Virus record (IMG/VR): IMGVR_UViG_3300006147_000025
Direction: 5' to 3' (one strand)
Origin: a virus
DNA: 50,668 nt
A model generated the notes under the pieces. That model did no database searches. It had not been told where the DNA came from and saw only the letters and a program-made list of their open reading frames with translations. This document shows positions 1-50,668 of the stretch, one piece after another. Within the stretch, counting starts at the first letter, position 1. Each line of letters begins with the position of its first letter. A program made the translations under genes and the position numbers.

Positions 1-77
1 ATTTGCGACGAGTTGGCGGGCGACTACCCCAAAACTTTCAAGTTCCTCGGTTGGCACCCGCAATGCCGTTGCGTCGT
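1..77. repeat. 77-bp terminal direct repeat, left copy, identical to 50592-50668
   Basis: Exact identity read from the sequence (atttgcgacgagttggcggg...gcgtcgt). Confidence 0.97.
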
Positions 78-1482
78 AGTGCCTATTATGTCCGACTACG
101 ACGAGTTCAACAAAGAGAGGGCGAACCGATTAAAAGCCATAGTTCGGGGTCAGACCTATAAAAGCCTTCCTTCCCGTCGCACCGTCCGCGACGTACCCGC
201 CGCCTTCCGTTCCCATATTGAAACGATAGCCGACCGCGCTAAGGGGTGGAAGTCGATGCCGTATTACATACGCGACAACTTCAAGAACGGCGTTATTTCC
301 GGCGGCCTTCTTCCGGCTATTCCGCAGAAGACACAAATGCCAGGCACCACGGCAAAGCCGTCCGAACCCTGTACGGAGTTCGACAGCGAGATAGCCCATT
401 ATAAAGCGTGGGCCTATACGTTCGGCTTAGACGTTTCGGGGTTGGATCCATTGAGGACGGCCGGCGACCGCGCCGGACTTCGCGCCGAATTGCAACGCTT
501 ACACACGGAACGCATCAATAGGCTACAACAATGGATGGCCGCCCGTAACGAGGTGGAAGACTTCGCAGACAAGGCGGTAGGCTTCCCGGACATAGTGAAG
601 GAAATAGAAGCCGCCCTTAACGCCAACGACGTAAAGACTAACAACTACTACGGCGACTGCATTAGCCGCCTTAAAGCCTTCTTCGCGTCGCTACCCGCCA
701 AGTTAGCAGCCGCAAAAGCCAAGAAGGGCAGCTATTCCGCGAATATGCCCGCCGAGTTGGAAAAGGGTAAGGCATATTTAGGCGACGCCGACCACGAATT
801 TAGTAAGGACTTCTTCGACCTTCTCAAACGGAAGGTTAAGTTAGAGATACACAACAGCACCGGGCGCAGTTACGAAAGTGGCGGCAACTTAGTCGTAGTC
901 TATACGAAAGGACGTAACGAAGTTTCGCCGTGGCACCGCGTATCCGTTATTTACCATGAGTTCGGCCACGCCATAGCCGACCAACGGAATTTATTGTTTG
1001 CGAAGGAAGTTACAGACCTCCGCGACGCACAGACCAAGCGGCTACGCACCCGCGAAAAGACGACCTATTACACGACGGAAAGGGTATGGAACTATAAAAC
1101 GGGGAAGTACGAGGTTCAGAAGGTCAAGCACGAAGTAAACCAAATGCGTATAATAACGCTGTCGGCTAAGATAAAAAACATTTACGAGCGAATACGGACT
1201 AAGGACAAAGACGACCCGATATTTAAGCGTTACGGCATTTCAAAGCCGGATGCGTTGGAGCAGTTCGGCGGACTTATGGACACGTTGCGAAGTTTGGTAA
1301 ACCGCGACGACGTAGGCTGGGGTCATTCCGTTAGTTACTTCAAGAGTTACGGCATGAAACAACACGAATATTTAGCCCACGCCTTTGAAAATGCATTTAT
1401 AGGAAACCGCGTATTCCAGTTGTTGATGCCAACCGAATACGCGGAAATGGTAGCGTTAGCGAAGTCGTTTAAGACACCCTAA
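1..1482 (+). CDS. Head morphogenesis protein (Mu gpF / SPP1 gp7-like), C-terminal part; continues in frame from 49776-50668 across the junction. Carries a C-terminal HExxH metallopeptidase-like domain.
   Basis: Position 1 equals 50592 and starts a codon in the frame of the ORF opening at ATG 49776. The motif WHPQCRCVVVP spans the junction (the HPxCRC signature of Phage_Mu_F). HEFGH lies at 955-969. The joined protein is about 765 aa. Confidence 0.8.
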   Translation: MCDELAGDYPKTFKFLGWHPQCRCVVVPIMSDYDEFNKERANRLKAIVRGQTYKSLPSRRTVRDVPAAFRSHIETIADRAKGWKSMPYYIRDNFKNGVISGGLLPAIPQKTQMPGTTAKPSEPCTEFDSEIAHYKAWAYTFGLDVSGLDPLRTAGDRAGLRAELQRLHTERINRLQQWMAARNEVEDFADKAVGFPDIVKEIEAALNANDVKTNNYYGDCISRLKAFFASLPAKLAAAKAKKGSYSANMPAELEKGKAYLGDADHEFSKDFFDLLKRKVKLEIHNSTGRSYESGGNLVVVYTKGRNEVSPWHRVSVIYHEFGHAIADQRNLLFAKEVTDLRDAQTKRLRTREKTTYYTTERVWNYKTGKYEVQKVKHEVNQMRIITLSAKIKNIYERIRTKDKDDPIFKRYGISKPDALEQFGGLMDTLRSLVNRDDVGWGHSVSYFKSYGMKQHEYLAHAFENAFIGNRVFQLLMPTEYAEMVALAKSFKTP

Positions 1483-1778
1483 CGAATAGGAACGAGGTAT
1501 AAGCCGCCGTCCATAATAGAACCTACGAGCTTCGCGCCCGTGGGTTCTTTTTCTCCTACGCCGGGATATACAGGAAGAAGCCGGGCTTTACCTTCCAAGC
1601 ATTGCCGGAGAATAGCCCCGTTCTTTTCGGCGTCCGGTTCGGCATATTCAAGAAGCCGCACGACGTCTATATATTCCGCCGGGGCGTCGGAATTAAGGAA
1701 GCCTTCGACAAGGACGTTATCGGGAACGACGGTAACAGGCTGTTTGCCCTTCGTGGTATTGATACGCGGTATTTTCAT
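1479..1778 (-). CDS. Hypothetical protein (99 aa), moron island
   Basis: ATG-initiated ORF convergent with the head gene. Last of three closely spaced or overlapping minus-strand ORFs. Confidence 0.45.
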   Translation of the reverse strand: MKIPRINTTKGKQPVTVVPDNVLVEGFLNSDAPAEYIDVVRLLEYAEPDAEKNGAILRQCLEGKARLLPVYPGVGEKEPTGAKLVGSIMDGGLYLVPIR

Positions 1779-1786
1779 AGCCTTTG

Positions 1787-2185
1787 TTATTTGGAGTTAA
1801 ACGGAGCATAGCCCGAAGGAATAAAACCTATTCCGAAGGTATTGCTTTCGGGGTGGAAGTCGTAGCCGATACAGGCGGCCCCGGCTAAAACGTCCGGCTT
1901 CCCGTTCAGTTCCTCGGAAGGAAGCGGCGCACCTTCGACGGGTGGGAATAGTTCAGTAACAACCCGGTCAAGTCTACGTAGTGCATCACGCCGGGCGCGT
2001 CCGTGGGAGTTCTTAACGTCGCACAGGGCAATAGTAACGCGCCCTTCATTGGTGGGAGCGTAGCGCGCTACCAAGTCGTCAAGCATAGGCTCGACGGAAC
2101 GGGAAACTTCCGCCATTGCGTCCCGGAGTACCGGGGAATACGGGAACGGTAGCGGTTGGAAGGCGGGGGCTAAGGGCTTAGGCAT
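1787..2185 (-). CDS. Hypothetical protein (132 aa)
   Basis: Start taken at ATG 2185 (MPKPLAP...), overlapping the stop of the upstream ORF by 8 nt. No motif recognised. Confidence 0.5.
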   Translation of the reverse strand: MPKPLAPAFQPLPFPYSPVLRDAMAEVSRSVEPMLDDLVARYAPTNEGRVTIALCDVKNSHGRARRDALRRLDRVVTELFPPVEGAPLPSEELNGKPDVLAGAACIGYDFHPESNTFGIGFIPSGYAPFNSK

Positions 2186-2402
2186 TTTGTTTATATTTGG
2201 CTTCAATTTCAACTCCTTTAATACGACAGTCCACGACGTCGCCGGAATTAGCAAGGGCGGGCTGTACTTCAACGGCAACCGCTATTTTTACGTCCGTGGC
2301 ATACGACCCGGCGAAGTTCTTAACGGCTTCCGTTATGTTGTGTTCAAATTCCGCCTTCTTCATAAAGAACGCTTCGGCGGGGGTTAAGTTCTTTTCTTCC
2401 AT
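2178..2402 (-). CDS. Hypothetical protein (74 aa)
   Basis: Start taken at ATG 2402 (MEEKNL...). It lies 26 nt downstream of a minus-strand TATCTTTG box. Confidence 0.45.
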   Translation of the reverse strand: MEEKNLTPAEAFFMKKAEFEHNITEAVKNFAGSYATDVKIAVAVEVQPALANSGDVVDCRIKGVEIEAKYKQNA

Positions 2403-2428
2403 AGTTGTAATGGGCTTTAATTCAAACG

Positions 2429-2436
2429 CAAAGATA
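2429..2436 (-). promoter_or_regulatory. Candidate Bacteroidota -7 promoter box (TATCTTTG on the minus strand)
   Basis: Plus strand reads caaagata, which matches the TAnnTTTG consensus on the minus strand. It is 26 nt upstream of ATG 2402. Confidence 0.35.
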
Positions 2437-2582
2437 CGACAATAACGCACCCAATCCAAATCAGCCAACCACGACAACCGGGAAGACCATACCCACCAAG
2501 GCACAGCCATAACCGTATAACGTGGAACGGGCGTAACTAATTGTTACCAACCGAAAAAGTCAATAGCAAAAAATACTCAATT

Positions 2583-2599
2583 CGTATTAGAATAATACG
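2583..2599 (-). terminator. Hairpin CGTATTA-GAA-TAATACG just after the stop of the 2601-3296 gene; member of the CGTAT-N7-ATACG family
   Basis: 7-bp perfect stem. On the minus strand it is followed within 10 nt by a T6 run. Confidence 0.35.
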
Positions 2600-2600
2600 C

Positions 2601-3296
2601 CTACTTCATCGCAAGGACTTTATTAAGCCGCGCCGTAAACTTTTCATCGTCCGGGAATACGTCGAGAGCCACGCGGATAACGCGCAGTTCGTTCTCTTTG
2701 TCCTTCGCCTTCCGATACAGAACACAAAGCCGCCAATAGGCATGAAACGCCGGATAGCGCAGCTTTATACATTCTTCGTAAGTAGCAATAGCCGCCGGAA
2801 CTTCGCCGCGCTTTTCAAGTTCCAAACCTTTGTTATTGAGTTCGGCGGTAGTGTATAAAAGTCGCTCCCGTCGTTCCGCTTCCGCTTTATAGGCTTCGGC
2901 TTCTTCATAGTCCGCGACCGATACGACAATGTTGTTATAACCATTCCAAGAAGCGCGGTTACAGGCTTCCCAATAGTCCTCATATTTAGACCAACCCGCC
3001 AACCCGCACCCCGGAGCAAAGAAGGACACGGGTACAAGTGTTTCACCTTCGCCCGGCATTGTTTCGCAAGAATCGGGGTTAGTTTCGTTGGCTTCCTTCC
3101 GTTCCGACCAAGCCGTCAATTTATCAGCGTCCGGCGTTGGTATTGAGTATTCACGCCCCTGCACACGAATAGAGAGCGAAGCCGGAACGTCGGATGTTTC
3201 GGGGCTATTCGTGCTTCGCTTCGATACACGGGCAATAACGACAATAAGAACACAGGCCACAAGCGCAGCCAACAAGATATAACCCACAACTTCCAT
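2601..3296 (-). CDS. Membrane-anchored protein with a C-terminal TPR-like repeat (231 aa)
   Basis: N-terminal hydrophobic helix (ILLAALVACVLIVVIARV). The C-terminal helical repeat (AIATYEECIKLRYPAFHAYWRLCVLYRKAKD) resembles TPR. Confidence 0.6.
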   Translation of the reverse strand: MEVVGYILLAALVACVLIVVIARVSKRSTNSPETSDVPASLSIRVQGREYSIPTPDADKLTAWSERKEANETNPDSCETMPGEGETLVPVSFFAPGCGLAGWSKYEDYWEACNRASWNGYNNIVVSVADYEEAEAYKAEAERRERLLYTTAELNNKGLELEKRGEVPAAIATYEECIKLRYPAFHAYWRLCVLYRKAKDKENELRVIRVALDVFPDDEKFTARLNKVLAMK

Positions 3297-3766
3297 TATA
3301 GAGGACTGACGTATGAATAAATAACATAGGAAGTTTTATTACCATTAGTTCCCGACATTACGAATATGTCTTTACCATACCAATTATAGGAACCATTTGA
3401 ATACGCGCTATAATTGCCGTAGTTATCCATCAGTCCGGCTATAATATCGTTGGAATTTCCATAAGGATAAACAGCATAAATGTTTTTTATTCGGTGTTTT
3501 TCCACGGTTACGTAAACGGAAATAGGCGATACAGAGCGGAGGCGATAATCAAAGTTATCCCGGTCAGTAGCTTCACACTTAAAGCCACCGTTTCCCAACT
3601 CTTCAACAGGTTCAAGACGCGTTAGGTAGTGGGTAATAGAATCCCCCAATACGAAACCGCCAAAACGCGGGTTAGCGTTCAGATTTTCAATGCTTCCCTG
3701 TTTCTTCGTTTGAGCGAAAACCACCACCGGGAGCAATAGGCAGAGCAGTAAAAGTAACTTCTTCAT
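3296..3766 (-). CDS. Secreted protein with a cleavable signal peptide (156 aa), AT-rich moron
   Basis: MKKLLLLLCLLLPVVVFAQ signal sequence. Local GC is about 35-40% against about 50% for the genome. Confidence 0.65.
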   Translation of the reverse strand: MKKLLLLLCLLLPVVVFAQTKKQGSIENLNANPRFGGFVLGDSITHYLTRLEPVEELGNGGFKCEATDRDNFDYRLRSVSPISVYVTVEKHRIKNIYAVYPYGNSNDIIAGLMDNYGNYSAYSNGSYNWYGKDIFVMSGTNGNKTSYVIYSYVSPL

Positions 3767-3776
3767 AATTTATGAG

Positions 3777-3784
3777 TAACTTTG
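3777..3784 (+). promoter_or_regulatory. Exact TAACTTTG(CG) -7 box pointing rightward into a non-coding region
   Basis: Exact match to TAnnTTTG and identical to five other boxes in this genome. Confidence 0.35.
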
Positions 3785-4035
3785 CGCCACCGCCCGAAGC
3801 AGCAGGGTAAGACACACGAAAAAAGCGCGGACTATATAGGTTTGAGTATTTGCGGCATCGCCAAACGCCTTACGAAAACAAACCGTATAGCCGCGCTTCA
3901 TCGGCATATCGGGGTAAGGATATACGACGCTACGCGCTTAGGTTCATTCTTCGTAATTTGTTAATTTGGCGATTTTCAAATACTAAGAACCTATCGCTTC
4001 TTCGATAATAGCCGGATTTTTCCCCAGCTACACCG

Positions 4036-4043
4036 CAAAGTTA
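4036..4043 (-). promoter_or_regulatory. Exact TAACTTTG(CG) -7 box on the minus strand, about 270 nt upstream of the secreted-protein gene
   Basis: Plus strand reads cgcaaagtta. Candidate promoter of the 3766-2601 operon with a long leader. Confidence 0.4.
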
Positions 4044-4110
4044 CTGCAAATAATTCACATTCCGCATATAAAAGCCTAACAAAGTGTATGGCATAACCCG
4101 CCGAGGGTTG

Positions 4111-4175
4111 GAAGTTTCGGCGAAGTGTTTGCCGCTTGCGATTTGGACTTGTATTAAGGTAATACGCTAACTTTG
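4111..4175 (+). promoter_or_regulatory. Candidate late promoter of the head-tail operon: 20-bp upstream element plus TAACTTTGCG
   Basis: GAAGTTTCGGCGAAGTGTTT lies at 4111-4130, TTTG at 4142-4145 and TAACTTTG at 4168-4175. The ATG follows at 4211. Confidence 0.5.
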
Positions 4176-4210
4176 CGCTTAGTTTAAGTAACCCCAACTA
4201 CAAATTATTT

Positions 4211-4936
4211 ATGGACGAATTAACATTAGCAATTTTAGCCCTACTGCAAGAAAAATTCGCAGGCGAGCGAAAAGACGGTTTAACGCAGCTTGCGGCCTTC
4301 ATTGGCCTAAACGCTGCGAACATTGAAGAAGCAACCGAAGTCGTAGGTAATCTTACCGCCGACAAGGTTAGCAAATTCGTTAAGGACTACCGAAGCCGAA
4401 CCGACGCGGAGATAGCCAAAGCCAACAAGACCCACGAAGAAAGCCTTAGACGTAAGTACGACTTCAAGGAGAAGGAACAGGGCGGCGGCGACCCGAAGCC
4501 CGGAGAGCAGACACCACCGGCCCCGGCGGGAGCATTGACAGCCGAGCAGATACGCGAAATTATCCGCGAGGAAAACAAGGTATTACGCGAAGGCTACGAC
4601 AGCCTACGCGCCGAAAAGACCACAGCCACCCGCCGCGAACAATTTGTAGCGAAGTTGGAAGCCGCCAAGATTGAGGGCAAGCAGCGTGAAATGATGCTGC
4701 GCAGCTTCGACCGCGTAGCCCCCACCTTTAAGGACGACGAAGACTTTAACGGGTACTTAAACGAAGTGCAGGCCGACCTCGACGGCATAGCACAGGAGCA
4801 GAGCGACAAAGGACTGCAAAGCCACGATAAGCCCCTCTTTGGAGCCGTGACCAAAGAAGGTATTAGCCAAGGCGTAGCAGACTACATCGCCGCACAGAGT
4901 TCACCAAGTCCGACCCTTACCGGGAAGGAAATTTAA
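4211..4936 (+). CDS. Putative scaffolding protein (241 aa)
   Basis: Charged, coiled-coil-like sequence immediately upstream of the capsid genes. Confidence 0.5.
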   Translation: MDELTLAILALLQEKFAGERKDGLTQLAAFIGLNAANIEEATEVVGNLTADKVSKFVKDYRSRTDAEIAKANKTHEESLRRKYDFKEKEQGGGDPKPGEQTPPAPAGALTAEQIREIIREENKVLREGYDSLRAEKTTATRREQFVAKLEAAKIEGKQREMMLRSFDRVAPTFKDDEDFNGYLNEVQADLDGIAQEQSDKGLQSHDKPLFGAVTKEGISQGVADYIAAQSSPSPTLTGKEI

Positions 4937-4959
4937 CAACCCCTAAACCGACAACGAAA

Positions 4960-5544
4960 ATGGGATTTATGCGAATAAAACGCGAACAGGACGAGCGCAC
5001 CGCCCACGCCTGTACGCACAACCTCGCCGACGTTCCCAACGGTGTAACCGTTAGCGTCGCCGACCTTATCCCCGGCGTTCCCCTTCGTGAAGGTTCCGTT
5101 ATTTCCCCCGACGAAGCGGGCATTTACCACCTCGTCAAGACGGCAGAAGTAACGGAAGCCGCCACCAGCACCGCCGTAGCCTACAAGGTAGCCAAGGGGC
5201 ACCACTTCAAAGTAGGCGACTTCGTGATGTTCAAGACGGGCGCGAAGTCATACGCTATTACAGCCATTGACACCACCGCCAAGACCCACGACACTATTAC
5301 CGTAGGAACGACCCTCGGCGCGGCTATTCCCGTCGGTGGAGTGCTTACCCAGGCCAAAGAAGAAAGCGCAACCGTTTCGGCGTTCAAATACGCCCCCTTC
5401 GCTTGCGTCGGCGACTCTTACCCGGTGGAAGCACTTACTAACACCCCCGTCGCAGCCGTGACCTTCGGGCAGTTCAAAACCGCGCTTTGCCCCCCGATTA
5501 GCGACGCGATTAAGGCCGCCCTTCCTACAATTAAATTCATCTAA
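4960..5544 (+). CDS. Putative head decoration or capsid accessory protein (194 aa)
   Basis: Position between scaffold and major capsid gene. Ala/Thr/Val-rich, probably beta-rich sequence. No motif recognised. Confidence 0.35.
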   Translation: MGFMRIKREQDERTAHACTHNLADVPNGVTVSVADLIPGVPLREGSVISPDEAGIYHLVKTAEVTEAATSTAVAYKVAKGHHFKVGDFVMFKTGAKSYAITAIDTTAKTHDTITVGTTLGAAIPVGGVLTQAKEESATVSAFKYAPFACVGDSYPVEALTNTPVAAVTFGQFKTALCPPISDAIKAALPTIKFI

Positions 5545-5567
5545 CCAACAAGCCACAACAATAAGTT

Positions 5568-6674
5568 ATGATACCTACTTTAATGCAGGGGCTTAACGAA
5601 CAGGATATGGCGGGCGTAGTCAAGACCTACGACCTTAAACCCTTCTACTATCCTACACTTTTCCCGTTGAAGGAGAACTACTCCCTAACGTGGAAAGCGT
5701 TGGAAACGCGAATAGGGCTTAAAATTGCCGCCGACCTCGTAGCCCGTGGCGCAACCATTGACAAGAAGACCCGCGAGGCAATAGCCCGTATTCAGGGCGA
5801 TATCCCCAAAATTGCCATTAAGCGCACCAAGAACGAGGAAGAACTCGACGACTACGAACTTATGATAGCCCGCACGTCGAAGAACCCCGACCTTCGCGCA
5901 CTTGTGGAAGCGTGGGCCGAAGACACTAAATTCTGTTGGGACGGCGTAGCCGCCCGTTTGGAGTGGATAGCGTTGCAGTCCATTTCACTCGGTAAAATTC
6001 GCCTTACCAACGAAAACAACACTTCGGTACTTACCGAATACGATGTAGACTACCTTATCCCCGAAGAACAAAAGGTAGGCTTCCAAACCGGTTCCGCTTC
6101 GTGGGCTAATTCCACCGCCGCCCGTCCTATTACAAAGGACTTCAAGGCAGTTGTAAAAGCCGCCAAGAAGAAGGGCGTTACGTTGAAGTACGCCTTTATG
6201 TCTACGGAAACCTTCGCCACCTTCACGGAAACCGAAGAAGTGCAGAAAACGTGTGCTTCCTTCGCCGCCAACGCGCTCGGCGTTCAGCAGACACCGAGCC
6301 TCGAACAGGTAAACACCGCCCTTCGTGGCCTTTCCTACCTTTACGGGCTTCAAATCATTGTCATCGACCAAGACATAACCATCGAATTAGGCGACGGAAG
6401 CCGCCCGTTCAGTGGCAACCCCTTCGTTAACGACGTGGTAATGTTCAGCGCAAGCAAGGTTTTGGGCCATACCTTCTGGAAACGCCCCGCCGACCTTAAC
6501 GTAAAGGGTTCGGTAGCCCTCAAGACCCTCAACGGCCATACCCTTATTAAGAAGTTCGCCAACGAGGAACCGCTTGAAGAAGTAACGATGGGTATTGCTA
6601 ACGCCTTCCCCGCGTGGGAAACTTCATCCGATAGTTGGCTTATGTCTACCGACGCTAACAAGTGGAACCACTAA
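5568..6674 (+). CDS. Major capsid protein (368 aa; lambda gpE-like size and position)
   Basis: Size, position after scaffold and decoration genes, and a strong hairpin directly downstream. Confidence 0.65.
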   Translation: MIPTLMQGLNEQDMAGVVKTYDLKPFYYPTLFPLKENYSLTWKALETRIGLKIAADLVARGATIDKKTREAIARIQGDIPKIAIKRTKNEEELDDYELMIARTSKNPDLRALVEAWAEDTKFCWDGVAARLEWIALQSISLGKIRLTNENNTSVLTEYDVDYLIPEEQKVGFQTGSASWANSTAARPITKDFKAVVKAAKKKGVTLKYAFMSTETFATFTETEEVQKTCASFAANALGVQQTPSLEQVNTALRGLSYLYGLQIIVIDQDITIELGDGSRPFSGNPFVNDVVMFSASKVLGHTFWKRPADLNVKGSVALKTLNGHTLIKKFANEEPLEEVTMGIANAFPAWETSSDSWLMSTDANKWNH

Positions 6675-6684
6675 CCCTAACCGT

Positions 6685-6710
6685 CCGGGGAGTCCTTCGG
6701 GGCTTCCCGG
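6685..6710 (+). terminator. Hairpin with a UUCG tetraloop after the capsid gene
   Basis: ccggggagtcc-ttcg-gggcttcccgg. 11-bp stem including two G-U pairs. Confidence 0.4.
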
Positions 6711-6727
6711 CTTAAACCCTTCCAACG

Positions 6728-7039
6728 ATGACCTACAAAGAATGGATAACCCGCACCGCTTACCGCTTCGGCGTAACCGCAACAGACGCGGAATTGATTT
6801 TAGCCAACCAAGCCGGGCTAATTCCCGACCCCGAAGCCGAAGTAGACGTAAGGACGGCGAAAACCGCCCTTTGCAAAGAGTTCGGCTCTATTATTCCGTT
6901 GGCAAACGTCAGCGAAGGCGGCTATTCCGTTTCGTGGAATTGGGAAGCTATTAAGTTTTGGTATAATCAAACCTGCGGCGAATTGGGGATAACACCCGCC
7001 AACGCGCCGAAGGTTAAAAACCGAAGCCGGATATGGTAG
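6728..7039 (+). CDS. Head-tail connector module protein (103 aa)
   Basis: Small ORF following the capsid gene, in a run of overlapping ORFs. Confidence 0.45.
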   Translation: MTYKEWITRTAYRFGVTATDAELILANQAGLIPDPEAEVDVRTAKTALCKEFGSIIPLANVSEGGYSVSWNWEAIKFWYNQTCGELGITPANAPKVKNRSRIW

Positions 7040-7431
7040 CAATTCAAGACATTATAAACAACCAATACCCGCACTTCCTTTACGTCCGCAATAGCGACGG
7101 GGAAGCAGTACAGGACGCTAACGGCAGTTGGCAGACAACCGGGGCGGCGTGGAAACTTCACGCTTCATGCCGGGAAGAAACCAACGGCAAGGGAACGCAG
7201 ATACAGGCGGCTAACGGAAGGTTTATAACATTCGCTTCCCTTATCCAACTTCCGGCGGGAACGGAGCGCGTAGGATTGGGCCAGGAAGTGGCCGCAGCCG
7301 ACCGCGAGCTGCTACCGTCAGAGCTTACCGACGAAGCCTTACAGGACGCACAGGCGGAAGGAGCAGTTAGGATTATTGGCGAGTGCTTGAAATTCGATAA
7401 AGGGCGACTTCATTGTAGGCTATGGGTATAA
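7033..7431 (+). CDS. Head-tail connector / head-closure module protein (132 aa)
   Basis: Overlaps both neighbours; assignment is by position only. Confidence 0.45.
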   Translation: MVAIQDIINNQYPHFLYVRNSDGEAVQDANGSWQTTGAAWKLHASCREETNGKGTQIQAANGRFITFASLIQLPAGTERVGLGQEVAAADRELLPSELTDEALQDAQAEGAVRIIGECLKFDKGRLHCRLWV

Positions 7432-7883
7432 GCGCGAACTTCAATATTAACGACATCGACGCAACCTTTAAGGCGTTGTTAGCCGAAGTGGATAGGCAGC
7501 TAATAGAAAGCCTTACCCGCGTAGGCGAAGAAGCCGTAAAGTTAGCGAAGATGATACCGCCGGAACGTGGCTTCAAAGACCGCACGGGAAACCTACGCTC
7601 GTCTATTGGCTACGTCGTATTAGTGGACGGAAAACCCGTGAACGTGGCTTTTGCCGCAGTCAAGGGCGGACACGCCGGAGTTAATGAAGGGCAGCGGTTA
7701 GCCTTACAAGTGGGAAGCAAGACCGAAGGCTACGCTTTGGTAGTCGTGGCGGGTATGAACTACGCCGTTCACGTCGAGAGCAAAGGCCGCGACGTATTGA
7801 CTTCCGCCGAAAAATTTGCCGAAAAGGAGGTAGCCAAACACTTAGCCGACTTAGTTACGAACATTAAAAACGCCTTCAAGTAG
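7422..7883 (+). CDS. HK97 gp10-like tail-completion / neck protein (153 aa)
   Basis: The sequence ...RVGEEAVKLAKMIPPERGFKDRTGNLRSSIGY... resembles the HK97 gp10 family. Position supports this. Confidence 0.5.
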   Translation: MGISANFNINDIDATFKALLAEVDRQLIESLTRVGEEAVKLAKMIPPERGFKDRTGNLRSSIGYVVLVDGKPVNVAFAAVKGGHAGVNEGQRLALQVGSKTEGYALVVVAGMNYAVHVESKGRDVLTSAEKFAEKEVAKHLADLVTNIKNAFK

Positions 7884-8299
7884 TGAAACATTGCAGCAGC
7901 ATAGACACGGACGACATCCTCTACAAGTTGGTACAGGAAGCCGTTACTTCCGGGAAAATCAAAATTTCCGGGGGCGTTTACGTCCAAGGGGAGCGACCCG
8001 ACGACAGCGAAGCGGAAGACATCGTAATAAACACGATAGCCGTAACGCACGAAAAGCCCCAAACGGGAACTTCCAACGTGAATATCTTTGTTTCCGACAA
8101 GAAAGTAAAGATACGCGGACGGGAACAGCGCAAAGCCGACCGGGAACGCCTACGCACCATTGGCGACGCGCTTGTAGCCTATTTGGACGAACAGAACGTA
8201 GCCGACTTAGAATATTGGATTGAGAACGACACCACGATAAAGGAAATTGAGGTAAAGCAGCACTACCGCAATTTGAGAATAAGCTGGAATATTCATTAA
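7883..8299 (+). CDS. Neck / tail-terminator module protein (138 aa)
   Basis: GTG start overlapping the preceding TAG. Position just before the major tail protein gene. Confidence 0.4.
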   Translation: MKHCSSIDTDDILYKLVQEAVTSGKIKISGGVYVQGERPDDSEAEDIVINTIAVTHEKPQTGTSNVNIFVSDKKVKIRGREQRKADRERLRTIGDALVAYLDEQNVADLEYWIENDTTIKEIEVKQHYRNLRISWNIH

Positions 8300-8319
8300 C
8301 AATTTAACACCATACCCCT

Positions 8320-8826
8320 ATGTCTACAATTACCTTAGGCCTTTCCAAAATTCTCGGAAAGGAAGGCGAACCCGCAATGGGCGACTTCGACGAAACGGGC
8401 TATACCCGTTACGGCCTGACCTACCAAGACACAGCGAAGATGACACAGGAAGACGGCGAGGAAACGGAGTTTTACTCCGAGGAAAACGACGACCCGGAAG
8501 AGATTATAACCAAAGCCGGGAAAACTACGTTTGCCTTTTCCATTATGAACCCCGACCTCGCCTGTCTTAAACGTCTTTTCGGCGGCGAAATTGCGGCAGA
8601 CATTTACGCCTACCCCGACGCTACCGCCGACGTTGAAGAATCGCTTATCATCGTTCCGCGCAAGGGCTTGAAGTTTCAAGTTCCCCGCGCCAAGATTAAG
8701 GCGAAGTTCAACGGCGAATTTTCCAAGAAAGGCCTCCTTCTTCTTGAAGTTACCGCCACCGTGCAGAAGCCCCATACCGACGGGCTTAAAAAGTTGTACG
8801 TTACCGTCATCAAGAAGACGACCTAA
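8320..8826 (+). CDS. Major tail protein (168 aa)
   Basis: Position upstream of the chaperone pair and tape measure. Followed by a 10-bp GC hairpin. Confidence 0.55.
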   Translation: MSTITLGLSKILGKEGEPAMGDFDETGYTRYGLTYQDTAKMTQEDGEETEFYSEENDDPEEIITKAGKTTFAFSIMNPDLACLKRLFGGEIAADIYAYPDATADVEESLIIVPRKGLKFQVPRAKIKAKFNGEFSKKGLLLLEVTATVQKPHTDGLKKLYVTVIKKTT

Positions 8827-8857
8827 CCGAGCAGCCCCGCACATTTACACCAAACCC

Positions 8858-8890
8858 GGAAGGCCCCGCTACATTGTTCCGGGGCCTTCC
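8858..8890 (+). terminator. Hairpin ggaaggcccc-N13-ggggccttcc after the major tail gene (attenuator-like)
   Basis: Perfect 10-bp stem read from the sequence. Confidence 0.45.
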
Positions 8891-8904
8891 CAATTATTAA
8901 GACC

Positions 8905-9480
8905 ATGCCGCAGAACGAAAAATTAGAAGCGTTGAACCGTGAGCAAGCGGAACTGCGCAAGATGATAGGCGAAGGGGTGGACTTCGATATAGAGGTAACA
9001 CACTACCGCCGTAAGCCGGGCTTTTGGGGCTTTTTCCGTCGCCGGGAGAAGATAACCGAAACGAAGGTTTACAAGATTAAAGAACCGACGTTAGCCACCT
9101 TAGACCGTCTTAGCCTTCTTTGGCTTCAAATGGAGATAGACGAAACCAAGTTAGGCGACGACGATTATTTACGCACCGCCCGCGCTTTGGCAAGCAAGGA
9201 AGCCGCAAAACTTGCCGAAGTGGTAGCCGTCGCCGTATTGGGCGAAGACTACTATATAGCCACCTACGACGGAACGACCTACCGCCGGAAGGAAGACAAG
9301 AAAGCCCTGCGCGACCTTACCCGGCTTTTCTTCCATACCCTTAAACCTTCCGAACTTCTTACTTTGGCAATTATAGTAACCAACGTAAGCAATTTAGGGG
9401 ATTTTGTAAACTCTATGCGGTTGATGAGCGCAGCGCGAACAAGCGACCCGGAAGCGACACGTATAGAGCAACAGGGTTAA
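8905..9480 (+). CDS. Tail assembly chaperone (gpG-position, 191 aa)
   Basis: Lies between the major tail protein and the tape measure. Confidence 0.5.
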   Translation: MPQNEKLEALNREQAELRKMIGEGVDFDIEVTHYRRKPGFWGFFRRREKITETKVYKIKEPTLATLDRLSLLWLQMEIDETKLGDDDYLRTARALASKEAAKLAEVVAVAVLGEDYYIATYDGTTYRRKEDKKALRDLTRLFFHTLKPSELLTLAIIVTNVSNLGDFVNSMRLMSAARTSDPEATRIEQQG

Positions 9481-9530
9481 AAAGTCCACAGGGCCGCCGG
9501 GGTTCCGTCTGCGCACACTTCGGCTGGACG

Positions 9531-9719
9531 TTGGACTACTTGCTACACGGTATTTCGTGGGGCGAGGTACTACGAATGATGATAGACGCGCCCGGCATAG
9601 ACGATAAAGGCAAGGGAAGCACCACCCCCGGAAAGTCCGGCGGCGACGACACCGAAATAGCCCTTACAGACGACAACGCCGAGCAACTTATGAACCTTAT
9701 AAACAGCAGAAACCGATGA
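9531..9719 (+). CDS. Second chaperone reading frame (gpT-position), possibly expressed as a -1 frameshift extension
   Basis: Its frame is -1 relative to 8905-9480 and stays open from 9345. It has no ATG. Its stop overlaps the tape-measure ATG as ATGA. Confidence 0.35.
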   Translation: MDYLLHGISWGEVLRMMIDAPGIDDKGKGSTTPGKSGGDDTEIALTDDNAEQLMNLINSRNR

Positions 9720-12700
9720 ATATACAAGGCGGCGGGCTGTCGTTTGATATTTCCGGCACCAACAAGCAGCTAATTAGCGTTCTTAACGAGAGTAAGAAGG
9801 CTATACAGGAGTTCCAAGGCGCGGCCGTCTTAGGCGGTAAGCAGATGGACGGAGCCTTTACACGCGCCGCCCAAGCCATAGACAAAGCCTTTGCACAAAT
9901 AGACGTGGTAGTAGACACCAATAAGGCGGCTATTGCCGAATTGGAAGCCGAATACAAGCGGCTCGGCGTGGAAGCGTCTAAGGCCCTTTCGGCAGGGCAT
10001 AAGGAAGAAGCCGCAGCACTTCAAACCAAACAAGCCCAACTCCGCGAAGAAATAACCCTACGCCAAACCGTCATAAACGAAGCCGGAAAGCAAGCCGACG
10101 CACTTCTACGCGAGGAACAGCAGTTAAGGAAGGCAGAGGAAGCCGCCCGTAATAATGCCAACGCCCAAACTTCGTTAAGGACGCAGCTCCGCAACGTCCG
10201 GGAGCAGTTAGGACAAATGGAAGAAGCCGGACTGCGCGGAACGGAAACCTTCCGAAAGTTGCAACAGGAAGCCGGGCGACTTGCCAACGCCATAGGCGGC
10301 GCACAGACCCAAGCCCGAATATTTAGCCACGATAACGCCGGACTTCAAGGAATGATAGCCGGACTTAGTGGCGTAGCCGGAGCGTTCAGCACGGCACAAG
10401 GCGCGGTAGCCCTTTTCGCCGGAGAGAACGAAAACCTTCAAAAAATAATGCTGAAGGTGCAGGCCCTTATGTCAATAACAATGGGTTTGCAGCAGGTAGC
10501 CAACGCCTTAAACAAGGATAGCGCGTTTATGCTTGTAACCGTCGCCAAGGCGAAGGAAATGTTAGCCGCTGCCAACTTGAAGTTAGCCGGGGCGTTGGGT
10601 ATTTCCACCGTCGCCGCCCAAGCACTTATGGCGACACTTACCCTCGGACTTTCCGCAGCCATTACAGGAATTATTTACATTATTTCCAAGTTGAACAGCA
10701 AACAGGCCGAAGCGAAGAAAGCCGCCGACGAGTTCAACAAGAAGGTAGCAGAAGCCGCCGGGAAACCGATAGCCGCTTACCGGGCCTTACAAGCGGAATG
10801 GATCCAACTAACCGACAACTTAAAAGACCGCGAAAAGTGGGTACAGGATAACGCCGACAAGTTCAACGACCTCGGCTATAAAGTCCGAAACGCCAAGGAA
10901 GCCGAAGACCTTCTTATTAAAAATTCCGCTAAATTCGTTGAAGCGTGTATTTTGAAGGCGAAGGCATTGGCCGCGCAGAACCTCGCCGCCGAGAAGTACC
11001 AAGAAATTATTAAGAAACAAGCCGAAATAGACGCTATGCCGGACACGGTTAGCCAATTCGTGCAGACGAGTAGCGGACAATACGGCGGCGTTACAGGATA
11101 TTATATCGAAGTGGCTAATAGTGCCAAGGCACGGGCTAAACAGGAGTTAACCGAGATGCAGGATGCCGCCAAAACCTTAATAGAACAACAAACCCAATTT
11201 ACGGCACAGGAACAGGCAATATTAGCGCAGATAGGCAACCAAGCCGGGCAAGTGGTAGAAGGAAGCGTAGCGACCGCCGAAAAGGAACTACAACGCCTTC
11301 GCGGGCTTTATAACGACGCGGCTACCGACGCGGAACGCTCCAAACTCGCCCGGCAGATAGCCGCCCAACAAAAAGAAGTAGATAGGTTGAGCCTTAAAAC
11401 TTCTTCCGGCGGTAGCGGTGGAAGTGGCGGTAATGGTAACAATAAAGACCCCTTCGCCGAGCAGTTGGCACAGCGAAAGACGCTTTATGAAAAATATTTG
11501 AAGCGGATAACAAGCAGCGACGAAACCGTAAGGAACGCCGCCGCTTCCGAGTTCGCGCCCTTATTGAAGGAAGGCAGCAGTTATCTGCAATATTTGGAGA
11601 ACCAATGCGCCGCCATTGAAGCCAAGACAGCCAAAACCGCTACCGACTTAAAGAACCTTACAACCCTTAACAACGAGATAGCCAACGCCACCCGCGAATC
11701 GGTTATTTCAGCCTTCGACACGCAACTACAACAGGAGTTAGCCCAGTGCAAGACCATTAGCGAGATGTTGGCGACCATTGAACGCCGACGTTCCGAGTTG
11801 GCCGGGGATAATTCCGACGTGGATAACGCCAAGGCGGAAATCCTTAACACCGCCGAAGCAGACACACGCCAACAGGCGAAGGAAGAAACGAAGGCTTTGT
11901 TACAGGAATATGCGGGCTACCTTCAAGAGAAGATAGACTTTGAAGAAAGTTACGCCCGGAAGAAGGAACTTTTAAGCCGTCAAGCGGCAGAATCCGCCAC
12001 GGACGCAGAACGCCAAGTAGCCGAAGCCGCATTAGCCGCGCTTGAAAAGAAGCGCGAGGAATACTCCAAACGAAGCGGTAGCGAACAATACGACGCACTT
12101 TTAGAAGAATATAAGACCTACCAAGAACAGGAAACCGCGATACTTGAAAAGTACGCCGCCCAACGTGCATTAGCCGAGCAACAGGGCAACGCTTCCATGA
12201 TAGCGCAGATTAACGCCAAGCAACAAAGCGAACTTTCCAAATTGGCGGCGCAGCGTCTTATGGCTTCCGAAAGTTGGGGGCAGTTGTTTAGCGACATTTC
12301 TCGGCTCAGTACGACCACGATTAACCGACTTTTGAACGACATCAACAGCCGGAAAATTAACCTTTCGGCAGAGTTCAACCCCGCCGACCTTAAAGCCATT
12401 AACGACCAACTACAAAAGGCGAAGAACGAGTTAGCCACCCGTAACCCGTTCCTGGCCCTTCGCCAAAGTCTAAGCGAGCTTCGCGCCGCTATGAAAGCGG
12501 AAAAGTTATTAGACAGCGACGACCCCTTTGTAAAGTCGTTGGAAGAAAAGAAGAAGCAATACGCCGACTATACCGACGCGATAAACAGCAGCGGCACCAC
12601 ATTAGCCGGAGCCGCGAAGGAAGCCTACGCCGACCTATTGGCGGAAGGTAGTAGTTACGTCGATATGCTCCGCAAGAAAATAGCCACCCTTAACGGACTT

Positions 12701-13942
12701 AAAATTAAGGGCGAACTTACCATAGAAGGACAGGAACAGCTCGATATATTGAACGCCGCCCTTAACAAAGAAACAGGGGTAGCAAAGAGCGTCGGCGCGG
12801 GCTTTAAGGAAGCCTTCGGCGACCTCGGCAGTAGCCTAACCTTCCTTTCGTCGTGCTTCGGAAGCGTGACAAACGGCATAAAGAAGATGGGTATAAGCAT
12901 GGACGAGGAAACGGAAGCCATATTAGGCGACATAGGCGGAATGTTGGACGGGGCCTCCCAAATTGCCACAGGCATAGCCACCGCCAACCCGTTAAGCATT
13001 ATTCAAGGATCCATAGGCTTTTTGTCGTCAGCCTTCGACCTATTCAACAGCCGCGACCGCAAGGCCGAAAAGTCCATTAAGAAGCACGAAGAAGCCGTTA
13101 CCCGGTTGGGACGTGCCTATACAGCATTGGAACACGCCGTAGACAAAGCCCTCGGCGAAACCGTCTACCAAAACCAAAGTGCGTTAATTCAGAACCTACG
13201 GCAGCAGCAGAACGAAATACAAGGAATGATTAACGACGAAATCTCCAAGAAGAAAACCGATTGGGGACGCGTCGAGGAGTTCCAAGAACGCTACGCCGAA
13301 GCCGGGCGACAGATTGAGGACATCATCGCCGAAATCACGAAAAGCATCACCCAAACTTCCGCCGGGGACTTAGCCAACGAATTAAAGGACGCACTTATAG
13401 AAGCCTTCGAGAGCGGAGAGGACGCTGCAAAGGTATTCGGCGACGTAGCCGACAACGTGCTTAAAAACGCTGTTTCCAACGCCCTAAAACTTCAATTTTT
13501 GGAGAAGCCATTGCAGAACGCAATTAAGCAGCTTCAAAAAGATATGGGCTTCGACGCAGAAGGAAACGGCAGTTTCGACGGACTAACCCAAGCCGAACAA
13601 GACCGCTTTAAGGCAGCGGTAGCCGCAGCCGGGCAGAACTTCAAGGCGGCGATGGATATGTATAAAGACCTATTCGCCGAATTGGAAGACGAAAGCGACC
13701 CGACAAGCCTAAGCGGTGCAATAAAGGGGGCAAGCCAAGAGAGTATAGACCTATTGGCAGGCCAGACCAACGCCGTAAGGCAGAACCAAGTTATAGCCAT
13801 TGAAATTTTTAGGCAGCAGCTTATCCACCTTTCAAGCATGGATAACCGATTAGGGAACATAGCCGGAAGCCTTATATCCATACTTAACCGTTTGGGAATA
13901 GACGACGGCGACGACCTACGAAGCCAAGGAATAACCGACTAA
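9716..13942 (+). CDS. Tape measure protein (1408 aa)
   Basis: Length, extensive coiled-coil sequence, hydrophobic segments near the N terminus and conserved position. Confidence 0.85.
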   Translation: MNIQGGGLSFDISGTNKQLISVLNESKKAIQEFQGAAVLGGKQMDGAFTRAAQAIDKAFAQIDVVVDTNKAAIAELEAEYKRLGVEASKALSAGHKEEAAALQTKQAQLREEITLRQTVINEAGKQADALLREEQQLRKAEEAARNNANAQTSLRTQLRNVREQLGQMEEAGLRGTETFRKLQQEAGRLANAIGGAQTQARIFSHDNAGLQGMIAGLSGVAGAFSTAQGAVALFAGENENLQKIMLKVQALMSITMGLQQVANALNKDSAFMLVTVAKAKEMLAAANLKLAGALGISTVAAQALMATLTLGLSAAITGIIYIISKLNSKQAEAKKAADEFNKKVAEAAGKPIAAYRALQAEWIQLTDNLKDREKWVQDNADKFNDLGYKVRNAKEAEDLLIKNSAKFVEACILKAKALAAQNLAAEKYQEIIKKQAEIDAMPDTVSQFVQTSSGQYGGVTGYYIEVANSAKARAKQELTEMQDAAKTLIEQQTQFTAQEQAILAQIGNQAGQVVEGSVATAEKELQRLRGLYNDAATDAERSKLARQIAAQQKEVDRLSLKTSSGGSGGSGGNGNNKDPFAEQLAQRKTLYEKYLKRITSSDETVRNAAASEFAPLLKEGSSYLQYLENQCAAIEAKTAKTATDLKNLTTLNNEIANATRESVISAFDTQLQQELAQCKTISEMLATIERRRSELAGDNSDVDNAKAEILNTAEADTRQQAKEETKALLQEYAGYLQEKIDFEESYARKKELLSRQAAESATDAERQVAEAALAALEKKREEYSKRSGSEQYDALLEEYKTYQEQETAILEKYAAQRALAEQQGNASMIAQINAKQQSELSKLAAQRLMASESWGQLFSDISRLSTTTINRLLNDINSRKINLSAEFNPADLKAINDQLQKAKNELATRNPFLALRQSLSELRAAMKAEKLLDSDDPFVKSLEEKKKQYADYTDAINSSGTTLAGAAKEAYADLLAEGSSYVDMLRKKIATLNGLKIKGELTIEGQEQLDILNAALNKETGVAKSVGAGFKEAFGDLGSSLTFLSSCFGSVTNGIKKMGISMDEETEAILGDIGGMLDGASQIATGIATANPLSIIQGSIGFLSSAFDLFNSRDRKAEKSIKKHEEAVTRLGRAYTALEHAVDKALGETVYQNQSALIQNLRQQQNEIQGMINDEISKKKTDWGRVEEFQERYAEAGRQIEDIIAEITKSITQTSAGDLANELKDALIEAFESGEDAAKVFGDVADNVLKNAVSNALKLQFLEKPLQNAIKQLQKDMGFDAEGNGSFDGLTQAEQDRFKAAVAAAGQNFKAAMDMYKDLFAELEDESDPTSLSGAIKGASQESIDLLAGQTNAVRQNQVIAIEIFRQQLIHLSSMDNRLGNIAGSLISILNRLGIDDGDDLRSQGITD

Positions 13943-13954
13943 CACAACAGCAAA

Positions 13955-14464
13955 ATGCAACTACAAGAACTTAAACAACGATTAGCAGCCGAAGCGAAGG
14001 CGGCGGGTATTTGTTCGGAGTGGTATGACTTCATATTAAAGGCTTCTTCCAAAGAACGCCTTATAACCCTTTTCGTCAAGGGTCAGGACTTCTGCTCCGA
14101 AAATAACTACCCTTCGCCGGAACTTCGCGCCGAGTTCGCCGACATACGCGCCCGCTTCGGTGTGTTTTGCACCGACGACCTAATAGCGGCGAAAAGTCCA
14201 AGAAGTGTTATAGCCTTCGACAACGCCGCCGGGACGGTGGAATACGGTAACTTTGATGCCGGCCAAGTGTGGGCGCGTGACAACAGCGAGATAACCATCA
14301 CGGCAAGAAATAACGCCTTTGTCGTCGTCAGCATAGACGGCGCGGCAAAGGTCAACGTAACAGCAAGCGACAACGCACGGGTAAGCGTCATCCTTCACGG
14401 CGGAGAGTGCCAAACCCAGGCCACGGAGCAAGCGAGAATAAAAACAACCGATAAACGCAAGTAA
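13955..14464 (+). CDS. Hypothetical tail-module protein (169 aa)
   Basis: ATG ORF between the tape measure and the Dit-like gene. Confidence 0.5.
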   Translation: MQLQELKQRLAAEAKAAGICSEWYDFILKASSKERLITLFVKGQDFCSENNYPSPELRAEFADIRARFGVFCTDDLIAAKSPRSVIAFDNAAGTVEYGNFDAGQVWARDNSEITITARNNAFVVVSIDGAAKVNVTASDNARVSVILHGGECQTQATEQARIKTTDKRK

Positions 14465-14465
14465 C

Positions 14466-15683
14466 ATGGCATTAGAGCAAAACCTTATACTTAACCTTCC
14501 CTTCGACGAAGTGGACGGTTCAACCGTAGCCTATGACTTCGCCGCCAACCGCCACGACGCGGAAATAGTGGGCTGTCCCTTTGTCGTAGGCAAACAGGGC
14601 AACTGCCTACGCTTCCCCGGCGAAGGCTACGCCGAAGTTCCGGCTAACGTCATACCCTTAACCGGGAACTTCACTATTTTAGCGTGGGTCAAGGCGAACA
14701 AATACGCCGACGGAGTTACAGGAAAGCGAATCGGGCTTTTTTGTAATACCGCGCTATTGGAGGGAAGCCGCGAAATTTGGATAGACGTAAACCCCGATAG
14801 TTGGGGCTTCCTTACCATAAAGAAGGCCGGGAACACCGTAACCCTTTACTTAGACACGCAGCGCGTTAGCAGTGTTACGCTACCCGCCGCGCTTACAGGA
14901 ATAGCCATTATTCAAGATGTCTATGGAACGGAATACGGCTATGCCGATTTAGACGAAGTGAAGGTTTACAACGTAGCCCTATCCGACGACGATATAGCCG
15001 GAAGCCTTAACAGCGTTTCGCAACTTGAATACTACCTTAACGGCGTAAACTTCCGCGAAATGGGTATAAGGGTAGAGAGTTCCAACGGCGTAACCGACCT
15101 TCCGAAGTTGAAGCAGGCCGCCTCGGTTGATTGGCCCGACTACCACGGCAAAGTAGTAGACCTCGCAAACAAGCGTTACGAGGAACGCGAAATAACGCTT
15201 AATTGTTGGTTGAAGGCTTCGGGTAAAATTGACTTCGTGGAGAGGGTAAACCGACTTTTCGATATTCTACGCGAGGACGGGACGGCGCGGCTTATGATAA
15301 GCATCCACCCGACGAAGCCACTACTTTACGAAGTCTACGCCCCGGACGGCATAGCCTTTAACAAGCGTTGGCACGACGACAAGATGATAGGCACTTTCAG
15401 CCTAAAATTAAAAGAACCCGACCCCGTGAAACGTGTAGTTCGCCACCAACGAATAAACGACGCAAGCCGCGAAGTACGCATCGCCCTCAAGACCGACAAA
15501 GTTGTTAACGTCTATTGGGGCGACGGCACCGTAACCAAAGACGTTTACGGCGACTTCACAGGCGCGAAGGCGTTGAAGCATACCTACGCCGAAAACGGCG
15601 TTTACTACGTCGTAATTGCCGGGGTTATTGAGGAAATAACCGACTTTTCCACCAACGGCATCATCGTATGGAACAGATTATAA
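14466..15683 (+). CDS. Distal tail protein (Dit-like) with an N-terminal LamG/concanavalin-like lectin domain (405 aa)
   Basis: The N-terminal approximately 180 aa (LNLPFDE..GNCLRFPGEGYAEV..LAWVKAN..LYLD) resembles LamG. The C-terminal half resembles siphovirus tail (Dit) proteins. Confidence 0.55.
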   Translation: MALEQNLILNLPFDEVDGSTVAYDFAANRHDAEIVGCPFVVGKQGNCLRFPGEGYAEVPANVIPLTGNFTILAWVKANKYADGVTGKRIGLFCNTALLEGSREIWIDVNPDSWGFLTIKKAGNTVTLYLDTQRVSSVTLPAALTGIAIIQDVYGTEYGYADLDEVKVYNVALSDDDIAGSLNSVSQLEYYLNGVNFREMGIRVESSNGVTDLPKLKQAASVDWPDYHGKVVDLANKRYEEREITLNCWLKASGKIDFVERVNRLFDILREDGTARLMISIHPTKPLLYEVYAPDGIAFNKRWHDDKMIGTFSLKLKEPDPVKRVVRHQRINDASREVRIALKTDKVVNVYWGDGTVTKDVYGDFTGAKALKHTYAENGVYYVVIAGVIEEITDFSTNGIIVWNRL

Positions 15684-18600
15684 TTACCCATTCCGACGGA
15701 AGCGAAACCCCGCTTTTCAGCCGTAAGAACGTCAGCGGAATCAGTAAGGCGACCCAAAAAACCGCCTTACTTTCCGACGACGTTGTTACCGTTACCGTTT
15801 CGTCAGCCGTACCCCTTCCCGTCGATATTGGCGACCGCATAAAAGTCTACGGGCGTACCTATACGGCTAACCAATTACCCGAACCGGGTAAGAACGGACT
15901 ACGCCGCTACGAATACGACATAACCTTTGAGGGGTTGCAGTACGGACTTATAGACGCGCAATATAAGTTACCGCCGGACGCTTACGGCGATACCTATTAC
16001 AGCGACCTATATGGGCATTTGCGCGTATTGGTGTGGAACGCCAACCGCGTACAGCCTAATAAGTGGCGTTTAGGGAGCTGCCCGGCGGAAGGGACGACCG
16101 ACTACAAGAACCTAACCACGTCGAGCCGTAACTGCCTACAAGTGCTTCAAGACATTTGTAGCGAATGGAACGTAGAATTTGAGATAACACCCGGCAACGG
16201 CTTCAACACGATTAACATCAAGGAGAAGGCGGGCGTTACCCACGCCTTTACGCTTCGTTACGGACGTGGCAAAGGCTTGTATAGCCTTAAACGTACCAAC
16301 GTGAACAACGCCGGACTAACTACCCGCCTTTTCGTTTACGGCGGACAGGATAACCTCGGACAAAACTACGGCCATACCCGGCTATGCCTTCCCAACACCG
16401 ACCGCCTTACTTCCTTCTTAGAGGACGCGAAGGCAATAGCCCAATACGGCGTAAAGGAAAACGAAAAAGTTTACGACATCAAGCCGGAGCGCGTCGGCGA
16501 GGTTACAGCGATAGGCCCGGACGAAATAACCTTTTCCGACACCACCGCCGGGGATAACGCTATGTTCGACTTGAACGCCAAGAAGCCGGACGGAAGTACC
16601 CGTTATCTATTGGACGGAGTGGCAGCAAAAATCAAGTTCCAAACCGGGCAGTTAGCGGGCTACGAATTTGATGTACACAAGTACGACCACGCTACCCGTA
16701 CCTTCATACTTAACCGCTTCACGGACGAAAACGGTATGGTATTCCCTTCCGCCACGTCCGGCGCGTTCCAAATTTCCAAGGGCGACAAGTATATAATTAC
16801 CGAGATACAACTGCCCGAAAGTTATATTACCGCCGCCGAAAACAAGTTAGCGGAAGCCGCAAAGAAGGACTTCCCGGCTATGACACAGCCCCAAGTAAGT
16901 TATAAACTTACCCTTTCCGAAGACTTCCTTATAAAGACCTTCGGGCAAGAGGTGGAAGCCGAAATTTTCCACGTTGGCGACTACATTAACGTCGAGGACG
17001 AAGAATTAGGCATTAACAAGGCTGTCCGCATAGTAAGGATAGAACGTAACCTATTGAAGCGGCATACCTACGAACTAACCCTGAGCGACACCGTTACGAA
17101 GTCTACTACCGTCCGCGTATTGAACGAGATAGAAGACATTAACGACGTGATAAACATCAACAAGTTAGCCGACCCCACAAGGGCGCGGCGACGTTGGATG
17201 GCTACGCAAGAGTTGTTAAACATGGTATTCGACCCGGAAGGCGACTATTACAGCGAGAAAATAAAGCCCCTTTCCATTGAAACGCAGATGTTAAGCGTTG
17301 GCGCGAAGTCTACGCAGTTCACGCTGTTAAACGCAACCTTCCAACCGAACTACAACAAGGATCCAAACGCGCTATACATTTCCGGCGGACGGTTGGCCCA
17401 TTACGCCATAGAAGAAAATATTAGGCAGTGGGTACTGACTACGGCGACCTATACCAACCTTAAACCCGCGACAGCCTATTATATTTACGCCCGTTGTTCC
17501 ACAACAGCGGGGAACGGTACTATTATCCTTTCCGAAAGTGCCATAACCGTAGAACAGGAAGCCGGGTATTATAACTTCCTCGTCGGAGTGCTTAACAGCG
17601 TCGTAACCGACGCGGGCGGCAAGAACCCCGGCCGATTGGTAAGCCTTACTTACGGCAGTTCCACAATAAACGGGCGTTTCCTTCGTACCGGGCGAATTGA
17701 GAGCAGCGGCGGCGGTAAGTGCTACTTCGATTTGGATAACGACGAAATAGGCGGCGTTATTCGCTTCGTAGGCAGCGACGGCAACTATTACGACATTGCC
17801 GACGTACAGGAAAAGACCGACGAACTGAAGGACTATATAAACAACACCCTTCCGGGGGTATTGGGCGAACTTCAAGCGCAGTTAGACGGCGTGATAGAAC
17901 AATGGTTTTATCAGTCCGACCCGTCGGACACCACCGAACCTACAAAGGATTGGATAGCCGCCGGAACAAAGGAGCAAGACAACCACCTCGGCGACCTATA
18001 CTATAACACGGAAACGGGCAAGGTTTGGCGATACATCAAAACTACCGAAGCAAGCGGCACCGGGAAGCCCCGCGATGTTTACAAGTGGCAAGAACTTGAA
18101 GACACGGAATTAGCCCAAGCGTTAGCGTTGGCACAGGACGCACTCGACGCAGCCAACGACAAGGCTAAAATATTCGTATCTACCCCTTACACGCCTTACC
18201 ACGTTGGCGACCTTTGGGTACAAGGCAACACGGGCGACATCCTACGATGCAAACGTGAGCGACTAACCGGGGCTTATAATTCCGGCGATTGGGAGAAGGC
18301 GAGCAAGTACACCGACGACAGCGGGCTAACGAACTTCATAAATAATAATTTTCTTCCAACCGTCAGCGATATAAACGACCAAATAGACGGAAAGATAGAG
18401 AGCTGGTTCCAGACAACCGACCCGGCTACGGCGTGGACGACAACAGCGGAGAAGTTAAAGCACGTTGGCGACTATTGGTATAATACCTCTACCAAGGAAT
18501 TAAAGTATTATAGGCGTATTGCCGTTTCAACAAGTACAAGCCTCGGCACGGTATATGTCTATTCGTGGGCGAAAATAGAAGACCAAAAGGCAATAGACGC

Positions 18601-19789
18601 ATACGAAGCCGCAAGCAAAGCACAGGACACCGCAGACCGCAAGCGGCAAGTATTCGTAGCACAGCCTTACGGCCCTTACGACGTGGGCGACCTTTGGCTA
18701 CGCTCGTGGACGGATAGCACAGGAGTAGCCCGGAAAGACCTCTACCGTTGTGTTACCGCCCGCGCTTCCGGCTTTAACGTGAACGATTGGGCGGAAGCCA
18801 CCTTTTACGACAACACTCAAGTAACCATCGACCGGGGTATAATTACCGCCGGAACGGTGCAACTTGCTAATAAAAATTCCCAAAGTATTGTAGCCGGAAT
18901 AACAGGCGGCGAGAACGAAGCAGCCAACGAAACCGAGGCCCGAAAGGTTAGAATTTGGGCCGGTGCAAGTAAGGCTAATCGCTTTACTGCCCCCTTCCGC
19001 GTTCTTCAAGACGGCTCCTTTGTCGCAACGAAAGGAACGATAACGGGAACAATTAACGCCAAGTCCGGCACTATTGGTAATAAACTTCTTGTTAGCGGTG
19101 AGGGTATAAGTTACGGCGATGTTTCGACGTGGGATTATAGTACAGGCGAGAAAATGCTGTTAAGTCCCCAAGCCATACGCATACAAACCCAAGACACAAC
19201 GGTAGGAAACAGTAACAACCACCCGTTTGGGCGTGTGGCGTTGGGTAAGGGAGCAAATTCTCAGTCGTCATACGATTTCGGAACGATTGCGCATATTTAC
19301 AAATACGATGTTCTTAACTCTTACAGCAGCGCACTACAACCGGCCGTGTTGATAGAATCATACACGCAACAAGGCCCCGGAGTAGCATTAAAAACCAACG
19401 GTTCAATAGTGGCCCGTGGCGGAATTGTCGAAATGGGTAATTATATTGCTACCGACTCTTCCGTTATGAGTGTAATAAATCTATACCCCTTTAACGGTTC
19501 AATATTCATAATTAATAATAAAACGGCTAACAAGCCCGCTTATTTACCTTCCGTTCAAACATTACGCTACATATTTGGAATAAACATATGGCAAGCGTTT
19601 ACGTTCAGAATGGTTGTGATTTCGATGCGGGGTAATTCCAACTTCATACTCCAAAAGCCAACAGACGCCACAGTATATAACGGAAATTCGGCAATTGAAA
19701 AGTTAACAATAGGGGGTAATACCCAGTACGAATTACTATTTATTACCGATGGCTCTACCGCATATTGGAAGATTAAAAATATTTCATAG
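15668..19789 (+). CDS. Tail-associated / host-specificity protein (Tal-fibre fusion, 1373 aa)
   Basis: Follows Dit with a 16-nt overlap. Contains internal tandem modules and an AT-rich C-terminal tip. Confidence 0.65.
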   Translation: MEQIIITHSDGSETPLFSRKNVSGISKATQKTALLSDDVVTVTVSSAVPLPVDIGDRIKVYGRTYTANQLPEPGKNGLRRYEYDITFEGLQYGLIDAQYKLPPDAYGDTYYSDLYGHLRVLVWNANRVQPNKWRLGSCPAEGTTDYKNLTTSSRNCLQVLQDICSEWNVEFEITPGNGFNTINIKEKAGVTHAFTLRYGRGKGLYSLKRTNVNNAGLTTRLFVYGGQDNLGQNYGHTRLCLPNTDRLTSFLEDAKAIAQYGVKENEKVYDIKPERVGEVTAIGPDEITFSDTTAGDNAMFDLNAKKPDGSTRYLLDGVAAKIKFQTGQLAGYEFDVHKYDHATRTFILNRFTDENGMVFPSATSGAFQISKGDKYIITEIQLPESYITAAENKLAEAAKKDFPAMTQPQVSYKLTLSEDFLIKTFGQEVEAEIFHVGDYINVEDEELGINKAVRIVRIERNLLKRHTYELTLSDTVTKSTTVRVLNEIEDINDVININKLADPTRARRRWMATQELLNMVFDPEGDYYSEKIKPLSIETQMLSVGAKSTQFTLLNATFQPNYNKDPNALYISGGRLAHYAIEENIRQWVLTTATYTNLKPATAYYIYARCSTTAGNGTIILSESAITVEQEAGYYNFLVGVLNSVVTDAGGKNPGRLVSLTYGSSTINGRFLRTGRIESSGGGKCYFDLDNDEIGGVIRFVGSDGNYYDIADVQEKTDELKDYINNTLPGVLGELQAQLDGVIEQWFYQSDPSDTTEPTKDWIAAGTKEQDNHLGDLYYNTETGKVWRYIKTTEASGTGKPRDVYKWQELEDTELAQALALAQDALDAANDKAKIFVSTPYTPYHVGDLWVQGNTGDILRCKRERLTGAYNSGDWEKASKYTDDSGLTNFINNNFLPTVSDINDQIDGKIESWFQTTDPATAWTTTAEKLKHVGDYWYNTSTKELKYYRRIAVSTSTSLGTVYVYSWAKIEDQKAIDAYEAASKAQDTADRKRQVFVAQPYGPYDVGDLWLRSWTDSTGVARKDLYRCVTARASGFNVNDWAEATFYDNTQVTIDRGIITAGTVQLANKNSQSIVAGITGGENEAANETEARKVRIWAGASKANRFTAPFRVLQDGSFVATKGTITGTINAKSGTIGNKLLVSGEGISYGDVSTWDYSTGEKMLLSPQAIRIQTQDTTVGNSNNHPFGRVALGKGANSQSSYDFGTIAHIYKYDVLNSYSSALQPAVLIESYTQQGPGVALKTNGSIVARGGIVEMGNYIATDSSVMSVINLYPFNGSIFIINNKTANKPAYLPSVQTLRYIFGINIWQAFTFRMVVISMRGNSNFILQKPTDATVYNGNSAIEKLTIGGNTQYELLFITDGSTAYWKIKNIS

Positions 19790-19801
19790 CAGCTACAACC
19801 T

Positions 19802-19836
19802 GGAGGAAGGCGAAAAACACGGCTTCGCCTTCTTCC
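19802..19836 (+). terminator. 13-bp hairpin after the tail fibre gene
   Basis: ggaggaaggcgaa-N9-ttcgccttcttcc with one G-U pair. No clear T tract follows. Confidence 0.45.
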
Positions 19837-19872
19837 GGGGATAATTTGGCGGTATAATCACGGACAAAACCG

Positions 19873-19933
19873 CTAAAACACTTCACGGAAACTAAGCGAC
19901 GTATTAAATTGATACGATTATAAAGTAAATTTG
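19873..19933 (+). promoter_or_regulatory. Candidate promoter of the DGR target operon
   Basis: TAAATTTG box at 19926-19933, 22 nt before ATG 19956. The 17-bp palindrome cgtattaaattgatacg lies at 19900-19916. An inverted GAAGTGTTTTAG element lies at 19873-19884. Confidence 0.45.
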
Positions 19934-19955
19934 CAGCAACTTAAAACGATACGAT

Positions 19956-20216
19956 ATGGTAAACAGGAACGGCGACCAAGTAAGCGTGCAAGTTTCGGTA
20001 ATTGGCCCGGTCAACTTCGACGGCGGCAGCTTCCGAAAAGATACCCCCTTTTGCGTCAAGAACGACGGAGAAGCGGCGGTAGTGCTTGAAGTAAACCTTT
20101 GGGGAATGCCCGAAGGCGAATTTATTGCCACACGCTTTGAAACAGGGTGGAACCCCGAAATAGTCCGCGAGATAAAATCAACAAGTCAAAAAACCGCCCT
20201 TCTTTGGGGCTATTAA
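19956..20216 (+). CDS. Hypothetical protein (86 aa), first gene of the DGR unit
   Basis: ATG ORF between the candidate promoter and the target gene. Confidence 0.5.
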   Translation: MVNRNGDQVSVQVSVIGPVNFDGGSFRKDTPFCVKNDGEAAVVLEVNLWGMPEGEFIATRFETGWNPEIVREIKSTSQKTALLWGY

Positions 20217-20230
20217 AACAACATACGAAC

Positions 20231-21562
20231 ATGGGTTTAATCATAGCAGCGGGCAACACTAAGCCCGCCTTCCCTTACGATTATTACTACGGCGTGAAAA
20301 TCAAGACGACCGTAGCCGCTACCACGTTGGAAAGAGTGGGCCGCCCGGAACTTCACGTTTCCCTGCCTATTCAGTCCAAAATGCGCCGCTGTGTGCTTCG
20401 TGACAACGGAACGGTAGCCTATTACCTTCACGCCACCGACAGCACCAAGCGCGACAACGGAGCCGCCGCCAACCTTACCGGGGCGGACGGTCAAGTAATG
20501 GTAGAAATTCCGCGCCACTACCGAAAATTTGAGTTCGACGGCACGGACTTAGTAGCCCTTATTTCCGAGTACCCCCTGCCGGGCTTCCACGAAGTCCCCA
20601 AGATGTACCGCAGTGCTTACGAAGCCACCGTAGACCGCACCGTTACGGCTACGCCTAAATTGGCTTCCGTCGTCAACGCTACCGCCGCTTTCCGTGGTGG
20701 AAACAATAACACCGCGTGGGATGGAACATACCGCAGCCTTCTCGGACTTCCGGCTACACAAATTTCCCTTACCAACTTCCGCAACTACGCCCGCAACCGT
20801 GGCGAAGCCGGACTTAACGGCAAAGGGTGGAACTGCGACTTATACGCCGCGCAGCTTACAACCTATTGGCTGTTCGTCATTGAATACGCCAACCTTAACT
20901 GCCAAGCGGCATTTAACCCGCAGCCCGACGCAAACGGTTACAAACAGGGCGGACTCGGCGCAGGCGTAACAACGCTTAATAGTACGAAGTGGAACACATT
21001 TAACGGCTACTACCCGTTCGTCCCGTGTGGCTACACCAACAGCCTCGGCAACGCTACGGGCGTGGTAGAGTTCACAATGCCCACCGAATACGACGCTACC
21101 CCCTTAGTCGTACAGGTTCCAAGTTACCGAGGGTTAGAAAACCCCTTTGGGCATATTTGGAGCTGGACGGACGGCTGCAAGTGTGAGATACAGAGCGACG
21201 CGGACGGCGGGCTGTCAAAGTTCTACGTTTGCAACGACCCGGCGCAGTTCCAAGACAGCAGCTATAACGGCTACGACTACCGGGGCGACCTTCCCCGCAA
21301 GGAAGGTTACGTTAAGGCCATACTTGCCGGAGAGTTCGGCGAGAATATGCCGCGAGAGGTTGGCGGCGGTTCTACGACCTACTTCTCGGACTACTTCTAT
21401 ACCAATATACCCGCTTCCGGCGTGGCTATGAGGGGCGTTTTGTTCGGCGGTGGTGCGTCCGGCGGCGCGTATGCCGGGCTTGCGTTCGCGCATACGGCCG
21501 GCGCGGCTACGGCTACGGATGCGCTCCTCGGCTCCCGGCTTTGCTTTATACCCGCCGCGTAG
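20231..21562 (+). CDS. DGR target protein 1 (443 aa), probable receptor-binding protein with a C-terminal variable ligand-binding fold
   Basis: Start taken at ATG 20231. The last 39 codons are VR1, ending ...GSRLCFIPAA. It lies directly after the tail fibre gene. Confidence 0.85.
   Translation: MGLIIAAGNTKPAFPYDYYYGVKIKTTVAATTLERVGRPELHVSLPIQSKMRRCVLRDNGTVAYYLHATDSTKRDNGAAANLTGADGQVMVEIPRHYRKFEFDGTDLVALISEYPLPGFHEVPKMYRSAYEATVDRTVTATPKLASVVNATAAFRGGNNNTAWDGTYRSLLGLPATQISLTNFRNYARNRGEAGLNGKGWNCDLYAAQLTTYWLFVIEYANLNCQAAFNPQPDANGYKQGGLGAGVTTLNSTKWNTFNGYYPFVPCGYTNSLGNATGVVEFTMPTEYDATPLVVQVPSYRGLENPFGHIWSWTDGCKCEIQSDADGGLSKFYVCNDPAQFQDSSYNGYDYRGDLPRKEGYVKAILAGEFGENMPREVGGGSTTYFSDYFYTNIPASGVAMRGVLFGGGASGGAYAGLAFAHTAGAATATDALLGSRLCFIPAA
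21433..21545 (+). repeat. DGR variable region VR1
   Basis: 113 nt aligned without gaps to the TR at 22035-22147. There are 23 mismatches, all at TR adenines (23 of 29 A positions), and no other mismatch. Confidence 0.95.
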
Positions 21563-21602
21563 CACGTCCACGCCCCACGACCTACAAAAACACAATAACC
21601 CG

Positions 21603-21639
21603 CCCCAACCGCCGCGTACCGTTTATTCGGCGGTTGGGG
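21603..21639. other. 12-bp perfect GC-rich hairpin (ccccaaccgccg-N13-cggcggttgggg) 57 nt downstream of VR1
   Basis: Read directly from the sequence. Could be a terminator, a DGR target-recognition structure, or both. Confidence 0.5.
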
Positions 21640-21657
21640 TCAATAAAAAACAAAAAT

Positions 21658-22011
21658 ATGGATACCCAAACGAACCCCGGACACGACGACGGAACCCTCG
21701 CCTTCCTGAATATTCCACAGGACGAGAATAACAAGCACTTCAACTGCCACGAAACCACGCAGCAGAAGTTAATTAACCTTTCCTTCTTCGTGCTTGACTT
21801 CATCGACGGAGTTAAGACCAAGTTCGGGGCGGAACGCTTCTTAGTGAAGATAAAGCACCCGGACAACAGCCCCGACAAGGCGGGGCAAGTGGAAAAGTTC
21901 TTTACCAATTCCACCGAAATAAAGTATGTGCTTCGTGAGATTAAGAAGCGTAACGCCTTCCCGCGAAAAGTCACTATGAGGGCTTCGGGAACGCGCTACT
22001 ACTTTGAATAA
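21658..22011 (+). CDS. Putative DGR accessory protein in the Avd position but not Avd-like (117 aa)
   Basis: Start taken at ATG 21658 (MDTQTNPG...). It lies between the target gene and the TR. The sequence looks beta-rich and basic at the C terminus, not a four-helix bundle. Confidence 0.5.
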   Translation: MDTQTNPGHDDGTLAFLNIPQDENNKHFNCHETTQQKLINLSFFVLDFIDGVKTKFGAERFLVKIKHPDNSPDKAGQVEKFFTNSTEIKYVLREIKKRNAFPRKVTMRASGTRYYFE

Positions 22012-22034
22012 AACGAATTGGGTTGTTTGCCTTC

Positions 22035-22147
22035 GGGCGTTTTGTTCGGCGGTAATGCGAACAACGGCGCGAATGCCGGGCTTGCGAACGCGAATACGAA
22101 CAACGCGGCTACGAATACGAATGCGAACATCGGCTCCCGGAATTACT
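22035..22147 (+). repeat. DGR template repeat (TR)
   Basis: Non-coding. Contains 12 AAY triplets plus 5 single As in the VR reading frame. Matches VR1 over 113 nt and VR2 over 88 nt, differing only at adenines. Confidence 0.95.
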
Positions 22148-22238
22148 GATACACTTAGCCCCATAGGGTTAAGACACGATACTAAAAAGGCAAAGACCCC
22201 GCCCGCAAAGGCGAAAAATAGTAATTATTTAACGGCTT

Positions 22239-23321
22239 TTGGTAGGCTACACGCCGAAGAACGCCATAGAATCAGCAAAGCAAAAAGAAGTGAAACGACG
22301 CGGAAACATATACGGCGAATTTAGCAGCGTGGAGAATATAACCCACGCTATAATTACGTCGCCAAGCCGCAACAAGAAGAAACCCCGGCGACTTGCAAAG
22401 ACCGTCGAGGAACAGGCGAAGGAAATACACGCCCTTCTCGTTAGCGATAGTTTCCGCCCGTCGCCTTCTTATACCGTTAAAATTCACGACCCCAAAGAAC
22501 GCCTTCTTACCATACTTCCCGAAACGCCCGACAAGATAGTACACCGCGCCCTGTTAAACGTGCTTCGCCCCATTTGGGACAAAGTATTTATTTCCGCTTG
22601 TTATTGCGGAGTGAAGCGGCGCGGGCAACTTCCGGCAGCTAAAAAGGTTTTGGACTTCTTACAGGAAGCCCGGCAGAGCGGCCCGGTATATTGTCTTAAA
22701 TTCGACATAAGGAAGTATTACCCTTCCATAAACCACGAAGTAATGAAGGGAATAGTACGCCGAAGCATTAAGGACAAACGGATCCTTAAAATTTTGGACG
22801 ACATTATAGACAGCGAACCCGGCATTATGCTCGGTAGCCCGCTTAGTCCATACTTCGCCAACCTTTATATTACGCCGTTGTGCCATTGGCTCAAGGAGAA
22901 GAAGGGCGTTAAATACCTTATTGACTACGCCGACGACTTTGTTATACTTTCCAACGATAAAGAGGAATTGCACCGTTTACTCGCCGAGATTGAGGACTAC
23001 ACGACCAACAAATTAAAAATAGAGGTCAAGAGGAATAAGCAAATTTTCCCGGTAGCCTTAGACCGAAGCGACAAACACGGCCGGGGCATTGACTTTTTAG
23101 GCTTCGTCTTTAACCTTAACGAAACACGGATAAGGAAGGGTATTAAGCGAAACCTTTGCCGGAAGTTGGCGAAGTTACGGAAAGCCAAACACCCCGTACC
23201 CGAAAAGGAGTTTTTACAGGCTCTTGCGTCGTGGTGGGGTTGGCTTAAATACAGCGATAGCGACTATTTTATTAACAAACTAAACAAGAAAAGCCCGTAT
23301 GAAATCAAATTCAGACGTTAG
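22239..23321 (+). CDS. DGR reverse transcriptase (360 aa)
   Basis: N terminus RRGNIYGEFSSVENI. Also KFDIRKYYPSINH, LGSPLSPYFANLY, the YADD box (IDYADDFVIL) and IDFLGF. TTG start, with no in-frame ATG near it. Confidence 0.9.
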   Translation: MVGYTPKNAIESAKQKEVKRRGNIYGEFSSVENITHAIITSPSRNKKKPRRLAKTVEEQAKEIHALLVSDSFRPSPSYTVKIHDPKERLLTILPETPDKIVHRALLNVLRPIWDKVFISACYCGVKRRGQLPAAKKVLDFLQEARQSGPVYCLKFDIRKYYPSINHEVMKGIVRRSIKDKRILKILDDIIDSEPGIMLGSPLSPYFANLYITPLCHWLKEKKGVKYLIDYADDFVILSNDKEELHRLLAEIEDYTTNKLKIEVKRNKQIFPVALDRSDKHGRGIDFLGFVFNLNETRIRKGIKRNLCRKLAKLRKAKHPVPEKEFLQALASWWGWLKYSDSDYFINKLNKKSPYEIKFRR

Positions 23322-23721
23322 GCCGGCGGCTATTTTGCCGCTCGGTAACGGTGCCTTCCACTATAACTACAACGTGAAGGCCCGCACACAGGAAGCAGAA
23401 CCCGCACCCCAGGCCGACGAAGGCAACCCCGAAGGAGTGGAAACCGCCGTAATAGTGGAATCGCCCCGAATTGTCTACGACTACGACACCGTGGAAGTGT
23501 GGGGCAACCCGAACTATAAAGAGATAGTCCGCGCCGTCATCCGCGCCGAAGTTTCGGAAACGGAAGAGTTCGGACTGATTAACGACTACAACGCCGCCCG
23601 CGCCGGACTTGTAGAGGAAGCCGAAGCCAAGGAAGCAGAAGAACGCTATACCGCGCACCTTCGCCGCGTCGCCGAGATTAAGGCGATGGTTAAGGTAGAC
23701 CTCGCCGGGGCCGGGTACTAA
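23299..23721 (+). CDS. Hypothetical acidic protein (140 aa) overlapping the RT 3' end by 23 nt
   Basis: ATG ORF. The overlap suggests co-transcription with the RT. Confidence 0.5.
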   Translation: MKSNSDVRPAAILPLGNGAFHYNYNVKARTQEAEPAPQADEGNPEGVETAVIVESPRIVYDYDTVEVWGNPNYKEIVRAVIRAEVSETEEFGLINDYNAARAGLVEEAEAKEAEERYTAHLRRVAEIKAMVKVDLAGAGY

Positions 23722-23736
23722 CCAACCTATACAACG

Positions 23737-24342
23737 ATGGAGTATTTACCCGAAATAATTAGCGCGTTGGCTGTGATTATTACCGCGTGGTTCAGTTACA
23801 ACCAATACGCAAAAAATAAACTTACCGACTTGAAGGTAGAGCAGATGCAGCGCGACAACGAAGTAAAGCGTAAGCGGCGTTCCGACAATTCGGCGTTAGT
23901 CCACGGCGAATTGTGGGAAATACTTCACGAACTTAAAGCCGACCGGGTTTATATAGTTCAGCCGCACCCATTAGGCAACGAAAGCATGGTAAGCATCTAC
24001 TTTGAGAGCAAACGCAAAGGAGTGGAGAGCATGAAGCCGCGTATTCAAAACCTAAAAATGTGCGACGTAGCGAAGTTTTGCGCCGGCCTTACGAAGAACT
24101 TGTTTATGTTCATAACCGACATAGACAACCAAGTAACCGACCGCTACGCAAAATCTTTACTTTCGTCGTGTGGCACGGAGCAGGTAATAATAAAGCGACT
24201 TTCCGATAATTCGCACGATTGGGTAGGCTCAATCTTTTGCGAGTTTACCCACGGGCAGAAGATAGACGAAGCCGAAGCCCGCGCCATTCTTCACGAAGCC
24301 GCTATGAATATTCAGTACATTCTGCCCGCCTTCATTGACTAA
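23737..24342 (+). CDS. Membrane-anchored protein (201 aa), possible holin or lysis-associated protein
   Basis: Single N-terminal TM helix (IISALAVIITAWFSY). Lies immediately upstream of the endolysin. Confidence 0.45.
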   Translation: MEYLPEIISALAVIITAWFSYNQYAKNKLTDLKVEQMQRDNEVKRKRRSDNSALVHGELWEILHELKADRVYIVQPHPLGNESMVSIYFESKRKGVESMKPRIQNLKMCDVAKFCAGLTKNLFMFITDIDNQVTDRYAKSLLSSCGTEQVIIKRLSDNSHDWVGSIFCEFTHGQKIDEAEARAILHEAAMNIQYILPAFID

Positions 24343-24358
24343 CCAATATTAACACAGC

Positions 24359-24931
24359 ATGGCAAATTTAGCAATTTTAGCCCCCTTCATTTTGTCGCAC
24401 GAAGGCGGGTTTGTAAACGACCCCTTAGACCGGGGCGGAGCGACCAACAAAGGCGTTACTATTGCGACATGGCGACAAGTTGGCTACGACAAGGACGGCG
24501 ACGGCGACATCGACGTAGACGACCTCAAGAAGATAACCGACACCGACGCGGTGGAGCGTGTTATGCGTCCCCACTATTGGAACCGGTGGAAAGCCGACCG
24601 CATTACTTCGCAGTCCGTCGCTAACATTGTCGTCGATTGGGTATGGGCTTCCGGCAAGCACGGAATAACCAAGGTTCAGGCCCTTCTCGGCGTGAAGGTG
24701 GACGGCATTGTAGGCGACAAGACCTTAGCCGCCCTTAACGCACAGCCGCCCCGCGTCCTGTTCGACAAGATTAAGGCCGCCCGCGTCGCCTTCATTGAAG
24801 GCATCATAGCCGCCAACCCTTCACAAAAGCGGTTTAGGAAAGGATGGCTTAACCGCCTTAACCGTATTCAGTACGGAAGCCTTACCCACAACACGAACCC
24901 CGCTAAAAAAGTAACCTTCCCCGACGTATGA
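24359..24931 (+). CDS. Endolysin, glycoside hydrolase family 108 with a C-terminal peptidoglycan-binding domain
   Basis: [23 protein letters not shown] signature of GH108. [13 protein letters not shown] is typical of PG_binding_3. An EF-hand-like loop [12 protein letters not shown] lies at 24488-24526. Confidence 0.8.
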
Positions 24932-25548
24932 CACGAATAGCCATTTTCCTAATAGCCGCCATCGCCTTCTTCCTTTCCGGCTGTTCCACCACCCGGAAGA
25001 CAACGGCGACCGAAAACCAGGCCGAAGCGCAGCTTACAGCGACGACCGCCGGACAGCAGCACATCGAAGCCACAGGGCAGACCGCAATAATTACCAACGT
25101 GCAGACCGACGAGAAGCAGAACGTAGTTATAGACTTCGCCAAGGTGGAATTTTATCCCGGCGAAGTTCCTACGCTTCCTTCCGACAGCACCGCCCCCGAT
25201 TGGCTTAACGCGATAGTTCCGGGCGGATCCATTGAGGACGGCACGAAGGCCAAGCCCCCCAACGTGAAAAGTATTACTACGGGCCGGGCAGTCATTAACG
25301 GCGAAAAGAACGAGAGCCGGGCGACCGAAGCCACAGCCCAAGCGACCGCCACCGAGGACACCGCAATAAAAGCCGACGTTTCGGCGGCACAACAGGAAGC
25401 CACCGAAACCAAGACCGAGGAAAAGCCGAAGTTCACTATTTGGGATTGGCTTTACCTTATAGTTGTCGGCGGCTTTTCCGCCTATGCCTTATTCTACGGC
25501 GTGAAGACAATTATTAAAATACACAACGCCGCCAAGAAGGGCAGCTAA
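24928..25548 (+). CDS. Unimolecular spanin-like lipoprotein (206 aa)
   Basis: ATGA overlap with the endolysin. Lipobox FLSGC at the N terminus and a C-terminal TM helix ([19 protein letters not shown]). Confidence 0.55.
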
Positions 25549-25558
25549 ACACAAGAAC

Positions 25559-25591
25559 CGAGCCGGAAGCCGTGGGGCAGCTTCCGGCTCG
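25559..25591 (+). terminator. 12-bp hairpin ending the lysis cassette
   Basis: cgagccggaagc-N9-gcttccggctcg, followed by a T-rich stretch. Confidence 0.6.
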
Positions 25592-25614
25592 TCTATTTCC
25601 GGGCAGAATAAAAG

Positions 25615-25845
25615 AAAAGTACCCTTAAAAGTCCGTTTTCGGGTACTTTTTCGGGTACTTATTTGCTACTTTGCTGTATTACAGCGTTGTTGGCGGAGAG
25701 GACGAGTCTACGAGGTTTATTTAATATTATTTCCAACCATAGCCAAACATTAACGGTTACAGCGTTTAACGTGGTAACGCTTGTTTCATTGGGTAGGTGC
25801 ATAATCAAACATTAAACGTAAAACCGGGTACTTTTTCGGGTACTT
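25615..25845. repeat. attP-like region with repeated GGGTACTT(T) motifs
   Basis: Identical 21-mers CGGGTACTTTTTCGGGTACTT at 25640-25660 and 25825-25845, plus an inverted copy aaaagtaccc at 25615-25624. The region abuts the integrase 3' end. Confidence 0.5.
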
Positions 25846-27182
25846 CATTTTTTGCCTTCTTCGGATTTGGTACGATTGACATCGAAGGAATTAAATCGTT
25901 CCATATTTTCAGCCTTCAAAGCGTCTACTATTTTTATATACGGCTTCATTGCCTTATAGTCAGCGTGGCCCGTCCATTGCATAATAACAGGCGCGGGAAT
26001 ACCGAGCCGGAAGGCGTTAACAATAAAAGTACGTCGCCCGGCGTGGGTAGTTAATACTTCGTGCTTCGGTACAACCGCTTCCGTCCGTTGAGAACCGCAA
26101 AAAGAAACTATTCGCACAGGCGCATCAAGTCCGGCGGCTTCCGCCGCTTCGTGAAGGTTGCTGTTCATTCGTTGATTACTTAACACAGGCATAGCGGCAT
26201 CGTCCGGCAAAGGTATATTAACGTATTTGTCAAGGATAGCAAGCGCGTACTTATTTAATTCTATGTGTAGTCGTTTGGAAGTTTTTTTAGTTACCACGCT
26301 AATATAAGGTGGCACGGCTTCGCGGTAAACGTCCGATTTACGCAGTTTCGCAGCGTCGGAGTACCGAAGCCCAGTAAAGCAGCAGAAGCAGAAGGCATCG
26401 CGGACTATTTCGAAGGAGTTGTTAAAGCCGGAGAAGTCAAAATTTAGAAAGTGGTGCAATTCTTCCCATTCCAAATAAATAACTTCTTTGCAGTCCAATC
26501 CCTTAAAGCGTGGGCGATATTGAACATGGGCCAGCCCGGAATAATAGCCATTAGCAGCAGCCCAACGCAAGAACCAACGCACGAAAGCGACATTTTTAGC
26601 GACCGTGGTATTTAACTGCCCTTCCTTTGTCTGCAAGTGGGTAACAAACCCGGCGAAAGTATTTTTATCGAAGCCTTCCAACGTCAGCCGTCTATTATAC
26701 TTTTTAAGGTGGGCTTTTAGGCTTTTGAATTTGGTATAGGTTGCATGGGTCCAATTATTCGTAACCCCCATTTCCCCGGTAAATAGGTCATAGACGGCGA
26801 AGAACCCTAACGGCTTTTCTTCCGGCTTCTTTTCTTCGGGCTTCGCACGTCCGGCGGCCAAGTCGAAGGCTTCCTTAAATTCGGCGACCGAAGGCGGGCG
26901 TTTATTGTCAAGTTCAAACCGGGTAAGGACTTCTTCAATAGTGGAAGCCACAGCCATAACGCCGCGATTGATAGCCCCGGCTGTTTCGCCGTGGCTGTTC
27001 TTGTTTCCGAGCCGGACGCAACTATTAGCGTCGTCCCATTTTGCCGGGGCGATAACATAGCCGGAGCGGATATCGCACCGAAGACCGGCCCACGATACCC
27101 GAAGCCTAATACCGACTTCTTCCGTAGCCTTACCCTTATTGTTAGGCTTTATATGTAACCCTACCTTAATTTTGAACTTCAT
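25845..27182 (-). CDS. int: Tyrosine recombinase / integrase, Bacteroides phage-CTn type (445 aa)
   Basis: N-terminal arm-binding-like segment (VGIRLRVSWAGLRCDIRSGY). Catalytic HAGRRTF and GHADYKAMKPY motifs near the C terminus. Confidence 0.9.
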   Translation of the reverse strand: MKFKIKVGLHIKPNNKGKATEEVGIRLRVSWAGLRCDIRSGYVIAPAKWDDANSCVRLGNKNSHGETAGAINRGVMAVASTIEEVLTRFELDNKRPPSVAEFKEAFDLAAGRAKPEEKKPEEKPLGFFAVYDLFTGEMGVTNNWTHATYTKFKSLKAHLKKYNRRLTLEGFDKNTFAGFVTHLQTKEGQLNTTVAKNVAFVRWFLRWAAANGYYSGLAHVQYRPRFKGLDCKEVIYLEWEELHHFLNFDFSGFNNSFEIVRDAFCFCCFTGLRYSDAAKLRKSDVYREAVPPYISVVTKKTSKRLHIELNKYALAILDKYVNIPLPDDAAMPVLSNQRMNSNLHEAAEAAGLDAPVRIVSFCGSQRTEAVVPKHEVLTTHAGRRTFIVNAFRLGIPAPVIMQWTGHADYKAMKPYIKIVDALKAENMERFNSFDVNRTKSEEGKK

Positions 27183-27480
27183 AAGTAAGCATTTTTCCGC
27201 GCCCGGTAAGCAGCCACTTCGCCGAAACGGGATAGCAGGCTGTAATATAGTGGGCGGCTTCCAATTCTATGCCCTTATAGCGGGGCTTGTAGTCCGGCTT
27301 CGGGGTAACGCCATAGCCTAACCGAAGTTCCCGATACTTCGGCGCACTAAGCCCGTATTCATTGCAGAACGACTCAAGCGACGCAACCTTATTTAATTCT
27401 ACAAGACGTTCCAACGCCAAGAAGAAACGGCGGCTTATTTCTTCCTTAATGGGCCAGGATGTATTAACTACGCGGGGCAT
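27166..27480 (-). CDS. Small DNA-binding protein with a WLLTGRG motif (104 aa); possible excision or regulatory factor
   Basis: C-terminal ...AKWLLTGRGKML is typical of phage HTH regulators. Overlaps the integrase start by 17 nt. Confidence 0.45.
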   Translation of the reverse strand: MPRVVNTSWPIKEEISRRFFLALERLVELNKVASLESFCNEYGLSAPKYRELRLGYGVTPKPDYKPRYKGIELEAAHYITACYPVSAKWLLTGRGKMLTYEVQN

Positions 27481-27647
27481 AGTCCGGCGGCTTTGGCGTT
27501 GTCAACAATAGCGAAGTAGTCCGCTTCCGATATAACAATAGTTTCCCGACCGTCCAAGTACGCTGCTTCCAAAGCGTCGAAGACGTGGCGAGGGATAAAC
27601 GGGTAGTAAGCCCGGTTAGAATAATAGGTATTTATAGCGATTTCCAT
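27468..27647 (-). CDS. Small hypothetical protein (59 aa), below the ORF-track cut-off
   Basis: Translated by hand: MEIAINTYYSNRAYYPFIPRHVFDALEAAYLDGRETIVISEADYFAIVDNAKAAGLCPA. Overlaps the next gene by 13 nt. Confidence 0.35.
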   Translation of the reverse strand: MEIAINTYYSNRAYYPFIPRHVFDALEAAYLDGRETIVISEADYFAIVDNAKAAGLCPA

Positions 27648-27872
27648 ATAGCTGAGTTATTTTTCCCGAATTTTGCGTTTACGGCACTTTACGCCCCAAA
27701 TGGTAGGAATTACCACCCCGAAGAAAACGGCGCGAAAATGGGGCGTTTCTGTGCGTTCTACGGCGTATCACTTTACTACGGCACTTATGCCGCTACTTAC
27801 CTGTATTTCTCGGCTTTATATATAATAAGGTATAGCCAAAATTTCAGTATAAAGGAACGGTACGCCCAAGGA

Positions 27873-28280
27873 CTACCCGACAGCGGCAGAGGTTGCAGTG
27901 TCGCCCCGGTGGACATCCGCTTTTTTAGTAAGTTCGGTTAGCCGTTCGATAGTCCGCTGTTGACTTTCGATTATAGAGAGAAGGCGGGCTTTTTCTTCGC
28001 GGGCATCTTCCAAAAGTTTAAGAAGAATTTCGGAAGGTGCCGCTTCGGGGGCTTCCGGCTTTTCTTCGGGTAGGAGCATTTCGCCCTCGCCCATCATTAG
28101 CCACAGCGGATTAAGGCGCGGGAATTGTATGGTAATTTGTTGTAGAGTGTCCGGCATTATAGACTTACGAATACTTTGTATATAGGCAGACCCCACGCCG
28201 ACGCGCCTACAAAATTCGCGTTCGCTGATACCTACAAACTTTATAAAGTCTTTAAGTCGCTCTTTTACTGTTCCTTCCAT
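27873..28280 (-). CDS. CI-like repressor: XRE-type HTH with a C-terminal coiled coil (135 aa)
   Basis: ERLKDFIKFVGISEREFCRRVGVGSAYIQSIR ... NPLWLMMGEGEML. Divergent from the early operon. Confidence 0.7.
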   Translation of the reverse strand: MEGTVKERLKDFIKFVGISEREFCRRVGVGSAYIQSIRKSIMPDTLQQITIQFPRLNPLWLMMGEGEMLLPEEKPEAPEAAPSEILLKLLEDAREEKARLLSIIESQQRTIERLTELTKKADVHRGDTATSAAVG

Positions 28281-28326
28281 TGCATTGAAGGGATTAAATG
28301 TTAAACAATCTTAAAAACACGTCCTT

Positions 28327-28401
28327 TGTATGGCAAACACTTGCATCGTGTATGGCAAAGCATTAACTTTGCACCGTGTTAGTAATTCAGTTGCAAAGTT
28401 A
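28327..28401. promoter_or_regulatory. Lysogeny switch region: tandem TGTATGGCAAA repeats and two face-to-face TAACTTTGCA boxes
   Basis: Repeats at 28327-28337 and 28349-28359 (22-bp period). TAACTTTGCA at 28364-28373 (+) and its exact inverse TGCAAAGTTA at 28392-28401. Confidence 0.5.
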
Positions 28402-28452
28402 GCGAAAATTACAGCACGAAGCAATAACAAAAATTACTTAAATTTCAGTTAT

Positions 28453-28677
28453 ATGGACTACACGACAGCGCAGATTAACAGAAACTTCCTAATTAAAGTT
28501 AGCGGAGTGAACGGCGAAGGGAAGCGGTTAAATACCCTCGTCGGAGTAAGCGGGCTTCTTCGTCTTATTGGCGAAAAATTAGCCAACAACCTACTAACCC
28601 GCGCCTTTAAGTGTATGCTTGATAAGTGCGTATGCAAACTTCGTCGCGGGCTTAAAATTACATTCTACTACAAATAA
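28453..28677 (+). CDS. First early-operon protein (Cro position, 74 aa)
   Basis: ATG 28453 preferred to ATG 28330, because the stretch between them contains the promoter boxes and is AT-rich and leader-like. The start remains uncertain. Confidence 0.4.
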   Translation: MDYTTAQINRNFLIKVSGVNGEGKRLNTLVGVSGLLRLIGEKLANNLLTRAFKCMLDKCVCKLRRGLKITFYYK

Positions 28678-28689
28678 GCATACAAGTAT

Positions 28690-28917
28690 ATGGCAAATAA
28701 AACTATTAAGGCTAAGGCAGTCGTAAAAGTGCTTACCGACTTCGGCTATTGGTGCCTGGCAGAGATACGCGGACTTAAAGAAGGCACAATATTAGAAGGC
28801 CGGTTTAACCCCAAAAACAAAGCCTTTGATTTTTCCTACAACGGGCAAGACGCAATGCTGTGGATAGGACAAAACGGCGAACTAATAGAAGACGAAACAA
28901 CTAACACCATACAATAA
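28690..28917 (+). CDS. Hypothetical protein (75 aa)
   Basis: ATG ORF in the early operon. Confidence 0.5.
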   Translation: MANKTIKAKAVVKVLTDFGYWCLAEIRGLKEGTILEGRFNPKNKAFDFSYNGQDAMLWIGQNGELIEDETTNTIQ

Positions 28918-29141
28918 TGAGCATGAACGACAACCGGGGCTGTAGTGTTTGCCCCGCCGGAAGCGAGAACTACGAAGTATTCACTACCCGCCTACGCGGA
29001 AAGCGAGTTAAGCGCGTCCAATACGACTACCGCACCCCGGACGGGGAACTATTCGCTACCGTGGCTTCGTCCTTGATTGAGTGCCGCCACCGCCGCGATG
29101 AGTGGTTAGAGAAGCGACAGGCAAACGCGGGTAAGGGTTAA
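28917..29141 (+). CDS. Small Cys-containing protein (74 aa), resembling small conserved proteins of Bacteroides mobile elements
   Basis: CSVCPAG...VQYDYRTPDGELFATVASSLIECRHRRDEWL. The family assignment is from memory only (possibly DUF3873-like). Confidence 0.4.
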   Translation: MSMNDNRGCSVCPAGSENYEVFTTRLRGKRVKRVQYDYRTPDGELFATVASSLIECRHRRDEWLEKRQANAGKG

Positions 29142-29339
29142 TTTTCTTGATAGCCGTATCAAGTTAATACGGAGCAACCACAACTATATAACAAGCCAAC
29201 GGAGAAAGAATCCCTTTCGTGAAGGCTATAAACCGTTGACAACCGGGAACAGGCCGGAGCGCGGACGCGGCGAAAGCGGGCGTAGGAAGTTCGAGCCTTC
29301 CTCCGCGCACTAAATTCTAACCGCTTAATAATTCAAAAT

Positions 29340-29582
29340 ATGACATTGACAGCGACAAAAGCAGCCTTCCGAGGCTTCCGAAACGGACTTAAACAAGTAA
29401 AGATGGGCGACTACGAAGCCTGTATAGCCGACCTTTGGGCGGCATTGGGAATCAATAACCGCAATTCCTTCTATTGCTACCGCGACGGCAAGCAGGAACC
29501 AAAGGCAAGCCAAGCCGTAGCAGTTACGGAAGTATTCGCCAAGTATGGAGTAACCGAAAATATTTGGGGGATATGCGACTAA
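29340..29582 (+). CDS. Hypothetical protein (80 aa)
   Basis: ATG ORF after a 198-nt structured intergenic region. Confidence 0.5.
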   Translation: MTLTATKAAFRGFRNGLKQVKMGDYEACIADLWAALGINNRNSFYCYRDGKQEPKASQAVAVTEVFAKYGVTENIWGICD

Positions 29583-29980
29583 AAGCAGAGCTTACCCGAC
29601 GGGAAGGCGAGGTAGCCGAGTTGTTGGCGTGGGGAGCGAGTAAGAAAGAAGTAGCCGAAAGGCTCTTTATTTCAGCCCGAACCGTAGAGAACACCGCCCG
29701 CAACATATACGCCAAGATAGGCATCCAAAAGGCTACGGAACTTTGCGTTTGGTGGTTTTGCACGAAGTGCGGCGTTCCCGTGGATTTAGACCCGCTTAAA
29801 CGCGCCTTCATAGCGACAGCCCTGCTGTTGGTTATGGGCTTCCACGAATACAACGGCAATAACGACGACAACTATTTGTTACGCGGGACCAGACCGACAA
29901 CGGCACGGACAGCAAGAACGCTCCGCCGGGCAAAGGACGAGAACGAAAATATTACCCCCTTCAACAACCTGATAGCATGA
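29573..29980 (+). CDS. LuxR/GerE-type HTH regulator with a C-terminal hydrophobic segment (135 aa)
   Basis: LTRREGEVAELLAWGASKKEVAERLFISARTVENTARNIYAKIG, followed by AFIATALLLVMGF. Start taken at ATG 29573. Confidence 0.65.
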   Translation: MRLKAELTRREGEVAELLAWGASKKEVAERLFISARTVENTARNIYAKIGIQKATELCVWWFCTKCGVPVDLDPLKRAFIATALLLVMGFHEYNGNNDDNYLLRGTRPTTARTARTLRRAKDENENITPFNNLIA

Positions 29981-30228
29981 CAAGCGAGGAACTGAAAACA
30001 AAGATATTCGGCAAGACCGAAACCGGGGAACGCTACACGTTCCGGCAGTGGCTAATTTTCGTATGGTTCGCCCTGTCGCTATTCCTTCTTTGCGCGGCCG
30101 CCGACGACGCAAGTATAACTGTCTTATTGGTTCTATTCGCCAACTTCGCCGCTTCCGCCCATTACATTAACAAACTTCCGCTTCCCGAAGACCCTGAAAA
30201 ATACTTAGACGACGATGAAGAAGATTAA
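29977..30228 (+). CDS. Small membrane protein with two TM helices (83 aa)
   Basis: WLIFVWFALSLFLLCAAA and VLLVLFANFAASAHYI. ATGA overlap with the upstream gene. Confidence 0.55.
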   Translation: MTSEELKTKIFGKTETGERYTFRQWLIFVWFALSLFLLCAAADDASITVLLVLFANFAASAHYINKLPLPEDPEKYLDDDEED

Positions 30229-30508
30229 CCCCGACACCCGAATAATAGACCTTACCGTAGGCCAACTTTTGGATACAGTCGAAGACCGAGTAAGAGCGGT
30301 TTTGGCAAACAAGCCAACAAAACAGGAAGGCGAACGCCGCTACGTCTACGGCCTTAAAGGTTTGGCGAAACTATTAGGGTGCAGCAAAACGACCGCAAGC
30401 CGTATCAAGACTTCCGGGAAGATTGACAAAGCAATAACCCAAATAGGCGCACTTCTGATTATTGACGCGGATTTAGCCTTAGAGTTAGCCGGAAACAAAG
30501 AAAAGTAA
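30215..30508 (+). CDS. HTH DNA-binding protein, excisionase/MerR-like (97 aa)
   Basis: YVYGLKGLAKLLGCSKTTASRIKTSGKIDKAI. Confidence 0.5.
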   Translation: MKKINPDTRIIDLTVGQLLDTVEDRVRAVLANKPTKQEGERRYVYGLKGLAKLLGCSKTTASRIKTSGKIDKAITQIGALLIIDADLALELAGNKEK

Positions 30509-30532
30509 CAACACTAAATAATTAACAGCTAT

Positions 30533-32638
30533 ATGAGCAGACAAGTAACACTAAAACGCCTTACCCTTGTAAACTTTAAGGGTTTGCGAAACGTAGTCGT
30601 AGAGTTCGGCGACGGCGTTACGACCATAAGCGGACGTAACGGAACCGGGAAGACCACAATAGCGGACTCCTTCGCGTGGCTTCTTTGGGGCAAAGACAGC
30701 GAAGGAAACTCCGACTCCAAATTTGGGATAAAGACCAACGATGCGGAAGGTAACTTTATTCCCGACCTTGAACACGGAGCAACCGGGCTTTTCGACGTGG
30801 TAGACACCGAAACCGGGGAAGCGTCAAGCGTGGAACTTCGCCGCGTCTATGTCGAGGAGTGGAAGACCCCCAAAGGAAGCACCGAGCGCACCCTGTCCGG
30901 GCACCATACCGACTACTTCTTTAACGGCGTACCCTTGAAGAAGGCAGAATACGACGCAAAGGTAGCCGCAATAATTCCCGAAGACCTCTTTAAGGTCATT
31001 ACGGATCCGTACTACTTCCTTACGCTTCATTGGAAGGCACAACGCGAATACTTGCTTACGATGGCGGGCAAGATTAACGACGCGGACGTAGCAGCCACCC
31101 GCGAAGAATTTGCCGCCCTTCTGCACCGGGTAACAGGCAAGACGATGGAAGAATACAAAAAGGAAATTTCGGTACGTCGTGGCAGAATTGAAGCGCAGTT
31201 AGATAAGATACCGACCCGCAAAGACGAAGCCACCCGAAACACCCCGGTAGCCCCGGACTACGCCGCCCTTGAAAGCGAGAAGGCGCAGATACAGGAAGAC
31301 CTCGCCAACATTGACGCGGCGGCAACTTCCGAAGCAGAAGCCAACCGCGTAGCCTACGAACAGGCGGCAAAGATACAGGCGGAAATCAACACTAAGCGCG
31401 ACGCACAGGCTAAGGCATTACAGGACGCGAAGGAAGCAGCCCGCGCAGCAGCTTACGAAACCAACCGCGTAGCCGACGAAGCCGCCCGCGACCTCGCCCA
31501 AATACAGCGCGACGAGGAAAGCGAAAACAAATATTACAGCCGGGAGAAGTCAGTAATTACGGCTTCCATAGCCACTGCCAAACGCCGTAAAGAGGGCTAC
31601 GAAGCCCAAGTAGCCGACCTTCGCAAGCGTTGGGAAGCCGTGAATAACGAACAATTCCAAGAACAGCAAGCCCCGACCGCCGGCCCGCTTATTTGCCCGG
31701 TATTCGGTCATCAGTGCGCCGACCCCGGAGCAGCCAACCGCCATCAGTGCGACGCAGCCGCAGCCCTTGAATCCTTCCGCAAGAACCAAGACACCGCCCG
31801 CGCCGCCTTCATTGCCAACCAAACCGCCCGACTTGACAAGATGGACGCGGAAGGCCAGGAACTAAACAGGCTTATAGCGGCACAGGACGCGGAAATAAAA
31901 CGCCTTGAAGCGGAAGCCGTCGCCCTTGATACCAAGCACAACGCCGCCGTACAGGACTACGCCACAAAGAAGGCGACCTATAACAACACCATAGCCGCCA
32001 ACCCCCGCGTAAGCACCGACCCGCAAATAGACCCGCAGACGCTCCCGACGTGGGTAGCACTTCAAAAGGAGATAGACCAACTTAACGCCCGCCGTGCAGC
32101 CGTGACAGCTCCGACAACACAGGACGCCGCCGCAGAGCGTCAGCTGAGCCGGGCGACCCTTCGCGCCCTCCTTTCCGAGATAGACCAAAAACTCGGACTT
32201 CGCGCCACCATTAAAGCCGCCGAAGCCCGTATAGTGGAACTTGATAAGGAAGCCGCTACGTTGGCACAGGAAAAGGCAACACTTCAAACCGAAGAAGCCC
32301 TAATAGACGACTTCGTAAGATGTCGTATGGAAGAAGTAGAACGCCGTGTAAACGGATTGTTCGACGGCGTGGAGTTCCGAATGTATAAGACGCTTGTAAA
32401 CGGCGAAAAAGAGCCGGACTGCGTGGCCTACATTGGCGGGGTACGATACCAAGACAAGAACCACGCCGGGCAGATTAACGCCGGATTAGCCGTGATTAAC
32501 GCCCTTTGTGCCTTCCACGGAGTAACCGCCCCTATAATTGTCGATAACGCCGAGAGTGTAAACGACTTCATCCCCGTAAAAAGCCAATTAGTCCGGCTTG
32601 TAGTCACTACGGGGGAGTTCCAAGTAACAAACCACTAA
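30533..32638 (+). CDS. SbcC/Rad50-like AAA ATPase with a long central coiled coil (701 aa)
   Basis: N-terminal LTLVNFKGLRN...ISGRNGTGKTTIADSF (Walker A). Ala/Gln/Glu-rich coil with a central C-x6-C at 31694-31717. C-terminal IIVDNAESV (Walker B / D-loop like). Confidence 0.7.
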   Translation: MSRQVTLKRLTLVNFKGLRNVVVEFGDGVTTISGRNGTGKTTIADSFAWLLWGKDSEGNSDSKFGIKTNDAEGNFIPDLEHGATGLFDVVDTETGEASSVELRRVYVEEWKTPKGSTERTLSGHHTDYFFNGVPLKKAEYDAKVAAIIPEDLFKVITDPYYFLTLHWKAQREYLLTMAGKINDADVAATREEFAALLHRVTGKTMEEYKKEISVRRGRIEAQLDKIPTRKDEATRNTPVAPDYAALESEKAQIQEDLANIDAAATSEAEANRVAYEQAAKIQAEINTKRDAQAKALQDAKEAARAAAYETNRVADEAARDLAQIQRDEESENKYYSREKSVITASIATAKRRKEGYEAQVADLRKRWEAVNNEQFQEQQAPTAGPLICPVFGHQCADPGAANRHQCDAAAALESFRKNQDTARAAFIANQTARLDKMDAEGQELNRLIAAQDAEIKRLEAEAVALDTKHNAAVQDYATKKATYNNTIAANPRVSTDPQIDPQTLPTWVALQKEIDQLNARRAAVTAPTTQDAAAERQLSRATLRALLSEIDQKLGLRATIKAAEARIVELDKEAATLAQEKATLQTEEALIDDFVRCRMEEVERRVNGLFDGVEFRMYKTLVNGEKEPDCVAYIGGVRYQDKNHAGQINAGLAVINALCAFHGVTAPIIVDNAESVNDFIPVKSQLVRLVVTTGEFQVTNH

Positions 32639-32652
32639 AAAATATTCCGACC

Positions 32653-33555
32653 ATGTGCAAGACCCCGGAACTTCCGGCTACCATAGTAGCCGCAAAAGAA
32701 AAATTTGAAGTTGCATTACGCGACGCTTCGGCGATAGACATCGTAAACAACTTCGGCGCAGCCTTCAACGCCGCGAAAGTAATAACCCTTCTACGCGAAG
32801 CCCTTACCGAAGAAGTGATGGAAAAGGTATTTATGCCTTTGATGAACACAAAAGTAGGCTTTCGCACCGACCGCGACGGCAAGCCCGACAAGAACGGACG
32901 AGTAAAGCCGCCCTACGAAGTGGCTACCGTCCGCGAAGCGATAATAGATGCCGCAATAATTGGGCTTCTTCCTACCGGGAACCAGTTCAACATCATCAGC
33001 GGCACGATGTACCCCACGAAAGAAGGCTATACCGCCCTTCTAAAAAAGATTGGAGCGAAATACATTATCGACGTTCAACAGGACACAAGCCAAAACCCTG
33101 CCTACGCCGTATTCCCGTGCAAAGTAACGTATTCCTTTAACGGCGATAAAAATAGCCTTACGGTTCAAGCCACCGTCCGCCGCGACCAATACAGCAGCAA
33201 CGACCAACTACGCGGAAAAGCGGAACGCCGCGCCAAGAAAGCCCTATACGAATACCTTACGGGAACAGACTACGGCGACGCGGACGAAACGAGCAGCCGC
33301 CCCAACATGGTAGTAGATACCGTGGCTGTCGAGATAAAGGAGCAGGCCAACACCGGCCCCGCTATTGGCTTCGACGACGCGGAAACGGTAATGGCCGAAG
33401 AAGTCCACGCCCCGGCACAGGCAGAACCCGCGCCGCAGACATACGCCGCCCCGGTTCAGACACAAGCAGCTCCGGCACCCCAACCACAGGCACAGCCCCA
33501 GGCCGACCCACAACCGGCCCCGGCTTATAATACACCAAGAAAGCCCAATTTCTAA
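32653..33555 (+). CDS. Putative single-strand annealing / recombination protein with a P/Q/A-rich tail (300 aa)
   Basis: Assignment rests on position between the SbcC-like ATPase and the MBL nuclease. Low-complexity C terminus. Confidence 0.35.
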   Translation: MCKTPELPATIVAAKEKFEVALRDASAIDIVNNFGAAFNAAKVITLLREALTEEVMEKVFMPLMNTKVGFRTDRDGKPDKNGRVKPPYEVATVREAIIDAAIIGLLPTGNQFNIISGTMYPTKEGYTALLKKIGAKYIIDVQQDTSQNPAYAVFPCKVTYSFNGDKNSLTVQATVRRDQYSSNDQLRGKAERRAKKALYEYLTGTDYGDADETSSRPNMVVDTVAVEIKEQANTGPAIGFDDAETVMAEEVHAPAQAEPAPQTYAAPVQTQAAPAPQPQAQPQADPQPAPAYNTPRKPNF

Positions 33556-34307
33556 TGGTACTTCGTGTTTTAGGTTCAAGCAGCAGCGGCAACGCCTACA
33601 TTTTGGAGAATGTGGGCGAAGCCCTGCTCATTGAAGCCGGGGTAAACTTCAAGAAGGTAGTAGCCGCGTTGGAAGGCAATATTTCCAAAGTGGTAGGCTG
33701 TCTTATAACCCACGAACACGGCGACCACGCCGGACGGATTAACGAAGTATTGAACGCCGTTATTCCCGTCTACGCTACCCAAGGCACAATAGACAACGCC
33801 AAGGTAAAAAGCGAGTGGAAGCCGCGCACGTTGGAGCGAGAAGGCAACGGCTACAAGGTTCAGCAGATAGGAGGCTTTAAGGTTATACCGTTCGCCACGA
33901 AGCACGACTGCGCCGAACCCGTGGGCTTCTACATTTGGCACCCGGAAACGGGCGGCATTTTGTTCGCTACCGATACCTACTACCTACCTAACACCTTCAA
34001 AGGCTTAAACAACGTCCTTATAGAATGCAACTACGACCCGGAAATATTAGACCGCAACGTAGAGGAAGGCCGACTAATTCCGACCCTTCGGGAAAGAGTG
34101 AGGGAAAGCCACCTAAGTATAGACACCTGTATAGACGCACTTAAAGCCAACGACCTGAAGGCGGTAAATAACATCGTCCTAATACACCTTTCGGCGGGTA
34201 ACGGCGACCCCGTAGCCTTCAAAGATAGAGTTTACAGGGCGACCGGGAAGCGGGTACACATAGCAGCCCCCGGACTTAGTATTAACTTCAATAAAACGCC
34301 CTTCTAA
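33555..34307 (+). CDS. Metallo-beta-lactamase-fold hydrolase / nuclease (250 aa)
   Basis: THEHGDHAG (HxHxDH motif) with later His/Asp residues. TAATG overlap with the upstream gene. Confidence 0.75.
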   Translation: MVLRVLGSSSSGNAYILENVGEALLIEAGVNFKKVVAALEGNISKVVGCLITHEHGDHAGRINEVLNAVIPVYATQGTIDNAKVKSEWKPRTLEREGNGYKVQQIGGFKVIPFATKHDCAEPVGFYIWHPETGGILFATDTYYLPNTFKGLNNVLIECNYDPEILDRNVEEGRLIPTLRERVRESHLSIDTCIDALKANDLKAVNNIVLIHLSAGNGDPVAFKDRVYRATGKRVHIAAPGLSINFNKTPF

Positions 34308-34309
34308 CT

Positions 34310-34714
34310 ATGATTAAAGGCTTTAATTCCGAAACCGCGCCCTTAACCGAGTACGAAGAAAACGTATTACTTCCGCTCGTCCTTCGTGGGTTGAAAACCA
34401 AGATAGGAAAGGAAAACGCAGTAACAAACCGTACAATCGTGCAGCGGCTTAACATAGCCGGATATACGGTAACAGAACCCCGGATAAGGAAACTTATTAA
34501 CCATATCCGAATGACCGACCTACTACCGGGCCTTATAGCCACGTCCGGCGGCTACTTCTTAGCGACTTCGGAAGCGGAGTTATTGGACTACGAACAAAGC
34601 CTTATAGGACGCGAGGACGCTATAAAACAAGTTCGGTTAGCCATAGCCCGGCAACGGCGGATCCTTTACAACGACGCTAACCGACCCGAAGAAAACAAAC
34701 CCGAAATATTTTAA
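34310..34714 (+). CDS. Hypothetical protein, possibly winged-helix (134 aa)
   Basis: ATG ORF. No firm motif recognised. Confidence 0.5.
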   Translation: MIKGFNSETAPLTEYEENVLLPLVLRGLKTKIGKENAVTNRTIVQRLNIAGYTVTEPRIRKLINHIRMTDLLPGLIATSGGYFLATSEAELLDYEQSLIGREDAIKQVRLAIARQRRILYNDANRPEENKPEIF

Positions 34715-34738
34715 TAACCCATTAACAAACAACCCCAA

Positions 34739-35308
34739 ATGAAGAAAATAGCACTTTTCCGAAAGTACGGCGAATCCGCCGAGTTCGTAGCCCGCTTCGA
34801 CAGCGTAGAAGAAGCAAGCGACCAAGTGAAGGACATCATCAACGAAGACGAAGACGCTAACGTATTCGACTTCTACACCGAGGAACAGGAGTACACCGAC
34901 ATCCGCGAACGCGTGAAGACATACGCCGACGCTTGCGAAGTCTTAGGCATAGCCGAAATGGACGAAAAGGCTTTTAAGGCCTGCGGCTTCCGTCCCGACG
35001 AGATAGCTCGCCGTAAGTTGGAAACCATAACCGAAGCCCTTAACGAAGGTTGGCGGCCGGATTGGAACAATACCAACGAATACAAGTATTTCCCCTGGTT
35101 CCGTATTCTTCCCGGCAAGGGTAAGGACGCAGAGGGTAAACCCGACGGCGCGTCTGCCGGGCTTGCGGACGCGCATACGAACCGCGCGGCTCCGTCTACG
35201 AATGCGTACTTCGGCTCCCGGCTTTGCTTCCACGACAGCGACATCGCCGCCTACGCGGGCGACACGTTCCGCGACCTTTACGCCCAAATCTTAGTAGAAA
35301 AATTCTAA
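34739..35308 (+). CDS. DGR target protein 2 (189 aa), remote small target in the early/replication module
   Basis: Contains VR2 in the same codon phase as VR1 (...GKPDGASAGLADAHTNRAAPSTNAYFGSRLCF...). Confidence 0.85.
   Translation: MKKIALFRKYGESAEFVARFDSVEEASDQVKDIINEDEDANVFDFYTEEQEYTDIRERVKTYADACEVLGIAEMDEKAFKACGFRPDEIARRKLETITEALNEGWRPDWNNTNEYKYFPWFRILPGKGKDAEGKPDGASAGLADAHTNRAAPSTNAYFGSRLCFHDSDIAAYAGDTFRDLYAQILVEKF
35141..35228 (+). repeat. DGR variable region VR2
   Basis: 88 nt aligned without gaps to TR 22060-22147. There are 17 mismatches, all at TR adenines (17 of 27), and no other mismatch. Confidence 0.93.
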
Positions 35309-35321
35309 CCCCATACCCGAA

Positions 35322-35612
35322 ATGACAAAGAAAGAATTAGCCGCCAAAGTTGCGGCAGCTTGCAGCGGAACGGAAGCCCACGGCACACCCGCCGCCGTGG
35401 TGGAAGAAGTAATTACAGCCACCCTCGGCGTAATTAAGGACGTGGTTTATTGTGGCGGAGAAGTAACCCTCCGGGGCTTCGGCACCTTCGGACACAAGAA
35501 CCGAAAAGCCAAGACCGCCCGAAATATCAGCACAGGCGAACCCGTCCACGTCCCGGCGCGGAAAGTGGTAAGTTTCAAACCCGCCGCAGACTTCAACGTA
35601 GCACAGGACTAA
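35322..35612 (+). CDS. HU/IHF-family DNA-binding protein (96 aa)
   Basis: MTKKELAAKVA...VTLRGFGTFGHKNRKAKTARNISTGEPVHVPARKVVSFKPA. Confidence 0.85.
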   Translation: MTKKELAAKVAAACSGTEAHGTPAAVVEEVITATLGVIKDVVYCGGEVTLRGFGTFGHKNRKAKTARNISTGEPVHVPARKVVSFKPAADFNVAQD

Positions 35613-35615
35613 GTT

Positions 35616-36482
35616 ATGGAAGCACAGGAAAGAACCGAAACCCGGAAGGACGAAATACGCTACCGCACCGACGACCAACGCCGGATGGTTGGCAAGTTCC
35701 TCGCTTCCCGCGTCGTCAAGACGTGGAAGGAAGATTTTGCCGACCAAGATACCGGGGAAATAATAACGGTGGAGCGTAACGACATCCTTTTTGAGAAGGG
35801 CAAGTACATAGACGAAGACACCGCGATAAGTATCGCCTTCCACATTCAATGCGGCGATATTGCCGACGTGGAAGTAAGTAACCAACGCCGATTAGCCCAA
35901 CCCTCAAAGGACTACGTTTTACGCCCCTACAAGGCTACCGCCGTGGTAGGAAATAAGCGTAAGAGTTTCATCTTACAGGCGCAGAGCGCGACCGCCGCTA
36001 TTGAAGTAGTTACGGACTACATAGAACTTAACTTTACTTCCGCCTTTTCGGTGGATAGCGTCAAGTTAATGCCCGGCTGCATAATTCTAAACGACCGCTT
36101 CCGCCGCGCCGTTGAGGAAGTGGAAGGCGGCAACGAAGCCGGAGAAGAAACCCCGGACGGAGAGGAAGCCCGCGAAGATACGAAGTATTACCGCATAGAA
36201 GCCGACATAACCGCAGTTCCGACCGAAGGCGACGAAGAAGAACCGCGCCCAAGTAGTTACGACTTCATTGTTAAGACACGCGACATAGACACCGCGAAGG
36301 CGGTAATTACAGCGTGGATTAACACCACGATGAAGAAGCGGGCGGAAGAAGAAGGACGGGAAGCCCGCACCTTTGAAATTTCGCTTACTTCGGCTTCGCC
36401 CTTCAACTTGAACGCGATTATTCCTTACGCCTTCTGCGTCGCCTATAAGGAGGTGGAGAAGATAAAAGTAACAACCGACTAA
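35616..36482 (+). CDS. Hypothetical protein with two internally similar halves (288 aa)
   Basis: ATG ORF with an acidic linker. No motif recognised. Confidence 0.55.
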   Translation: MEAQERTETRKDEIRYRTDDQRRMVGKFLASRVVKTWKEDFADQDTGEIITVERNDILFEKGKYIDEDTAISIAFHIQCGDIADVEVSNQRRLAQPSKDYVLRPYKATAVVGNKRKSFILQAQSATAAIEVVTDYIELNFTSAFSVDSVKLMPGCIILNDRFRRAVEEVEGGNEAGEETPDGEEAREDTKYYRIEADITAVPTEGDEEEPRPSSYDFIVKTRDIDTAKAVITAWINTTMKKRAEEEGREARTFEISLTSASPFNLNAIIPYAFCVAYKEVEKIKVTTD

Positions 36483-36488
36483 TAAACC

Positions 36489-36522
36489 GGGGCGCGTTAG
36501 CCACACCCGGAGAACGCGCCCC
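36489..36522 (+). terminator. 9-bp GC hairpin (ggggcgcgt-N16-acgcgcccc)
   Basis: Read directly from the sequence. Lies between 35616-36482 and 36538-37488. Confidence 0.4.
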
Positions 36523-36537
36523 ATTAAAACAACCGCT

Positions 36538-37488
36538 ATGAGCCAAGACAGCATAGTAATTTTTCGTTCATACATAGACGCAATAGCCGAGCTTCCGGTG
36601 GAACTTTATAAGGAAGTTTCGCGGGTGCTTTACGCTTATGCCTTCGATGGCATAGAGCCGGACGACACCGCAAGCCCAACGGCCCGCGCCCTTTTTATAG
36701 CGTTGAAGTCGCAGATAGATTTTAACGTAGCGAGGTATGAACGAGCGGTTAGGAACGGTAGTAAAGGCGGCGCACCCAAAGGCACAAGAAACAACCCCAA
36801 CGGAAGGCGTGGAAAAAGAACTAACCAAGAACTAACCGAAACTAACCAAGAACTAACCAACGCCGAAAAATTAGTTATTTCGGACGTTGAAGGGGGTATA
36901 GAAACGGTTGAAGCGGTTGAAGTCGTGGCTTCCGATGAAGGGCAAAAACAGCCCAAACGGGCAAAAAAGGCTAAAAAAGGGTTAGATATAACTAACCAAG
37001 AACTAACCCAAAACAAACCCGAAACTAACCAAGACGAAGAAAAAGAACTAACCGAACCAAAAGAACTAACCTTAATCAGTAATCAGTTATCAATAAATAA
37101 TAATTCTGTTGTTGTAGATAACGCGCGTGAGGTTAGTTTTTTTGAAAAGTTCTTTGCACCCGAAAACCAATATTCGTTAGAAGTGCTTTGTATGCAGGAG
37201 CACACCGACCTCGTAACAATAAAGCAGTACGCCCACGAAATTTTAGCAGAGTGGCAGCTGCGCGAGGTTAGCCATACCGACTACCAAGAAGCCTCCCGGC
37301 ACTTAATTAACCATCTTCGCCGAAAATTTGAAGCCGCCCGCCGCGCCAAGCGTGAAGAAGATGCCGCGCCCAAAAGCAGACAGCAGGCCCGCGAAGACTT
37401 GATAAGGGGAGCCGTCGAAAGATTGACAAACGCAATCGGTAAGGACGGGGCCAGCCCCGCCACCGCCGGAGATACACAACCCTTCTAA
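36538..37488 (+). CDS. Putative replication initiator / replisome organiser with embedded iterons (316 aa)
   Basis: The central region encodes repeated TNQELT peptides from the DNA iterons. Arrangement resembles lambda O with ori inside the gene. Confidence 0.5.
   Translation: MSQDSIVIFRSYIDAIAELPVELYKEVSRVLYAYAFDGIEPDDTASPTARALFIALKSQIDFNVARYERAVRNGSKGGAPKGTRNNPNGRRGKRTNQELTETNQELTNAEKLVISDVEGGIETVEAVEVVASDEGQKQPKRAKKAKKGLDITNQELTQNKPETNQDEEKELTEPKELTLISNQLSINNNSVVVDNAREVSFFEKFFAPENQYSLEVLCMQEHTDLVTIKQYAHEILAEWQLREVSHTDYQEASRHLINHLRRKFEAARRAKREEDAAPKSRQQAREDLIRGAVERLTNAIGKDGASPATAGDTQPF
36818..37138. repeat. Iteron array and AT-rich tract: candidate origin of replication
   Basis: Nine direct AACTAACC copies start at 36819, 36830, 36840, 36851, 36990, 37001, 37023, 37046 and 37064. 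An AT-rich stretch lies at 37072-37118. An inverted copy GGTTAGTT lies at 37131-37138. Confidence 0.6.
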
Positions 37489-37505
37489 TACCCAAAGACA
37501 GCAAT

Positions 37506-38285
37506 ATGGAACTATTACCTTCAAACCGTCGCCCTGATACGTCCGGGGCATTGACCAAGGCCGACCCGAAGGCGTTGGCGATAAGACAGCAGTACGGCGA
37601 CCTACCGCAGCTTTGCAAAACCTTTGGAGTTCCCGCCCAAAGGTACTGCGCACAAAACATAGAGAAAGCCATCCGTTCCGGGGTGCCAACCTTCGCGCTT
37701 GTAGTTCGCACCTACGGCGACGACGGAGTAGCCGGACTTATTGGCACACACATAACCGACGCAATTCTACGCATGGGAGAAGACAGGGACGTAGACGAAT
37801 ACGACGTAGACTTTATAGCCCACGCCATTTGTGAAAGTGAACGCTTCTGGCTATTGTCGATGGCTTCTATACTTCGCTTCTTCCACTTGTTGAAGTGTGG
37901 CGAATTTGACATCTACGGCAAGGTAACGCCACGCAAGATTTTAGAAGCCTTCCGCAAGTACGCGATAGAGCAACAGGCAAAGGAAAACCGAATAGCCTAC
38001 GAAATTGAGAAGGAGAAGAAACAGCAAGAGGAAGAAGAACACGCCCGGCGTATAGCCATAGAGGGTAACGGGTGGGAAAACTTCAAGAAGCAAAACGGGT
38101 TAAACCTCAATTTAACGATAGTTGAGTATTTCGCCCAAAAGCAGAAAGAAGCCATAGCAGCCCGGAAAGCCGCCGAGGAAGCCAAGAAGCCCCCAATCGT
38201 CCGATTTTTGGAAACGTGGCAGGAAGTTGTAAAAGTCTTATCCTTCGTAAAAGAATACATAGAAATCAAGAGTAGAAACAAATAA
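37506..38285 (+). CDS. Hypothetical replication-module protein (259 aa)
   Basis: ATG ORF following the initiator-like gene, with a charged C-terminal coil. Confidence 0.5.
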   Translation: MELLPSNRRPDTSGALTKADPKALAIRQQYGDLPQLCKTFGVPAQRYCAQNIEKAIRSGVPTFALVVRTYGDDGVAGLIGTHITDAILRMGEDRDVDEYDVDFIAHAICESERFWLLSMASILRFFHLLKCGEFDIYGKVTPRKILEAFRKYAIEQQAKENRIAYEIEKEKKQQEEEEHARRIAIEGNGWENFKKQNGLNLNLTIVEYFAQKQKEAIAARKAAEEAKKPPIVRFLETWQEVVKVLSFVKEYIEIKSRNK

Positions 38286-38396
38286 CGCCATCAGAGCCAC
38301 GGAAACGCCCCAATTTTCGCGCTACGCCCTTCGGGTGGGTAGTTGAAGGGCTGACGACAATAAAACGCCATAGAAGCAAAATAAACCCCAAATCGC

Positions 38397-39005
38397 ATGA
38401 AGCAAACTAAAATTTACATAAGCGGCCAAATTTCGGGATTAACCCCGGAAGAATACACCGCGAATTTTACCGCAGCCGCCACGCGCCTAACGGCACAGGG
38501 CTACGCCGTGATTAACCCCCTTAACAACGGCGTGGATCCGTCCGAACCGTGGATAGAGCAAATGAAAGCGGATATTCGCTTATTGCTTGACTGCGACGCG
38601 ATTTATATGCTTGCGAATTGGGAGTTAAGCAACGGGGCGACATTAGAACGGGAGATAGCCAAAGGTTTAGGTTTAACGGTGGAATACGAACGTAGACCGT
38701 TGCACCGGGATATTAAACGCGCCATACTTGTAGCGATGGCTGTTCCCTTCAAGTACATAGTAAACGACAGCCGGGGGCGTTGGTGCGTCTACGCCCGAAT
38801 GATATACGCCCACCATTGCAAAAAGCGCGGAGTTTCGACACAGGACATCGCCGAAGAAACGAAACACGACACTTCGACAATTCACTACTACCTCCGTCGA
38901 TACGATAATGAATACAAGTATAACCGAGAGTTCCGCGCCGCCGCCGAAAAAGTGGCTACACTATTGAGCAATAAATTAACTACGCCTTCGGACGTATCAA
39001 TATAA
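38397..39005 (+). CDS. DUF4406 / nucleoside 2-deoxyribosyltransferase-like domain fused to a DnaA domain-IV-like HTH (202 aa)
   Basis: N terminus KIYISGQISGL...CDAIYMLANWELSNGATLE. C terminus VYARMIYAHHCKKRGVSTQDIAEETKHDTSTIHYY. Confidence 0.55.
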   Translation: MKQTKIYISGQISGLTPEEYTANFTAAATRLTAQGYAVINPLNNGVDPSEPWIEQMKADIRLLLDCDAIYMLANWELSNGATLEREIAKGLGLTVEYERRPLHRDIKRAILVAMAVPFKYIVNDSRGRWCVYARMIYAHHCKKRGVSTQDIAEETKHDTSTIHYYLRRYDNEYKYNREFRAAAEKVATLLSNKLTTPSDVSI

Positions 39006-39011
39006 GACGAA

Positions 39012-40487
39012 ATGAGCAACAACGGAATAAACGTACTTTCCCTTTTTGACGGGATGAGCTGCGGGCAAATAGCGTTAAGGGAAGCCGGGATTAAGGTAAA
39101 CAAATACTTTGCTTCCGAAATTGACAAATTCGCCATACAGCAGACACAGCACAATTTCCCGGACACGGTGCAGCTCGGCAGTGTTACAGGAGTACGCGCC
39201 GCCGACCTTCCCCACATAGACCTCCTTATAGGCGGTTCGCCGTGCCAAGGGTTCAGCTTTGCCGGAAAGCAGTTAAATTTTAACGACCCCCGAAGCGTCC
39301 TATTCTTTGAATACGTCCGTATTCTTCGGGAGATACAGGAGTATAACCCCGGCGTTTTATTCCTACTTGAAAACGTCCGTATGCGTAAGGAGTGCGAACA
39401 AGTCATTACCGACCAATTAGGATTAGAACCCGTCGTAATAAATTCCGCCTTAGTTTCAGCACAAAACCGCGTCCGCTTGTATTGGACTAACATAAGGACA
39501 CGCGAAGAAGCAAACCTATTCGACACGAAGGTATTTACCAACATCCCACAGCCGGAAGACCGGGGTATATACCTACGCGATATTTTAGAAGACGAGGTAG
39601 AACCCCGCTACGTCCTTACTTCCCAACGAATAAAGAAACTGATAGAACACCATCAACGGCAAGCCGAAGCCGGTACCGGCTTCGTCTTCCACCCAAGGGC
39701 GGAAGACGAAAAAAGTAACACCCTTCGCGTAGGCGGGAGCTGCCACGACGATATAGTATTACTTCAAGGGGAACGCGCCGCCCGTTGCGTGGCTGTTCGT
39801 GGGCGTTTCAACCCGGAAACAGGAAGGAACGAGCAAACGCCGGAACTTCGCCCGGACGGTAAGACTAACTGCCTTACAAGCGTGGAGAAGGACAATTTAA
39901 TTTACATAGAATCCGCGTGTTTGACACCACGCCGAACCGAATACGGCAAGGCAATACGTCGCCAATACGAAGCCGGAGAGATACAGGAAAGCCGCCACAA
40001 TATGACCGAATTAGAACCCCGTACCGACGGAAAAACCAATACACTAACAACGGTTCAAAAAGATAACCTAATACTTCAACTTCCCCACGGCTTCAACGCG
40101 GGCGGCATATTCCGCGACAAAGCCCCTACGGTTACTTCAAGCCGCTACGAAGCCAACAACATCGTACAAAGCCGCGAAGTAATACAACTTAACCCTGACA
40201 CCGAAAGCGGCGGAAAGCAGCCATACCAACAAAACCGCGTCTATTCAGCCGACGGCATAACCCCGGCTTTATGTTCAGCACACGCCGGACACGCGCCCGC
40301 AGTTCTGACACCCGACGCAGTTCTACGCCGTCTTACACCGACCGAGTGCAGCCGCCTACAAACTATTCCCGATTGGTACGAATGGGTTTGCAGTGATAGC
40401 CAAGCGTACCGAATGCTCGGTAACGGGTGGACGGTAGACGTAATAAAGCATATTTTCCAATTCATAAACACCGAGAATTTACAATGA
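39012..40487 (+). CDS. DNA (cytosine-5) methyltransferase (491 aa)
   Basis: Motifs LFDGMSCG (I), GGSPCQGFS (IV), LLENV (VI), QNRVRLY (VIII), TPTECSRLQTIP (IX) and GNGWTV (X). Confidence 0.9.
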   Translation: MSNNGINVLSLFDGMSCGQIALREAGIKVNKYFASEIDKFAIQQTQHNFPDTVQLGSVTGVRAADLPHIDLLIGGSPCQGFSFAGKQLNFNDPRSVLFFEYVRILREIQEYNPGVLFLLENVRMRKECEQVITDQLGLEPVVINSALVSAQNRVRLYWTNIRTREEANLFDTKVFTNIPQPEDRGIYLRDILEDEVEPRYVLTSQRIKKLIEHHQRQAEAGTGFVFHPRAEDEKSNTLRVGGSCHDDIVLLQGERAARCVAVRGRFNPETGRNEQTPELRPDGKTNCLTSVEKDNLIYIESACLTPRRTEYGKAIRRQYEAGEIQESRHNMTELEPRTDGKTNTLTTVQKDNLILQLPHGFNAGGIFRDKAPTVTSSRYEANNIVQSREVIQLNPDTESGGKQPYQQNRVYSADGITPALCSAHAGHAPAVLTPDAVLRRLTPTECSRLQTIPDWYEWVCSDSQAYRMLGNGWTVDVIKHIFQFINTENLQ

Positions 40488-40813
40488 CTAAGACCAAAAT
40501 AAGACACCACAAACGCACGGACGAACCGCTACTTATTCCACGTTCAACCGCTATGTACCACGGCGAATGTGACGTAGACGAAAACGGCTACCCGATAACC
40601 TACGAAGTCGAACTTTGGGAATACCCCGACTTCCTTAAACGTGAAGCGAAATTTAGCCGCCATACCTTCACGGCTAAGACGAAGGCTCAAAAGTTCGTAC
40701 AGGAACGAATGGAACAAAGGTTAGTAGCCGAAGTAACGGTTTGGCGACTACGCCACACATGGCAACCTTACAAGCCCGTCGAGTATAAAAAGATTTACGA
40801 ATACGAAGTTTAA
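40484..40813 (+). CDS. Hypothetical protein (109 aa)
   Basis: ATGA overlap with the methyltransferase stop. Confidence 0.5.
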   Translation: MTKTKIRHHKRTDEPLLIPRSTAMYHGECDVDENGYPITYEVELWEYPDFLKREAKFSRHTFTAKTKAQKFVQERMEQRLVAEVTVWRLRHTWQPYKPVEYKKIYEYEV

Positions 40814-40833
40814 CCCTTAACCCCCGAAAAGAT

Positions 40834-41151
40834 ATGGAGATTAAGACCAAATTAGCCGCGCTTTTGCGCCGTTGGGCCTACGCCCTTCATCCCGAAACGC
40901 CCGCCACCCTTCCGCCGGGCTACCAAGTAAAGAAAGTGGTAAGCAACCTTAGCCACTTCATCACGGACGGAAAGATGCCACCGAAAGCACTTGTAGAAGA
41001 ATACAAAAGAGGTTTAGCCGAAGAGGTTTTAGCCATAATAAAGGGCGCGGGCTATATACGCCACCGCACTGACATACACCTCGTTCCGGGTGGATTGGTA
41101 GACTACGAAGCAAGCCTTTACGTCGGCTTCATACCGAAGAAAACAAAATAA
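40834..41151 (+). CDS. Hypothetical protein (105 aa)
   Basis: ATG ORF. Confidence 0.5.
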   Translation: MEIKTKLAALLRRWAYALHPETPATLPPGYQVKKVVSNLSHFITDGKMPPKALVEEYKRGLAEEVLAIIKGAGYIRHRTDIHLVPGGLVDYEASLYVGFIPKKTK

Positions 41152-41179
41152 CCATAACCCCCAACAAAAACAAGCAACT

Positions 41180-41623
41180 ATGTTAAAAGCGGAATTTGTC
41201 GGACACATAGGATCCGACGCGGAAATCAAGAACTTCAACGGGAAACCGTTTATAGCCTTCAACGTGGCTACTTCCGAACGTTACAAGGACGCACAGGGTA
41301 CAACCGTAACCCGGACGACGTGGGTAAGTTGTCTTAAACCGGGCGACGGCGCGGTAGTTCAATACCTCAAGAAGGGAACGCAGGTATTCTGCCGGGGCAA
41401 CCTTACCGCCAAACCGTACACAGGACGGAACGGCGTAGAAGCCGGGCTTAATTGCACCGTTACCGAGTTGGAGCTGCTCGGAAGCCGACAGGACGGGCAG
41501 AACCAACAGCAGGCCCAACCCGGACAGCAGTACGGCGCACAAGGCTACGGCGGTGGAGCATACGGAAGCGGCTACCCCGGCGAACCATACCCAGGCCCCG
41601 GCAACGAAAATATGCCTTACTAA
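41180..41623 (+). CDS. ssb: Single-stranded DNA-binding protein (147 aa)
   Basis: OB-fold-like N terminus (VGHIGSDAEIKNFNGKPFIAFNVATSERY...TTWVSC...). Gly/Gln/Tyr-rich C-terminal tail. Confidence 0.75.
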   Translation: MLKAEFVGHIGSDAEIKNFNGKPFIAFNVATSERYKDAQGTTVTRTTWVSCLKPGDGAVVQYLKKGTQVFCRGNLTAKPYTGRNGVEAGLNCTVTELELLGSRQDGQNQQQAQPGQQYGAQGYGGGAYGSGYPGEPYPGPGNENMPY

Positions 41624-41633
41624 AACTACGGCT

Positions 41634-41909
41634 ATGATGTTAACTTTTAGTGTTACAATAACGGAAGGAATACTTTACTACGCAATAGAAGGCGCGGTTA
41701 AAAGCATACTTCCGTTATTAGCCGAGCAGATAGCCGGACAAAATGAACGGACGGGCGGACTCGCTACGGCTTCGGGCTATACGATACTTCGGAATAATAA
41801 ACCAATAACCGCCGAAAAAATACGCGAAATAATGGATAAGCCCGTAGGACGCACGAAATACGGCGCAGTTGTAACGGTTGGCGGCGTAACAGTAAAGATT
41901 GGATTATGA
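41634..41909 (+). CDS. Hypothetical protein (91 aa)
   Basis: Start taken at ATG 41634. Confidence 0.45.
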   Translation: MMLTFSVTITEGILYYAIEGAVKSILPLLAEQIAGQNERTGGLATASGYTILRNNKPITAEKIREIMDKPVGRTKYGAVVTVGGVTVKIGL

Positions 41910-42256
41910 AAGAGCGCGAACACTACCCACAGCGAAAAGTAACGCTTCTTCCGGGCGATACTATATGGGCGACTTATAAGCAGAACCCAAACGCCCCGGT
42001 AAGGATAGCCCCGGCGACCCTAAAACGCCTATACGGTTGGACGGAAGGACAACGCTATATAGGCAAAGTCCGGGAAGAGCCACCGACCAACAGCGACCCG
42101 GAAGGGCGGGTAGTAGTGGACTTCTACGACGACAAGAAGGGCAAATTTCTATTTACCCACCTCGTCTATAACGTGGAACATAAGTTAGCGAAAGGCGAAT
42201 TATACGACTACCGCTATAAGCCAAACCCACAACCCCGACTATTCGATGAACCCTAA
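41906..42256 (+). CDS. Hypothetical protein (116 aa)
   Basis: ATGA overlap with the upstream ORF. Confidence 0.5.
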   Translation: MKEREHYPQRKVTLLPGDTIWATYKQNPNAPVRIAPATLKRLYGWTEGQRYIGKVREEPPTNSDPEGRVVVDFYDDKKGKFLFTHLVYNVEHKLAKGELYDYRYKPNPQPRLFDEP

Positions 42257-42455
42257 ACAATTCTTCGACAAAGTAGTAGAGCTTCGGCAAACACAACGCG
42301 AATACTTCCGTACACGTTTGCCGGACGCTCTACGAAAGTCAAAGGCGATAGAAGCCGAGATAGACAAGGAAATAAAGCGGGTGCAGCAGATAGAAGCGGA
42401 GCGGGCGAAAGCCGCCGCCGACCGTCTACAAGGCTCGTTATTTCCCGATAGTTAA
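42246..42455 (+). CDS. Hypothetical protein (69 aa)
   Basis: ATG ORF overlapping the upstream stop. Confidence 0.45.
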   Translation: MNPKQFFDKVVELRQTQREYFRTRLPDALRKSKAIEAEIDKEIKRVQQIEAERAKAAADRLQGSLFPDS

Positions 42456-42477
42456 GAACCAAGTAAAGACAACAACC

Positions 42478-42693
42478 ATGCAAACGACATTAGGCGAAAA
42501 TTTCAGTTTCAGCCACGCCACCATCCGGCTCGTCCATACCGGGCCAACCCTACGCCTTCCCCGTAAGGAAAAGAAATGGCTCAAGGGTATAGTATTCGAT
42601 AACTACCGCTACATAGCGAGCGTTCACGGTTTACCCATACCGAAGAAAGCCCCGAAGTTCCACTTTAAGCCCGAAGAACAATGGCCTATGTAA
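42478..42693 (+). CDS. Hypothetical protein (71 aa)
   Basis: ATG ORF. Confidence 0.45.
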   Translation: MQTTLGENFSFSHATIRLVHTGPTLRLPRKEKKWLKGIVFDNYRYIASVHGLPIPKKAPKFHFKPEEQWPM

Positions 42694-43310
42694 CGAGAAT
42701 TTGCGAGAATTGCGGCCGCCCATTTCAAGCCGATAGCCGGAACGTCGCAAGAGGTTGGGGAAAGTGCTGCAGCAAGTCCTGCGCCGCCGCCCTTCGGGAA
42801 AAGGAGAAGGCAGAACCACAGCCCGAAAGAAAGTACGGCTTCGACGAGTTTATAGGCGAGTGCTACGAACCCGTCCGCCTCGCCGGAACGAAGAAGCCCC
42901 GCTTTACCTACGACGAATTGGTAGCGAGAGCCAACGCCACCAAGGAGAAGACGAAGCCCCGGCACATAGAAAGCCACATACAAAGGAACTGCTTCTATTG
43001 GTTTGGGCTACAATACCCGCACCTTCGCCCGGTATTCTTTGCAGTTCCTAACGGCGGCGGACGCAATAAACGGGAAGCCGGGATATTGAAGGCGGAAGGC
43101 GTTACCGCCGGAGTTGCAGACGCTATCCTCTTGAAGCCTTCGGGCGGCTACGCTTCCCTTTGCGTGGAGTTCAAGACCGAGGAAGGCACACAACGACGGA
43201 CGCAGAAGGAATGGCAGAAAGCCGCCGAAGCCAACGGCAACAAGTACGTTATAGTCCGCAGCTTCGACGACTTCAAACGCGAAATAACGGAGTATTTGGG
43301 CGCAGTATAG
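42681..43310 (+). CDS. VRR-NUC domain nuclease with an N-terminal Cys-rich zinc-finger-like segment (209 aa)
   Basis: CENCGRPF...CCSKSC at the N terminus. AVPNGG...GVADAILL...LCVEFKTEEG...Q..W (D...ExK-type core) in the C-terminal half. Confidence 0.7.
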   Translation: MAYVTRICENCGRPFQADSRNVARGWGKCCSKSCAAALREKEKAEPQPERKYGFDEFIGECYEPVRLAGTKKPRFTYDELVARANATKEKTKPRHIESHIQRNCFYWFGLQYPHLRPVFFAVPNGGGRNKREAGILKAEGVTAGVADAILLKPSGGYASLCVEFKTEEGTQRRTQKEWQKAAEANGNKYVIVRSFDDFKREITEYLGAV

Positions 43311-43320
43311 CCGCCTACTT

Positions 43321-43385
43321 GAAGTTTTAGCGAAGTGTTTTAGGGTTTGTCGTATCAATTTAATACGGCAAACCCTTTAACTTTG
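43321..43385 (+). promoter_or_regulatory. Candidate late-type promoter: 20-bp upstream element, 13-bp hairpin containing the 17-bp palindrome, and TAACTTTGCG
   Basis: GAAGTTTTAGCGAAGTGTTT at 43321-43340. The hairpin gggtttgtcgtat-N7-atacggcaaaccc follows at 43343-43375, with a single G-T pair. TAACTTTG at 43378-43385. Confidence 0.5.
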
Positions 43386-43407
43386 CGGCATAATAAACCG
43401 CCCGCGT

Positions 43408-43713
43408 ATGACACCCAAACAAGCAATAGAAAAAGCCGCCGCCTTCATTAAGCGGATAGCCTACGACAAGAAACTCCATTACGCCGCCGGGCTTCTTATT
43501 GCCGGAGTTCTTACCAACTTTATACCCGTGCTTTTCGCCGTGGGTATAGCCATATTGGTAGGAGTGGCAAAGGAAGTTTACGACCGCGTAACCAAGAAAG
43601 GAACGCCGGAACTTGCCGACTTCCTATGGACGACCGCCGGGGCTTTAACGTGGCTTCTTCTTTACTTCGTGGTTGAAGGCATTGTTTGGGTGTGGATAAC
43701 GTGGCTAACATAG
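43408..43713 (+). CDS. Small membrane protein with three predicted TM helices (101 aa), possible holin-like protein
   Basis: Hydrophobic segments LHYAAGLLIAGVLTNFI, PVLFAVGIAILVGVA and FLWTTAGALTWLLLYFVV. Has its own promoter and terminator. Confidence 0.55.
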   Translation: MTPKQAIEKAAAFIKRIAYDKKLHYAAGLLIAGVLTNFIPVLFAVGIAILVGVAKEVYDRVTKKGTPELADFLWTTAGALTWLLLYFVVEGIVWVWITWLT

Positions 43714-43765
43714 GCTTCTACGAAATTCCATATAGCTGAAAGCAACGGCGACACTGCCGAAGCGG

Positions 43766-43796
43766 AAGGGCGCGGCGACCGAAACCGCGCCCTTTT
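43766..43796 (+). terminator. Intrinsic terminator-like hairpin
   Basis: aagggcgcgg-N9-ccgcgccctt followed by tt. Perfect 10-bp stem. Confidence 0.6.
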
Positions 43797-43815
43797 CCAT
43801 AAACCGACACAGGAA

Positions 43816-44568
43816 ATGAGCAGACGAAAAAAGACCCAGGCCGACGAAGACGGCTTTAACTTCGACATAGGGGATATAGGTAACTTCGACCTTCCCGACG
43901 TAGATACTTCCCTCTTTGACGTTCTAAGCGACGACGAAGGGGAAGAAACACGCTACATAAAGCCGAAGGTTTACACCCGTAAACCGGACTTCGTTATGTA
44001 CGACAACGCCGTAAAATTGGCGCGTGATATAGAGATGACCGAGGGGAGCCGCTACGACGTGATAGTTAACGGCTCGTTCATTTTCGGCGACTTCTTAGAA
44101 GCCTTCATAGTGAGGAATAACGCCAAGTGTAAGAAGTTGACAATTTCCACGCTGTCGATGAACCAAAACAACATAGACAGCCTACACAACCTTATAACCC
44201 ACGGCTATATAGACGAATTGAACCTAATAATAAGCGCGTACTTCTACAACATGGAGATACGGGCTTTAATACCCTACATTTACCGCCATTTGGATATAGA
44301 CAACCGTCTACAATTAGCCGTGGCGAACGTCCACACCAAAACGGCGCAGTTTGAAACATTAGGCGGGAAGAAGATAATAGCCCACGGCTCGGCGAACCTA
44401 CGCAGTTCCGGCAGTATTGAGCAATTCACGATAGAGGAAAGCCCGGAACTTTACGACTTCTACGACGAATTTTTTAGCCGGATATTGGAACGCTACCAAA
44501 CCATACGGAAGCCCGTATGGGGTAAAGACGCATGGGCGGACTTGATACGGAAAAAGTTTAACGATTAA
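43816..44568 (+). CDS. Putative PLD-like (HKD-type) domain protein (250 aa)
   Basis: HTKTAQFETLGGKKIIAHGSANL resembles an HxK...GSxN motif with atypical spacing. Confidence 0.4.
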   Translation: MSRRKKTQADEDGFNFDIGDIGNFDLPDVDTSLFDVLSDDEGEETRYIKPKVYTRKPDFVMYDNAVKLARDIEMTEGSRYDVIVNGSFIFGDFLEAFIVRNNAKCKKLTISTLSMNQNNIDSLHNLITHGYIDELNLIISAYFYNMEIRALIPYIYRHLDIDNRLQLAVANVHTKTAQFETLGGKKIIAHGSANLRSSGSIEQFTIEESPELYDFYDEFFSRILERYQTIRKPVWGKDAWADLIRKKFND

Positions 44569-44580
44569 CACCCCACGAAA

Positions 44581-44724
44581 ATGGCAGAAGATAACGGAAG
44601 CACAGGAAGCGGCGGCAACGGTTCCGCTATTCAGAGTTCTACGGTAGCGAGTATGCGCGGCGCGTCTATGGCGTATTGGGCTGACCCCTTCGGCGGCGGA
44701 TACAGCGGCCCAGCACCCTTCTAA
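44581..44724 (+). CDS. Small Gly/Ser-rich ORF (47 aa), below the ORF-track cut-off
   Basis: Translated by hand: MAEDNGSTGSGGNGSAIQSSTVASMRGASMAYWADPFGGGYSGPAPF. It fills the gap between two genes. Confidence 0.25.
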   Translation: MAEDNGSTGSGGNGSAIQSSTVASMRGASMAYWADPFGGGYSGPAPF

Positions 44725-44743
44725 CCCTTAACCCCCGGAAACT

Positions 44744-46162
44744 ATGGCAAAGAAGAAAATACAGGAAGGAGCAGCTACCCCCGCCAAGGCCCTCGCGCCA
44801 TTGGTGCAAAGCGTCGTATTGAAGTTGTCGGATTTGGAACTGAACAAAGGGCAAATTCCCGGAGTTCCGAAGAACCCGCGAATGATGAAGGACGACGTAA
44901 AATTTAGGAAGTTGAAAGCGTCGATAGAGGACGACCCCGAAATGTTGGCACTTCGGGAAGTGCTTATTTACCAATACGACGGGCATAACGTCATTATAGG
45001 CGGAAATATGCGTTACCGCGCCCTTAAAGAATTGGGCTACACGGAAACAATAGCGAAAATAATACCGCCGGAAACAACGCCGGAGAAACTACGCGCCATT
45101 GTCATAAAGGATAACGTAGCCTTCGGCGATTGGGATTATAACGACTTAGCCAACGAATGGGAGTTAGACGACCTCGACCGTTGGGCCGTGGAACTTCCCG
45201 ACATTGACACAGGGCAAGCCGAAGAAGAAGCGGAGGAAGACGACTTTAACGTAGGCGAGAACTTACCGAGCAAGCCGAAGGCGAAATACGGGAATGTCTA
45301 CCGATTGGGAAACCACCGCCTAATCTGTGGCGACAGCACGAAGCCGGAAGTATTGGATATCCTGATAGGCGAAGGCAAAGTAGACCTATTCTTAACCGAC
45401 CCGCCCTATAACGTGGACTATTCAAGCAAGAACGAAGCCCTAAACGCCGCCGACAAAGGGAACCGGGTACAAAAGGACATAGCCAACGACAAGATGGGCG
45501 ACGAAGCCTTTTTAGAGTTCCTTAAAGCCGCCTTCGACAACGCCAACCGCTACCTCAAGAAGGGCGGCGCGTTCTACATTTGGCACGCCGGAACGGAAGG
45601 GCTTAACTTCAAATTGGCGGTTAAGTCCGTGGGTTGGGAGTTGAAGCAGATACTTATATGGGTTAAAAACAACATGGTATTAGGGCGACAGGACTACCAA
45701 TGGAAGCACGAACCCTGCCTATACGGTTGGAAGCCCGGCGCGTCGCACTTCTTCGTAAACCGCCGCGACCTATTGACCGTAACCGAGGACGAAGCCCCGG
45801 ACATAGATGCAATGACGAAGGACGAGTTAAAAGCCCTTCTTCGTTCGCTATTGGGCGAAGCCACCCCGACCACGACAATACACGAGGATAAGCCGCTACG
45901 TTCAGCCGACCACCCCACGATGAAGCCTATAAAACTTATGGGACGCGCCATTAAGAACAGCACACGCCCCGGCGAAGTAGTGTTAGACCTATTCGGCGGA
46001 AGCGGAAGCACCCTTATGGCGGCCGAGCAGTTGGCCCGCTCCTGTTATACCGTGGAATTAGACCCCGCCTATATAGACGTGATAATAAAGCGGTGGGAAG
46101 AATACACGGGCGACAAAGCGGAACTATTAGGCAACTTCGCCCCGGACGAGGAAGCAGAATAA
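44744..46162 (+). CDS. ParB-like nuclease domain fused to an N6/N4 DNA methyltransferase (472 aa)
   Basis: N-terminal ParB-like segment (VIIGGNMRYRALKELG). DPPYN motif (LFLTDPPYNVDY). C-terminal FGGSGST AdoMet-binding motif. Confidence 0.85.
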   Translation: MAKKKIQEGAATPAKALAPLVQSVVLKLSDLELNKGQIPGVPKNPRMMKDDVKFRKLKASIEDDPEMLALREVLIYQYDGHNVIIGGNMRYRALKELGYTETIAKIIPPETTPEKLRAIVIKDNVAFGDWDYNDLANEWELDDLDRWAVELPDIDTGQAEEEAEEDDFNVGENLPSKPKAKYGNVYRLGNHRLICGDSTKPEVLDILIGEGKVDLFLTDPPYNVDYSSKNEALNAADKGNRVQKDIANDKMGDEAFLEFLKAAFDNANRYLKKGGAFYIWHAGTEGLNFKLAVKSVGWELKQILIWVKNNMVLGRQDYQWKHEPCLYGWKPGASHFFVNRRDLLTVTEDEAPDIDAMTKDELKALLRSLLGEATPTTTIHEDKPLRSADHPTMKPIKLMGRAIKNSTRPGEVVLDLFGGSGSTLMAAEQLARSCYTVELDPAYIDVIIKRWEEYTGDKAELLGNFAPDEEAE

Positions 46163-46195
46163 GGAACAGCGACAAAACGACAAAAAAACAGCGAT

Positions 46196-46639
46196 ATGCC
46201 AAACCCCGAAAACATAACCCCGCATCAGTTCAAACCCGGACAGAGTGGCAACCCCAAAGGCCGCCCCAAAAGCCGCGTACCCGAACAGCTTGTAAAGATA
46301 TTCGGGAGCAAGGCGAAGGCGAAGAAGTTTTACAGCCTTTCCGCCGTGGAGATTAACGAATGGGAAGCCGCTATACTTTCCTTTACCTTCGCCGACCTTC
46401 AACTACTTGTAAAGTGGGAGGAAGCCCCGATATACCCCAAAGGATTAGCGCGGGCCATACTTAGCGACATGAAGAACGGCAAGACCACGACGTTAGACAA
46501 GCTGCGCGAAAGGCAGTACGGCAAGCCCACACAGCGAATGGAACTTACAGGAAAGGACGGCGGCGACTTGATACCGGCCCGGACGCTTACGAAGGAAGAA
46601 GCCGCCGAACTATTCAAAACCCTAAACGAAAAATACTAA
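46196..46639 (+). CDS. terS: Terminase small subunit (147 aa)
   Basis: N-terminal FKPGQSGNPKGRPKS motif, common in small terminase-like proteins. Lies directly upstream of terL. Confidence 0.6.
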   Translation: MPNPENITPHQFKPGQSGNPKGRPKSRVPEQLVKIFGSKAKAKKFYSLSAVEINEWEAAILSFTFADLQLLVKWEEAPIYPKGLARAILSDMKNGKTTTLDKLRERQYGKPTQRMELTGKDGGDLIPARTLTKEEAAELFKTLNEKY

Positions 46640-48099
46640 TGTCCTTCTGCCGCGACATAGACGTAATAAAGATGTGGATCCGCCAAGGAACGCTAAACTT
46701 TACACGCTTCTTTTTCAAAGAAAAGTATAAGCGTAAGTTCGTCGTAGGCAAACATCACGAAAGGATAGCCGAAGCCTTAGACAAGGTATTGAAGGGCGAG
46801 ATAACCCGGCTTATAATAAACATCGCGCCACGCTACGGCAAGACCGAATTAGCGGTAAAGAACTTCATCGCGGAAGGCTTCGCCATTAACCCCAAGGCGA
46901 AGTTTATACACCTCAGTTATTCGGACGACTTAGCCCGCGACAACAGCCGGGGAGTACAGGAAATTCTGCGCGAACCGAGTTATAGGCGATTGTTCCCGGA
47001 CGCGATGCCGACGAGCGTAAACACCCGCAAATGGTTTACAAAAGCCGGGGGCGGACTTTACGCCGTTTCATCAGCCGGACAGGTAACAGGCTTCGGCGCG
47101 GGTTTGGTGGATAAGGACGAAGACGAGGAATTAGGCGACGAGGTAGCCGCCATTACTTCCGAAGGGGACGAGTTCGGCGGCGCGATAGTCATCGACGACC
47201 CAATTAAGCCGGACGACGCACGAAGCGAACAAATACGCGAGAAGGTAAACCAAAAGTTTGAAACCACCATACGAAACCGCGTTAACAGCCGAAAAACGCC
47301 GATAATTATAATTATGCAGCGTTTGGACGAAGACGACCTTTGCGGCTACTTGCAGAAGTTGGAGCCGGACGAATGGGTAGTATTGAGCCTTCCCGTTATT
47401 GAGATTGACGACGACGGCAAGGAGCGGCCGCTGTGGGAGTTCAAACACACGTTAGCCGAACTTCACGAATTGGAAGAAAAAAGCGGGTGGGTATTTGAAA
47501 CGCAGTATATGCAGAACCCCCGACCGATAACGGGGCTTATGTACGAACGCGAGTTTAAGACCTACGAAGTATTGCCCGTAACCAAGAAGCACAAAGTAAA
47601 AGCCTACGTCGATACCGCCGACACGGGCGAAGACTTCCTTTGCTGTATTGTCTACGTCGAAACGGAAATAGGCAATTTCATTTTAGACGTGTACTATACC
47701 CAGGCCGCAATGGAAACGACCGAGCCGGAAACGGCGCGGATCCTTACGAAGTGGGAAGTAGAGGAAGCGATAATAGAGAGTAACAACGGCGGGCGCGGCT
47801 TCGCCCGGAAGGTAGAAGAAAACTGCCGGATATTGGGAAACCGCCGTACCGTTGTACGCTGGTTCCACCAAGGAGAAAATAAGGATATACGAATATTCAG
47901 CCATTCAAACGAGGTGCAGAACCTTACACACTTCCCGAAGGAGTGGGCACACTTATGGCCGAAGTTCCACAAGGCTATAACCCAATACAAGAAGCAGGGA
48001 AGAAACACCCACGACGACGCGCCGGACGCTTTAACGGGAACGGTGGAGAAACGCCCCGACGGGAAACAAAGTATTTCAAGATTAAAACAAATTTTCTAA
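46639..48099 (+). CDS. terL: Terminase large subunit (486 aa)
   Basis: Walker A-like APRYGKTE and Walker B-like AIVIDDPIKPDD. C-terminal nuclease-like region (AYVDTADTGEDF...HDDAPDAL). Confidence 0.85.
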   Translation: MSFCRDIDVIKMWIRQGTLNFTRFFFKEKYKRKFVVGKHHERIAEALDKVLKGEITRLIINIAPRYGKTELAVKNFIAEGFAINPKAKFIHLSYSDDLARDNSRGVQEILREPSYRRLFPDAMPTSVNTRKWFTKAGGGLYAVSSAGQVTGFGAGLVDKDEDEELGDEVAAITSEGDEFGGAIVIDDPIKPDDARSEQIREKVNQKFETTIRNRVNSRKTPIIIIMQRLDEDDLCGYLQKLEPDEWVVLSLPVIEIDDDGKERPLWEFKHTLAELHELEEKSGWVFETQYMQNPRPITGLMYEREFKTYEVLPVTKKHKVKAYVDTADTGEDFLCCIVYVETEIGNFILDVYYTQAAMETTEPETARILTKWEVEEAIIESNNGGRGFARKVEENCRILGNRRTVVRWFHQGENKDIRIFSHSNEVQNLTHFPKEWAHLWPKFHKAITQYKKQGRNTHDDAPDALTGTVEKRPDGKQSISRLKQIF

Positions 48100-48121
48100 C
48101 CCCCATAAACCCCAATAGACT

Positions 48122-49609
48122 ATGCCACCTATTGACGAACTACTGAAAGCGGGCGACTACCCCGCAGCTATAAACGAGTTGAGAAACGGGCGAATTACGA
48201 CCCTTCCCAATTCGGAGCAGTACGCCGCGCAGTACGACCCTGCAAAGCACGACATCAACGACCCGCGCAAACGCCCGGACAAACTTGTAGTAATTGACAA
48301 GGATAGCGAGGAATACGGGCAAGTCAAGAACATCAACGTAAACGCAGAGCTTACGACGGAACAGGGGTTTAGAATTGAACCCGTAGCCCGCATCGCGTTA
48401 GCCCTTCAAAAGTTGATAGTAAAACGCGCCGTAGCCTTTACCTTCGGCAACCCGCCCGCCTACGATGCAGACCCGCAGGGCGACGAGGAAAAGGCGGTAT
48501 TTGCCGCGCTTAAACGTGTATTCCACGAAGTCAAGGAAAGAACCCTTAACCGCCGCGTAGCCCGTAGTATTTTCAATTCTACCGAGGTAGCCGAATATTG
48601 GTACCCGGTAGAAACCGAGGAAACGCACGACCTCTACGGCTTCCCGACAAAAACGAAGTTCCGCGTAGCCCTGTTTAGTCCCGCCTTCGGGGATAAACTT
48701 TACCCATACTTCGACGACAACCGCGACCTAATAGCCTTTTCCCGTGAGTTCACAAAGAAGGCAGACGACCTGACTACGCGCACTTACTTTGAAACCTACA
48801 CGAAGGACGCGCACTATATATGGACGGCGGAAGGCCCGACCGGGACGGAAGCCAAGAACTGGGAGTTAGTCGAGGGCTACCCCAAGCAGCTAACCATCGG
48901 CAAAATCCCCATAGTGTACGGAAGTCAACCCGCCGTAGAGTGGGAAGACGTGCAGAGCCTTATCGACCGTTTGGAAAAGTTACTTTCCAACTTCGCCGAT
49001 ACCAACGACTACCACGCAAGCCCGAAAATCTTTGTAGAAGGCAAAATATTGGGCTTCGCAAGGAAGGGCGAAGCCGGAGCGATAATCGAAGGCGAGGAAG
49101 GCGCGAAAGCAACCTACCTATCATGGGCGCAGGCCCCGGAAAGCGTAAGGTTGGAAATAGACACGCTTCTCCGAATGATTTACACCATTACCCAAACGCC
49201 CGATATTTCCTTTGATAGCGTGAAGGGGATAGGCGCAATTAGCGGCGTAGCCCTTCAACTTCTATTTATGGACGCACACTTAAAGGTACAGGACAAAATG
49301 GAAGTATTCGACGACTACTTAACCCGACGTGCAAACATCGTGTTAGCCTACCTCGGAGCGGCTAACGTCAAGAACAAAGCCGCCGCCCGCCGTCTTATTG
49401 TTTCGCCCCGGATAACGCCTTACATTATTGAGGACGAACAGGCGAAAATAAATATTCTTCAAGGTGCCAACGGCGGCAAGCCGATAGCAAGCCAAAAGAC
49501 GACTATACGCCGTTTAGGTTGGGCGGAAGACCCGGACGCAGAACAGGCCGAAATACAAACGGAAGAAGACCGGGCCAACGCATGGACGGAAGGAGAACCG
49601 ACCCTTTAA
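48122..49609 (+). CDS. Portal protein (495 aa)
   Basis: Size and position between terL and the MuF-like head morphogenesis gene. Confidence 0.7.
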   Translation: MPPIDELLKAGDYPAAINELRNGRITTLPNSEQYAAQYDPAKHDINDPRKRPDKLVVIDKDSEEYGQVKNINVNAELTTEQGFRIEPVARIALALQKLIVKRAVAFTFGNPPAYDADPQGDEEKAVFAALKRVFHEVKERTLNRRVARSIFNSTEVAEYWYPVETEETHDLYGFPTKTKFRVALFSPAFGDKLYPYFDDNRDLIAFSREFTKKADDLTTRTYFETYTKDAHYIWTAEGPTGTEAKNWELVEGYPKQLTIGKIPIVYGSQPAVEWEDVQSLIDRLEKLLSNFADTNDYHASPKIFVEGKILGFARKGEAGAIIEGEEGAKATYLSWAQAPESVRLEIDTLLRMIYTITQTPDISFDSVKGIGAISGVALQLLFMDAHLKVQDKMEVFDDYLTRRANIVLAYLGAANVKNKAAARRLIVSPRITPYIIEDEQAKINILQGANGGKPIASQKTTIRRLGWAEDPDAEQAEIQTEEDRANAWTEGEPTL

Positions 49610-49775
49610 TCCCAAGTAACCGCCCAAAATTCCGTAATACGCTCTATTTATGGAGAATACGAACCAAAAGAAGCCATTTTGAGCCGCGTGTAAGCCGCGT
49701 TTCCTTCCGAATGGATAAAGTACCCACCTCGGAAGCGGAACGCGCTTAAACGCGAAATTCCGAAAAAATAACTTT

Positions 49776-50668
49776 ATGCCCGATTATACCGAAAACCGCC
49801 TTATAGTCCGACTTCGTGGCTTCGATGCCCGGCACTACGCCAAGACGCGGCAGTACGCCCGCCAAGTGGAACGGCTCTATAACACCGCTTGCGACGAGAT
49901 AGCCCGCGCCGCCGGACGTATAACCATACCCGAAGACGGCGTTTTTAGTTTCGACGACTTCCCGGCTACACGTCGCCAAGCCGAAGGCATACTTTCCCGA
50001 CTTACGAAGAAGGTAGAAGCCGTTATAACCACCGGGACGCGGACGGAGTGGCAAGCGGCCTGCGACAAAAGCGATGCCTTCTTAGGTTCCATACTTCGCA
50101 CGTCCCGGCTAACCCCGGAAGAAGCGGAGAAGTACCAAGCCCGGAACCTCGAAGCCTTACAAGCCTTCCAACAGCGTAAAGCCGGAGGTTTGGGGCTTAG
50201 TCAGCGCGTATGGAAGTACACGGAAGAATTTAAGACGGCGTTAGAATTGGGTATAGACGTAGCCGTAGGCGAAGGGCGCAGCGCACAGCAGCTCTCCCGC
50301 GACCTTCGCCAATACCTACAACAGCCGGACAAACTATTTAGGCGCGTCCGTGACAAGGGCGGAAACCTTCGGCTTAGTAAGGCGGCTAAGATGTACCACC
50401 CCGGCCAAGGCGTTTACAGGAGTGCAGCCAAGAACGCCGAGCGTTTGGCGCGGACGGAAGTAAATATGGCGTACAGGGAAGCCGAATACTTACGATGGCA
50501 ACAATTAGATTTTGTCGTAGGCTTCCGCGTGATGTTGAGCAACAACCACACCACGAAGGACAGCAAGGGGAAGACCGTACCGCTAACCGACATTTGCGAC
50601 GAGTTGGCGGGCGACTACCCCAAAACTTTCAAGTTCCTCGGTTGGCACCCGCAATGCCGTTGCGTCGT
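49776..50668 (+). CDS. Head morphogenesis protein (Mu gpF / SPP1 gp7-like), N-terminal part; continues at position 78 of the window (1-77 duplicate 50592-50668)
   Basis: ATG at 49776 with no stop before the window end. ...AERLARTEVNMAYREAEY...LGWHPQCRCVV matches the Phage_Mu_F signature. Confidence 0.8.
   Translation, partial: MPDYTENRLIVRLRGFDARHYAKTRQYARQVERLYNTACDEIARAAGRITIPEDGVFSFDDFPATRRQAEGILSRLTKKVEAVITTGTRTEWQAACDKSDAFLGSILRTSRLTPEEAEKYQARNLEALQAFQQRKAGGLGLSQRVWKYTEEFKTALELGIDVAVGEGRSAQQLSRDLRQYLQQPDKLFRRVRDKGGNLRLSKAAKMYHPGQGVYRSAAKNAERLARTEVNMAYREAEYLRWQQLDFVVGFRVMLSNNHTTKDSKGKTVPLTDICDELAGDYPKTFKFLGWHPQCRCV
50592..50668. repeat. 77-bp terminal direct repeat, right copy
   Basis: Identical to 1-77. 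Confidence 0.97.

What the first reader, a model, noticed from the sequence alone, without database searches (positions are those of the whole stretch)
19956..23321. Diversity-generating retroelement next to the tail genes
Seen: a 113-nt non-coding template (TR, 22035-22147) aligns without gaps to the 3' end of the 20231-21562 gene (VR1, 21433-21545). There are 23 mismatches, every one at a TR adenine (23 of 29 As), and no mismatch at any C, G or T. The TR adenines are arranged almost entirely as AAY triplets in the VR reading frame. Downstream lies an RT with a YADD box. The unit has its own candidate promoter (19926) and is preceded by a terminator-like hairpin (19802-19836). Established: adenine-specific TR-to-VR differences, AAY codons and an adjacent RT define DGRs, and phage DGRs typically diversify receptor-binding proteins. 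Inference: this phage diversifies a tail-associated ligand-binding protein for tropism switching.
Basis: partly seen in the sequence, partly recalled or inferred. Interest (0 to 1): 0.85.

Follow-up and report, generated by a model that had tools for sequence, protein, structure and literature searches.

The report
Active two-target phage diversity-generating retroelement
This temperate gut phage carries a working diversity-generating retroelement that rewrites the tip of a tail protein and also a small early-region protein; the mechanism is well known, but this version has an unusual helper gene instead of the standard one.

Summary
TR 22035-22147 aligns without gaps to VR1 21433-21545. All 23 mismatches fall on TR adenines (P about 8e-19). 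A reverse transcriptase with a YADD box lies just downstream. It is a genuine and recently active DGR. Near-identical metagenomic relatives keep the TR unchanged but carry three VR1 alleles that differ only at TR-adenine sites. Within >=90%-identity protein clusters, variation piles up on the AAY-templated codons.

I add four things.
1. A second target, VR2 (35141-35228), lies in a 189-aa protein in the recombination module. This layout recurs in phages Versailles and LoVEphage.
2. The last three "mutations" (AATTAC to CTTTGC) are fixed IMH/IMH* differences, not mutagenesis.
3. The spacer between TR and RT holds a conserved structured RNA related to Rfam RT-17.
4. The 117-aa ORF between VR1 and TR is not Avd. 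It is a free-standing homologue of the C-terminal domain of hankyphage-type DGR reverse transcriptases (hhalign 99.3%), so it is a candidate new accessory factor.

The RT has the rarer LGxxxSP motif. The C-type-lectin fold could not be confirmed because the model was poor. Verdict: a known kind of system in a modestly new variant.

The parts
19799..19839 (+). Imperfect hairpin (16-nt arms, 9-nt loop) just after the stop of the 1373-aa Prophage_tail (Tal-like) gene. It may be an operon boundary.
   Evidence: inverted repeat I6, 88% complementary. No T-run follows, and the terminator scan does not call it.
19926..19933 (+). TAAATTTG, an exact match to the Bacteroidetes -7 promoter consensus TAnnTTTG (consensus from my own knowledge). 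It lies 23 nt upstream of the ATG at 19956, inside one of the few intergenic gaps.
   Evidence: The motif count in the window equals chance (31 found, 34 expected), so this is a candidate only.
19956..20216 (+). 86-aa acidic ORF (pI 4.8; phrog_26422, function unknown). It is conserved immediately upstream of the DGR target, also in distant cassettes (37-50% identity in L016, L017, L021). It is probably a tail-fibre partner or assembly protein (inference).
20231..21562 (+). DGR target gene 1 (443 aa), a tail-module protein. It belongs to phrog_5302 'tail protein' and is homologous to the crAss-like phage 'tail collar fibre' DGR targets.
   Evidence: (more than 4798 homologues)
21433..21545 (+). 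VR1. The diversified codons span 21452-21527. The 3' part, 21528-21546 (TCGGCTCCCGG CTTTGCTT), is the invariant IMH-like end that encodes GSRLCF.
21603..21640 (+). 12-bp perfect GC-rich hairpin 58 nt downstream of VR1. It lies between the target gene and the accessory gene. VR2 has no counterpart.
21658..22011 (+). 117-aa basic ORF (pI 9.0; phrog_19665, function unknown). It occupies the position that avd has in canonical DGRs but is not Avd-like. It is homologous to the C-terminal domain of hankyphage-type DGR reverse transcriptases, which makes it a candidate DGR accessory factor.
22035..22147 (+). Template repeat (TR). It is non-coding and holds 12 AAY codons in the VR frame. The IMH* end, at 22130-22148, reads TCGGCTCCCGG AATTACTG.
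   Evidence: 100% conserved among relatives with 97-100% identical RT
22195..22287 (+). Conserved structured RNA in the TR-RT spacer, related to Rfam RT-17 and RT-14. Its core is GACC-hairpin-AAAA...UGGUAGG-hairpin-CGAAGAAC. It is presumed to be part of the DGR RNA that the RT recognises.
22290..23321 (+). DGR reverse transcriptase (343 aa from GTG 22290; an upstream TTG at 22239 is less likely to be the start). The catalytic motif is YADD and motif 4 is LGSPLSP.
34739..35308 (+). DGR target gene 2, a 189-aa acidic protein (phrog_11581, function unknown). It lies in the recombination/replication module, after the SbcC-like, hydrolase and NinB-like genes.
35141..35228 (+). VR2. It matches TR 22060-22147 with mismatches only at TR adenines (15 over the 86 nt counted from TR 22062; P 1.5e-10). 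It has the same IMH-like 3' end as VR1. The codons that vary in the population start at D136 (35144).
   Evidence: (cluster 8)

Best explanation
Overview: this is a functional diversity-generating retroelement of a temperate siphovirus-like phage of Muribaculaceae (Bacteroidales).

Proposed mechanism:
1. A transcript is made that covers the TR (22035-22147) and the structured spacer RNA (22195-22287).
2. The cassette's RT (22290-23321) copies it. Adenines are copied unfaithfully and other bases faithfully.
3. The cDNA replaces the homologous VR. The 3' boundary is set by the GC-rich stretch plus the IMH (TCGGCTCCCGG|CTTTGCTT). This element is shared by both VRs and differs from the TR's IMH*, which makes transfer one-way.

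Two genes are rewritten:
- VR1 is at the C-terminus of a 443-aa tail-module protein, the probable receptor-binding protein.
- VR2 is near the C-terminus of a 189-aa protein encoded 13 kb away, among the recombination genes.

The cassette has no Avd. In Avd's place is a 117-aa basic protein that is a free-standing homologue of the C-terminal domain of hankyphage-type DGR RTs. I infer that it is an RT partner.

Shown here: the repeats, the adenine specificity, the RT, natural diversification of both VRs, the fixed IMH, the conserved RNA, and the accessory-to-RT-domain homology.

Inferred: cDNA priming and integration as in BPP-1, receptor binding by target 1, and a role of the 117-aa protein in retrohoming.
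For: Repeat statistics: VR1 has 23 of 23 mismatches at TR adenines (P 8e-19). VR2 has 15 of 15 (P 1.5e-10).

RT identity: the RT is RVT_1/phrog_1423. Its nearest relatives are RTs that sit beside the homologous tail-protein gene in crAss-like phages and Bacteroides phage Versailles, and each is about 32-41% identical to the window RT. I verified a TR/VR pair for Versailles.

Activity:
- Seven IMG/VR loci whose RT is 97-100% identical to the window's have an identical TR. They carry three VR1 alleles that differ only at TR-A positions.
- In eight clusters at >=90% protein identity, columns with 6-9 different residues among 13-15 sequences coincide with the AAY codons, in both the target 1 family and the target 2 family. 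GSRLCF never varies.

Related loci: 29 of the 32 related loci I scanned for repeats have an adenine-specific TR/VR pair next to the RT. The three without a pair are L021, L025 and L039; in L025 the RT lies 434 nt from the contig end.

Two-target layout: the same layout is present in phage Versailles and in LoVEphage.

Spacer RNA: its core is conserved down to 37% RT identity. Six of 11 predicted pairs show compensatory changes. Rfam RT-17 scores 30.8 bits in the window, and 41.3 and 46.3 bits (above the gathering score) in relatives L008 and L034.

Accessory ORF:
- It always lies between the target and the TR.
- dN/dS is 0.09-0.12.
- Profile hits fall on the C-termini of RVT_1 proteins.
- hhalign gives probability 99.3%, E 1e-20.
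- tblastn hits only the 3' end of the hankyphage RT gene.

External support: hankyphage DGR activity has been shown experimentally (PMC12135933).
Against: - No reads were available, so diversification within this particular population is inferred from related genomes.
- The RT motif 4 is LGxxxSP rather than the signature [ILV]GxxxSQ. This variant is documented in DGRs (PMC3521204, PMC11054128), and Brt Q187P retains adenine mutagenesis (PMC7826257).
- No BPP-1-like hairpin lies directly after either VR.
- The C-type-lectin fold was not confirmed.
- More distant cassettes (Versailles, L016-L019, crAss-like phages) lack the 117-aa gene. One prophage (Barnesiella sp. WM24, L012 = L027) has a nonsense codon in it. 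The gene is therefore not universally required and could be a passenger.
Confidence: 0.92

Rival explanations
1. The cassette is a fossil. The TR/VR differences record past activity, and the element no longer diversifies anything in this phage.
For: No read-level data exist for this genome. VR1 is identical in the window and in three IMG/VR contigs (L003, L007, L015). The RT carries the non-canonical SP motif.
Against: The TR, RT, accessory gene and both target ORFs are intact. The TR is invariant, while three VR1 alleles exist among genomes with 97-100% identical RT. Clusters at 90% identity hold hundreds to more than 11,000 distinct sequences whose variation is confined to AAY codons. SP-type RTs are found in other DGRs with adenine-specific VRs (PMC3521204).
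Confidence: 0.05
2. The 117-aa ORF is a passenger (moron) gene that happens to sit between the target and the TR in one phage lineage. It has no role in retrohoming. Under this reading the cassette works like the accessory-free 'architecture A / lineage 3' DGRs.
For: Related DGRs with the same target family and spacer RNA work without it. In Versailles, L016-L018 and crAss-like phages the TR-VR spacing is about 200-300 nt instead of about 600. One prophage has a nonsense mutation in it. It matches no family of known function.
Against: Its position is strictly conserved in every context examined, including a lineage with a different lysis cassette (L034). Purifying selection is strong (dN/dS about 0.1). 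The same domain is fused to the C-terminus of DGR-type RTs in hankyphage-like phages. That kind of fusion is a classical indicator of a functional link. It is also basic and Avd-sized (pI 9.0, 13.6 kDa).
Confidence: 0.35
3. Target 1 is not a receptor-binding tail protein. It would be a virion-decoration or non-structural binding protein, so diversification would not serve host-range switching.
For: The fold was not confirmed. There is no Pfam domain. The hankyphage and 'tentaclin' precedents show that DGR targets can be non-fibre proteins (PMC6199706, PMC10743442).
Against: The gene is placed immediately after the Dit-like and Tal-like genes and before the lysis genes. It matches the phrog_5302 tail protein family. 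It is homologous to a Yersinia phage tail fibre and to crAss-like tail collar fibre proteins.
Confidence: 0.15
4. The repeat is an ordinary duplication that diverged by chance or through compositional bias, and the RT belongs to a group II intron, retron or defence RT.
For: NCBIfam gives sub-threshold hits to group II intron, Drt and retron RT models.
Against: The adenine restriction has P 8e-19, and it is repeated independently at VR2. All of those NCBIfam scores are far below their cut-offs (116 bits against 300 for the best hit). No intron RNA or retron ncRNA was found by Rfam.
Confidence: 0.01

Closest known systems
Bordetella phage BPP-1 DGR (mtd-avd-TR-brt), the prototype
   Same: It has a target gene with a 3' VR, a downstream TR and then an RT, with adenine-specific mutagenesis. 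It has IMH/IMH* directionality with a GC-rich stretch at the 3' boundary. A small basic ORF sits between the target and the TR. It is phage-borne and lies next to tail and lysis genes.
   Different: The RTs are only 25% identical. The ORF in the avd position has no similarity to bAvd (BLASTP found nothing; hhalign probability 0.15%). There is no hairpin directly after the VR. The window element has a second target. Motif 4 is LGxxxSP rather than IGSLTSQ.
crAss-like phage DGRs (for example crAssphage LMMB; Wu et al. 2018 'lineage 3', CLec3-class VR, architecture target-TR-RT without avd)
   Same: These are the closest RTs among deposited phage genomes (33-41% identity). The target family is homologous ('tail collar fibre', 36-47% identity). 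They lack Avd. The window VR ends in GSRLC, the motif that PMC7290462 gives for the CLec3 / lineage 3 class (that paper notes the crAss genus I VRs themselves have lost it). Epsilon crAss-like RTs also carry GxxxSP (PMC11054128).
   Different: The host phage is a 50-kb temperate siphovirus-like phage with an integrase, not a crassvirus. There is an extra 117-aa gene between the VR and the TR. There is a second, remote target.
Bacteroides hankyphage (phage p00) DGR
   Same: It is a DGR of a Bacteroidales temperate phage with experimentally shown activity (PMC12135933). The last ~100 residues of its RT are homologous to the window's 117-aa protein. A structured 'RT-n' RNA (RT-3) lies between the TR and the RT.
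   Different: There the domain is fused to the RT, whereas here it is a separate gene upstream of the TR. The hankyphage target is a very large protein with the VR at about residue 2200. The phage is Mu-like and transposable. The RT has the canonical IGxxxSQ motif.
Two-target phage DGRs: Bacuni phages of B. uniformis (PMC8143477) and nd4/nd12 'tentaclin' phages (PMC10743442)
   Same: One TR serves an RT-adjacent target and a distant target within the same phage genome.
   Different: The Bacuni cassette is reported to have an Avd, and its targets carry DUF1566/Fib_succ_major domains. The tentaclin targets have an N-terminal VR and Ig domains. Here the second target is a 189-aa protein with no known domain, encoded in the recombination module.
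Bacteroides phage Versailles (ON453897) and LoVEphage (MW660583)
   Same: By my analysis they have the same pair of targets: a tail (collar fibre) protein plus a ~190-aa early-region protein that is about 33% identical to the window's target 2. Both VRs match one TR with adenine-only mismatches.
   Different: Neither record annotates the TR/VR pairs or the second target as a DGR target, and the LoVEphage paper (PMC8525569) notes only the RT beside the tail collar fibre gene. In both genomes the gap between target 1 and the RT holds only short ORFs, and tblastn with the 117-aa protein hit neither genome. The Versailles RT has the canonical SQ motif.

Membership tests
Diversity-generating retroelement (DGR) | A TR/VR repeat pair whose differences are restricted to TR adenines | tested here: met
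   VR1 has 23 of 23 mismatches at A (P 8e-19). VR2 has 15 of 15 (P 1.5e-10)..
Diversity-generating retroelement (DGR) | An adjacent reverse transcriptase related to DGR RTs, with an intact YxDD catalytic motif | tested here: met
   RVT_1 at E 6e-17, phrog_1423 at E 1e-91, motif YADD. Nearly all relatives examined sit next to adenine-specific TR/VR pairs.
Diversity-generating retroelement (DGR) | The signature RT motif 4, [I/V/L]GxxxSQ | tested here: inconclusive
   The window and every relative with >=70% identical RT that was examined have LGSP[LI]SP: the L-G part is present but P replaces Q. More distant relatives have IGNYLSQ. About 10% of DGRs vary in the last two motif residues, SP included (PMC3521204). 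Brt Q187P keeps adenine mutagenesis (PMC7826257). The motif is typical of DGRs rather than obligatory. It may cause myDGR to miss the element (PMC11054128).
Diversity-generating retroelement (DGR) | The VR lies at the 3' end of an ORF, and the TR is non-coding with AAY-rich design in the VR frame | tested here: met
   VR1 encodes residues 402-439 of 443. VR2 encodes residues 135-164 of 189. There are 12 AAY codons holding 24 of 29 adenines.
Diversity-generating retroelement (DGR) | An IMH at the VR 3' end that differs from IMH* at the TR 3' end, preceded by a GC-rich stretch | tested here: met
   VR1 and VR2 share TCGGCTCCCGG-CTTTGCTT, where the TR has TCGGCTCCCGG-AATTACTG. The encoded GSRLCF is invariant in all clusters and loci. 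Its function as an IMH is inferred.
Diversity-generating retroelement (DGR) | A GC-rich hairpin/cruciform immediately downstream of the VR (BPP-1 type target recognition) | tested here: not met
   The only strong hairpin lies 58 nt after VR1 (21603-21640). None lies after VR2, where the fold z-score is +1.06. This feature is not universal among DGRs.
Diversity-generating retroelement (DGR) | Ongoing diversification at TR-adenine positions in natural populations | tested here: met
   Three VR1 alleles occur with an invariant TR among near-identical loci. Hypervariable columns are confined to AAY codons in eight clusters at >=90% identity. Read-level data for this sample were not available.
Diversity-generating retroelement (DGR) | The variable protein has a C-type-lectin (or Ig) fold that displays the VR | tested here: inconclusive
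   The AlphaFold model of target 1 has pLDDT 52. There is no Pfam hit in 41 members. hhalign against Mtd gives probability 0.8%. Foldseek finds nothing. The VR2 region of target 2 has pLDDT below 50. The only positive sign is that the VR consensus ends in GSRLC, as in the CLec3 class (PMC7290462).
Avd (accessory variability determinant; basic four-helix-bundle pentamer) | Sequence or profile similarity to Avd / the PF05635-type four-helix-bundle family | tested here: not met
   BLASTP against bAvd gave no alignment. hhalign probability is 0.15%. None of 46 family members hits Pfam at E <= 1, and there is no NCBIfam hit. Only the size (117 aa) and pI (9.0) resemble Avd. The fold was not predicted.
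Wu et al. 2018 'lineage 3' / architecture A DGRs (target-TR-RT, no avd, CLec3 VR) | No accessory gene, with the core order target-TR-RT | tested here: not met
   The order is target-117 aa ORF-TR-RT. The ORF is conserved in this lineage. Avd is absent, as in lineage 3. The RT's place in the phylogeny was not computed.
Rfam RT-17 RNA (RF03020), a structured RNA upstream of RT genes | A covariance-model score at or above the gathering threshold (40.4 bits) | tested here: not met
   The window scores 30.8 bits at 22195-22287 (E 2e-4, full-length match). Homologous spacers in relatives score 41.3 bits (L008) and 46.3 bits (L034), above threshold. It is therefore a divergent relative. It works like RT-17 but does not qualify as a member by score.

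The most novel reading that the evidence does not exclude
The 117-aa basic protein (21658-22011) defines a previously unrecognised class of DGR accessory factor. It is a nucleic-acid- or RT-binding module. In hankyphage-type DGRs it is fused to the RT C-terminus. Here it acts in trans and replaces Avd in an Avd-less branch of Bacteroidales phage DGRs.

In addition, the conserved second target, a ~190-aa protein encoded among early/recombination genes in three divergent phage groups, may not be a virion receptor-binding protein. If so, these phages use one TR to diversify both an adsorption function and a second, possibly intracellular or early-acting, binding function.
Probability: 0.35. Interest if true: 0.7.

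Novelty: new variant of a known kind. Interest (0 to 1): 0.45.

Why it matters
Why it is routine: DGRs are the only known natural targeted hypermutation system in prokaryotes and their viruses, and gut Bacteroidales phages are their richest reservoir. On that count this element is one more confirmed, evidently active example.

Why it is worth a second look: how the Avd-less DGRs prime and process cDNA is an open question. Wu et al. 2018 explicitly inferred an Avd-independent mechanism. A small conserved protein in the avd slot is homologous to an unexplained C-terminal domain of the experimentally active hankyphage RT. That gives a concrete, testable candidate for the missing partner.

The recurrent small second target in Versailles, LoVEphage and this phage suggests that these phages co-diversify two functions from one template. 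That bears on how host range and perhaps other interactions evolve in the gut.

Practical point: GxxxSP RTs can be missed by motif-based DGR finders.

Tried and rejected
- Structure of target 1: AlphaFold2 with 41 homologues (70-88% identity) gave pLDDT 52, and Foldseek against the PDB found nothing. The alignment was too shallow, so the C-type-lectin test failed for technical reasons.
- Structure of target 2: the model has pLDDT 78 but the VR segment is below 50. There is no PDB match. Only uncharacterised phage proteins match in BFVD, with a DUF7336-like N-terminal domain.
- Sequence searches on target 1: Pfam, NCBIfam, PDB sequence search and hhalign against Mtd were all negative.
- Accessory protein: comparison with bAvd, Pfam, PDB and NCBIfam was negative. 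Identity with the CH1 accessory class of Wu et al. was rejected on size and charge (160-169 aa and pI 4.7, against 117 aa and pI 9.0).
- Possible link between the accessory gene and the SP motif: rejected, because L034 has the accessory gene with a canonical IGNYLSQ RT.
- Known phage relatives: megablast of the cassette and of 25 kb of the window against 50,697 phage genomes found nothing.
- Regulatory signals: sigma-70 promoter and intrinsic terminator scans were at chance level. The TAnnTTTG motif count was at chance level.
- Hairpins: the search for a shared hairpin after both VRs was negative.
- Rfam at gathering threshold on the window: no hit. The RT-17 and RT-14 hits appear only below threshold.

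Full report
**1. The observation**

The window holds a 113-nt direct repeat with a spacing of 602 nt, at 21433-21545 and 22035-22147 (repeat finder family D1). My base-by-base alignment shows 23 mismatches. Every one is at an adenine of the downstream copy (23 of its 29 A). None is at its 84 C, G or T positions. The replacements are G 10, C 7 and T 6.

If 23 mismatches were placed at random, the chance that all would fall on the 29 A positions is 8e-19. The homology stops abruptly on both sides. In the reading frame of the 20231-21562 ORF, the downstream copy reads as 12 AAY codons holding 24 of the 29 adenines.

The ORF that follows is a reverse transcriptase (Pfam RVT_1 at E 6e-17, PHROG 1423 at E 1e-91, catalytic YADD).

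**2. Refinements to the observation**

*Fixed IMH differences.* The three 3'-most 'mutations' are not mutagenesis. The TR reads ...TCGGCTCCCGG AAT TAC TG. Both VR1 and a second VR (see section 4) read ...TCGGCTCCCGG CTT TGC TT. The encoded GSRLCF is invariant in every relative and cluster. This is the expected signature of an IMH (in the VR) against an IMH* (in the TR), preceded by a GC-rich stretch. That arrangement makes information flow one-way. The mutagenised interval is 21452-21527.

*RT start.* The RT most likely starts at GTG 22290 (MKRRGNIY...), where relatives have ATG or GTG. The TTG at 22239 is less likely.

*Promoter and hairpin.* TAAATTTG at 19926 is a perfect Bacteroidetes -7 box (consensus from my own knowledge) in an intergenic gap. 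The motif occurs at chance frequency in the window (31 found, 34 expected). The hairpin at 19799-19839 is real but lacks a T-run. Both are plausible but unproven.

**3. Is the element active?**

The window protein sequences are in the public protein collection. Seven IMG/VR contigs whose RT is 97-100% identical to the window's carry a TR that is 100% identical to the window's. Their VR1 occurs in three versions, and these differ from each other and from the TR only at TR-adenine positions. The CT..G of the IMH is constant.

I took seven clusters of target 1 relatives, each cluster at >=90% identity. They have 558 to 11,593 members, and I sampled 13-15 from each. The columns with 6-9 different residues are exactly the AAY-templated ones. 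In cluster 4 almost nothing else varies at all.

Of the 32 related loci I scanned for repeats, 29 have an adenine-specific TR/VR pair beside the RT. The exceptions are L021, L025 and L039; in L025 the RT lies 434 nt from the contig end.

None of them is met. I could not look at reads from this sample.

**4. A second target**

Scanning the window with the TR, with adenines treated as wildcards, finds a second match at 35141-35228. Over the 86 nt from TR 22062 there are 15 mismatches, all at adenines (P 1.5e-10). The IMH-like end is the same as in VR1.

This VR lies in a 189-aa acidic ORF (34739-35308; phrog_11581, function unknown). The ORF is 13 kb downstream, among SbcC-like, metal-hydrolase and NinB-like genes. 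Its >=90%-identity cluster (758 members) is hypervariable at the AAY codons only (cluster 8). The family has 572 homologues with a well-conserved N-terminal half.

The AlphaFold model is good for residues 1-110 and poor over the VR (mean pLDDT 78). It matches nothing in the PDB. In BFVD it matches only uncharacterised phage proteins.

The same two-target layout is present in two other phages:
- Bacteroides phage Versailles has VR1 in the 'tail protein' and VR2 in a small protein next to NinB.
- LoVEphage has VR1 in the tail collar fibre and VR2 in a 194-aa early-region protein encoded on the opposite genome strand.

The second-target proteins are only about 33% identical to the window's, so the arrangement is old and conserved. 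Two-target phage DGRs are known (Bacuni phages, PMC8143477; tentaclins, PMC10743442). I found no description of this particular second target in the papers I read.

**5. The rest of the cassette**

*(a) Spacer RNA.* The 142 nt between the TR and the RT start contain a core that is conserved in cassettes whose RTs are as little as 37% identical, including a hankyphage-like one. The core reads GGCAAAGACC-hairpin-AAAA...UGGUAGG-hairpin-CGAAGAAC. RNAalifold predicts 11 pairs, and 6 of them show compensatory changes.

Rfam RT-17 (RF03020) matches window 22195-22287 full-length at 30.8 bits, below its gathering score of 40.4. The homologous spacers of L008 and L034 score 41.3 and 46.3 bits. The hankyphage-like locus has RT-3 at 134.8 bits. 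This is a divergent member of the 'RT-n' class of RNAs found upstream of RT genes. It is presumably the part of the DGR RNA that the RT recognises.

*(b) RT motif 4.* The motif is LGSPLSP. Every relative with >=70% identical RT that I examined shares the SP ending, while more distant ones have IGNYLSQ. SP variants are documented in DGRs (PMC3521204). They were called unusual in epsilon crAss-like phages, where they defeat myDGR (PMC11054128). Brt Q187P keeps adenine mutagenesis (PMC7826257).

*(c) The 117-aa ORF (21658-22011).* It sits where avd sits in BPP-1. It is basic (pI 9.0, 13.6 kDa) but shows no similarity to bAvd, Pfam, NCBIfam or the PDB.

Several lines of evidence indicate that it is a real, selected gene:
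- It has 451 homologues at 63-97% identity.
- dN/dS is about 0.1.
- It lies between the target and the TR in every context I examined, including one with a different lysis module.

A profile search of 1.84 billion representatives found only 206 relatives. The larger ones among them are reverse transcriptases that carry this domain at their C-terminus. One of these (P0599) lies in a Mu-like prophage next to an AAY-rich, TR-like segment. It is 78% identical to the hankyphage RT.

tblastn of the 117-aa protein against 50,697 phage genomes hits only the 3' end of the hankyphage RT gene (33% identity). Profile-profile comparison gives probability 99.3%, E 1e-20. A domain that is fused to the RT in one lineage and encoded beside it in another is good circumstantial evidence that the protein works with the RT.

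There are caveats. Versailles, L016-L019 and crAss-like cassettes lack the gene (TR-VR spacing about 200-300 nt). One prophage copy (Barnesiella sp. WM24) has a nonsense codon in it. It also does not fit the four accessory classes of Wu et al. 2018 (avd, HRDC, MSL, CH1; PMC5758913).

**6. Context**

The window looks like a whole temperate phage genome. It contains:
- a tape measure gene (9716-13942);
- a Dit-like gene (14466-15683);
- a Prophage_tail/Tal-like gene (15668-19789);
- the DGR;
- a GH108 endolysin (24359-24931);
- an integrase (25845-27182, minus strand);
- a recombination and replication module;
- a methyltransferase.

No deposited phage is similar at the nucleotide level. Close relatives lie in Muribaculaceae and Bacteroidales genomes, such as Paramuribaculum intestinale and Barnesiella sp. 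WM24.

Target 1 is 36-47% identical to the DGR targets of crAss-like phages. It is 31% identical to a Yersinia phage tail fibre. This supports a role as a tail or receptor-binding protein.

**7. Mechanism, with what is shown and what is inferred**

Shown here:
- the parts and their order;
- the adenine specificity;
- the fixed IMH;
- natural diversification of both VRs;
- the conserved RNA;
- the homology between the accessory protein and the RT domain.

Inferred from the BPP-1 paradigm and from work on Bacteroides DGRs:
- The TR-spacer RNA is reverse-transcribed with misincorporation opposite A.
- The cDNA replaces the VR, starting within the GC-rich/IMH boundary.
- The 5' junction is resolved by homology. 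VR2 has a shorter 5' homology than VR1.
- Variation in target 1 alters receptor binding.

Not established: the C-type-lectin fold, the function of target 2, and the role of the 117-aa and 86-aa proteins.

**8. Verdict**

This is a correct call of a well-known type of element, and the element is active. It is not categorically new. It is a modestly new variant because it combines four features: no Avd, a candidate new accessory domain linked to the hankyphage RT, an SP-type RT, and a conserved, unannotated second target.

Noticed in passing
window 34739-35308 (VR2 at 35141-35228): This is a second DGR target 13 kb from the cassette. It is a 189-aa protein of unknown function in the recombination module. 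It is hypervariable in nature, and the same kind of target is present in phages Versailles and LoVEphage, where it is not annotated as a DGR target.
   Followed up: yes
L037:5001-6173 (ENA ERZ28436075 NODE_160): There is a tandem duplication of the accessory gene. The first copy is followed by a hybrid repeat made of the TR 5' half joined to a VR-type 3' end, plus the sequence that follows the target gene. The second copy is followed by a normal TR. This is either a TR/VR recombination product or an assembly artefact.
   Followed up: partly
L012:9377-9727, identical to L027 (Barnesiella sp. WM24 prophage): The accessory gene carries an in-frame TAG at the invariant Gln35 codon. The near-identical metagenomic copy L013 has CAG there. 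This could be a nonsense mutation in a decaying prophage or, less likely, a recoded or suppressed stop.
   Followed up: partly
L039:4806-4954 and L039:5001-6311 (hankyphage-like prophage): The RT of hankyphage-type DGRs has a C-terminal domain of about 100 aa that is homologous to the window's free-standing 117-aa protein. Rfam RT-3 RNA (134.8 bits) lies between the TR-like segment and the RT. The two hankyphage papers I searched by term (PMC6199706 for 'C-terminal', PMC12135933 for Avd/accessory/DGR) gave no passage describing this domain.
   Followed up: partly
window 22821-22841 (RT residues 178-184): RT motif 4 is LGSPLSP (GxxxSP) instead of the DGR signature GxxxSQ. Motif-based DGR finders such as myDGR may therefore miss this element, as reported for epsilon crAss-like phages.
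   Followed up: yes
window 19956-20216: An 86-aa acidic ORF (phrog_26422) is conserved directly upstream of the DGR target, also in distant cassettes (37-50% identity in L016, L017 and L021). Its function is unknown. It may be a fibre assembly or attachment partner.
   Followed up: partly
window 25845-27182 (minus strand) and 24359-24931: A tyrosine integrase (phrog_1) and a GH108/PG_binding_3 endolysin flank the region after the DGR. Together with the genome-sized set of modules, this suggests the window is a complete temperate phage genome. I did not look for attachment sites or the contig ends.
   Followed up: no
window 34739-34900 (residues 1-55 of target 2): The N-terminal beta-beta-alpha-beta unit of the VR2 protein structurally resembles small DUF7336-like proteins of many unrelated phages. 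Foldseek probability is about 1.0, but E-values are only 0.02-0.2.
   Followed up: no
window 38397-39005 and 39012-40487: A nucleoside 2-deoxyribosyltransferase-like / MazG-like protein (phrog_5781/355) sits next to a large DNA methyltransferase (phrog_116). This may be a DNA-modification or anti-restriction module.
   Followed up: no

Follow-up and report, generated by a model that had tools for sequence, protein, structure and literature searches.

In the window analysed here (the whole stretch of viral DNA, 50,668 nucleotides, IMG/VR record IMGVR_UViG_3300006147_000025), we are highly confident that a 189-aa ORF lying far from the DGR reverse transcriptase (RT) is a bona fide and currently active target of the DGR, and that it comes from a recurrently targeted family. 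Gut phages very commonly carry DGRs, and these are nearly always described in terms of host range, as devices that act on tail proteins. The data show that many Bacteroidota phages, of crAss-like, LoVEphage/Quimby-like, Mu-like and lambdoid-like types, also direct DGR mutagenesis at a protein that is small, early and probably cytoplasmic. Such remote targets form a poorly characterised class because large DGR surveys miss them by design (Roux et al. 2021). The coordinates of the features are collected in Table 1.

Table 1. The DGR, its two targets and the early gene block around the second target
Feature	Position	Strand	Remarks
Target gene 1	20147..21562	+	471-aa tail protein, phrog_5302 E 1e-130
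VR1	21433..21545	+	3' end of tail-protein gene; 23 A and 0 non-A mismatches to TR over 113 nt
Accessory ORF	21541..22011	+	phrog_19665 E 1.5e-32, residues 50-156 matched
TR	22035..22147	+	between Avd-position ORF and RT gene; Asn-rich template (GVLFGGNANNGANAGLANANTNNAATNTNANIGSRNY*)
DGR reverse transcriptase	22239..23321	+	360 aa, intact; RVT_1 E 5.8e-17, phrog_1423 E 5.5e-93
SbcC-like ATPase	30533..32638	+	first gene of upstream early block 30533..34714
300-aa protein (p300)	32653..33555	+	upstream early block
MBL-fold hydrolase	33555..34307	+	upstream early block
phrog_2113 ORF, NinB-like	34310..34714	+	syntenic phage Versailles ORF annotated NinB/Orf
Target gene 2	34739..35308	+	189 aa, soluble, acidic; phrog_11581 E 1.8e-33 over residues 27-186
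VR2	35141..35228	+	ungapped alignment to TR 22060-22147, 88 nt
VR2 diversified core	35144..35210	+	11 codons, aa 136-158; TR codons AAY, ACG or ATC
IMH-like 3' element TCGGCTCCCGGCTTTGCTT	35211..35229	+	19 nt, identical in VR1 at 21528-21546
HU-type DNA-binding protein	35322..35612	+	Bac_DNA_binding E 2.3e-23; starts 13 nt past target gene 2

The window phage is a lambdoid-like temperate phage of Muribaculaceae, its host being probably Paramuribaculum intestinale. It has a single DGR, with the template repeat (TR) directly upstream of the RT gene. The accessory ORF gave no Pfam match to Avd and is taken as Avd from its position only; its true start is probably internal. A scan of both strands of the window returned only three copies of the TR, namely the TR itself, VR1 at an offset of -602 and VR2 at an offset of +13081. 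The genome is circular, of 50.6 kb, and VR2 has the same orientation as the TR at a distance of 13.1 kb. VR2 differs from the TR at 17 of the 27 TR adenines and nowhere else (the non-A positions are identical, 61/61); at random, the placement of all 17 mismatches on TR adenines is expected with a probability of about 2e-9. This recomputed alignment agrees with the ungapped, adenine-only pairing described in the earlier note. The codon table and the three-way alignment likewise bear out that the two VRs share their codon phase, that VR2 falls 25 nt short of VR1 at its 5' end (TR 22060 versus TR 22035) and that they diverge from each other at A-derived positions. The description of the ORF itself (34739-35308, 189 aa, ATG start) holds as well, while the number of residues following the TR-homologous stretch has to be corrected from 27 to 25. 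VR2 is in frame with the ORF, close to its 3' end, and is built on AAY-type TR codons with the adenines at codon positions 1-2.

Comparison of homologous sequences shows that only about 12 of the 17 mismatches, located within 11 codons (136, 139, 144, 146, 148, 149, 152, 153, 155, 157 and 158), represent true diversification. The two 5' mismatches belong to codon 135, which reads CCC in VR2 versus AAC in the TR (TR 22060-61). This codon is constant in 15/15 members read of the 90% cluster and encodes Pro in 97 of 106 homologues, so that it would be either beyond the homing tract or strongly selected. The three 3' mismatches (TR 22141, 22142 and 22145; codons 162-163, Leu-Cys) are the same in VR1 and constant in all 106 homologues, and on this evidence they appear to be a fixed difference between the IMH of the VR and the IMH* of the TR, with no diversification involved. 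The TR counterpart of the 19-nt element, TCGGCTCCCGGAATTACTG, is IMH*-like and ends in ...GGAATTACTG. The element codes for GSRLCF, the most conserved motif of the family (codons 159-164 are unchanged in 105-106 of 106 homologues), and the same IMH/IMH* arrangement is seen in the metagenomic or MAG locus L080; its putative role as IMH follows the model of the Bordetella phage BPP-1. The search for a BPP-1-like GC-rich hairpin or cruciform gave no convincing structure after either VR. Just past the IMH of VR2, only a weak imperfect hairpin is present at 35244-35262, with a fold z-score of +0.85, and inverted repeats reaching 6 nt are absent; VR1 is followed by a perfect 12-bp inverted repeat 57 nt downstream.

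The diversification of VR2 is continuing in natural populations, as read from public assemblies. The 90%-identity cluster of the target protein contains 758 sequences, and among the 15 members read nearly all differences fall in the 11 VR2 codons. Prophages L007-L010, whose flanks are 96-99.8% identical to the window, differ from it by 14 nt in the gene, and all 14 are in VR2 at TR-A sites. Across 106 homologues, the entropy is 2.87 bits at the diversified codons versus 0.50 elsewhere, and 1372 of 1378 residues at these codons (99.6%) are accessible by A-to-N substitution. Since the population variation is confined to A-derived codons, the gene is not a fixed remnant, a possibility that the earlier note had named as fatal to its proposal. 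The conservation of the locus, also raised there, is now documented: the gene is intact and has been kept in hundreds of relatives, and the protein outside the approximately 11 rewritten codons is under purifying selection. Target gene 2 is a true second target of the DGR, far from the RT and diversified separately from VR1. A prophage in the isolate Paramuribaculum intestinale DSM 100749 is 97.9% identical to the window phage over the 4.3 kb compared, and a contig of that assembly ends at 35143, just where VR2 starts, which also speaks for ongoing activity.

Target protein 2 has 572 homologues and represents a very large family of small phage proteins (phrog_11581-like, with a core of about 130 aa) that comprises 2705 clusters at 50% identity (E ≤ 1e-3). 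In the phage collection, tblastn at the same threshold matched 11 records, with identities of 32-34% to PV4-TP1, BI-TP1 and the LoVEphages (about 33% over residues 45-188 for PV4-TP1 and the LoVEphages), and megablast of 8 kb around the gene matched nothing. Family members match their own, different TRs in the A-only manner in phage Versailles, in the LoVEphage/Quimby-like PV4-TP1, in the crAss-like cr56_1 and in BT-TP2, and also at 12 metagenomic or MAG loci. Two layouts are observed: the family member accompanies a tail target as a second, remote one, or it is present as one to three tandem copies adjoining the TR and RT in early regions; the latter holds for most loci with an own-TR match, including L080 with its tandem copies beside the RT. 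By sequence comparison, the family is thus recurrently used as a DGR substrate in Bacteroidota phages. The search for the own TR reached ±10 kb per locus and in 123 of 135 loci the TR was outside this span, therefore the DGR linkage of most family members is an extrapolation from the loci with sufficient sequence.

The protein consists of a variable N-terminal part (residues 1-52), dispensable in many family members, and a conserved core (about residues 53-189). Its pI of 4.67 and maximal 19-residue hydropathy of 0.45 indicate that it has no signal peptide or membrane segment. Pfam contains no family for it or for 66 family members, NCBIfam gave no meaningful match for it or for family members, longer multi-domain ones included, and no PADLOC defence or anti-defence model matches any of them. 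Sequence profile search of PDB produced only Cas12a matches at chance level (best E 0.27), which were discarded as noise. Two AlphaFold2 models (pLDDT 81.0 and 81.8) show a mostly helical core, two conserved helices after the VR and a VR loop with pLDDT below 50; with this low confidence of the VR patch, its surface exposure is assumed from other DGR proteins. The minimal C-type-lectin fold suggested earlier was not recovered, as Foldseek found no PDB match below E 2.7 and 4.0 for the two models, in both of which the VR loop has pLDDT below 50. Against BFVD, the matches were only to uncharacterised phage proteins. The likeness to the tail target detected by hhalign spans only the 29 TR-written residues.

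The position of the gene provides circumstantial evidence of the timing and location of its product. Target gene 2 is separated by 24 nt and 13 nt from its co-directional neighbours, and the environment outlined in the earlier note is right in substance: the MBL-fold hydrolase, the phrog_2113 ORF and the HU gene flank it. The order SbcC / p300 / MBL / NinB-like / small protein / HU is kept in 64-69 of 73 IMG/VR loci, with the HU gene directly adjoining target gene 2 in 52 of the 73, and phage Versailles shares this synteny. As the 73 loci belong to related phages, the synteny is partly inherited and not independent. Homologues are also found in early or DNA-metabolism regions of PV4-TP1, cr56_1, BT-TP2, the Mu-like phage L105 and L111. 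The linkage to this particular block is not kept in these five or in L080; methyltransferases, small early genes, a primase or the RT adjoin the gene there instead. The non-structural role proposed from the sequence alone fits this context of an early recombination/replication block, a soluble acidic protein and homologues in the early regions of five other lineages. An anti-defence island was also considered on account of the neighbouring MBL hydrolase, and the Apyc1-like score of 21 bits versus a cut-off of 50 was too weak. Two distant family members were examined on contigs of 1-2 kb, and a distant member (37% identity) also adjoins an MBL hydrolase gene.

We favour the inference that target protein 2 is an intracellular variable binder engaged in phage-host conflict. 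The RT copies the TR with adenine-specific errors, and the cDNA replaces the two tracts that bear the common 19-nt 3' element, VR1 in the tail protein and VR2 in target gene 2. Target protein 2 would be produced early in the lytic cycle, alongside the recombination/replication genes, and would remain cytoplasmic. Its TR-written hypervariable patch, carried by a mostly helical scaffold that cannot be recognised as a C-type lectin, would bind a variable ligand inside the cell. The most plausible ligand would be a polymorphic target in host defence or host takeover, or else a protein of a competitor. The DGR may thereby let the phage adapt its intracellular compatibility besides its adsorption. 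Taken as one statement, that the gene is an active remote DGR target, belongs to a recurrently targeted family and encodes an early cytoplasmic variable binder, this is in our judgement slightly more probable than not. A broader proposal, which we put forward only tentatively and consider doubtful, is that the phrog_11581-like proteins form a very large and previously undefined class of DGR-dedicated substrates with a non-C-type-lectin scaffold, a kind of intracellular 'antibody' with a DGR-rewritten paratope. If so, DGR rewriting would serve to neutralise polymorphic host defence proteins or to recognise competitors, and where tandem copies adjoin the RT the DGR would exist mainly for this protein and not for the tail fibre.

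The protein might instead be a virion-associated or released accessory binder, involved in receptor binding, decoration or mucus/glycan adhesion, its gene lying outside the structural block by chance. Receptor-binding proteins are the classic phage DGR targets, the VR-coded segment contains the same Mtd-like motif as that of the tail protein, two-target phage DGRs with a structural second target exist (tentaclins, Bacuni phages), and the Versailles homologue is annotated as 'tail protein'. This label, however, most likely reflects the TR-written segment alone, and the weak phrog_5302 match of the window protein is likewise limited to residues 136-166. The window protein also lacks export and membrane signals and, according to Pfam and the AlphaFold2 model, an Ig-like or other attachment domain; the N-terminal part is not conserved in the family, and the gene resides in early/DNA-metabolism blocks in at least six lineages. 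Changes of the remote VR in Bacuni phages left the host range unaltered (PMC8143477), although the Bacuni protein is no detectable homologue. We regard a virion binder as rather unlikely. The synteny with the SbcC-like ATPase, the MBL hydrolase, the NinB-like ORF and HU, seen again in Versailles, may point to a component or regulator of recombination/replication whose variable patch recognises a variable DNA-associated host factor; the distant member beside an MBL hydrolase gene agrees with this, and the acidic composition could suit a DNA mimic. Such a role is nevertheless improbable, given that the linkage is not kept in the six phages and loci named above and the lack of any DNA-binding or nuclease domain detectable with Pfam and NCBIfam.

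The TR-written segment common to both targets, and the early location of the gene in a temperate phage, would also suit a receptor-masking or superinfection-exclusion factor that blocks the receptor or shields the progeny from inactivation on debris. VR1 and VR2, however, differ at most variable codons, and with such independent diversification a matched specificity is not inherited; no export signal is present either. Moreover, at L080, L104, L105 and L111 the RT-adjacent targets are family copies only, and no tail target was found within ±10 kb. This explanation seems very unlikely. Finally, the gene could be a non-adaptive by-product, a tolerant gene that has picked up a piece of TR/VR homology and is rewritten without benefit, or a decaying remnant; in its favour, degenerate TR/VR pairs that carry non-A substitutions are described for some crAss-like phages. 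Against it stand the zero non-A mismatches in VR2, the intact and, outside the VR, strongly conserved ORF in hundreds of relatives, the A-only matches of family VRs in at least six lineages, each to a different TR of its own lineage, and some DGR cassettes in which this family supplies the sole adjacent targets. The by-product explanation is largely refuted and has a minimal probability.

The earlier note regarded this gene as the most novel element in the window, which was overstated: a distal non-structural phage DGR target with a homologous protein has already been described for Quimbyvirus (ORF 80/84; Benler et al. 2021, PMC8008677), and four induced prophage species of Bacteroidota carry distal second VRs (Nature 2025, PMC12629997). 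The Quimbyvirus protein was read as non-structural and located within a defence/counter-defence island (PMC8008677; PMC12629997). Homologues of target protein 2 have thus been noted in the literature and never explained. The Quimbyvirus/LoVEphage-type protein gives the same PHROG family signal and, like the window protein, shares its TR with one other target and lies distant from the RT, outside the structural genes. The PV4-TP1/LoVEphage protein is probably the published Quimbyvirus ORF, as judged from context and not from the Quimbyvirus sequence: the neighbours at the PV4-TP1 locus (methyltransferases, a TIGR02757 protein and a tRNA ligase) fit the published locus (PMC8008677). In contrast to the window, the Quimbyvirus target is on the strand opposite to the TR, its neighbours form a methyltransferase island instead of recombination genes, and the RT is frameshifted instead of being a single intact ORF; the phages also differ in lineage and host. 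The Quimbyvirus-type target has been named a C-type lectin protein in publications, which our models, with the VR loop at pLDDT below 50, fail to reproduce.

The mechanism is that of BPP-1 Mtd and the other C-type-lectin-fold DGR variable proteins TvpA and AvpA: adenine mutagenesis acts on a TR/VR pair with AAY codons, and the VR, which has an IMH-like element at its 3' end, lies close to the C-terminus and ends in a G-x-R-x-C-like motif. Mtd, however, is a tail-fibre receptor-binding protein encoded beside the RT, whereas the window protein is small, early-encoded and 13 kb from it. At the sequence level, the protein matched neither C-type lectin nor FGE-sulfatase domain models, nor any solved variable protein (Pfam; PDB best E 0.27), and no C-type lectin fold or FGE-sulfatase-type domain was detected in the models, in which the VR loop has pLDDT below 50. 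Bacterial multi-target DGRs diversify surface lipoproteins. In Legionella, Treponema and Bacuni DGRs, as in the window, several VRs, some of them distant, are served by one TR and diversified separately (Bacuni: PMC8143477). The remote target of the Bacuni phages of Bacteroides uniformis is fimbrial-tip-like, with DUF1566 / Fib_succ_major (PMC8143477); equivalence with it was rejected, as no Bacuni record is among the 11 phage records matched at E ≤ 1e-3. Tentaclins (PMC10743442) are the second target in gut phages whose DGR cassettes have two, and they measure 313-649 aa. Their C-type lectin domain is N-terminal, and Ig-like domains with a conserved C-terminal Ig anchor come after it; they are cassette-adjacent and presumed to be virion-anchored, and the window protein shares none of these traits. 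Membership in this group was rejected for a protein of 189 aa whose VR is close to the C-terminus and for which neither Pfam nor the model shows an Ig-like domain. The Hankyphage DGR was set aside as a parallel, its target being the tail fibre only. Some bacterial DGR-diversified conflict sensors are reportedly large multidomain proteins of the STAND NTPase type. These sensors, cytoplasmic components of conflict systems in multicellular bacteria according to Dore et al. (2024, PMC10907252), are bacterial proteins and serve as a conceptual analogue, that of a hypervariable intracellular binder in conflict.

Several carriers of the family have been cultured, and the role of non-structural phage DGR targets is therefore directly testable. 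The carriers available in culture are Versailles with B. caecimuris, BT-TP2 with B. thetaiotaomicron, PV4-TP1 with P. vulgatus and the close relative of the window phage that resides as a prophage in Paramuribaculum intestinale DSM 100749.

The template repeat (TR) of the diversity-generating retroelement (DGR) has two relatives in the window. When both strands were scanned with TR sub-windows of 45 nt, three TR-like copies were returned, namely the TR itself, the variable repeat VR1 in the tail-protein gene (offset -602) and VR2 (offset +13081), which lies in frame within the ORF of a 189-aa protein. VR2 (35141-35228) aligns without gaps to TR 22060-22147, with 17 mismatches, 17 of 17 at TR adenines, and identity at 61 of 61 non-A positions; the chance that 17 mismatches would all hit the 27 TR adenines is about 2e-9. 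The codon phase is the same as in VR1, the TR adenines falling mostly at codon positions 1-2 (AAY, ACG, ATC), and VR1 reaches 25 nt further in the 5' direction. Most variable codons differ between the two VRs. The alignment thus bears out what the earlier note had read from the sequence, including the common phase, the shorter 5' side of VR2 and the independent diversification of the two tracts, and the remote second DGR target is a real and well-observed finding.

The earlier note had proposed looking for polymorphism at the A-derived positions and for conservation of the locus in relatives, and both were found. A collection of 5.8 billion proteins yielded 572 homologues of the 189-aa protein, and 758 distinct sequences fall in the closest 90%-identity cluster alone. 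In the 15 cluster members that were read, the differences lie essentially all at residues 136, 139, 144, 146, 148, 149, 152, 153, 155, 157 and 158, which are exactly the A-containing TR codons. Among 106 distinct homologues of 189 aa with identities of about 58-94%, the entropy is 2.87 bits at these 11 sites against 0.50 bits elsewhere, and 1372 of the 1378 residues at A-containing codons can be reached by A-to-N substitution. Prophage copies at four loci (L007-L010), whose flanks are 96-99.8% identical to the window, show 14 nucleotide differences from the window gene, 14 of 14 inside VR2 at TR-A positions. Variation is therefore confined to the A-derived positions in these public assemblies; adenine-directed rewriting is shown to be ongoing, to act independently at the two tracts and to reach 11 codons of an otherwise conserved protein.

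Codon 135 (CCC vs AAC in the TR) is nearly invariant, with Pro in 97 of the 106 homologues, while codons 162-163 (CTT TGC vs TR AAT TAC) never vary and are the same in VR1; this leaves 35144-35210 as the core under active rewriting. Codons 162-163 and the GC-rich run before them make up a 19-nt element, TCGGCTCCCGGCTTTGCTT, common to VR1 and VR2, the TR counterpart of which is ...GGAATTACTG. Judged from the sequence, this pair is the IMH/IMH* pattern of DGRs. The IMH-like element encodes GSRLCF(K), the most conserved motif of the protein family. A perfect 12-bp inverted repeat (CCCCAACCGCCG / CGGCGGTTGGGG, 13-nt loop) was also seen at 21603-21639, 57 nt after VR1 and inside the annotated start of the ORF in the Avd position; its role could be that of a terminator or of a hairpin for DGR target recognition.

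Nucleotides 1-77 of the window repeat its last 77 nt (50592-50668), and the window is therefore an assembly that closes into a circle of 50,591 bp, the junction being spanned by a 784-codon, head-morphogenesis-like open frame that runs on into ORF 13-1482. The N-terminal part of the 13-1482 protein also matches the PHROG entry 'Bxa ADP-ribosyl transferase' (E 2e-15), which may be merely a shared head-morphogenesis domain. The layout is temperate siphovirus-like by PHROG and Pfam matches, and the 189-aa gene, with gaps of 24 nt and 13 nt to its flanking genes, belongs to a long co-directional early array after the repressor-like gene.

Features of the window genome and the basis of their assignment
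Feature	Position (nt)	Strand	Basis or remark
Terminase	46639		PHROG/Pfam
Portal	48122		PHROG/Pfam
Major head protein	5568		PHROG/Pfam
1408-aa ORF, putative tape-measure gene	9716-13942		Taken to be such from size and position
Tail protein	15668		PHROG/Pfam
DGR target 1	20147-21562		phrog_5302
Accessory ORF, then TR			Between target 1 and RT
DGR reverse transcriptase (RT)	22239-23321	+	PHROG/Pfam
Endolysin	24359		PHROG/Pfam
Integrase	25845	-	PHROG/Pfam
Repressor-like gene	27873	-	PHROG/Pfam
SbcC-like ATPase	30533		First in listed early-array order
300-aa protein (p300)	32653		Early array
MBL-fold hydrolase	33555-34307		Early array, two genes upstream of 189-aa gene
phrog_2113 ORF	34310		Early array, directly before 189-aa gene
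189-aa gene	34739-35308	+	Carries VR2
HU	35322		Early array, directly after 189-aa gene
phrog_35807	35616		Early array, after HU
DNA methyltransferases	39012-40487 and 44744-46162		Further along array
HNH/resolvase-like protein	42681		Further along array

The order SbcC / p300 / MBL / NinB-like / small protein / HU is kept in 64-69 of 73 IMG/VR loci from relatives of the window phage. In some of these relatives (L037, L039, L040, L043-L050, L053 and L067) a second small-protein paralogue stands between the SbcC-like and 300-aa genes, ~2.8 kb upstream of the main copy; in L040 the similarity between the two copies is A-biased, suggesting that one TR has three targets. An isolate contig of Paramuribaculum intestinale DSM 100749 (NZ_PUED01000184.1) is 97.9% identical to window 30872-35143 and points to this species as the likely host of the window phage. 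The match ends exactly at 35143, at the VR2 start, and is followed by adapter-like sequence, which is consistent with the assembly having broken at a VR that is heterogeneous or repeated.

Pfam, NCBIfam and PADLOC have no model that matches the 189-aa protein, but it does match phrog_11581 (E 1.8e-33), a PHROG without known function. Searched with a profile, 1.84 billion representatives gave a family of 2705 clusters at E<=1e-3 (1208 at E<=1e-10), mainly from Bacteroidota according to record titles (Muribaculaceae, Barnesiella, Prevotella, Bacteroidales, Chitinophagales, Chryseobacterium). Most members are of 120-200 aa and share a core equivalent to window residues about 53-186, of which some proteins contain two or three copies; the motifs follow the order RVKTYEDAC..LG, EIA..KL..I..ALNEGW.PDW, KYYPWF, the variable segment and GSRLCFK..ELA.YAG.QF..LY. 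Two AlphaFold2 runs (full protein with 66 sequences, core with 120 sequences; pLDDT 81.0 and 81.8) both gave a confident, mostly helical core, with helices at about 55-58, 62-69, 76-81, 86-102, 167-176 and 178-185, and a VR segment of pLDDT <50. Foldseek against the PDB gave best E values of 2.7 and 4.0, a PDB sequence profile search gave no match, and BFVD returned uncharacterised phage proteins only; the minimal C-type lectin fold suggested earlier is thus unsupported, yet may still apply, since the models leave the variable loop unmodelled.

Each complete or long-enough genome checked for a TR partner gave the same result, the family member being an A-only match to that genome's own, different TR. 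Bacteroides phage Versailles has 9 A and 0 non-A mismatches over 60 nt, with SbcC / MBL / NinB synteny as in the window, and in Phocaeicola phage PV4-TP1 (LoVEphage/Quimby-like) non-A mismatches occur only at the two edges of a 122-nt alignment. Bacteroides phage BT-TP2 has 14 A mismatches in a gene that spans the record ends, just after cro-like genes. The 135-aa gp09 of the crAss-like phage cr56_1 (Buchavirus; L005 4980-5387) has 14 A and 0 non-A mismatches to its TR (L006 ~3300-3380), on the opposite strand and 43-54 kb apart; this Crassvirales genome thus has an unannotated remote DGR target of the small-protein family. An automated scan of 135 loci with flanks of +-10 kb, outside which more distant TRs fall, located a TR partner in 12, the other 123 being uninformative owing to this span. 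In most of the 12, one, two or three tandem family genes stand immediately upstream of TR and RT. Tandem-copy cassettes (L080, L098-L100, L103-L105, L107, L111, L116) lie in early phage regions, and no tail target was seen beside them within +-10 kb; on IMG/VR contig L080 (9825-12193) two tandem copies directly precede TR, RT and an Avd-like ORF, L105 comes from the early region of a transposable, Mu-like phage, and the neighbours in L111 are a primase, a PAPS-reductase-like gene and a methyltransferase.

A Quimbyvirus DGR with two VRs has been described (Benler et al. 2021, PMC8008677), and the gene surroundings in PV4-TP1 agree with that account. A second VR far from the RT and close to methyltransferases was noted for four species of induced Bacteroidota prophages in a 2025 Nature paper (PMC12629997). 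In Bacuni phages, too, there is a distant second VR, which belongs to a fimbrial-tip-like protein. The novelty claimed in the earlier note was overstated, because homologous distal targets had already been reported. Roux et al. 2021 stated that their survey was unable to detect remote targets; two publications on crAss-like phage DGRs mention tail-type targets only and no remote small-protein target, and the one describing PV4-TP1 and BT-TP2 likewise gives tail-type targets only. A definition of the small-protein family, or its recurrence across phage orders, was not found in the literature searched, which is absence of evidence only. The value added here lies in the family-level generalisation and in cultured, testable systems.

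The window holds one TR, an intact RT and two recipient tracts with a common 3' element. On the BPP-1 model, the TR RNA would be reverse-transcribed with errors at adenines, and the cDNA would act in trans, homing to any tract with an IMH-like 3' element and upstream homology; a site 13 kb off, or on the other strand as in cr56_1, could be served in this way. The genomic context suggests that the 189-aa protein may be expressed early, together with the recombination and replication genes, may be cytoplasmic and may bind a ligand through its variable patch.

A non-structural hypervariable protein is a reasonable, though unproven, reading, and the role that we favour, inside the cell and in conflict between phage and host or between phages, has about an even chance of being correct. 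The protein might instead be a virion or released binder, and the Versailles homologue (ON453897.1 10181-10762; L001 5863-6444) does carry the label 'tail protein'. The window protein matches the tail family phrog_5302 at residues 136-166 only, and by profile it can be aligned with tail target 1 over the 29 TR-written residues only; the label most likely arises from the TR-written segment resembling the tail target and is probably a propagating mis-annotation. A receptor-masking factor is another candidate. With its pI of 4.67 the protein is acidic; it is also hydrophilic, and hydropathy analysis found neither a signal peptide nor a transmembrane segment (maximum 19-residue hydropathy 0.45). 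It might also be a component of the recombination module. That VR2 is a non-adaptive by-product we regard as essentially excluded.

The MBL-fold hydrolase of the window has a weak score with the Apyc1 (anti-Pycsar) model, 21 bits against a cut-off of 50, and an MBL hydrolase also adjoins a distant family member in L011; this is too weak for the window gene to be called an anti-defence gene. Both DNA methyltransferase genes are large, one includes a fused ParB-like domain, and they lie in the early/late transition region; methyltransferase neighbours of distal VRs have been cited as 'counter-defence' context in published work (PMC12629997).

Follow-up and report, generated by a model that had tools for sequence, protein, structure and literature searches.

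The palindrome and the phage genome

The question raised by this locus is what a 17-base palindrome, CGTAT-N7-ATACG, does at 43351..43367 of a viral genome in which it recurs between genes. The sequence concerned is IMG/VR record IMGVR_UViG_3300006147_000025, which is 50,668 nucleotides long and is referred to here as the window. The initial annotation offered two answers, the operator of a dimeric phage regulator at operon boundaries or a family of terminator/anti-terminator hairpins.

Bases 1-77 and 50592-50668 are identical and the window is therefore a closed circular genome; its length is 50,591 bp and its G+C content 51%. Matches to DUF3873 and DUF3853 together with TAnnTTTG boxes make it a Bacteroidales phage, and the sequence indicates that it is a complete circular temperate phage, siphovirus-type, of Paramuribaculum/Muribaculaceae. 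The closest genome match is a contig of Paramuribaculum intestinale DSM 100749, in which the LuxR-type protein discussed below is 98% identical and the same palindrome copy is present, and the nearest annotated phage is Porphyromonas gingivalis phage005b (capsid 60% and TerL 42% identical). The modules include an integrase (25845..27182, minus strand), a cI-like gene (27873..28280, minus strand), a Cro-like protein (28453-28677), a rightward early operon from about 28364, replication and methylase genes, and packaging genes (ParB-methylase at 44744, terminase at 46639 and portal at 48122). A head morphogenesis gene crosses the circle junction, and is followed by a cluster of small minus-strand genes (1787-3766), the head and tail genes (4211 to 19789) and a block with a diversity-generating retroelement (DGR), tail-fibre and endolysin genes (19956-25548).

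Exact CGTAT-N7-ATACG is found four times in the window (2583, 19900, 29155 and 43351), with 0.06 expected from shuffled sequences and none of 100 shuffles reaching four, which bears out the claim that its frequency is far above chance. Other details of the initial annotation also hold: the copy at 19900 is the exact reverse complement of that at 43351, that at 29155 differs from 43351 at one base, there are degenerate copies at 4150 (13/17) and 27764 (15/17), and there are TAnnTTTG boxes 10 and 9 nt past 43351 and 19900, to which we add one 1 nt past 4150. The statement that three copies directly follow a stop codon is right for 2583, which lies 1 nt past the stop of minus-strand ORF 2601..3296, and for 29155, 13 nt after that of ORF 28917..29141, but not for 43351, where the gap is 40 nt. 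Further copies had been suspected and one was found, at 38993-39009 (CGTATCAATATAAGACG), overlapping a stop codon.

The 31 distinct exact cores of relatives give a refined consensus, CGTATYA-N3-TRATACG, which is a 7-3-7 dyad with 14 specified positions. The first five positions do not vary, the sixth is a pyrimidine in every case, the seventh is A in 87%, and the three central positions accept any base. This symmetric site falls within the 16-20 bp size range of LuxR/GerE-type boxes. Seven sites in the window match the refined consensus with at most one mismatch, as against 0.04 expected, and allowing two mismatches gives no additional sites in the window. Non-coding DNA makes up 7% of the genome and six of the seven sites lie wholly within it; the seventh (38993) is at a gene junction, so that the description of the palindrome as confined to places between genes stands. 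The two other one-mismatch matches to CGTAT-N7-ATACG, at 39299 and 44514, are in coding sequence, fail the inner consensus and look like chance. The 17-base palindrome is real and non-random.

Conservation in related phages

Relatives were gathered by means of homologues of the LuxR-type gene, the first head gene and TerL, giving about 220 IMG/VR loci and 26 from GTDB genomes. The related loci (849 kb) have 66 exact matches to CGTAT-N7-ATACG where about one is expected. About 20 of the 66 are a look-alike within coding sequence (codons VFNKYG) and were discounted. Copy positions are kept, as proposed for checking in related phages by the initial annotation, with the dyad at the same relative places in relatives having TerL 63-90% and LuxR-type protein 59-67% identical. 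Prophages with sites of the CGTATYA form are found in Paramuribaculum, Muribaculaceae, Phocaeicola, Bacteroides, Barnesiella and Prevotellaceae.

In a sister lineage the three late promoters described below have TGTWTYA-N3-TRAWACA instead, at a distance of 2-6 nt from the -7 box, and we refer to the two forms as C-type (CGTATYA) and T-type. The T-type lineage is some distance away (integrase 43-45%, TerL 63-64% and head gene 35-40% identical), its upstream direct repeats are ATAAGT-type, and there is no C-type copy in 493 kb of it. T-type sites are found in phages of Porphyromonas and of human-gut Bacteroidales. Over at least four host families the motif type goes with the phage lineage and not with the host, which points to a reader encoded by the phage.

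In the case of phage005b there is a complete annotated genome, with exactly three T-type copies where 0.09 are expected: at 15241 before ParB/terminase, at 30534 before the head genes and at 44871 before the tail-fibre/lysis operon. These dyads lie 3-6 nt before a -7 box and have ATAAGT direct repeats upstream. Phage005b is active in culture, being released as nuclease-protected particles (PMC10367356). Nothing argues more clearly for an ancestral role of the dyad as a late-promoter element than the position of these three copies at late operons.

With regard to the limits of the family, the proposition that the dyad stands beside a -7 box in all relatives found by the head gene holds down to about 35-40% protein identity and is not significant beyond that. 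Distant LuxR-type homologues (43-57% identical; L307 and L312-L321) have no recurrent dyad within 10 kb. In a first scan of IMG/VR with a 16-position pattern about half of 53 loci were unrelated, and in a scan with TGTATTA-N3-TAATACA most of 120 loci were without homology to the window, five being relatives in which the early region is not covered.

Three copies form part of probable late promoters

Copy A (CGTATCAATTTAATACG, 43351..43367), an exact match, lies in the predicted promoter of the packaging operon (43408 onwards, to ParB-methylase, terminase and portal), and in relatives whose TerL is 63-90% identical its orthologue precedes TerL by about 3.3 kb. A -7 box, TAACTTTG, is found on the plus strand at 43378..43385, 10 nt past the palindrome, and TTG is absent at an 18-21 nt spacer. 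Upstream, at 43321..43340 on the plus strand, there are two direct repeats, GAAGTTTT..GC GAAGTGTTT, 11 bp apart. Copy C (TGTATTAAGGTAATACG, 4150..4166) lies in the corresponding promoter of the head-tail operon (4211 onwards), with the same box, TAACTTTG, at 4168..4175 on the plus strand, 1 nt past the palindrome, and upstream direct repeats (GAAGTTTCGGCGAAGTGTTT) at 4111..4130, also on the plus strand; its orthologues adjoin the -7 box in all close relatives. Copy B (CGTATTAAATTGATACG, 19900..19916) lies in that of the DGR/tail-fibre/lysis operon (19956 onwards), 9 nt before a plus-strand -7 box, TAAATTTG, at 19926..19933. In this case the GAAGTGTTT repeat is inverted, being on the minus strand at 19876..19884 upstream of the palindrome, and this inversion is also present at the orthologous promoter in the relative L115 and in phage005b.

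There are exactly three matches to GAAGTGTTT in the window, each at a late promoter. The direct repeats thus form a second upstream element, two AAGT repeats 11 bp apart (GAAGTTTTnGC GAAGTGTTT), which is kept in relatives. The distance from the repeats to the -7 box is constant, at 46 nt, for promoters A and C, though the dyad shifts by 9 nt between them.

The spacing from dyad to -7 box was studied in 159 non-redundant sites of the family, scanned for TAnnTTTG downstream. The box is present downstream of 52 and at two gaps only, 0-2 nt (19 sites) for the head operon and 8-10 nt (33 sites) for the packaging and DGR/tail-fibre operons; only about 0.3% of sites would be followed by a box within 10 nt by chance. 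The consensus for Bacteroides sigma-ABfr is TTTG/TAnnTTTG at -33/-7 (PMC10620806). A -33 TTG at an 18-21 nt spacer is found in 1 of the 52 dyad promoters, as against 28 of 31 promoters of P_R type, at exactly 20 nt, the latter figure covering non-redundant early promoters of the same phage family. The dyad promoters, being without the -33 TTG, appear therefore to be built to depend on something upstream. What we find is the pattern looked for in late promoters served by an activator: a dyad heading each late operon, a -7 box without -33, and a fixed register.

Copy A also lies within a longer hairpin (GGGTTTGT...GCAAACCC) at 43343..43375 on the plus strand, with an RNA fold of -20 kcal/mol, followed by TT and the -7 box, the U-rich sequence being UUUAACUUUG. 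The outer arms of this hairpin covary in relatives (GGCTTTGT/ATAAAGCC, GGGTTAAA/TTTAACCC, GCGTTTAA/TTAAACGC and GGGGCTTC/GAAAGCCCC), and the core stays CGTAT...ATACG in them, without covariation. The early operon probably has its intrinsic terminator here, at 43343..43375, and the palindrome forms the top of the stem.

Copies away from the late promoters

The four other copies are solitary. Copy D (2583..2599) lies between minus-strand ORFs 2601..3296 and 2178..2510, with an imperfect -7 box, TATTTTTTG, 7 nt on along the minus strand, and is kept about 6.5 kb (about +6480) past TerL in relatives. Copy E (29155..29171) is followed by a conserved structured RNA and then by the operon of 29340 and the LuxR-type gene at 29573, and is kept 260-430 nt upstream of the LuxR-type gene, at about -420 or -280. 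Copy F (27764..27780), with one mismatch, lies between the 3' end of the cI-like gene and the operon of 27647, 27480 and the integrase, and in relatives keeps a position about -1600 to -2500 from the LuxR-type gene. Copy G (38993..39009), also with one mismatch, overlaps the stop codon that closes ORF 38397..39005, with 2 nt between its end and the ATG of a C5-methylase gene (39012); it is kept at the same junction in relatives (about +9400 from the LuxR-type gene) even where the downstream gene is different. There is in addition a decayed half-site, TAATACG, at 49635..49641 after the portal gene, where relatives have a full copy (about +2985 from TerL).

The four solitary copies are without GAAGT repeats and, except for the imperfect one at 2583, without a -7 box. 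Those at 29155, 38993 and 2583 are in short spacers between co-directional genes, and equivalents of solitary copies can be 2-3 nt before an ATG (3 nt for the equivalents of 29155 in L088 and L089). The solitary copies are kept across the C-type lineage. At least one junction copy is found in T-type phages that have a LuxR-type gene (in L449, 4 nt past a stop and 8 nt before an ATG), and there are no junction copies in phage005b, which is without the gene; the correlation of junction copies with the LuxR-type gene is thin and is confounded by gene content. This pattern hints at a second use of the dyad, at junctions and by the LuxR-type protein, in autoregulation, as a roadblock, or in insulation of the immunity region by the copies at 27764 and 29155.

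Proposed role of the dyad

The suggestion of a dimeric-regulator operator at operon boundaries is supported in kind, as the arms are kept as sequence, the motif tracks phage lineage and the positions are conserved. It can now be made more precise, since three of the copies are built into late promoters without -33 and in a fixed register with the -7 box. We consider it rather probable, from the sequence comparisons, that the dyad is an activator site which replaces the -33 element at the late promoters, with four further solitary copies at junctions.

We infer that CGTATYA-N3-TRATACG is recognised by a helix-turn-helix regulator which the phage encodes and which is probably a dimer. The promoters at 43351, 4150 and 19900 would each be composite, with AAGT direct repeats, the 17-bp dyad and the -7 box. 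The regulator would be made from the early operon and, when bound, would most likely supply the missing upstream contact, so recruiting host sigma-A RNA polymerase and turning on the late genes for particle building and lysis. The dyad at 43351 tops the putative terminator hairpin of the early operon, and early read-through would thus end exactly at a late promoter. The solitary copies (29155, 27764, 38993 and 2583) probably serve in autoregulation, or in blocking or insulating transcription at module borders, through the same or a second protein.

There are several points against an activator site. An adjacent -7 box is missing at four of the seven copies, and an activator would be pointless at 38993 and at the equivalents of 29155 in L088 and L089, where 2-3 nt separate the dyad from an ATG. 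The centre of the dyad falls at about -21 or -30, which is nearer to the start site than in classical class II activation and is also a typical position for repressor operators. Between the two registers there is a difference of 8-9 bp, which does not make a whole turn of the helix. It could also be that the activator truly binds the AAGT repeats upstream. Finally, the LuxR-type protein, which is the most obvious binder, is missing from phages in which the dyad persists (phage005b, L442, L447 and L467).

Candidate binding proteins

The initial annotation put forward the cI-like (27873-28280) and Cro-like (28453-28677) proteins among possible regulators. This is unlikely, as the cI-cro region has other, lineage-variable repeats: there is no palindrome copy in 28281-28452, where GTATGGCAAA is present twice, and among relatives cI is 30-80% identical and the P_R operators differ (TGTATGGCA, TGTATGC and ACACTGCA), whereas the dyad is invariant. 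The Cro-like gp29340, which in the T-type lineage is the first gene after P_R, is also an unlikely binder, as its putative recognition helix varies widely in T-type phages in which the dyad is constant.

The LuxR-type protein, also named in the initial annotation, remains a candidate, though not as the universal binder. It is a LuxR/GerE-type helix-turn-helix protein of 135 aa (29573..29980, plus strand; Pfam GerE, 1.5e-13), with PDB profile matches to VpsT, LiaR, GerE, VraR, DosR and NarL; an AF2 model was also made, and the protein has a bona fide four-helix domain. It has a C-terminal hydrophobic helix and Arg-rich tail, and no receiver or autoinducer domain. The gene is 400 nt downstream of copy 29155 and is the most conserved early regulator. 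Gene and dyad co-occur in the C-type lineage and in most of the T-type lineage. The recognition helix is invariant within the C-type lineage, and the sequence ENTARN goes with CGTATYA and ENHAR[NSRT] with TGTWTYA (T41 in C-type and H41 in T-type), a single split that is confounded by phylogeny. However, L442, L447 and L467 have the dyad at late promoters with the LuxR-type gene missing from its slot, and no homologue was found in the complete genome of phage005b; gp29573 is thereby ruled out as a universal binder. In L443 there is a stop codon inside the recognition helix of the gene. An apparent covariation of recognition helix with half-site (CGTAT or CATAT) 42-53 nt upstream of the LuxR-type gene is a coding artefact, from the V/I-F-x-K-Y-G at the C-terminus of the upstream protein.

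The second candidate is a DUF3853 protein with a predicted helix-turn-helix (30215..30508, plus strand; Pfam DUF3853, 4e-24, and a weak HTH_17 match), which is found in every lineage examined. The residues that may form its recognition region are the same throughout each lineage and change from one lineage to the other (GCSKTTASRIK and NCSMTTANRIK). The AF2 model is mediocre (pLDDT 68) and Foldseek gave no significant PDB match, so that we claim only a generic helix-turn-helix. The target of the DUF3853 protein could be the dyad or, equally, the direct repeats.

Pfam and PHROGs scans of the remaining small early proteins gave no known family of late regulators, and the Lpa, Mor/C, RinA and ArpU families gave no match among about 60 proteins scanned. 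It is possible that in this phage the LuxR-type gp29573 is the binder, but we would not presume it; we hold DUF3853 gp30215 to be possible to the same limited degree, and likewise some other phage protein. A host factor as binder is improbable.

Alternative explanations

The alternative that survives best is that the dyad is the operator of a multi-site repressor, of the kind represented by L5 stoperators, P1 C1 or phiC31, with the AAGT repeats serving for activation. A repressor made in the lysogen would occlude the three late promoters and block elongating polymerase at the junctions. Such an arrangement, for which stoperators are a documented precedent (PMC9283540), would account for copies dispersed in short intergenic spaces, some too tight for a promoter (38993 and the equivalents of 29155), and for the position of 27764 and 29155, which flank the immunity region like insulators. 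It would also fit the overlap of the dyad with the late-promoter core at -12 to -38, and the separate conserved upstream element is available as an activator site. We nonetheless think it unlikely. The cI-cro control region has no copy and has repeats of its own (GTATGGCAAA, twice), and these and the cI-like protein (30-80% identity) diverge while the dyad is invariant. The late promoters, being without -33, would be weak alone and need no repressor. Phage005b has copies at its three late promoters only and none at junctions, and the site is symmetric with no orientation bias, in contrast to the L5 stoperators.

A second alternative is that the dyad is the site of a host transcription factor, a conserved Bacteroidales regulator coupling late phage genes to host physiology. 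It gains something from the fact that the best phage candidate, the LuxR-type protein, is not universal. A host factor would however predict one motif type per host clade, and what is found is that C-type and T-type segregate with phage lineage, the C-type being constant over at least four host families and the T-type spanning phages of Porphyromonas and of human-gut Bacteroidales. We regard this explanation as very unlikely.

The last alternative is the hairpin family of the initial annotation, in which the palindromes are transcribed stem-loops acting as intrinsic terminators, nut-like anti-terminators or RNase processing sites at gene borders. In its favour are the -20 kcal/mol hairpin at 43351 with its UUUAACUUUG and covarying outer arms, and the position of several copies close behind stop codons. 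However, a stable hairpin is formed at 43351 only, the cores folding at 0 to -3.4 kcal/mol with no U-tract (six of the seven copies), and it is the extended hairpin 43343-43375 alone in which a stable stem, a U-tract and compensatory pairing are found. Among 218 non-redundant family sites the arms are perfect in 64, with a single change in 103, an uncompensated double change in 44 and a compensated one in 7, most of the last being the T-type variant; there are thus 147 with uncompensated and 7 with compensated changes. The would-be loop (the central 3 nt) is variable and the stem sequence invariant, which is the reverse of the pattern in RNA-protein hairpin sites such as boxB. With an invariant stem sequence, a free centre and uncompensated changes, the element has the signature of a dimeric DNA-binding protein and not of a structured RNA. 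Rfam, with gathering and E-value thresholds, and ARAGORN gave nothing at or near the copies. On this evidence we reject the hairpin family, the chance of which we put as very slight indeed.

Comparison with known systems and implications

The activator site that we prefer has parallels in other phages. In Mu (C/Mor) and T4 (MotA box) the site of a phage activator replaces the -35 of promoters of sigma-70 type. The MotA box is centred at -30, as are, approximately, the dyads of promoters A and B, and is asymmetric and needs AsiA; the Mu C sites are centred at about -43. No proteins homologous to these activators were detected here.

The late promoters of P1, one at the head of each of several late operons, as described by Lehnherr et al. 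in 1991-92, reportedly have a normal -10-type element, no -35, and close upstream, at about -22, a short conserved inverted repeat. The late operons of P1 all depend on one phage activator made earlier, Lpa (PMC8198154). Promoter C, with its dyad centred at about -21 and an adjoining -7 box, has the same geometry. The system discussed here differs in using the Bacteroidetes sigma-A type polymerase with its -7 TAnnTTTG box, and in having a 17-bp dyad, two registers, a second upstream repeat element and extra copies away from promoters; nor is there an Lpa homologue among the proteins scanned.

The boxes of LuxR/GerE/NarL proteins (lux box, tra box, GerE sites and the 7-2-7 sites of NarL) are dyads of 16-20 bp bound by dimers of four-helix HTH domains, and such boxes often overlap the -35 region and may activate or repress. 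A domain of that kind is encoded 400 nt from copy 29155, as discussed above. The differences are that the protein here is without a receiver or autoinducer domain and has a hydrophobic C-terminal helix, and that relatives without the gene keep the dyad. To our knowledge the half-site CGTATYA does not match any described LuxR/GerE/NarL-type box.

The operators of P1 C1 and the conserved inverted repeats of phiC31 are dispersed at promoters and between genes, and sites of the stoperator type are operators of the immunity repressor, found also at the early lytic promoter; those of L5 are asymmetric and orientation-dependent. In L5 one short motif is present at many intergenic places in a temperate phage genome (PMC9283540). 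The dispersal of copies at promoters and between genes is similar here, but the immunity region is without the motif, which is independent of immunity type. The dyad is thus best explained neither as an immunity-repressor stoperator nor as a terminator family, but as something akin to the inverted repeat of P1 late promoters or to a lux-type box.

In the literature searched there is no description of the timing of gene expression in temperate Bacteroidales phages, and the motif is not mentioned. We tentatively suggest that there is an undescribed late-promoter grammar in a large family of temperate siphoviruses of Bacteroidales, and that a LuxR-type protein re-uses the dyad at junctions. As to its details, a still speculative proposal is that sigma-A promoters without -33 comprise AAGT repeats, a lineage-specific dyad and a -7 box, with phage-encoded readers, possibly DUF3853 proteins. 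Its hosts may, with similar reserve, be put as gut Muribaculaceae, Bacteroides, Prevotella and Barnesiella, and oral Porphyromonas. The junction layer might conceivably have come with an acquired small LuxR-type protein with a membrane-like C-terminal helix, acting as roadblock or insulator or in autoregulation.

If this is true, it would provide a simple sequence rule for recognising late promoters and operons in thousands of uncultured gut and oral prophage genomes, and a short list of small early proteins as candidates for the late-gene switch. It would also offer a phage-inducible promoter/regulator pair, orthogonal to the host, for synthetic biology in Bacteroides. For further work, Paramuribaculum intestinale DSM 100749 is a cultured strain, a contig of which has the prophage LuxR-type gene and copy 29155, and P. 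gingivalis ATCC 49417, a genetically tractable host, carries phage005, which shares this promoter architecture and is active in culture (PMC10367356). The value of the finding is that it opens the regulation of temperate phages of Bacteroidales to direct test, in a phage family that is widespread in gut and mouth.

Genome ends and the retroelement

The 77-nt sequences at 1-77 and 50592-50668 of the window are identical, and the phage genome is therefore complete and closed as a circle, with a length of 50,591 bp. Starting near 49777, the head-morphogenesis ORF runs on into 13..1482.

The window has a diversity-generating retroelement (DGR) at 19956-23321, comprising the target, a tail protein (20147..21562) with its VR at 21433-21545, an accessory ORF (21541..22011), the TR (22035-22147) and the reverse transcriptase (22239..23321). 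There is a further VR-like copy at 35116-35228, 13 kb distant and within the early ORF 34739..35308, and the TR differs from both VRs at TR adenines only.

Promoters and repeats

The late promoters have a second element in addition to the dyad CGTATYA-N3-TRATACG (copies are named by start position). It consists of two direct repeats (GAAGTTTTnGC GAAGTGTTT) 11 bp apart, and is found at 43321-43340, 4111-4130 and 19876-19884 (minus strand), at a constant distance of 46 nt from the -7 box. ATAAGT-type repeats are at the equivalent place in the sister lineage, the relatives with a TGTWTYA-N3-TRAWACA dyad, and in the Porphyromonas gingivalis phage phage005b.

The immunity control region (28328-28401) includes the direct repeats GTATGGCAAA at 28328 and 28350 and the early promoter P_R, in which a 20-nt spacer separates TTG at 28341-28343 from TAACTTTG at 28364-28371. 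P_R is opposed by a leftward TAACTTTG on the minus strand (28401-28394), only 22 nt away. This face-to-face layout is kept in relatives, and the repeats of the region vary with lineage.

Several other repeats were observed. One element, 27 nt long and similar to TAACGCGAAATTCCGAAAAAATAACT (89% match), is present at 27655-27681 and 49747-49773, in each case abutting a start codon on its upstream side (27647 on the minus strand and 49777 on the plus strand). A distinct element of about 60 nt (GAAACGCCCCATTTTCGCGC...CTTCGGGGTGG), at 27708-27766 and 38285-38344, is common to the region downstream of dyad copy 27764 and that upstream of ORF 38397. Iteron-like repeats AACTAACCAAGAACTAACC are present in several copies, in two clusters at 36819-37041 inside ORF 36538..37488, and may mark a replication origin inside an initiator gene. 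Tight clusters of similar dyads were also seen in some pattern-scan loci that have no homology to the window: CGTATCA-N3-TGATACG in L049 (430-477) and L051 (13415-13477), six copies of TGTATTA-N3-TAATACA within 3 kb in L355, and a cluster in L382. These look like independent operator arrays of other phages.

From copy 29155 to the LuxR-type gene

Between dyad copy 29155 and ORF 29340 there is a structured RNA, conserved and about 120 nt long (window ~29185-29310, plus strand). A conserved TATATAAG precedes it. The RNA combines a hairpin domain on the 5' side with a tRNA-like acceptor stem (GCGCGG/CCGCGC) around two hairpins, and compensatory changes affect seven of its base pairs among 10 relatives. 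It matched nothing in Rfam and no tRNA, and is missing in some relatives (L077, L087-L089).

In many of the loci L063-L108 a perfect CGTATTCAACAAATACG precedes the LuxR-type gene by about 42 nt. This is within coding sequence and was rejected as a true copy of the motif, as it encodes VFNKYG, the C-terminus of the homologue of the Cro-like gp29340, with the mimicry arising from GTA/TAC and TTC/AAA codons. The window counterpart is GTATTCGCCAAGTATGG (29520-29545).

In relatives without the LuxR-type gene, different genes occupy its slot (L442 7341-8122, minus strand; L483 2766-2927): L442 has a 197-aa protein and a 62-aa hydrophobic ORF, and phage005b a 53-aa hydrophobic ORF. In L443 the recognition helix of the LuxR-type protein is interrupted by an in-frame stop codon. 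The protein of the window (29573-29980) is without a sensor domain. C-terminal to the HTH the sequence ELCVWWFCxKCGVP is invariant, and a 21-residue hydrophobic helix (residues 74-94) is followed by an Arg-rich disordered tail; the LuxR-type protein may be membrane-anchored.
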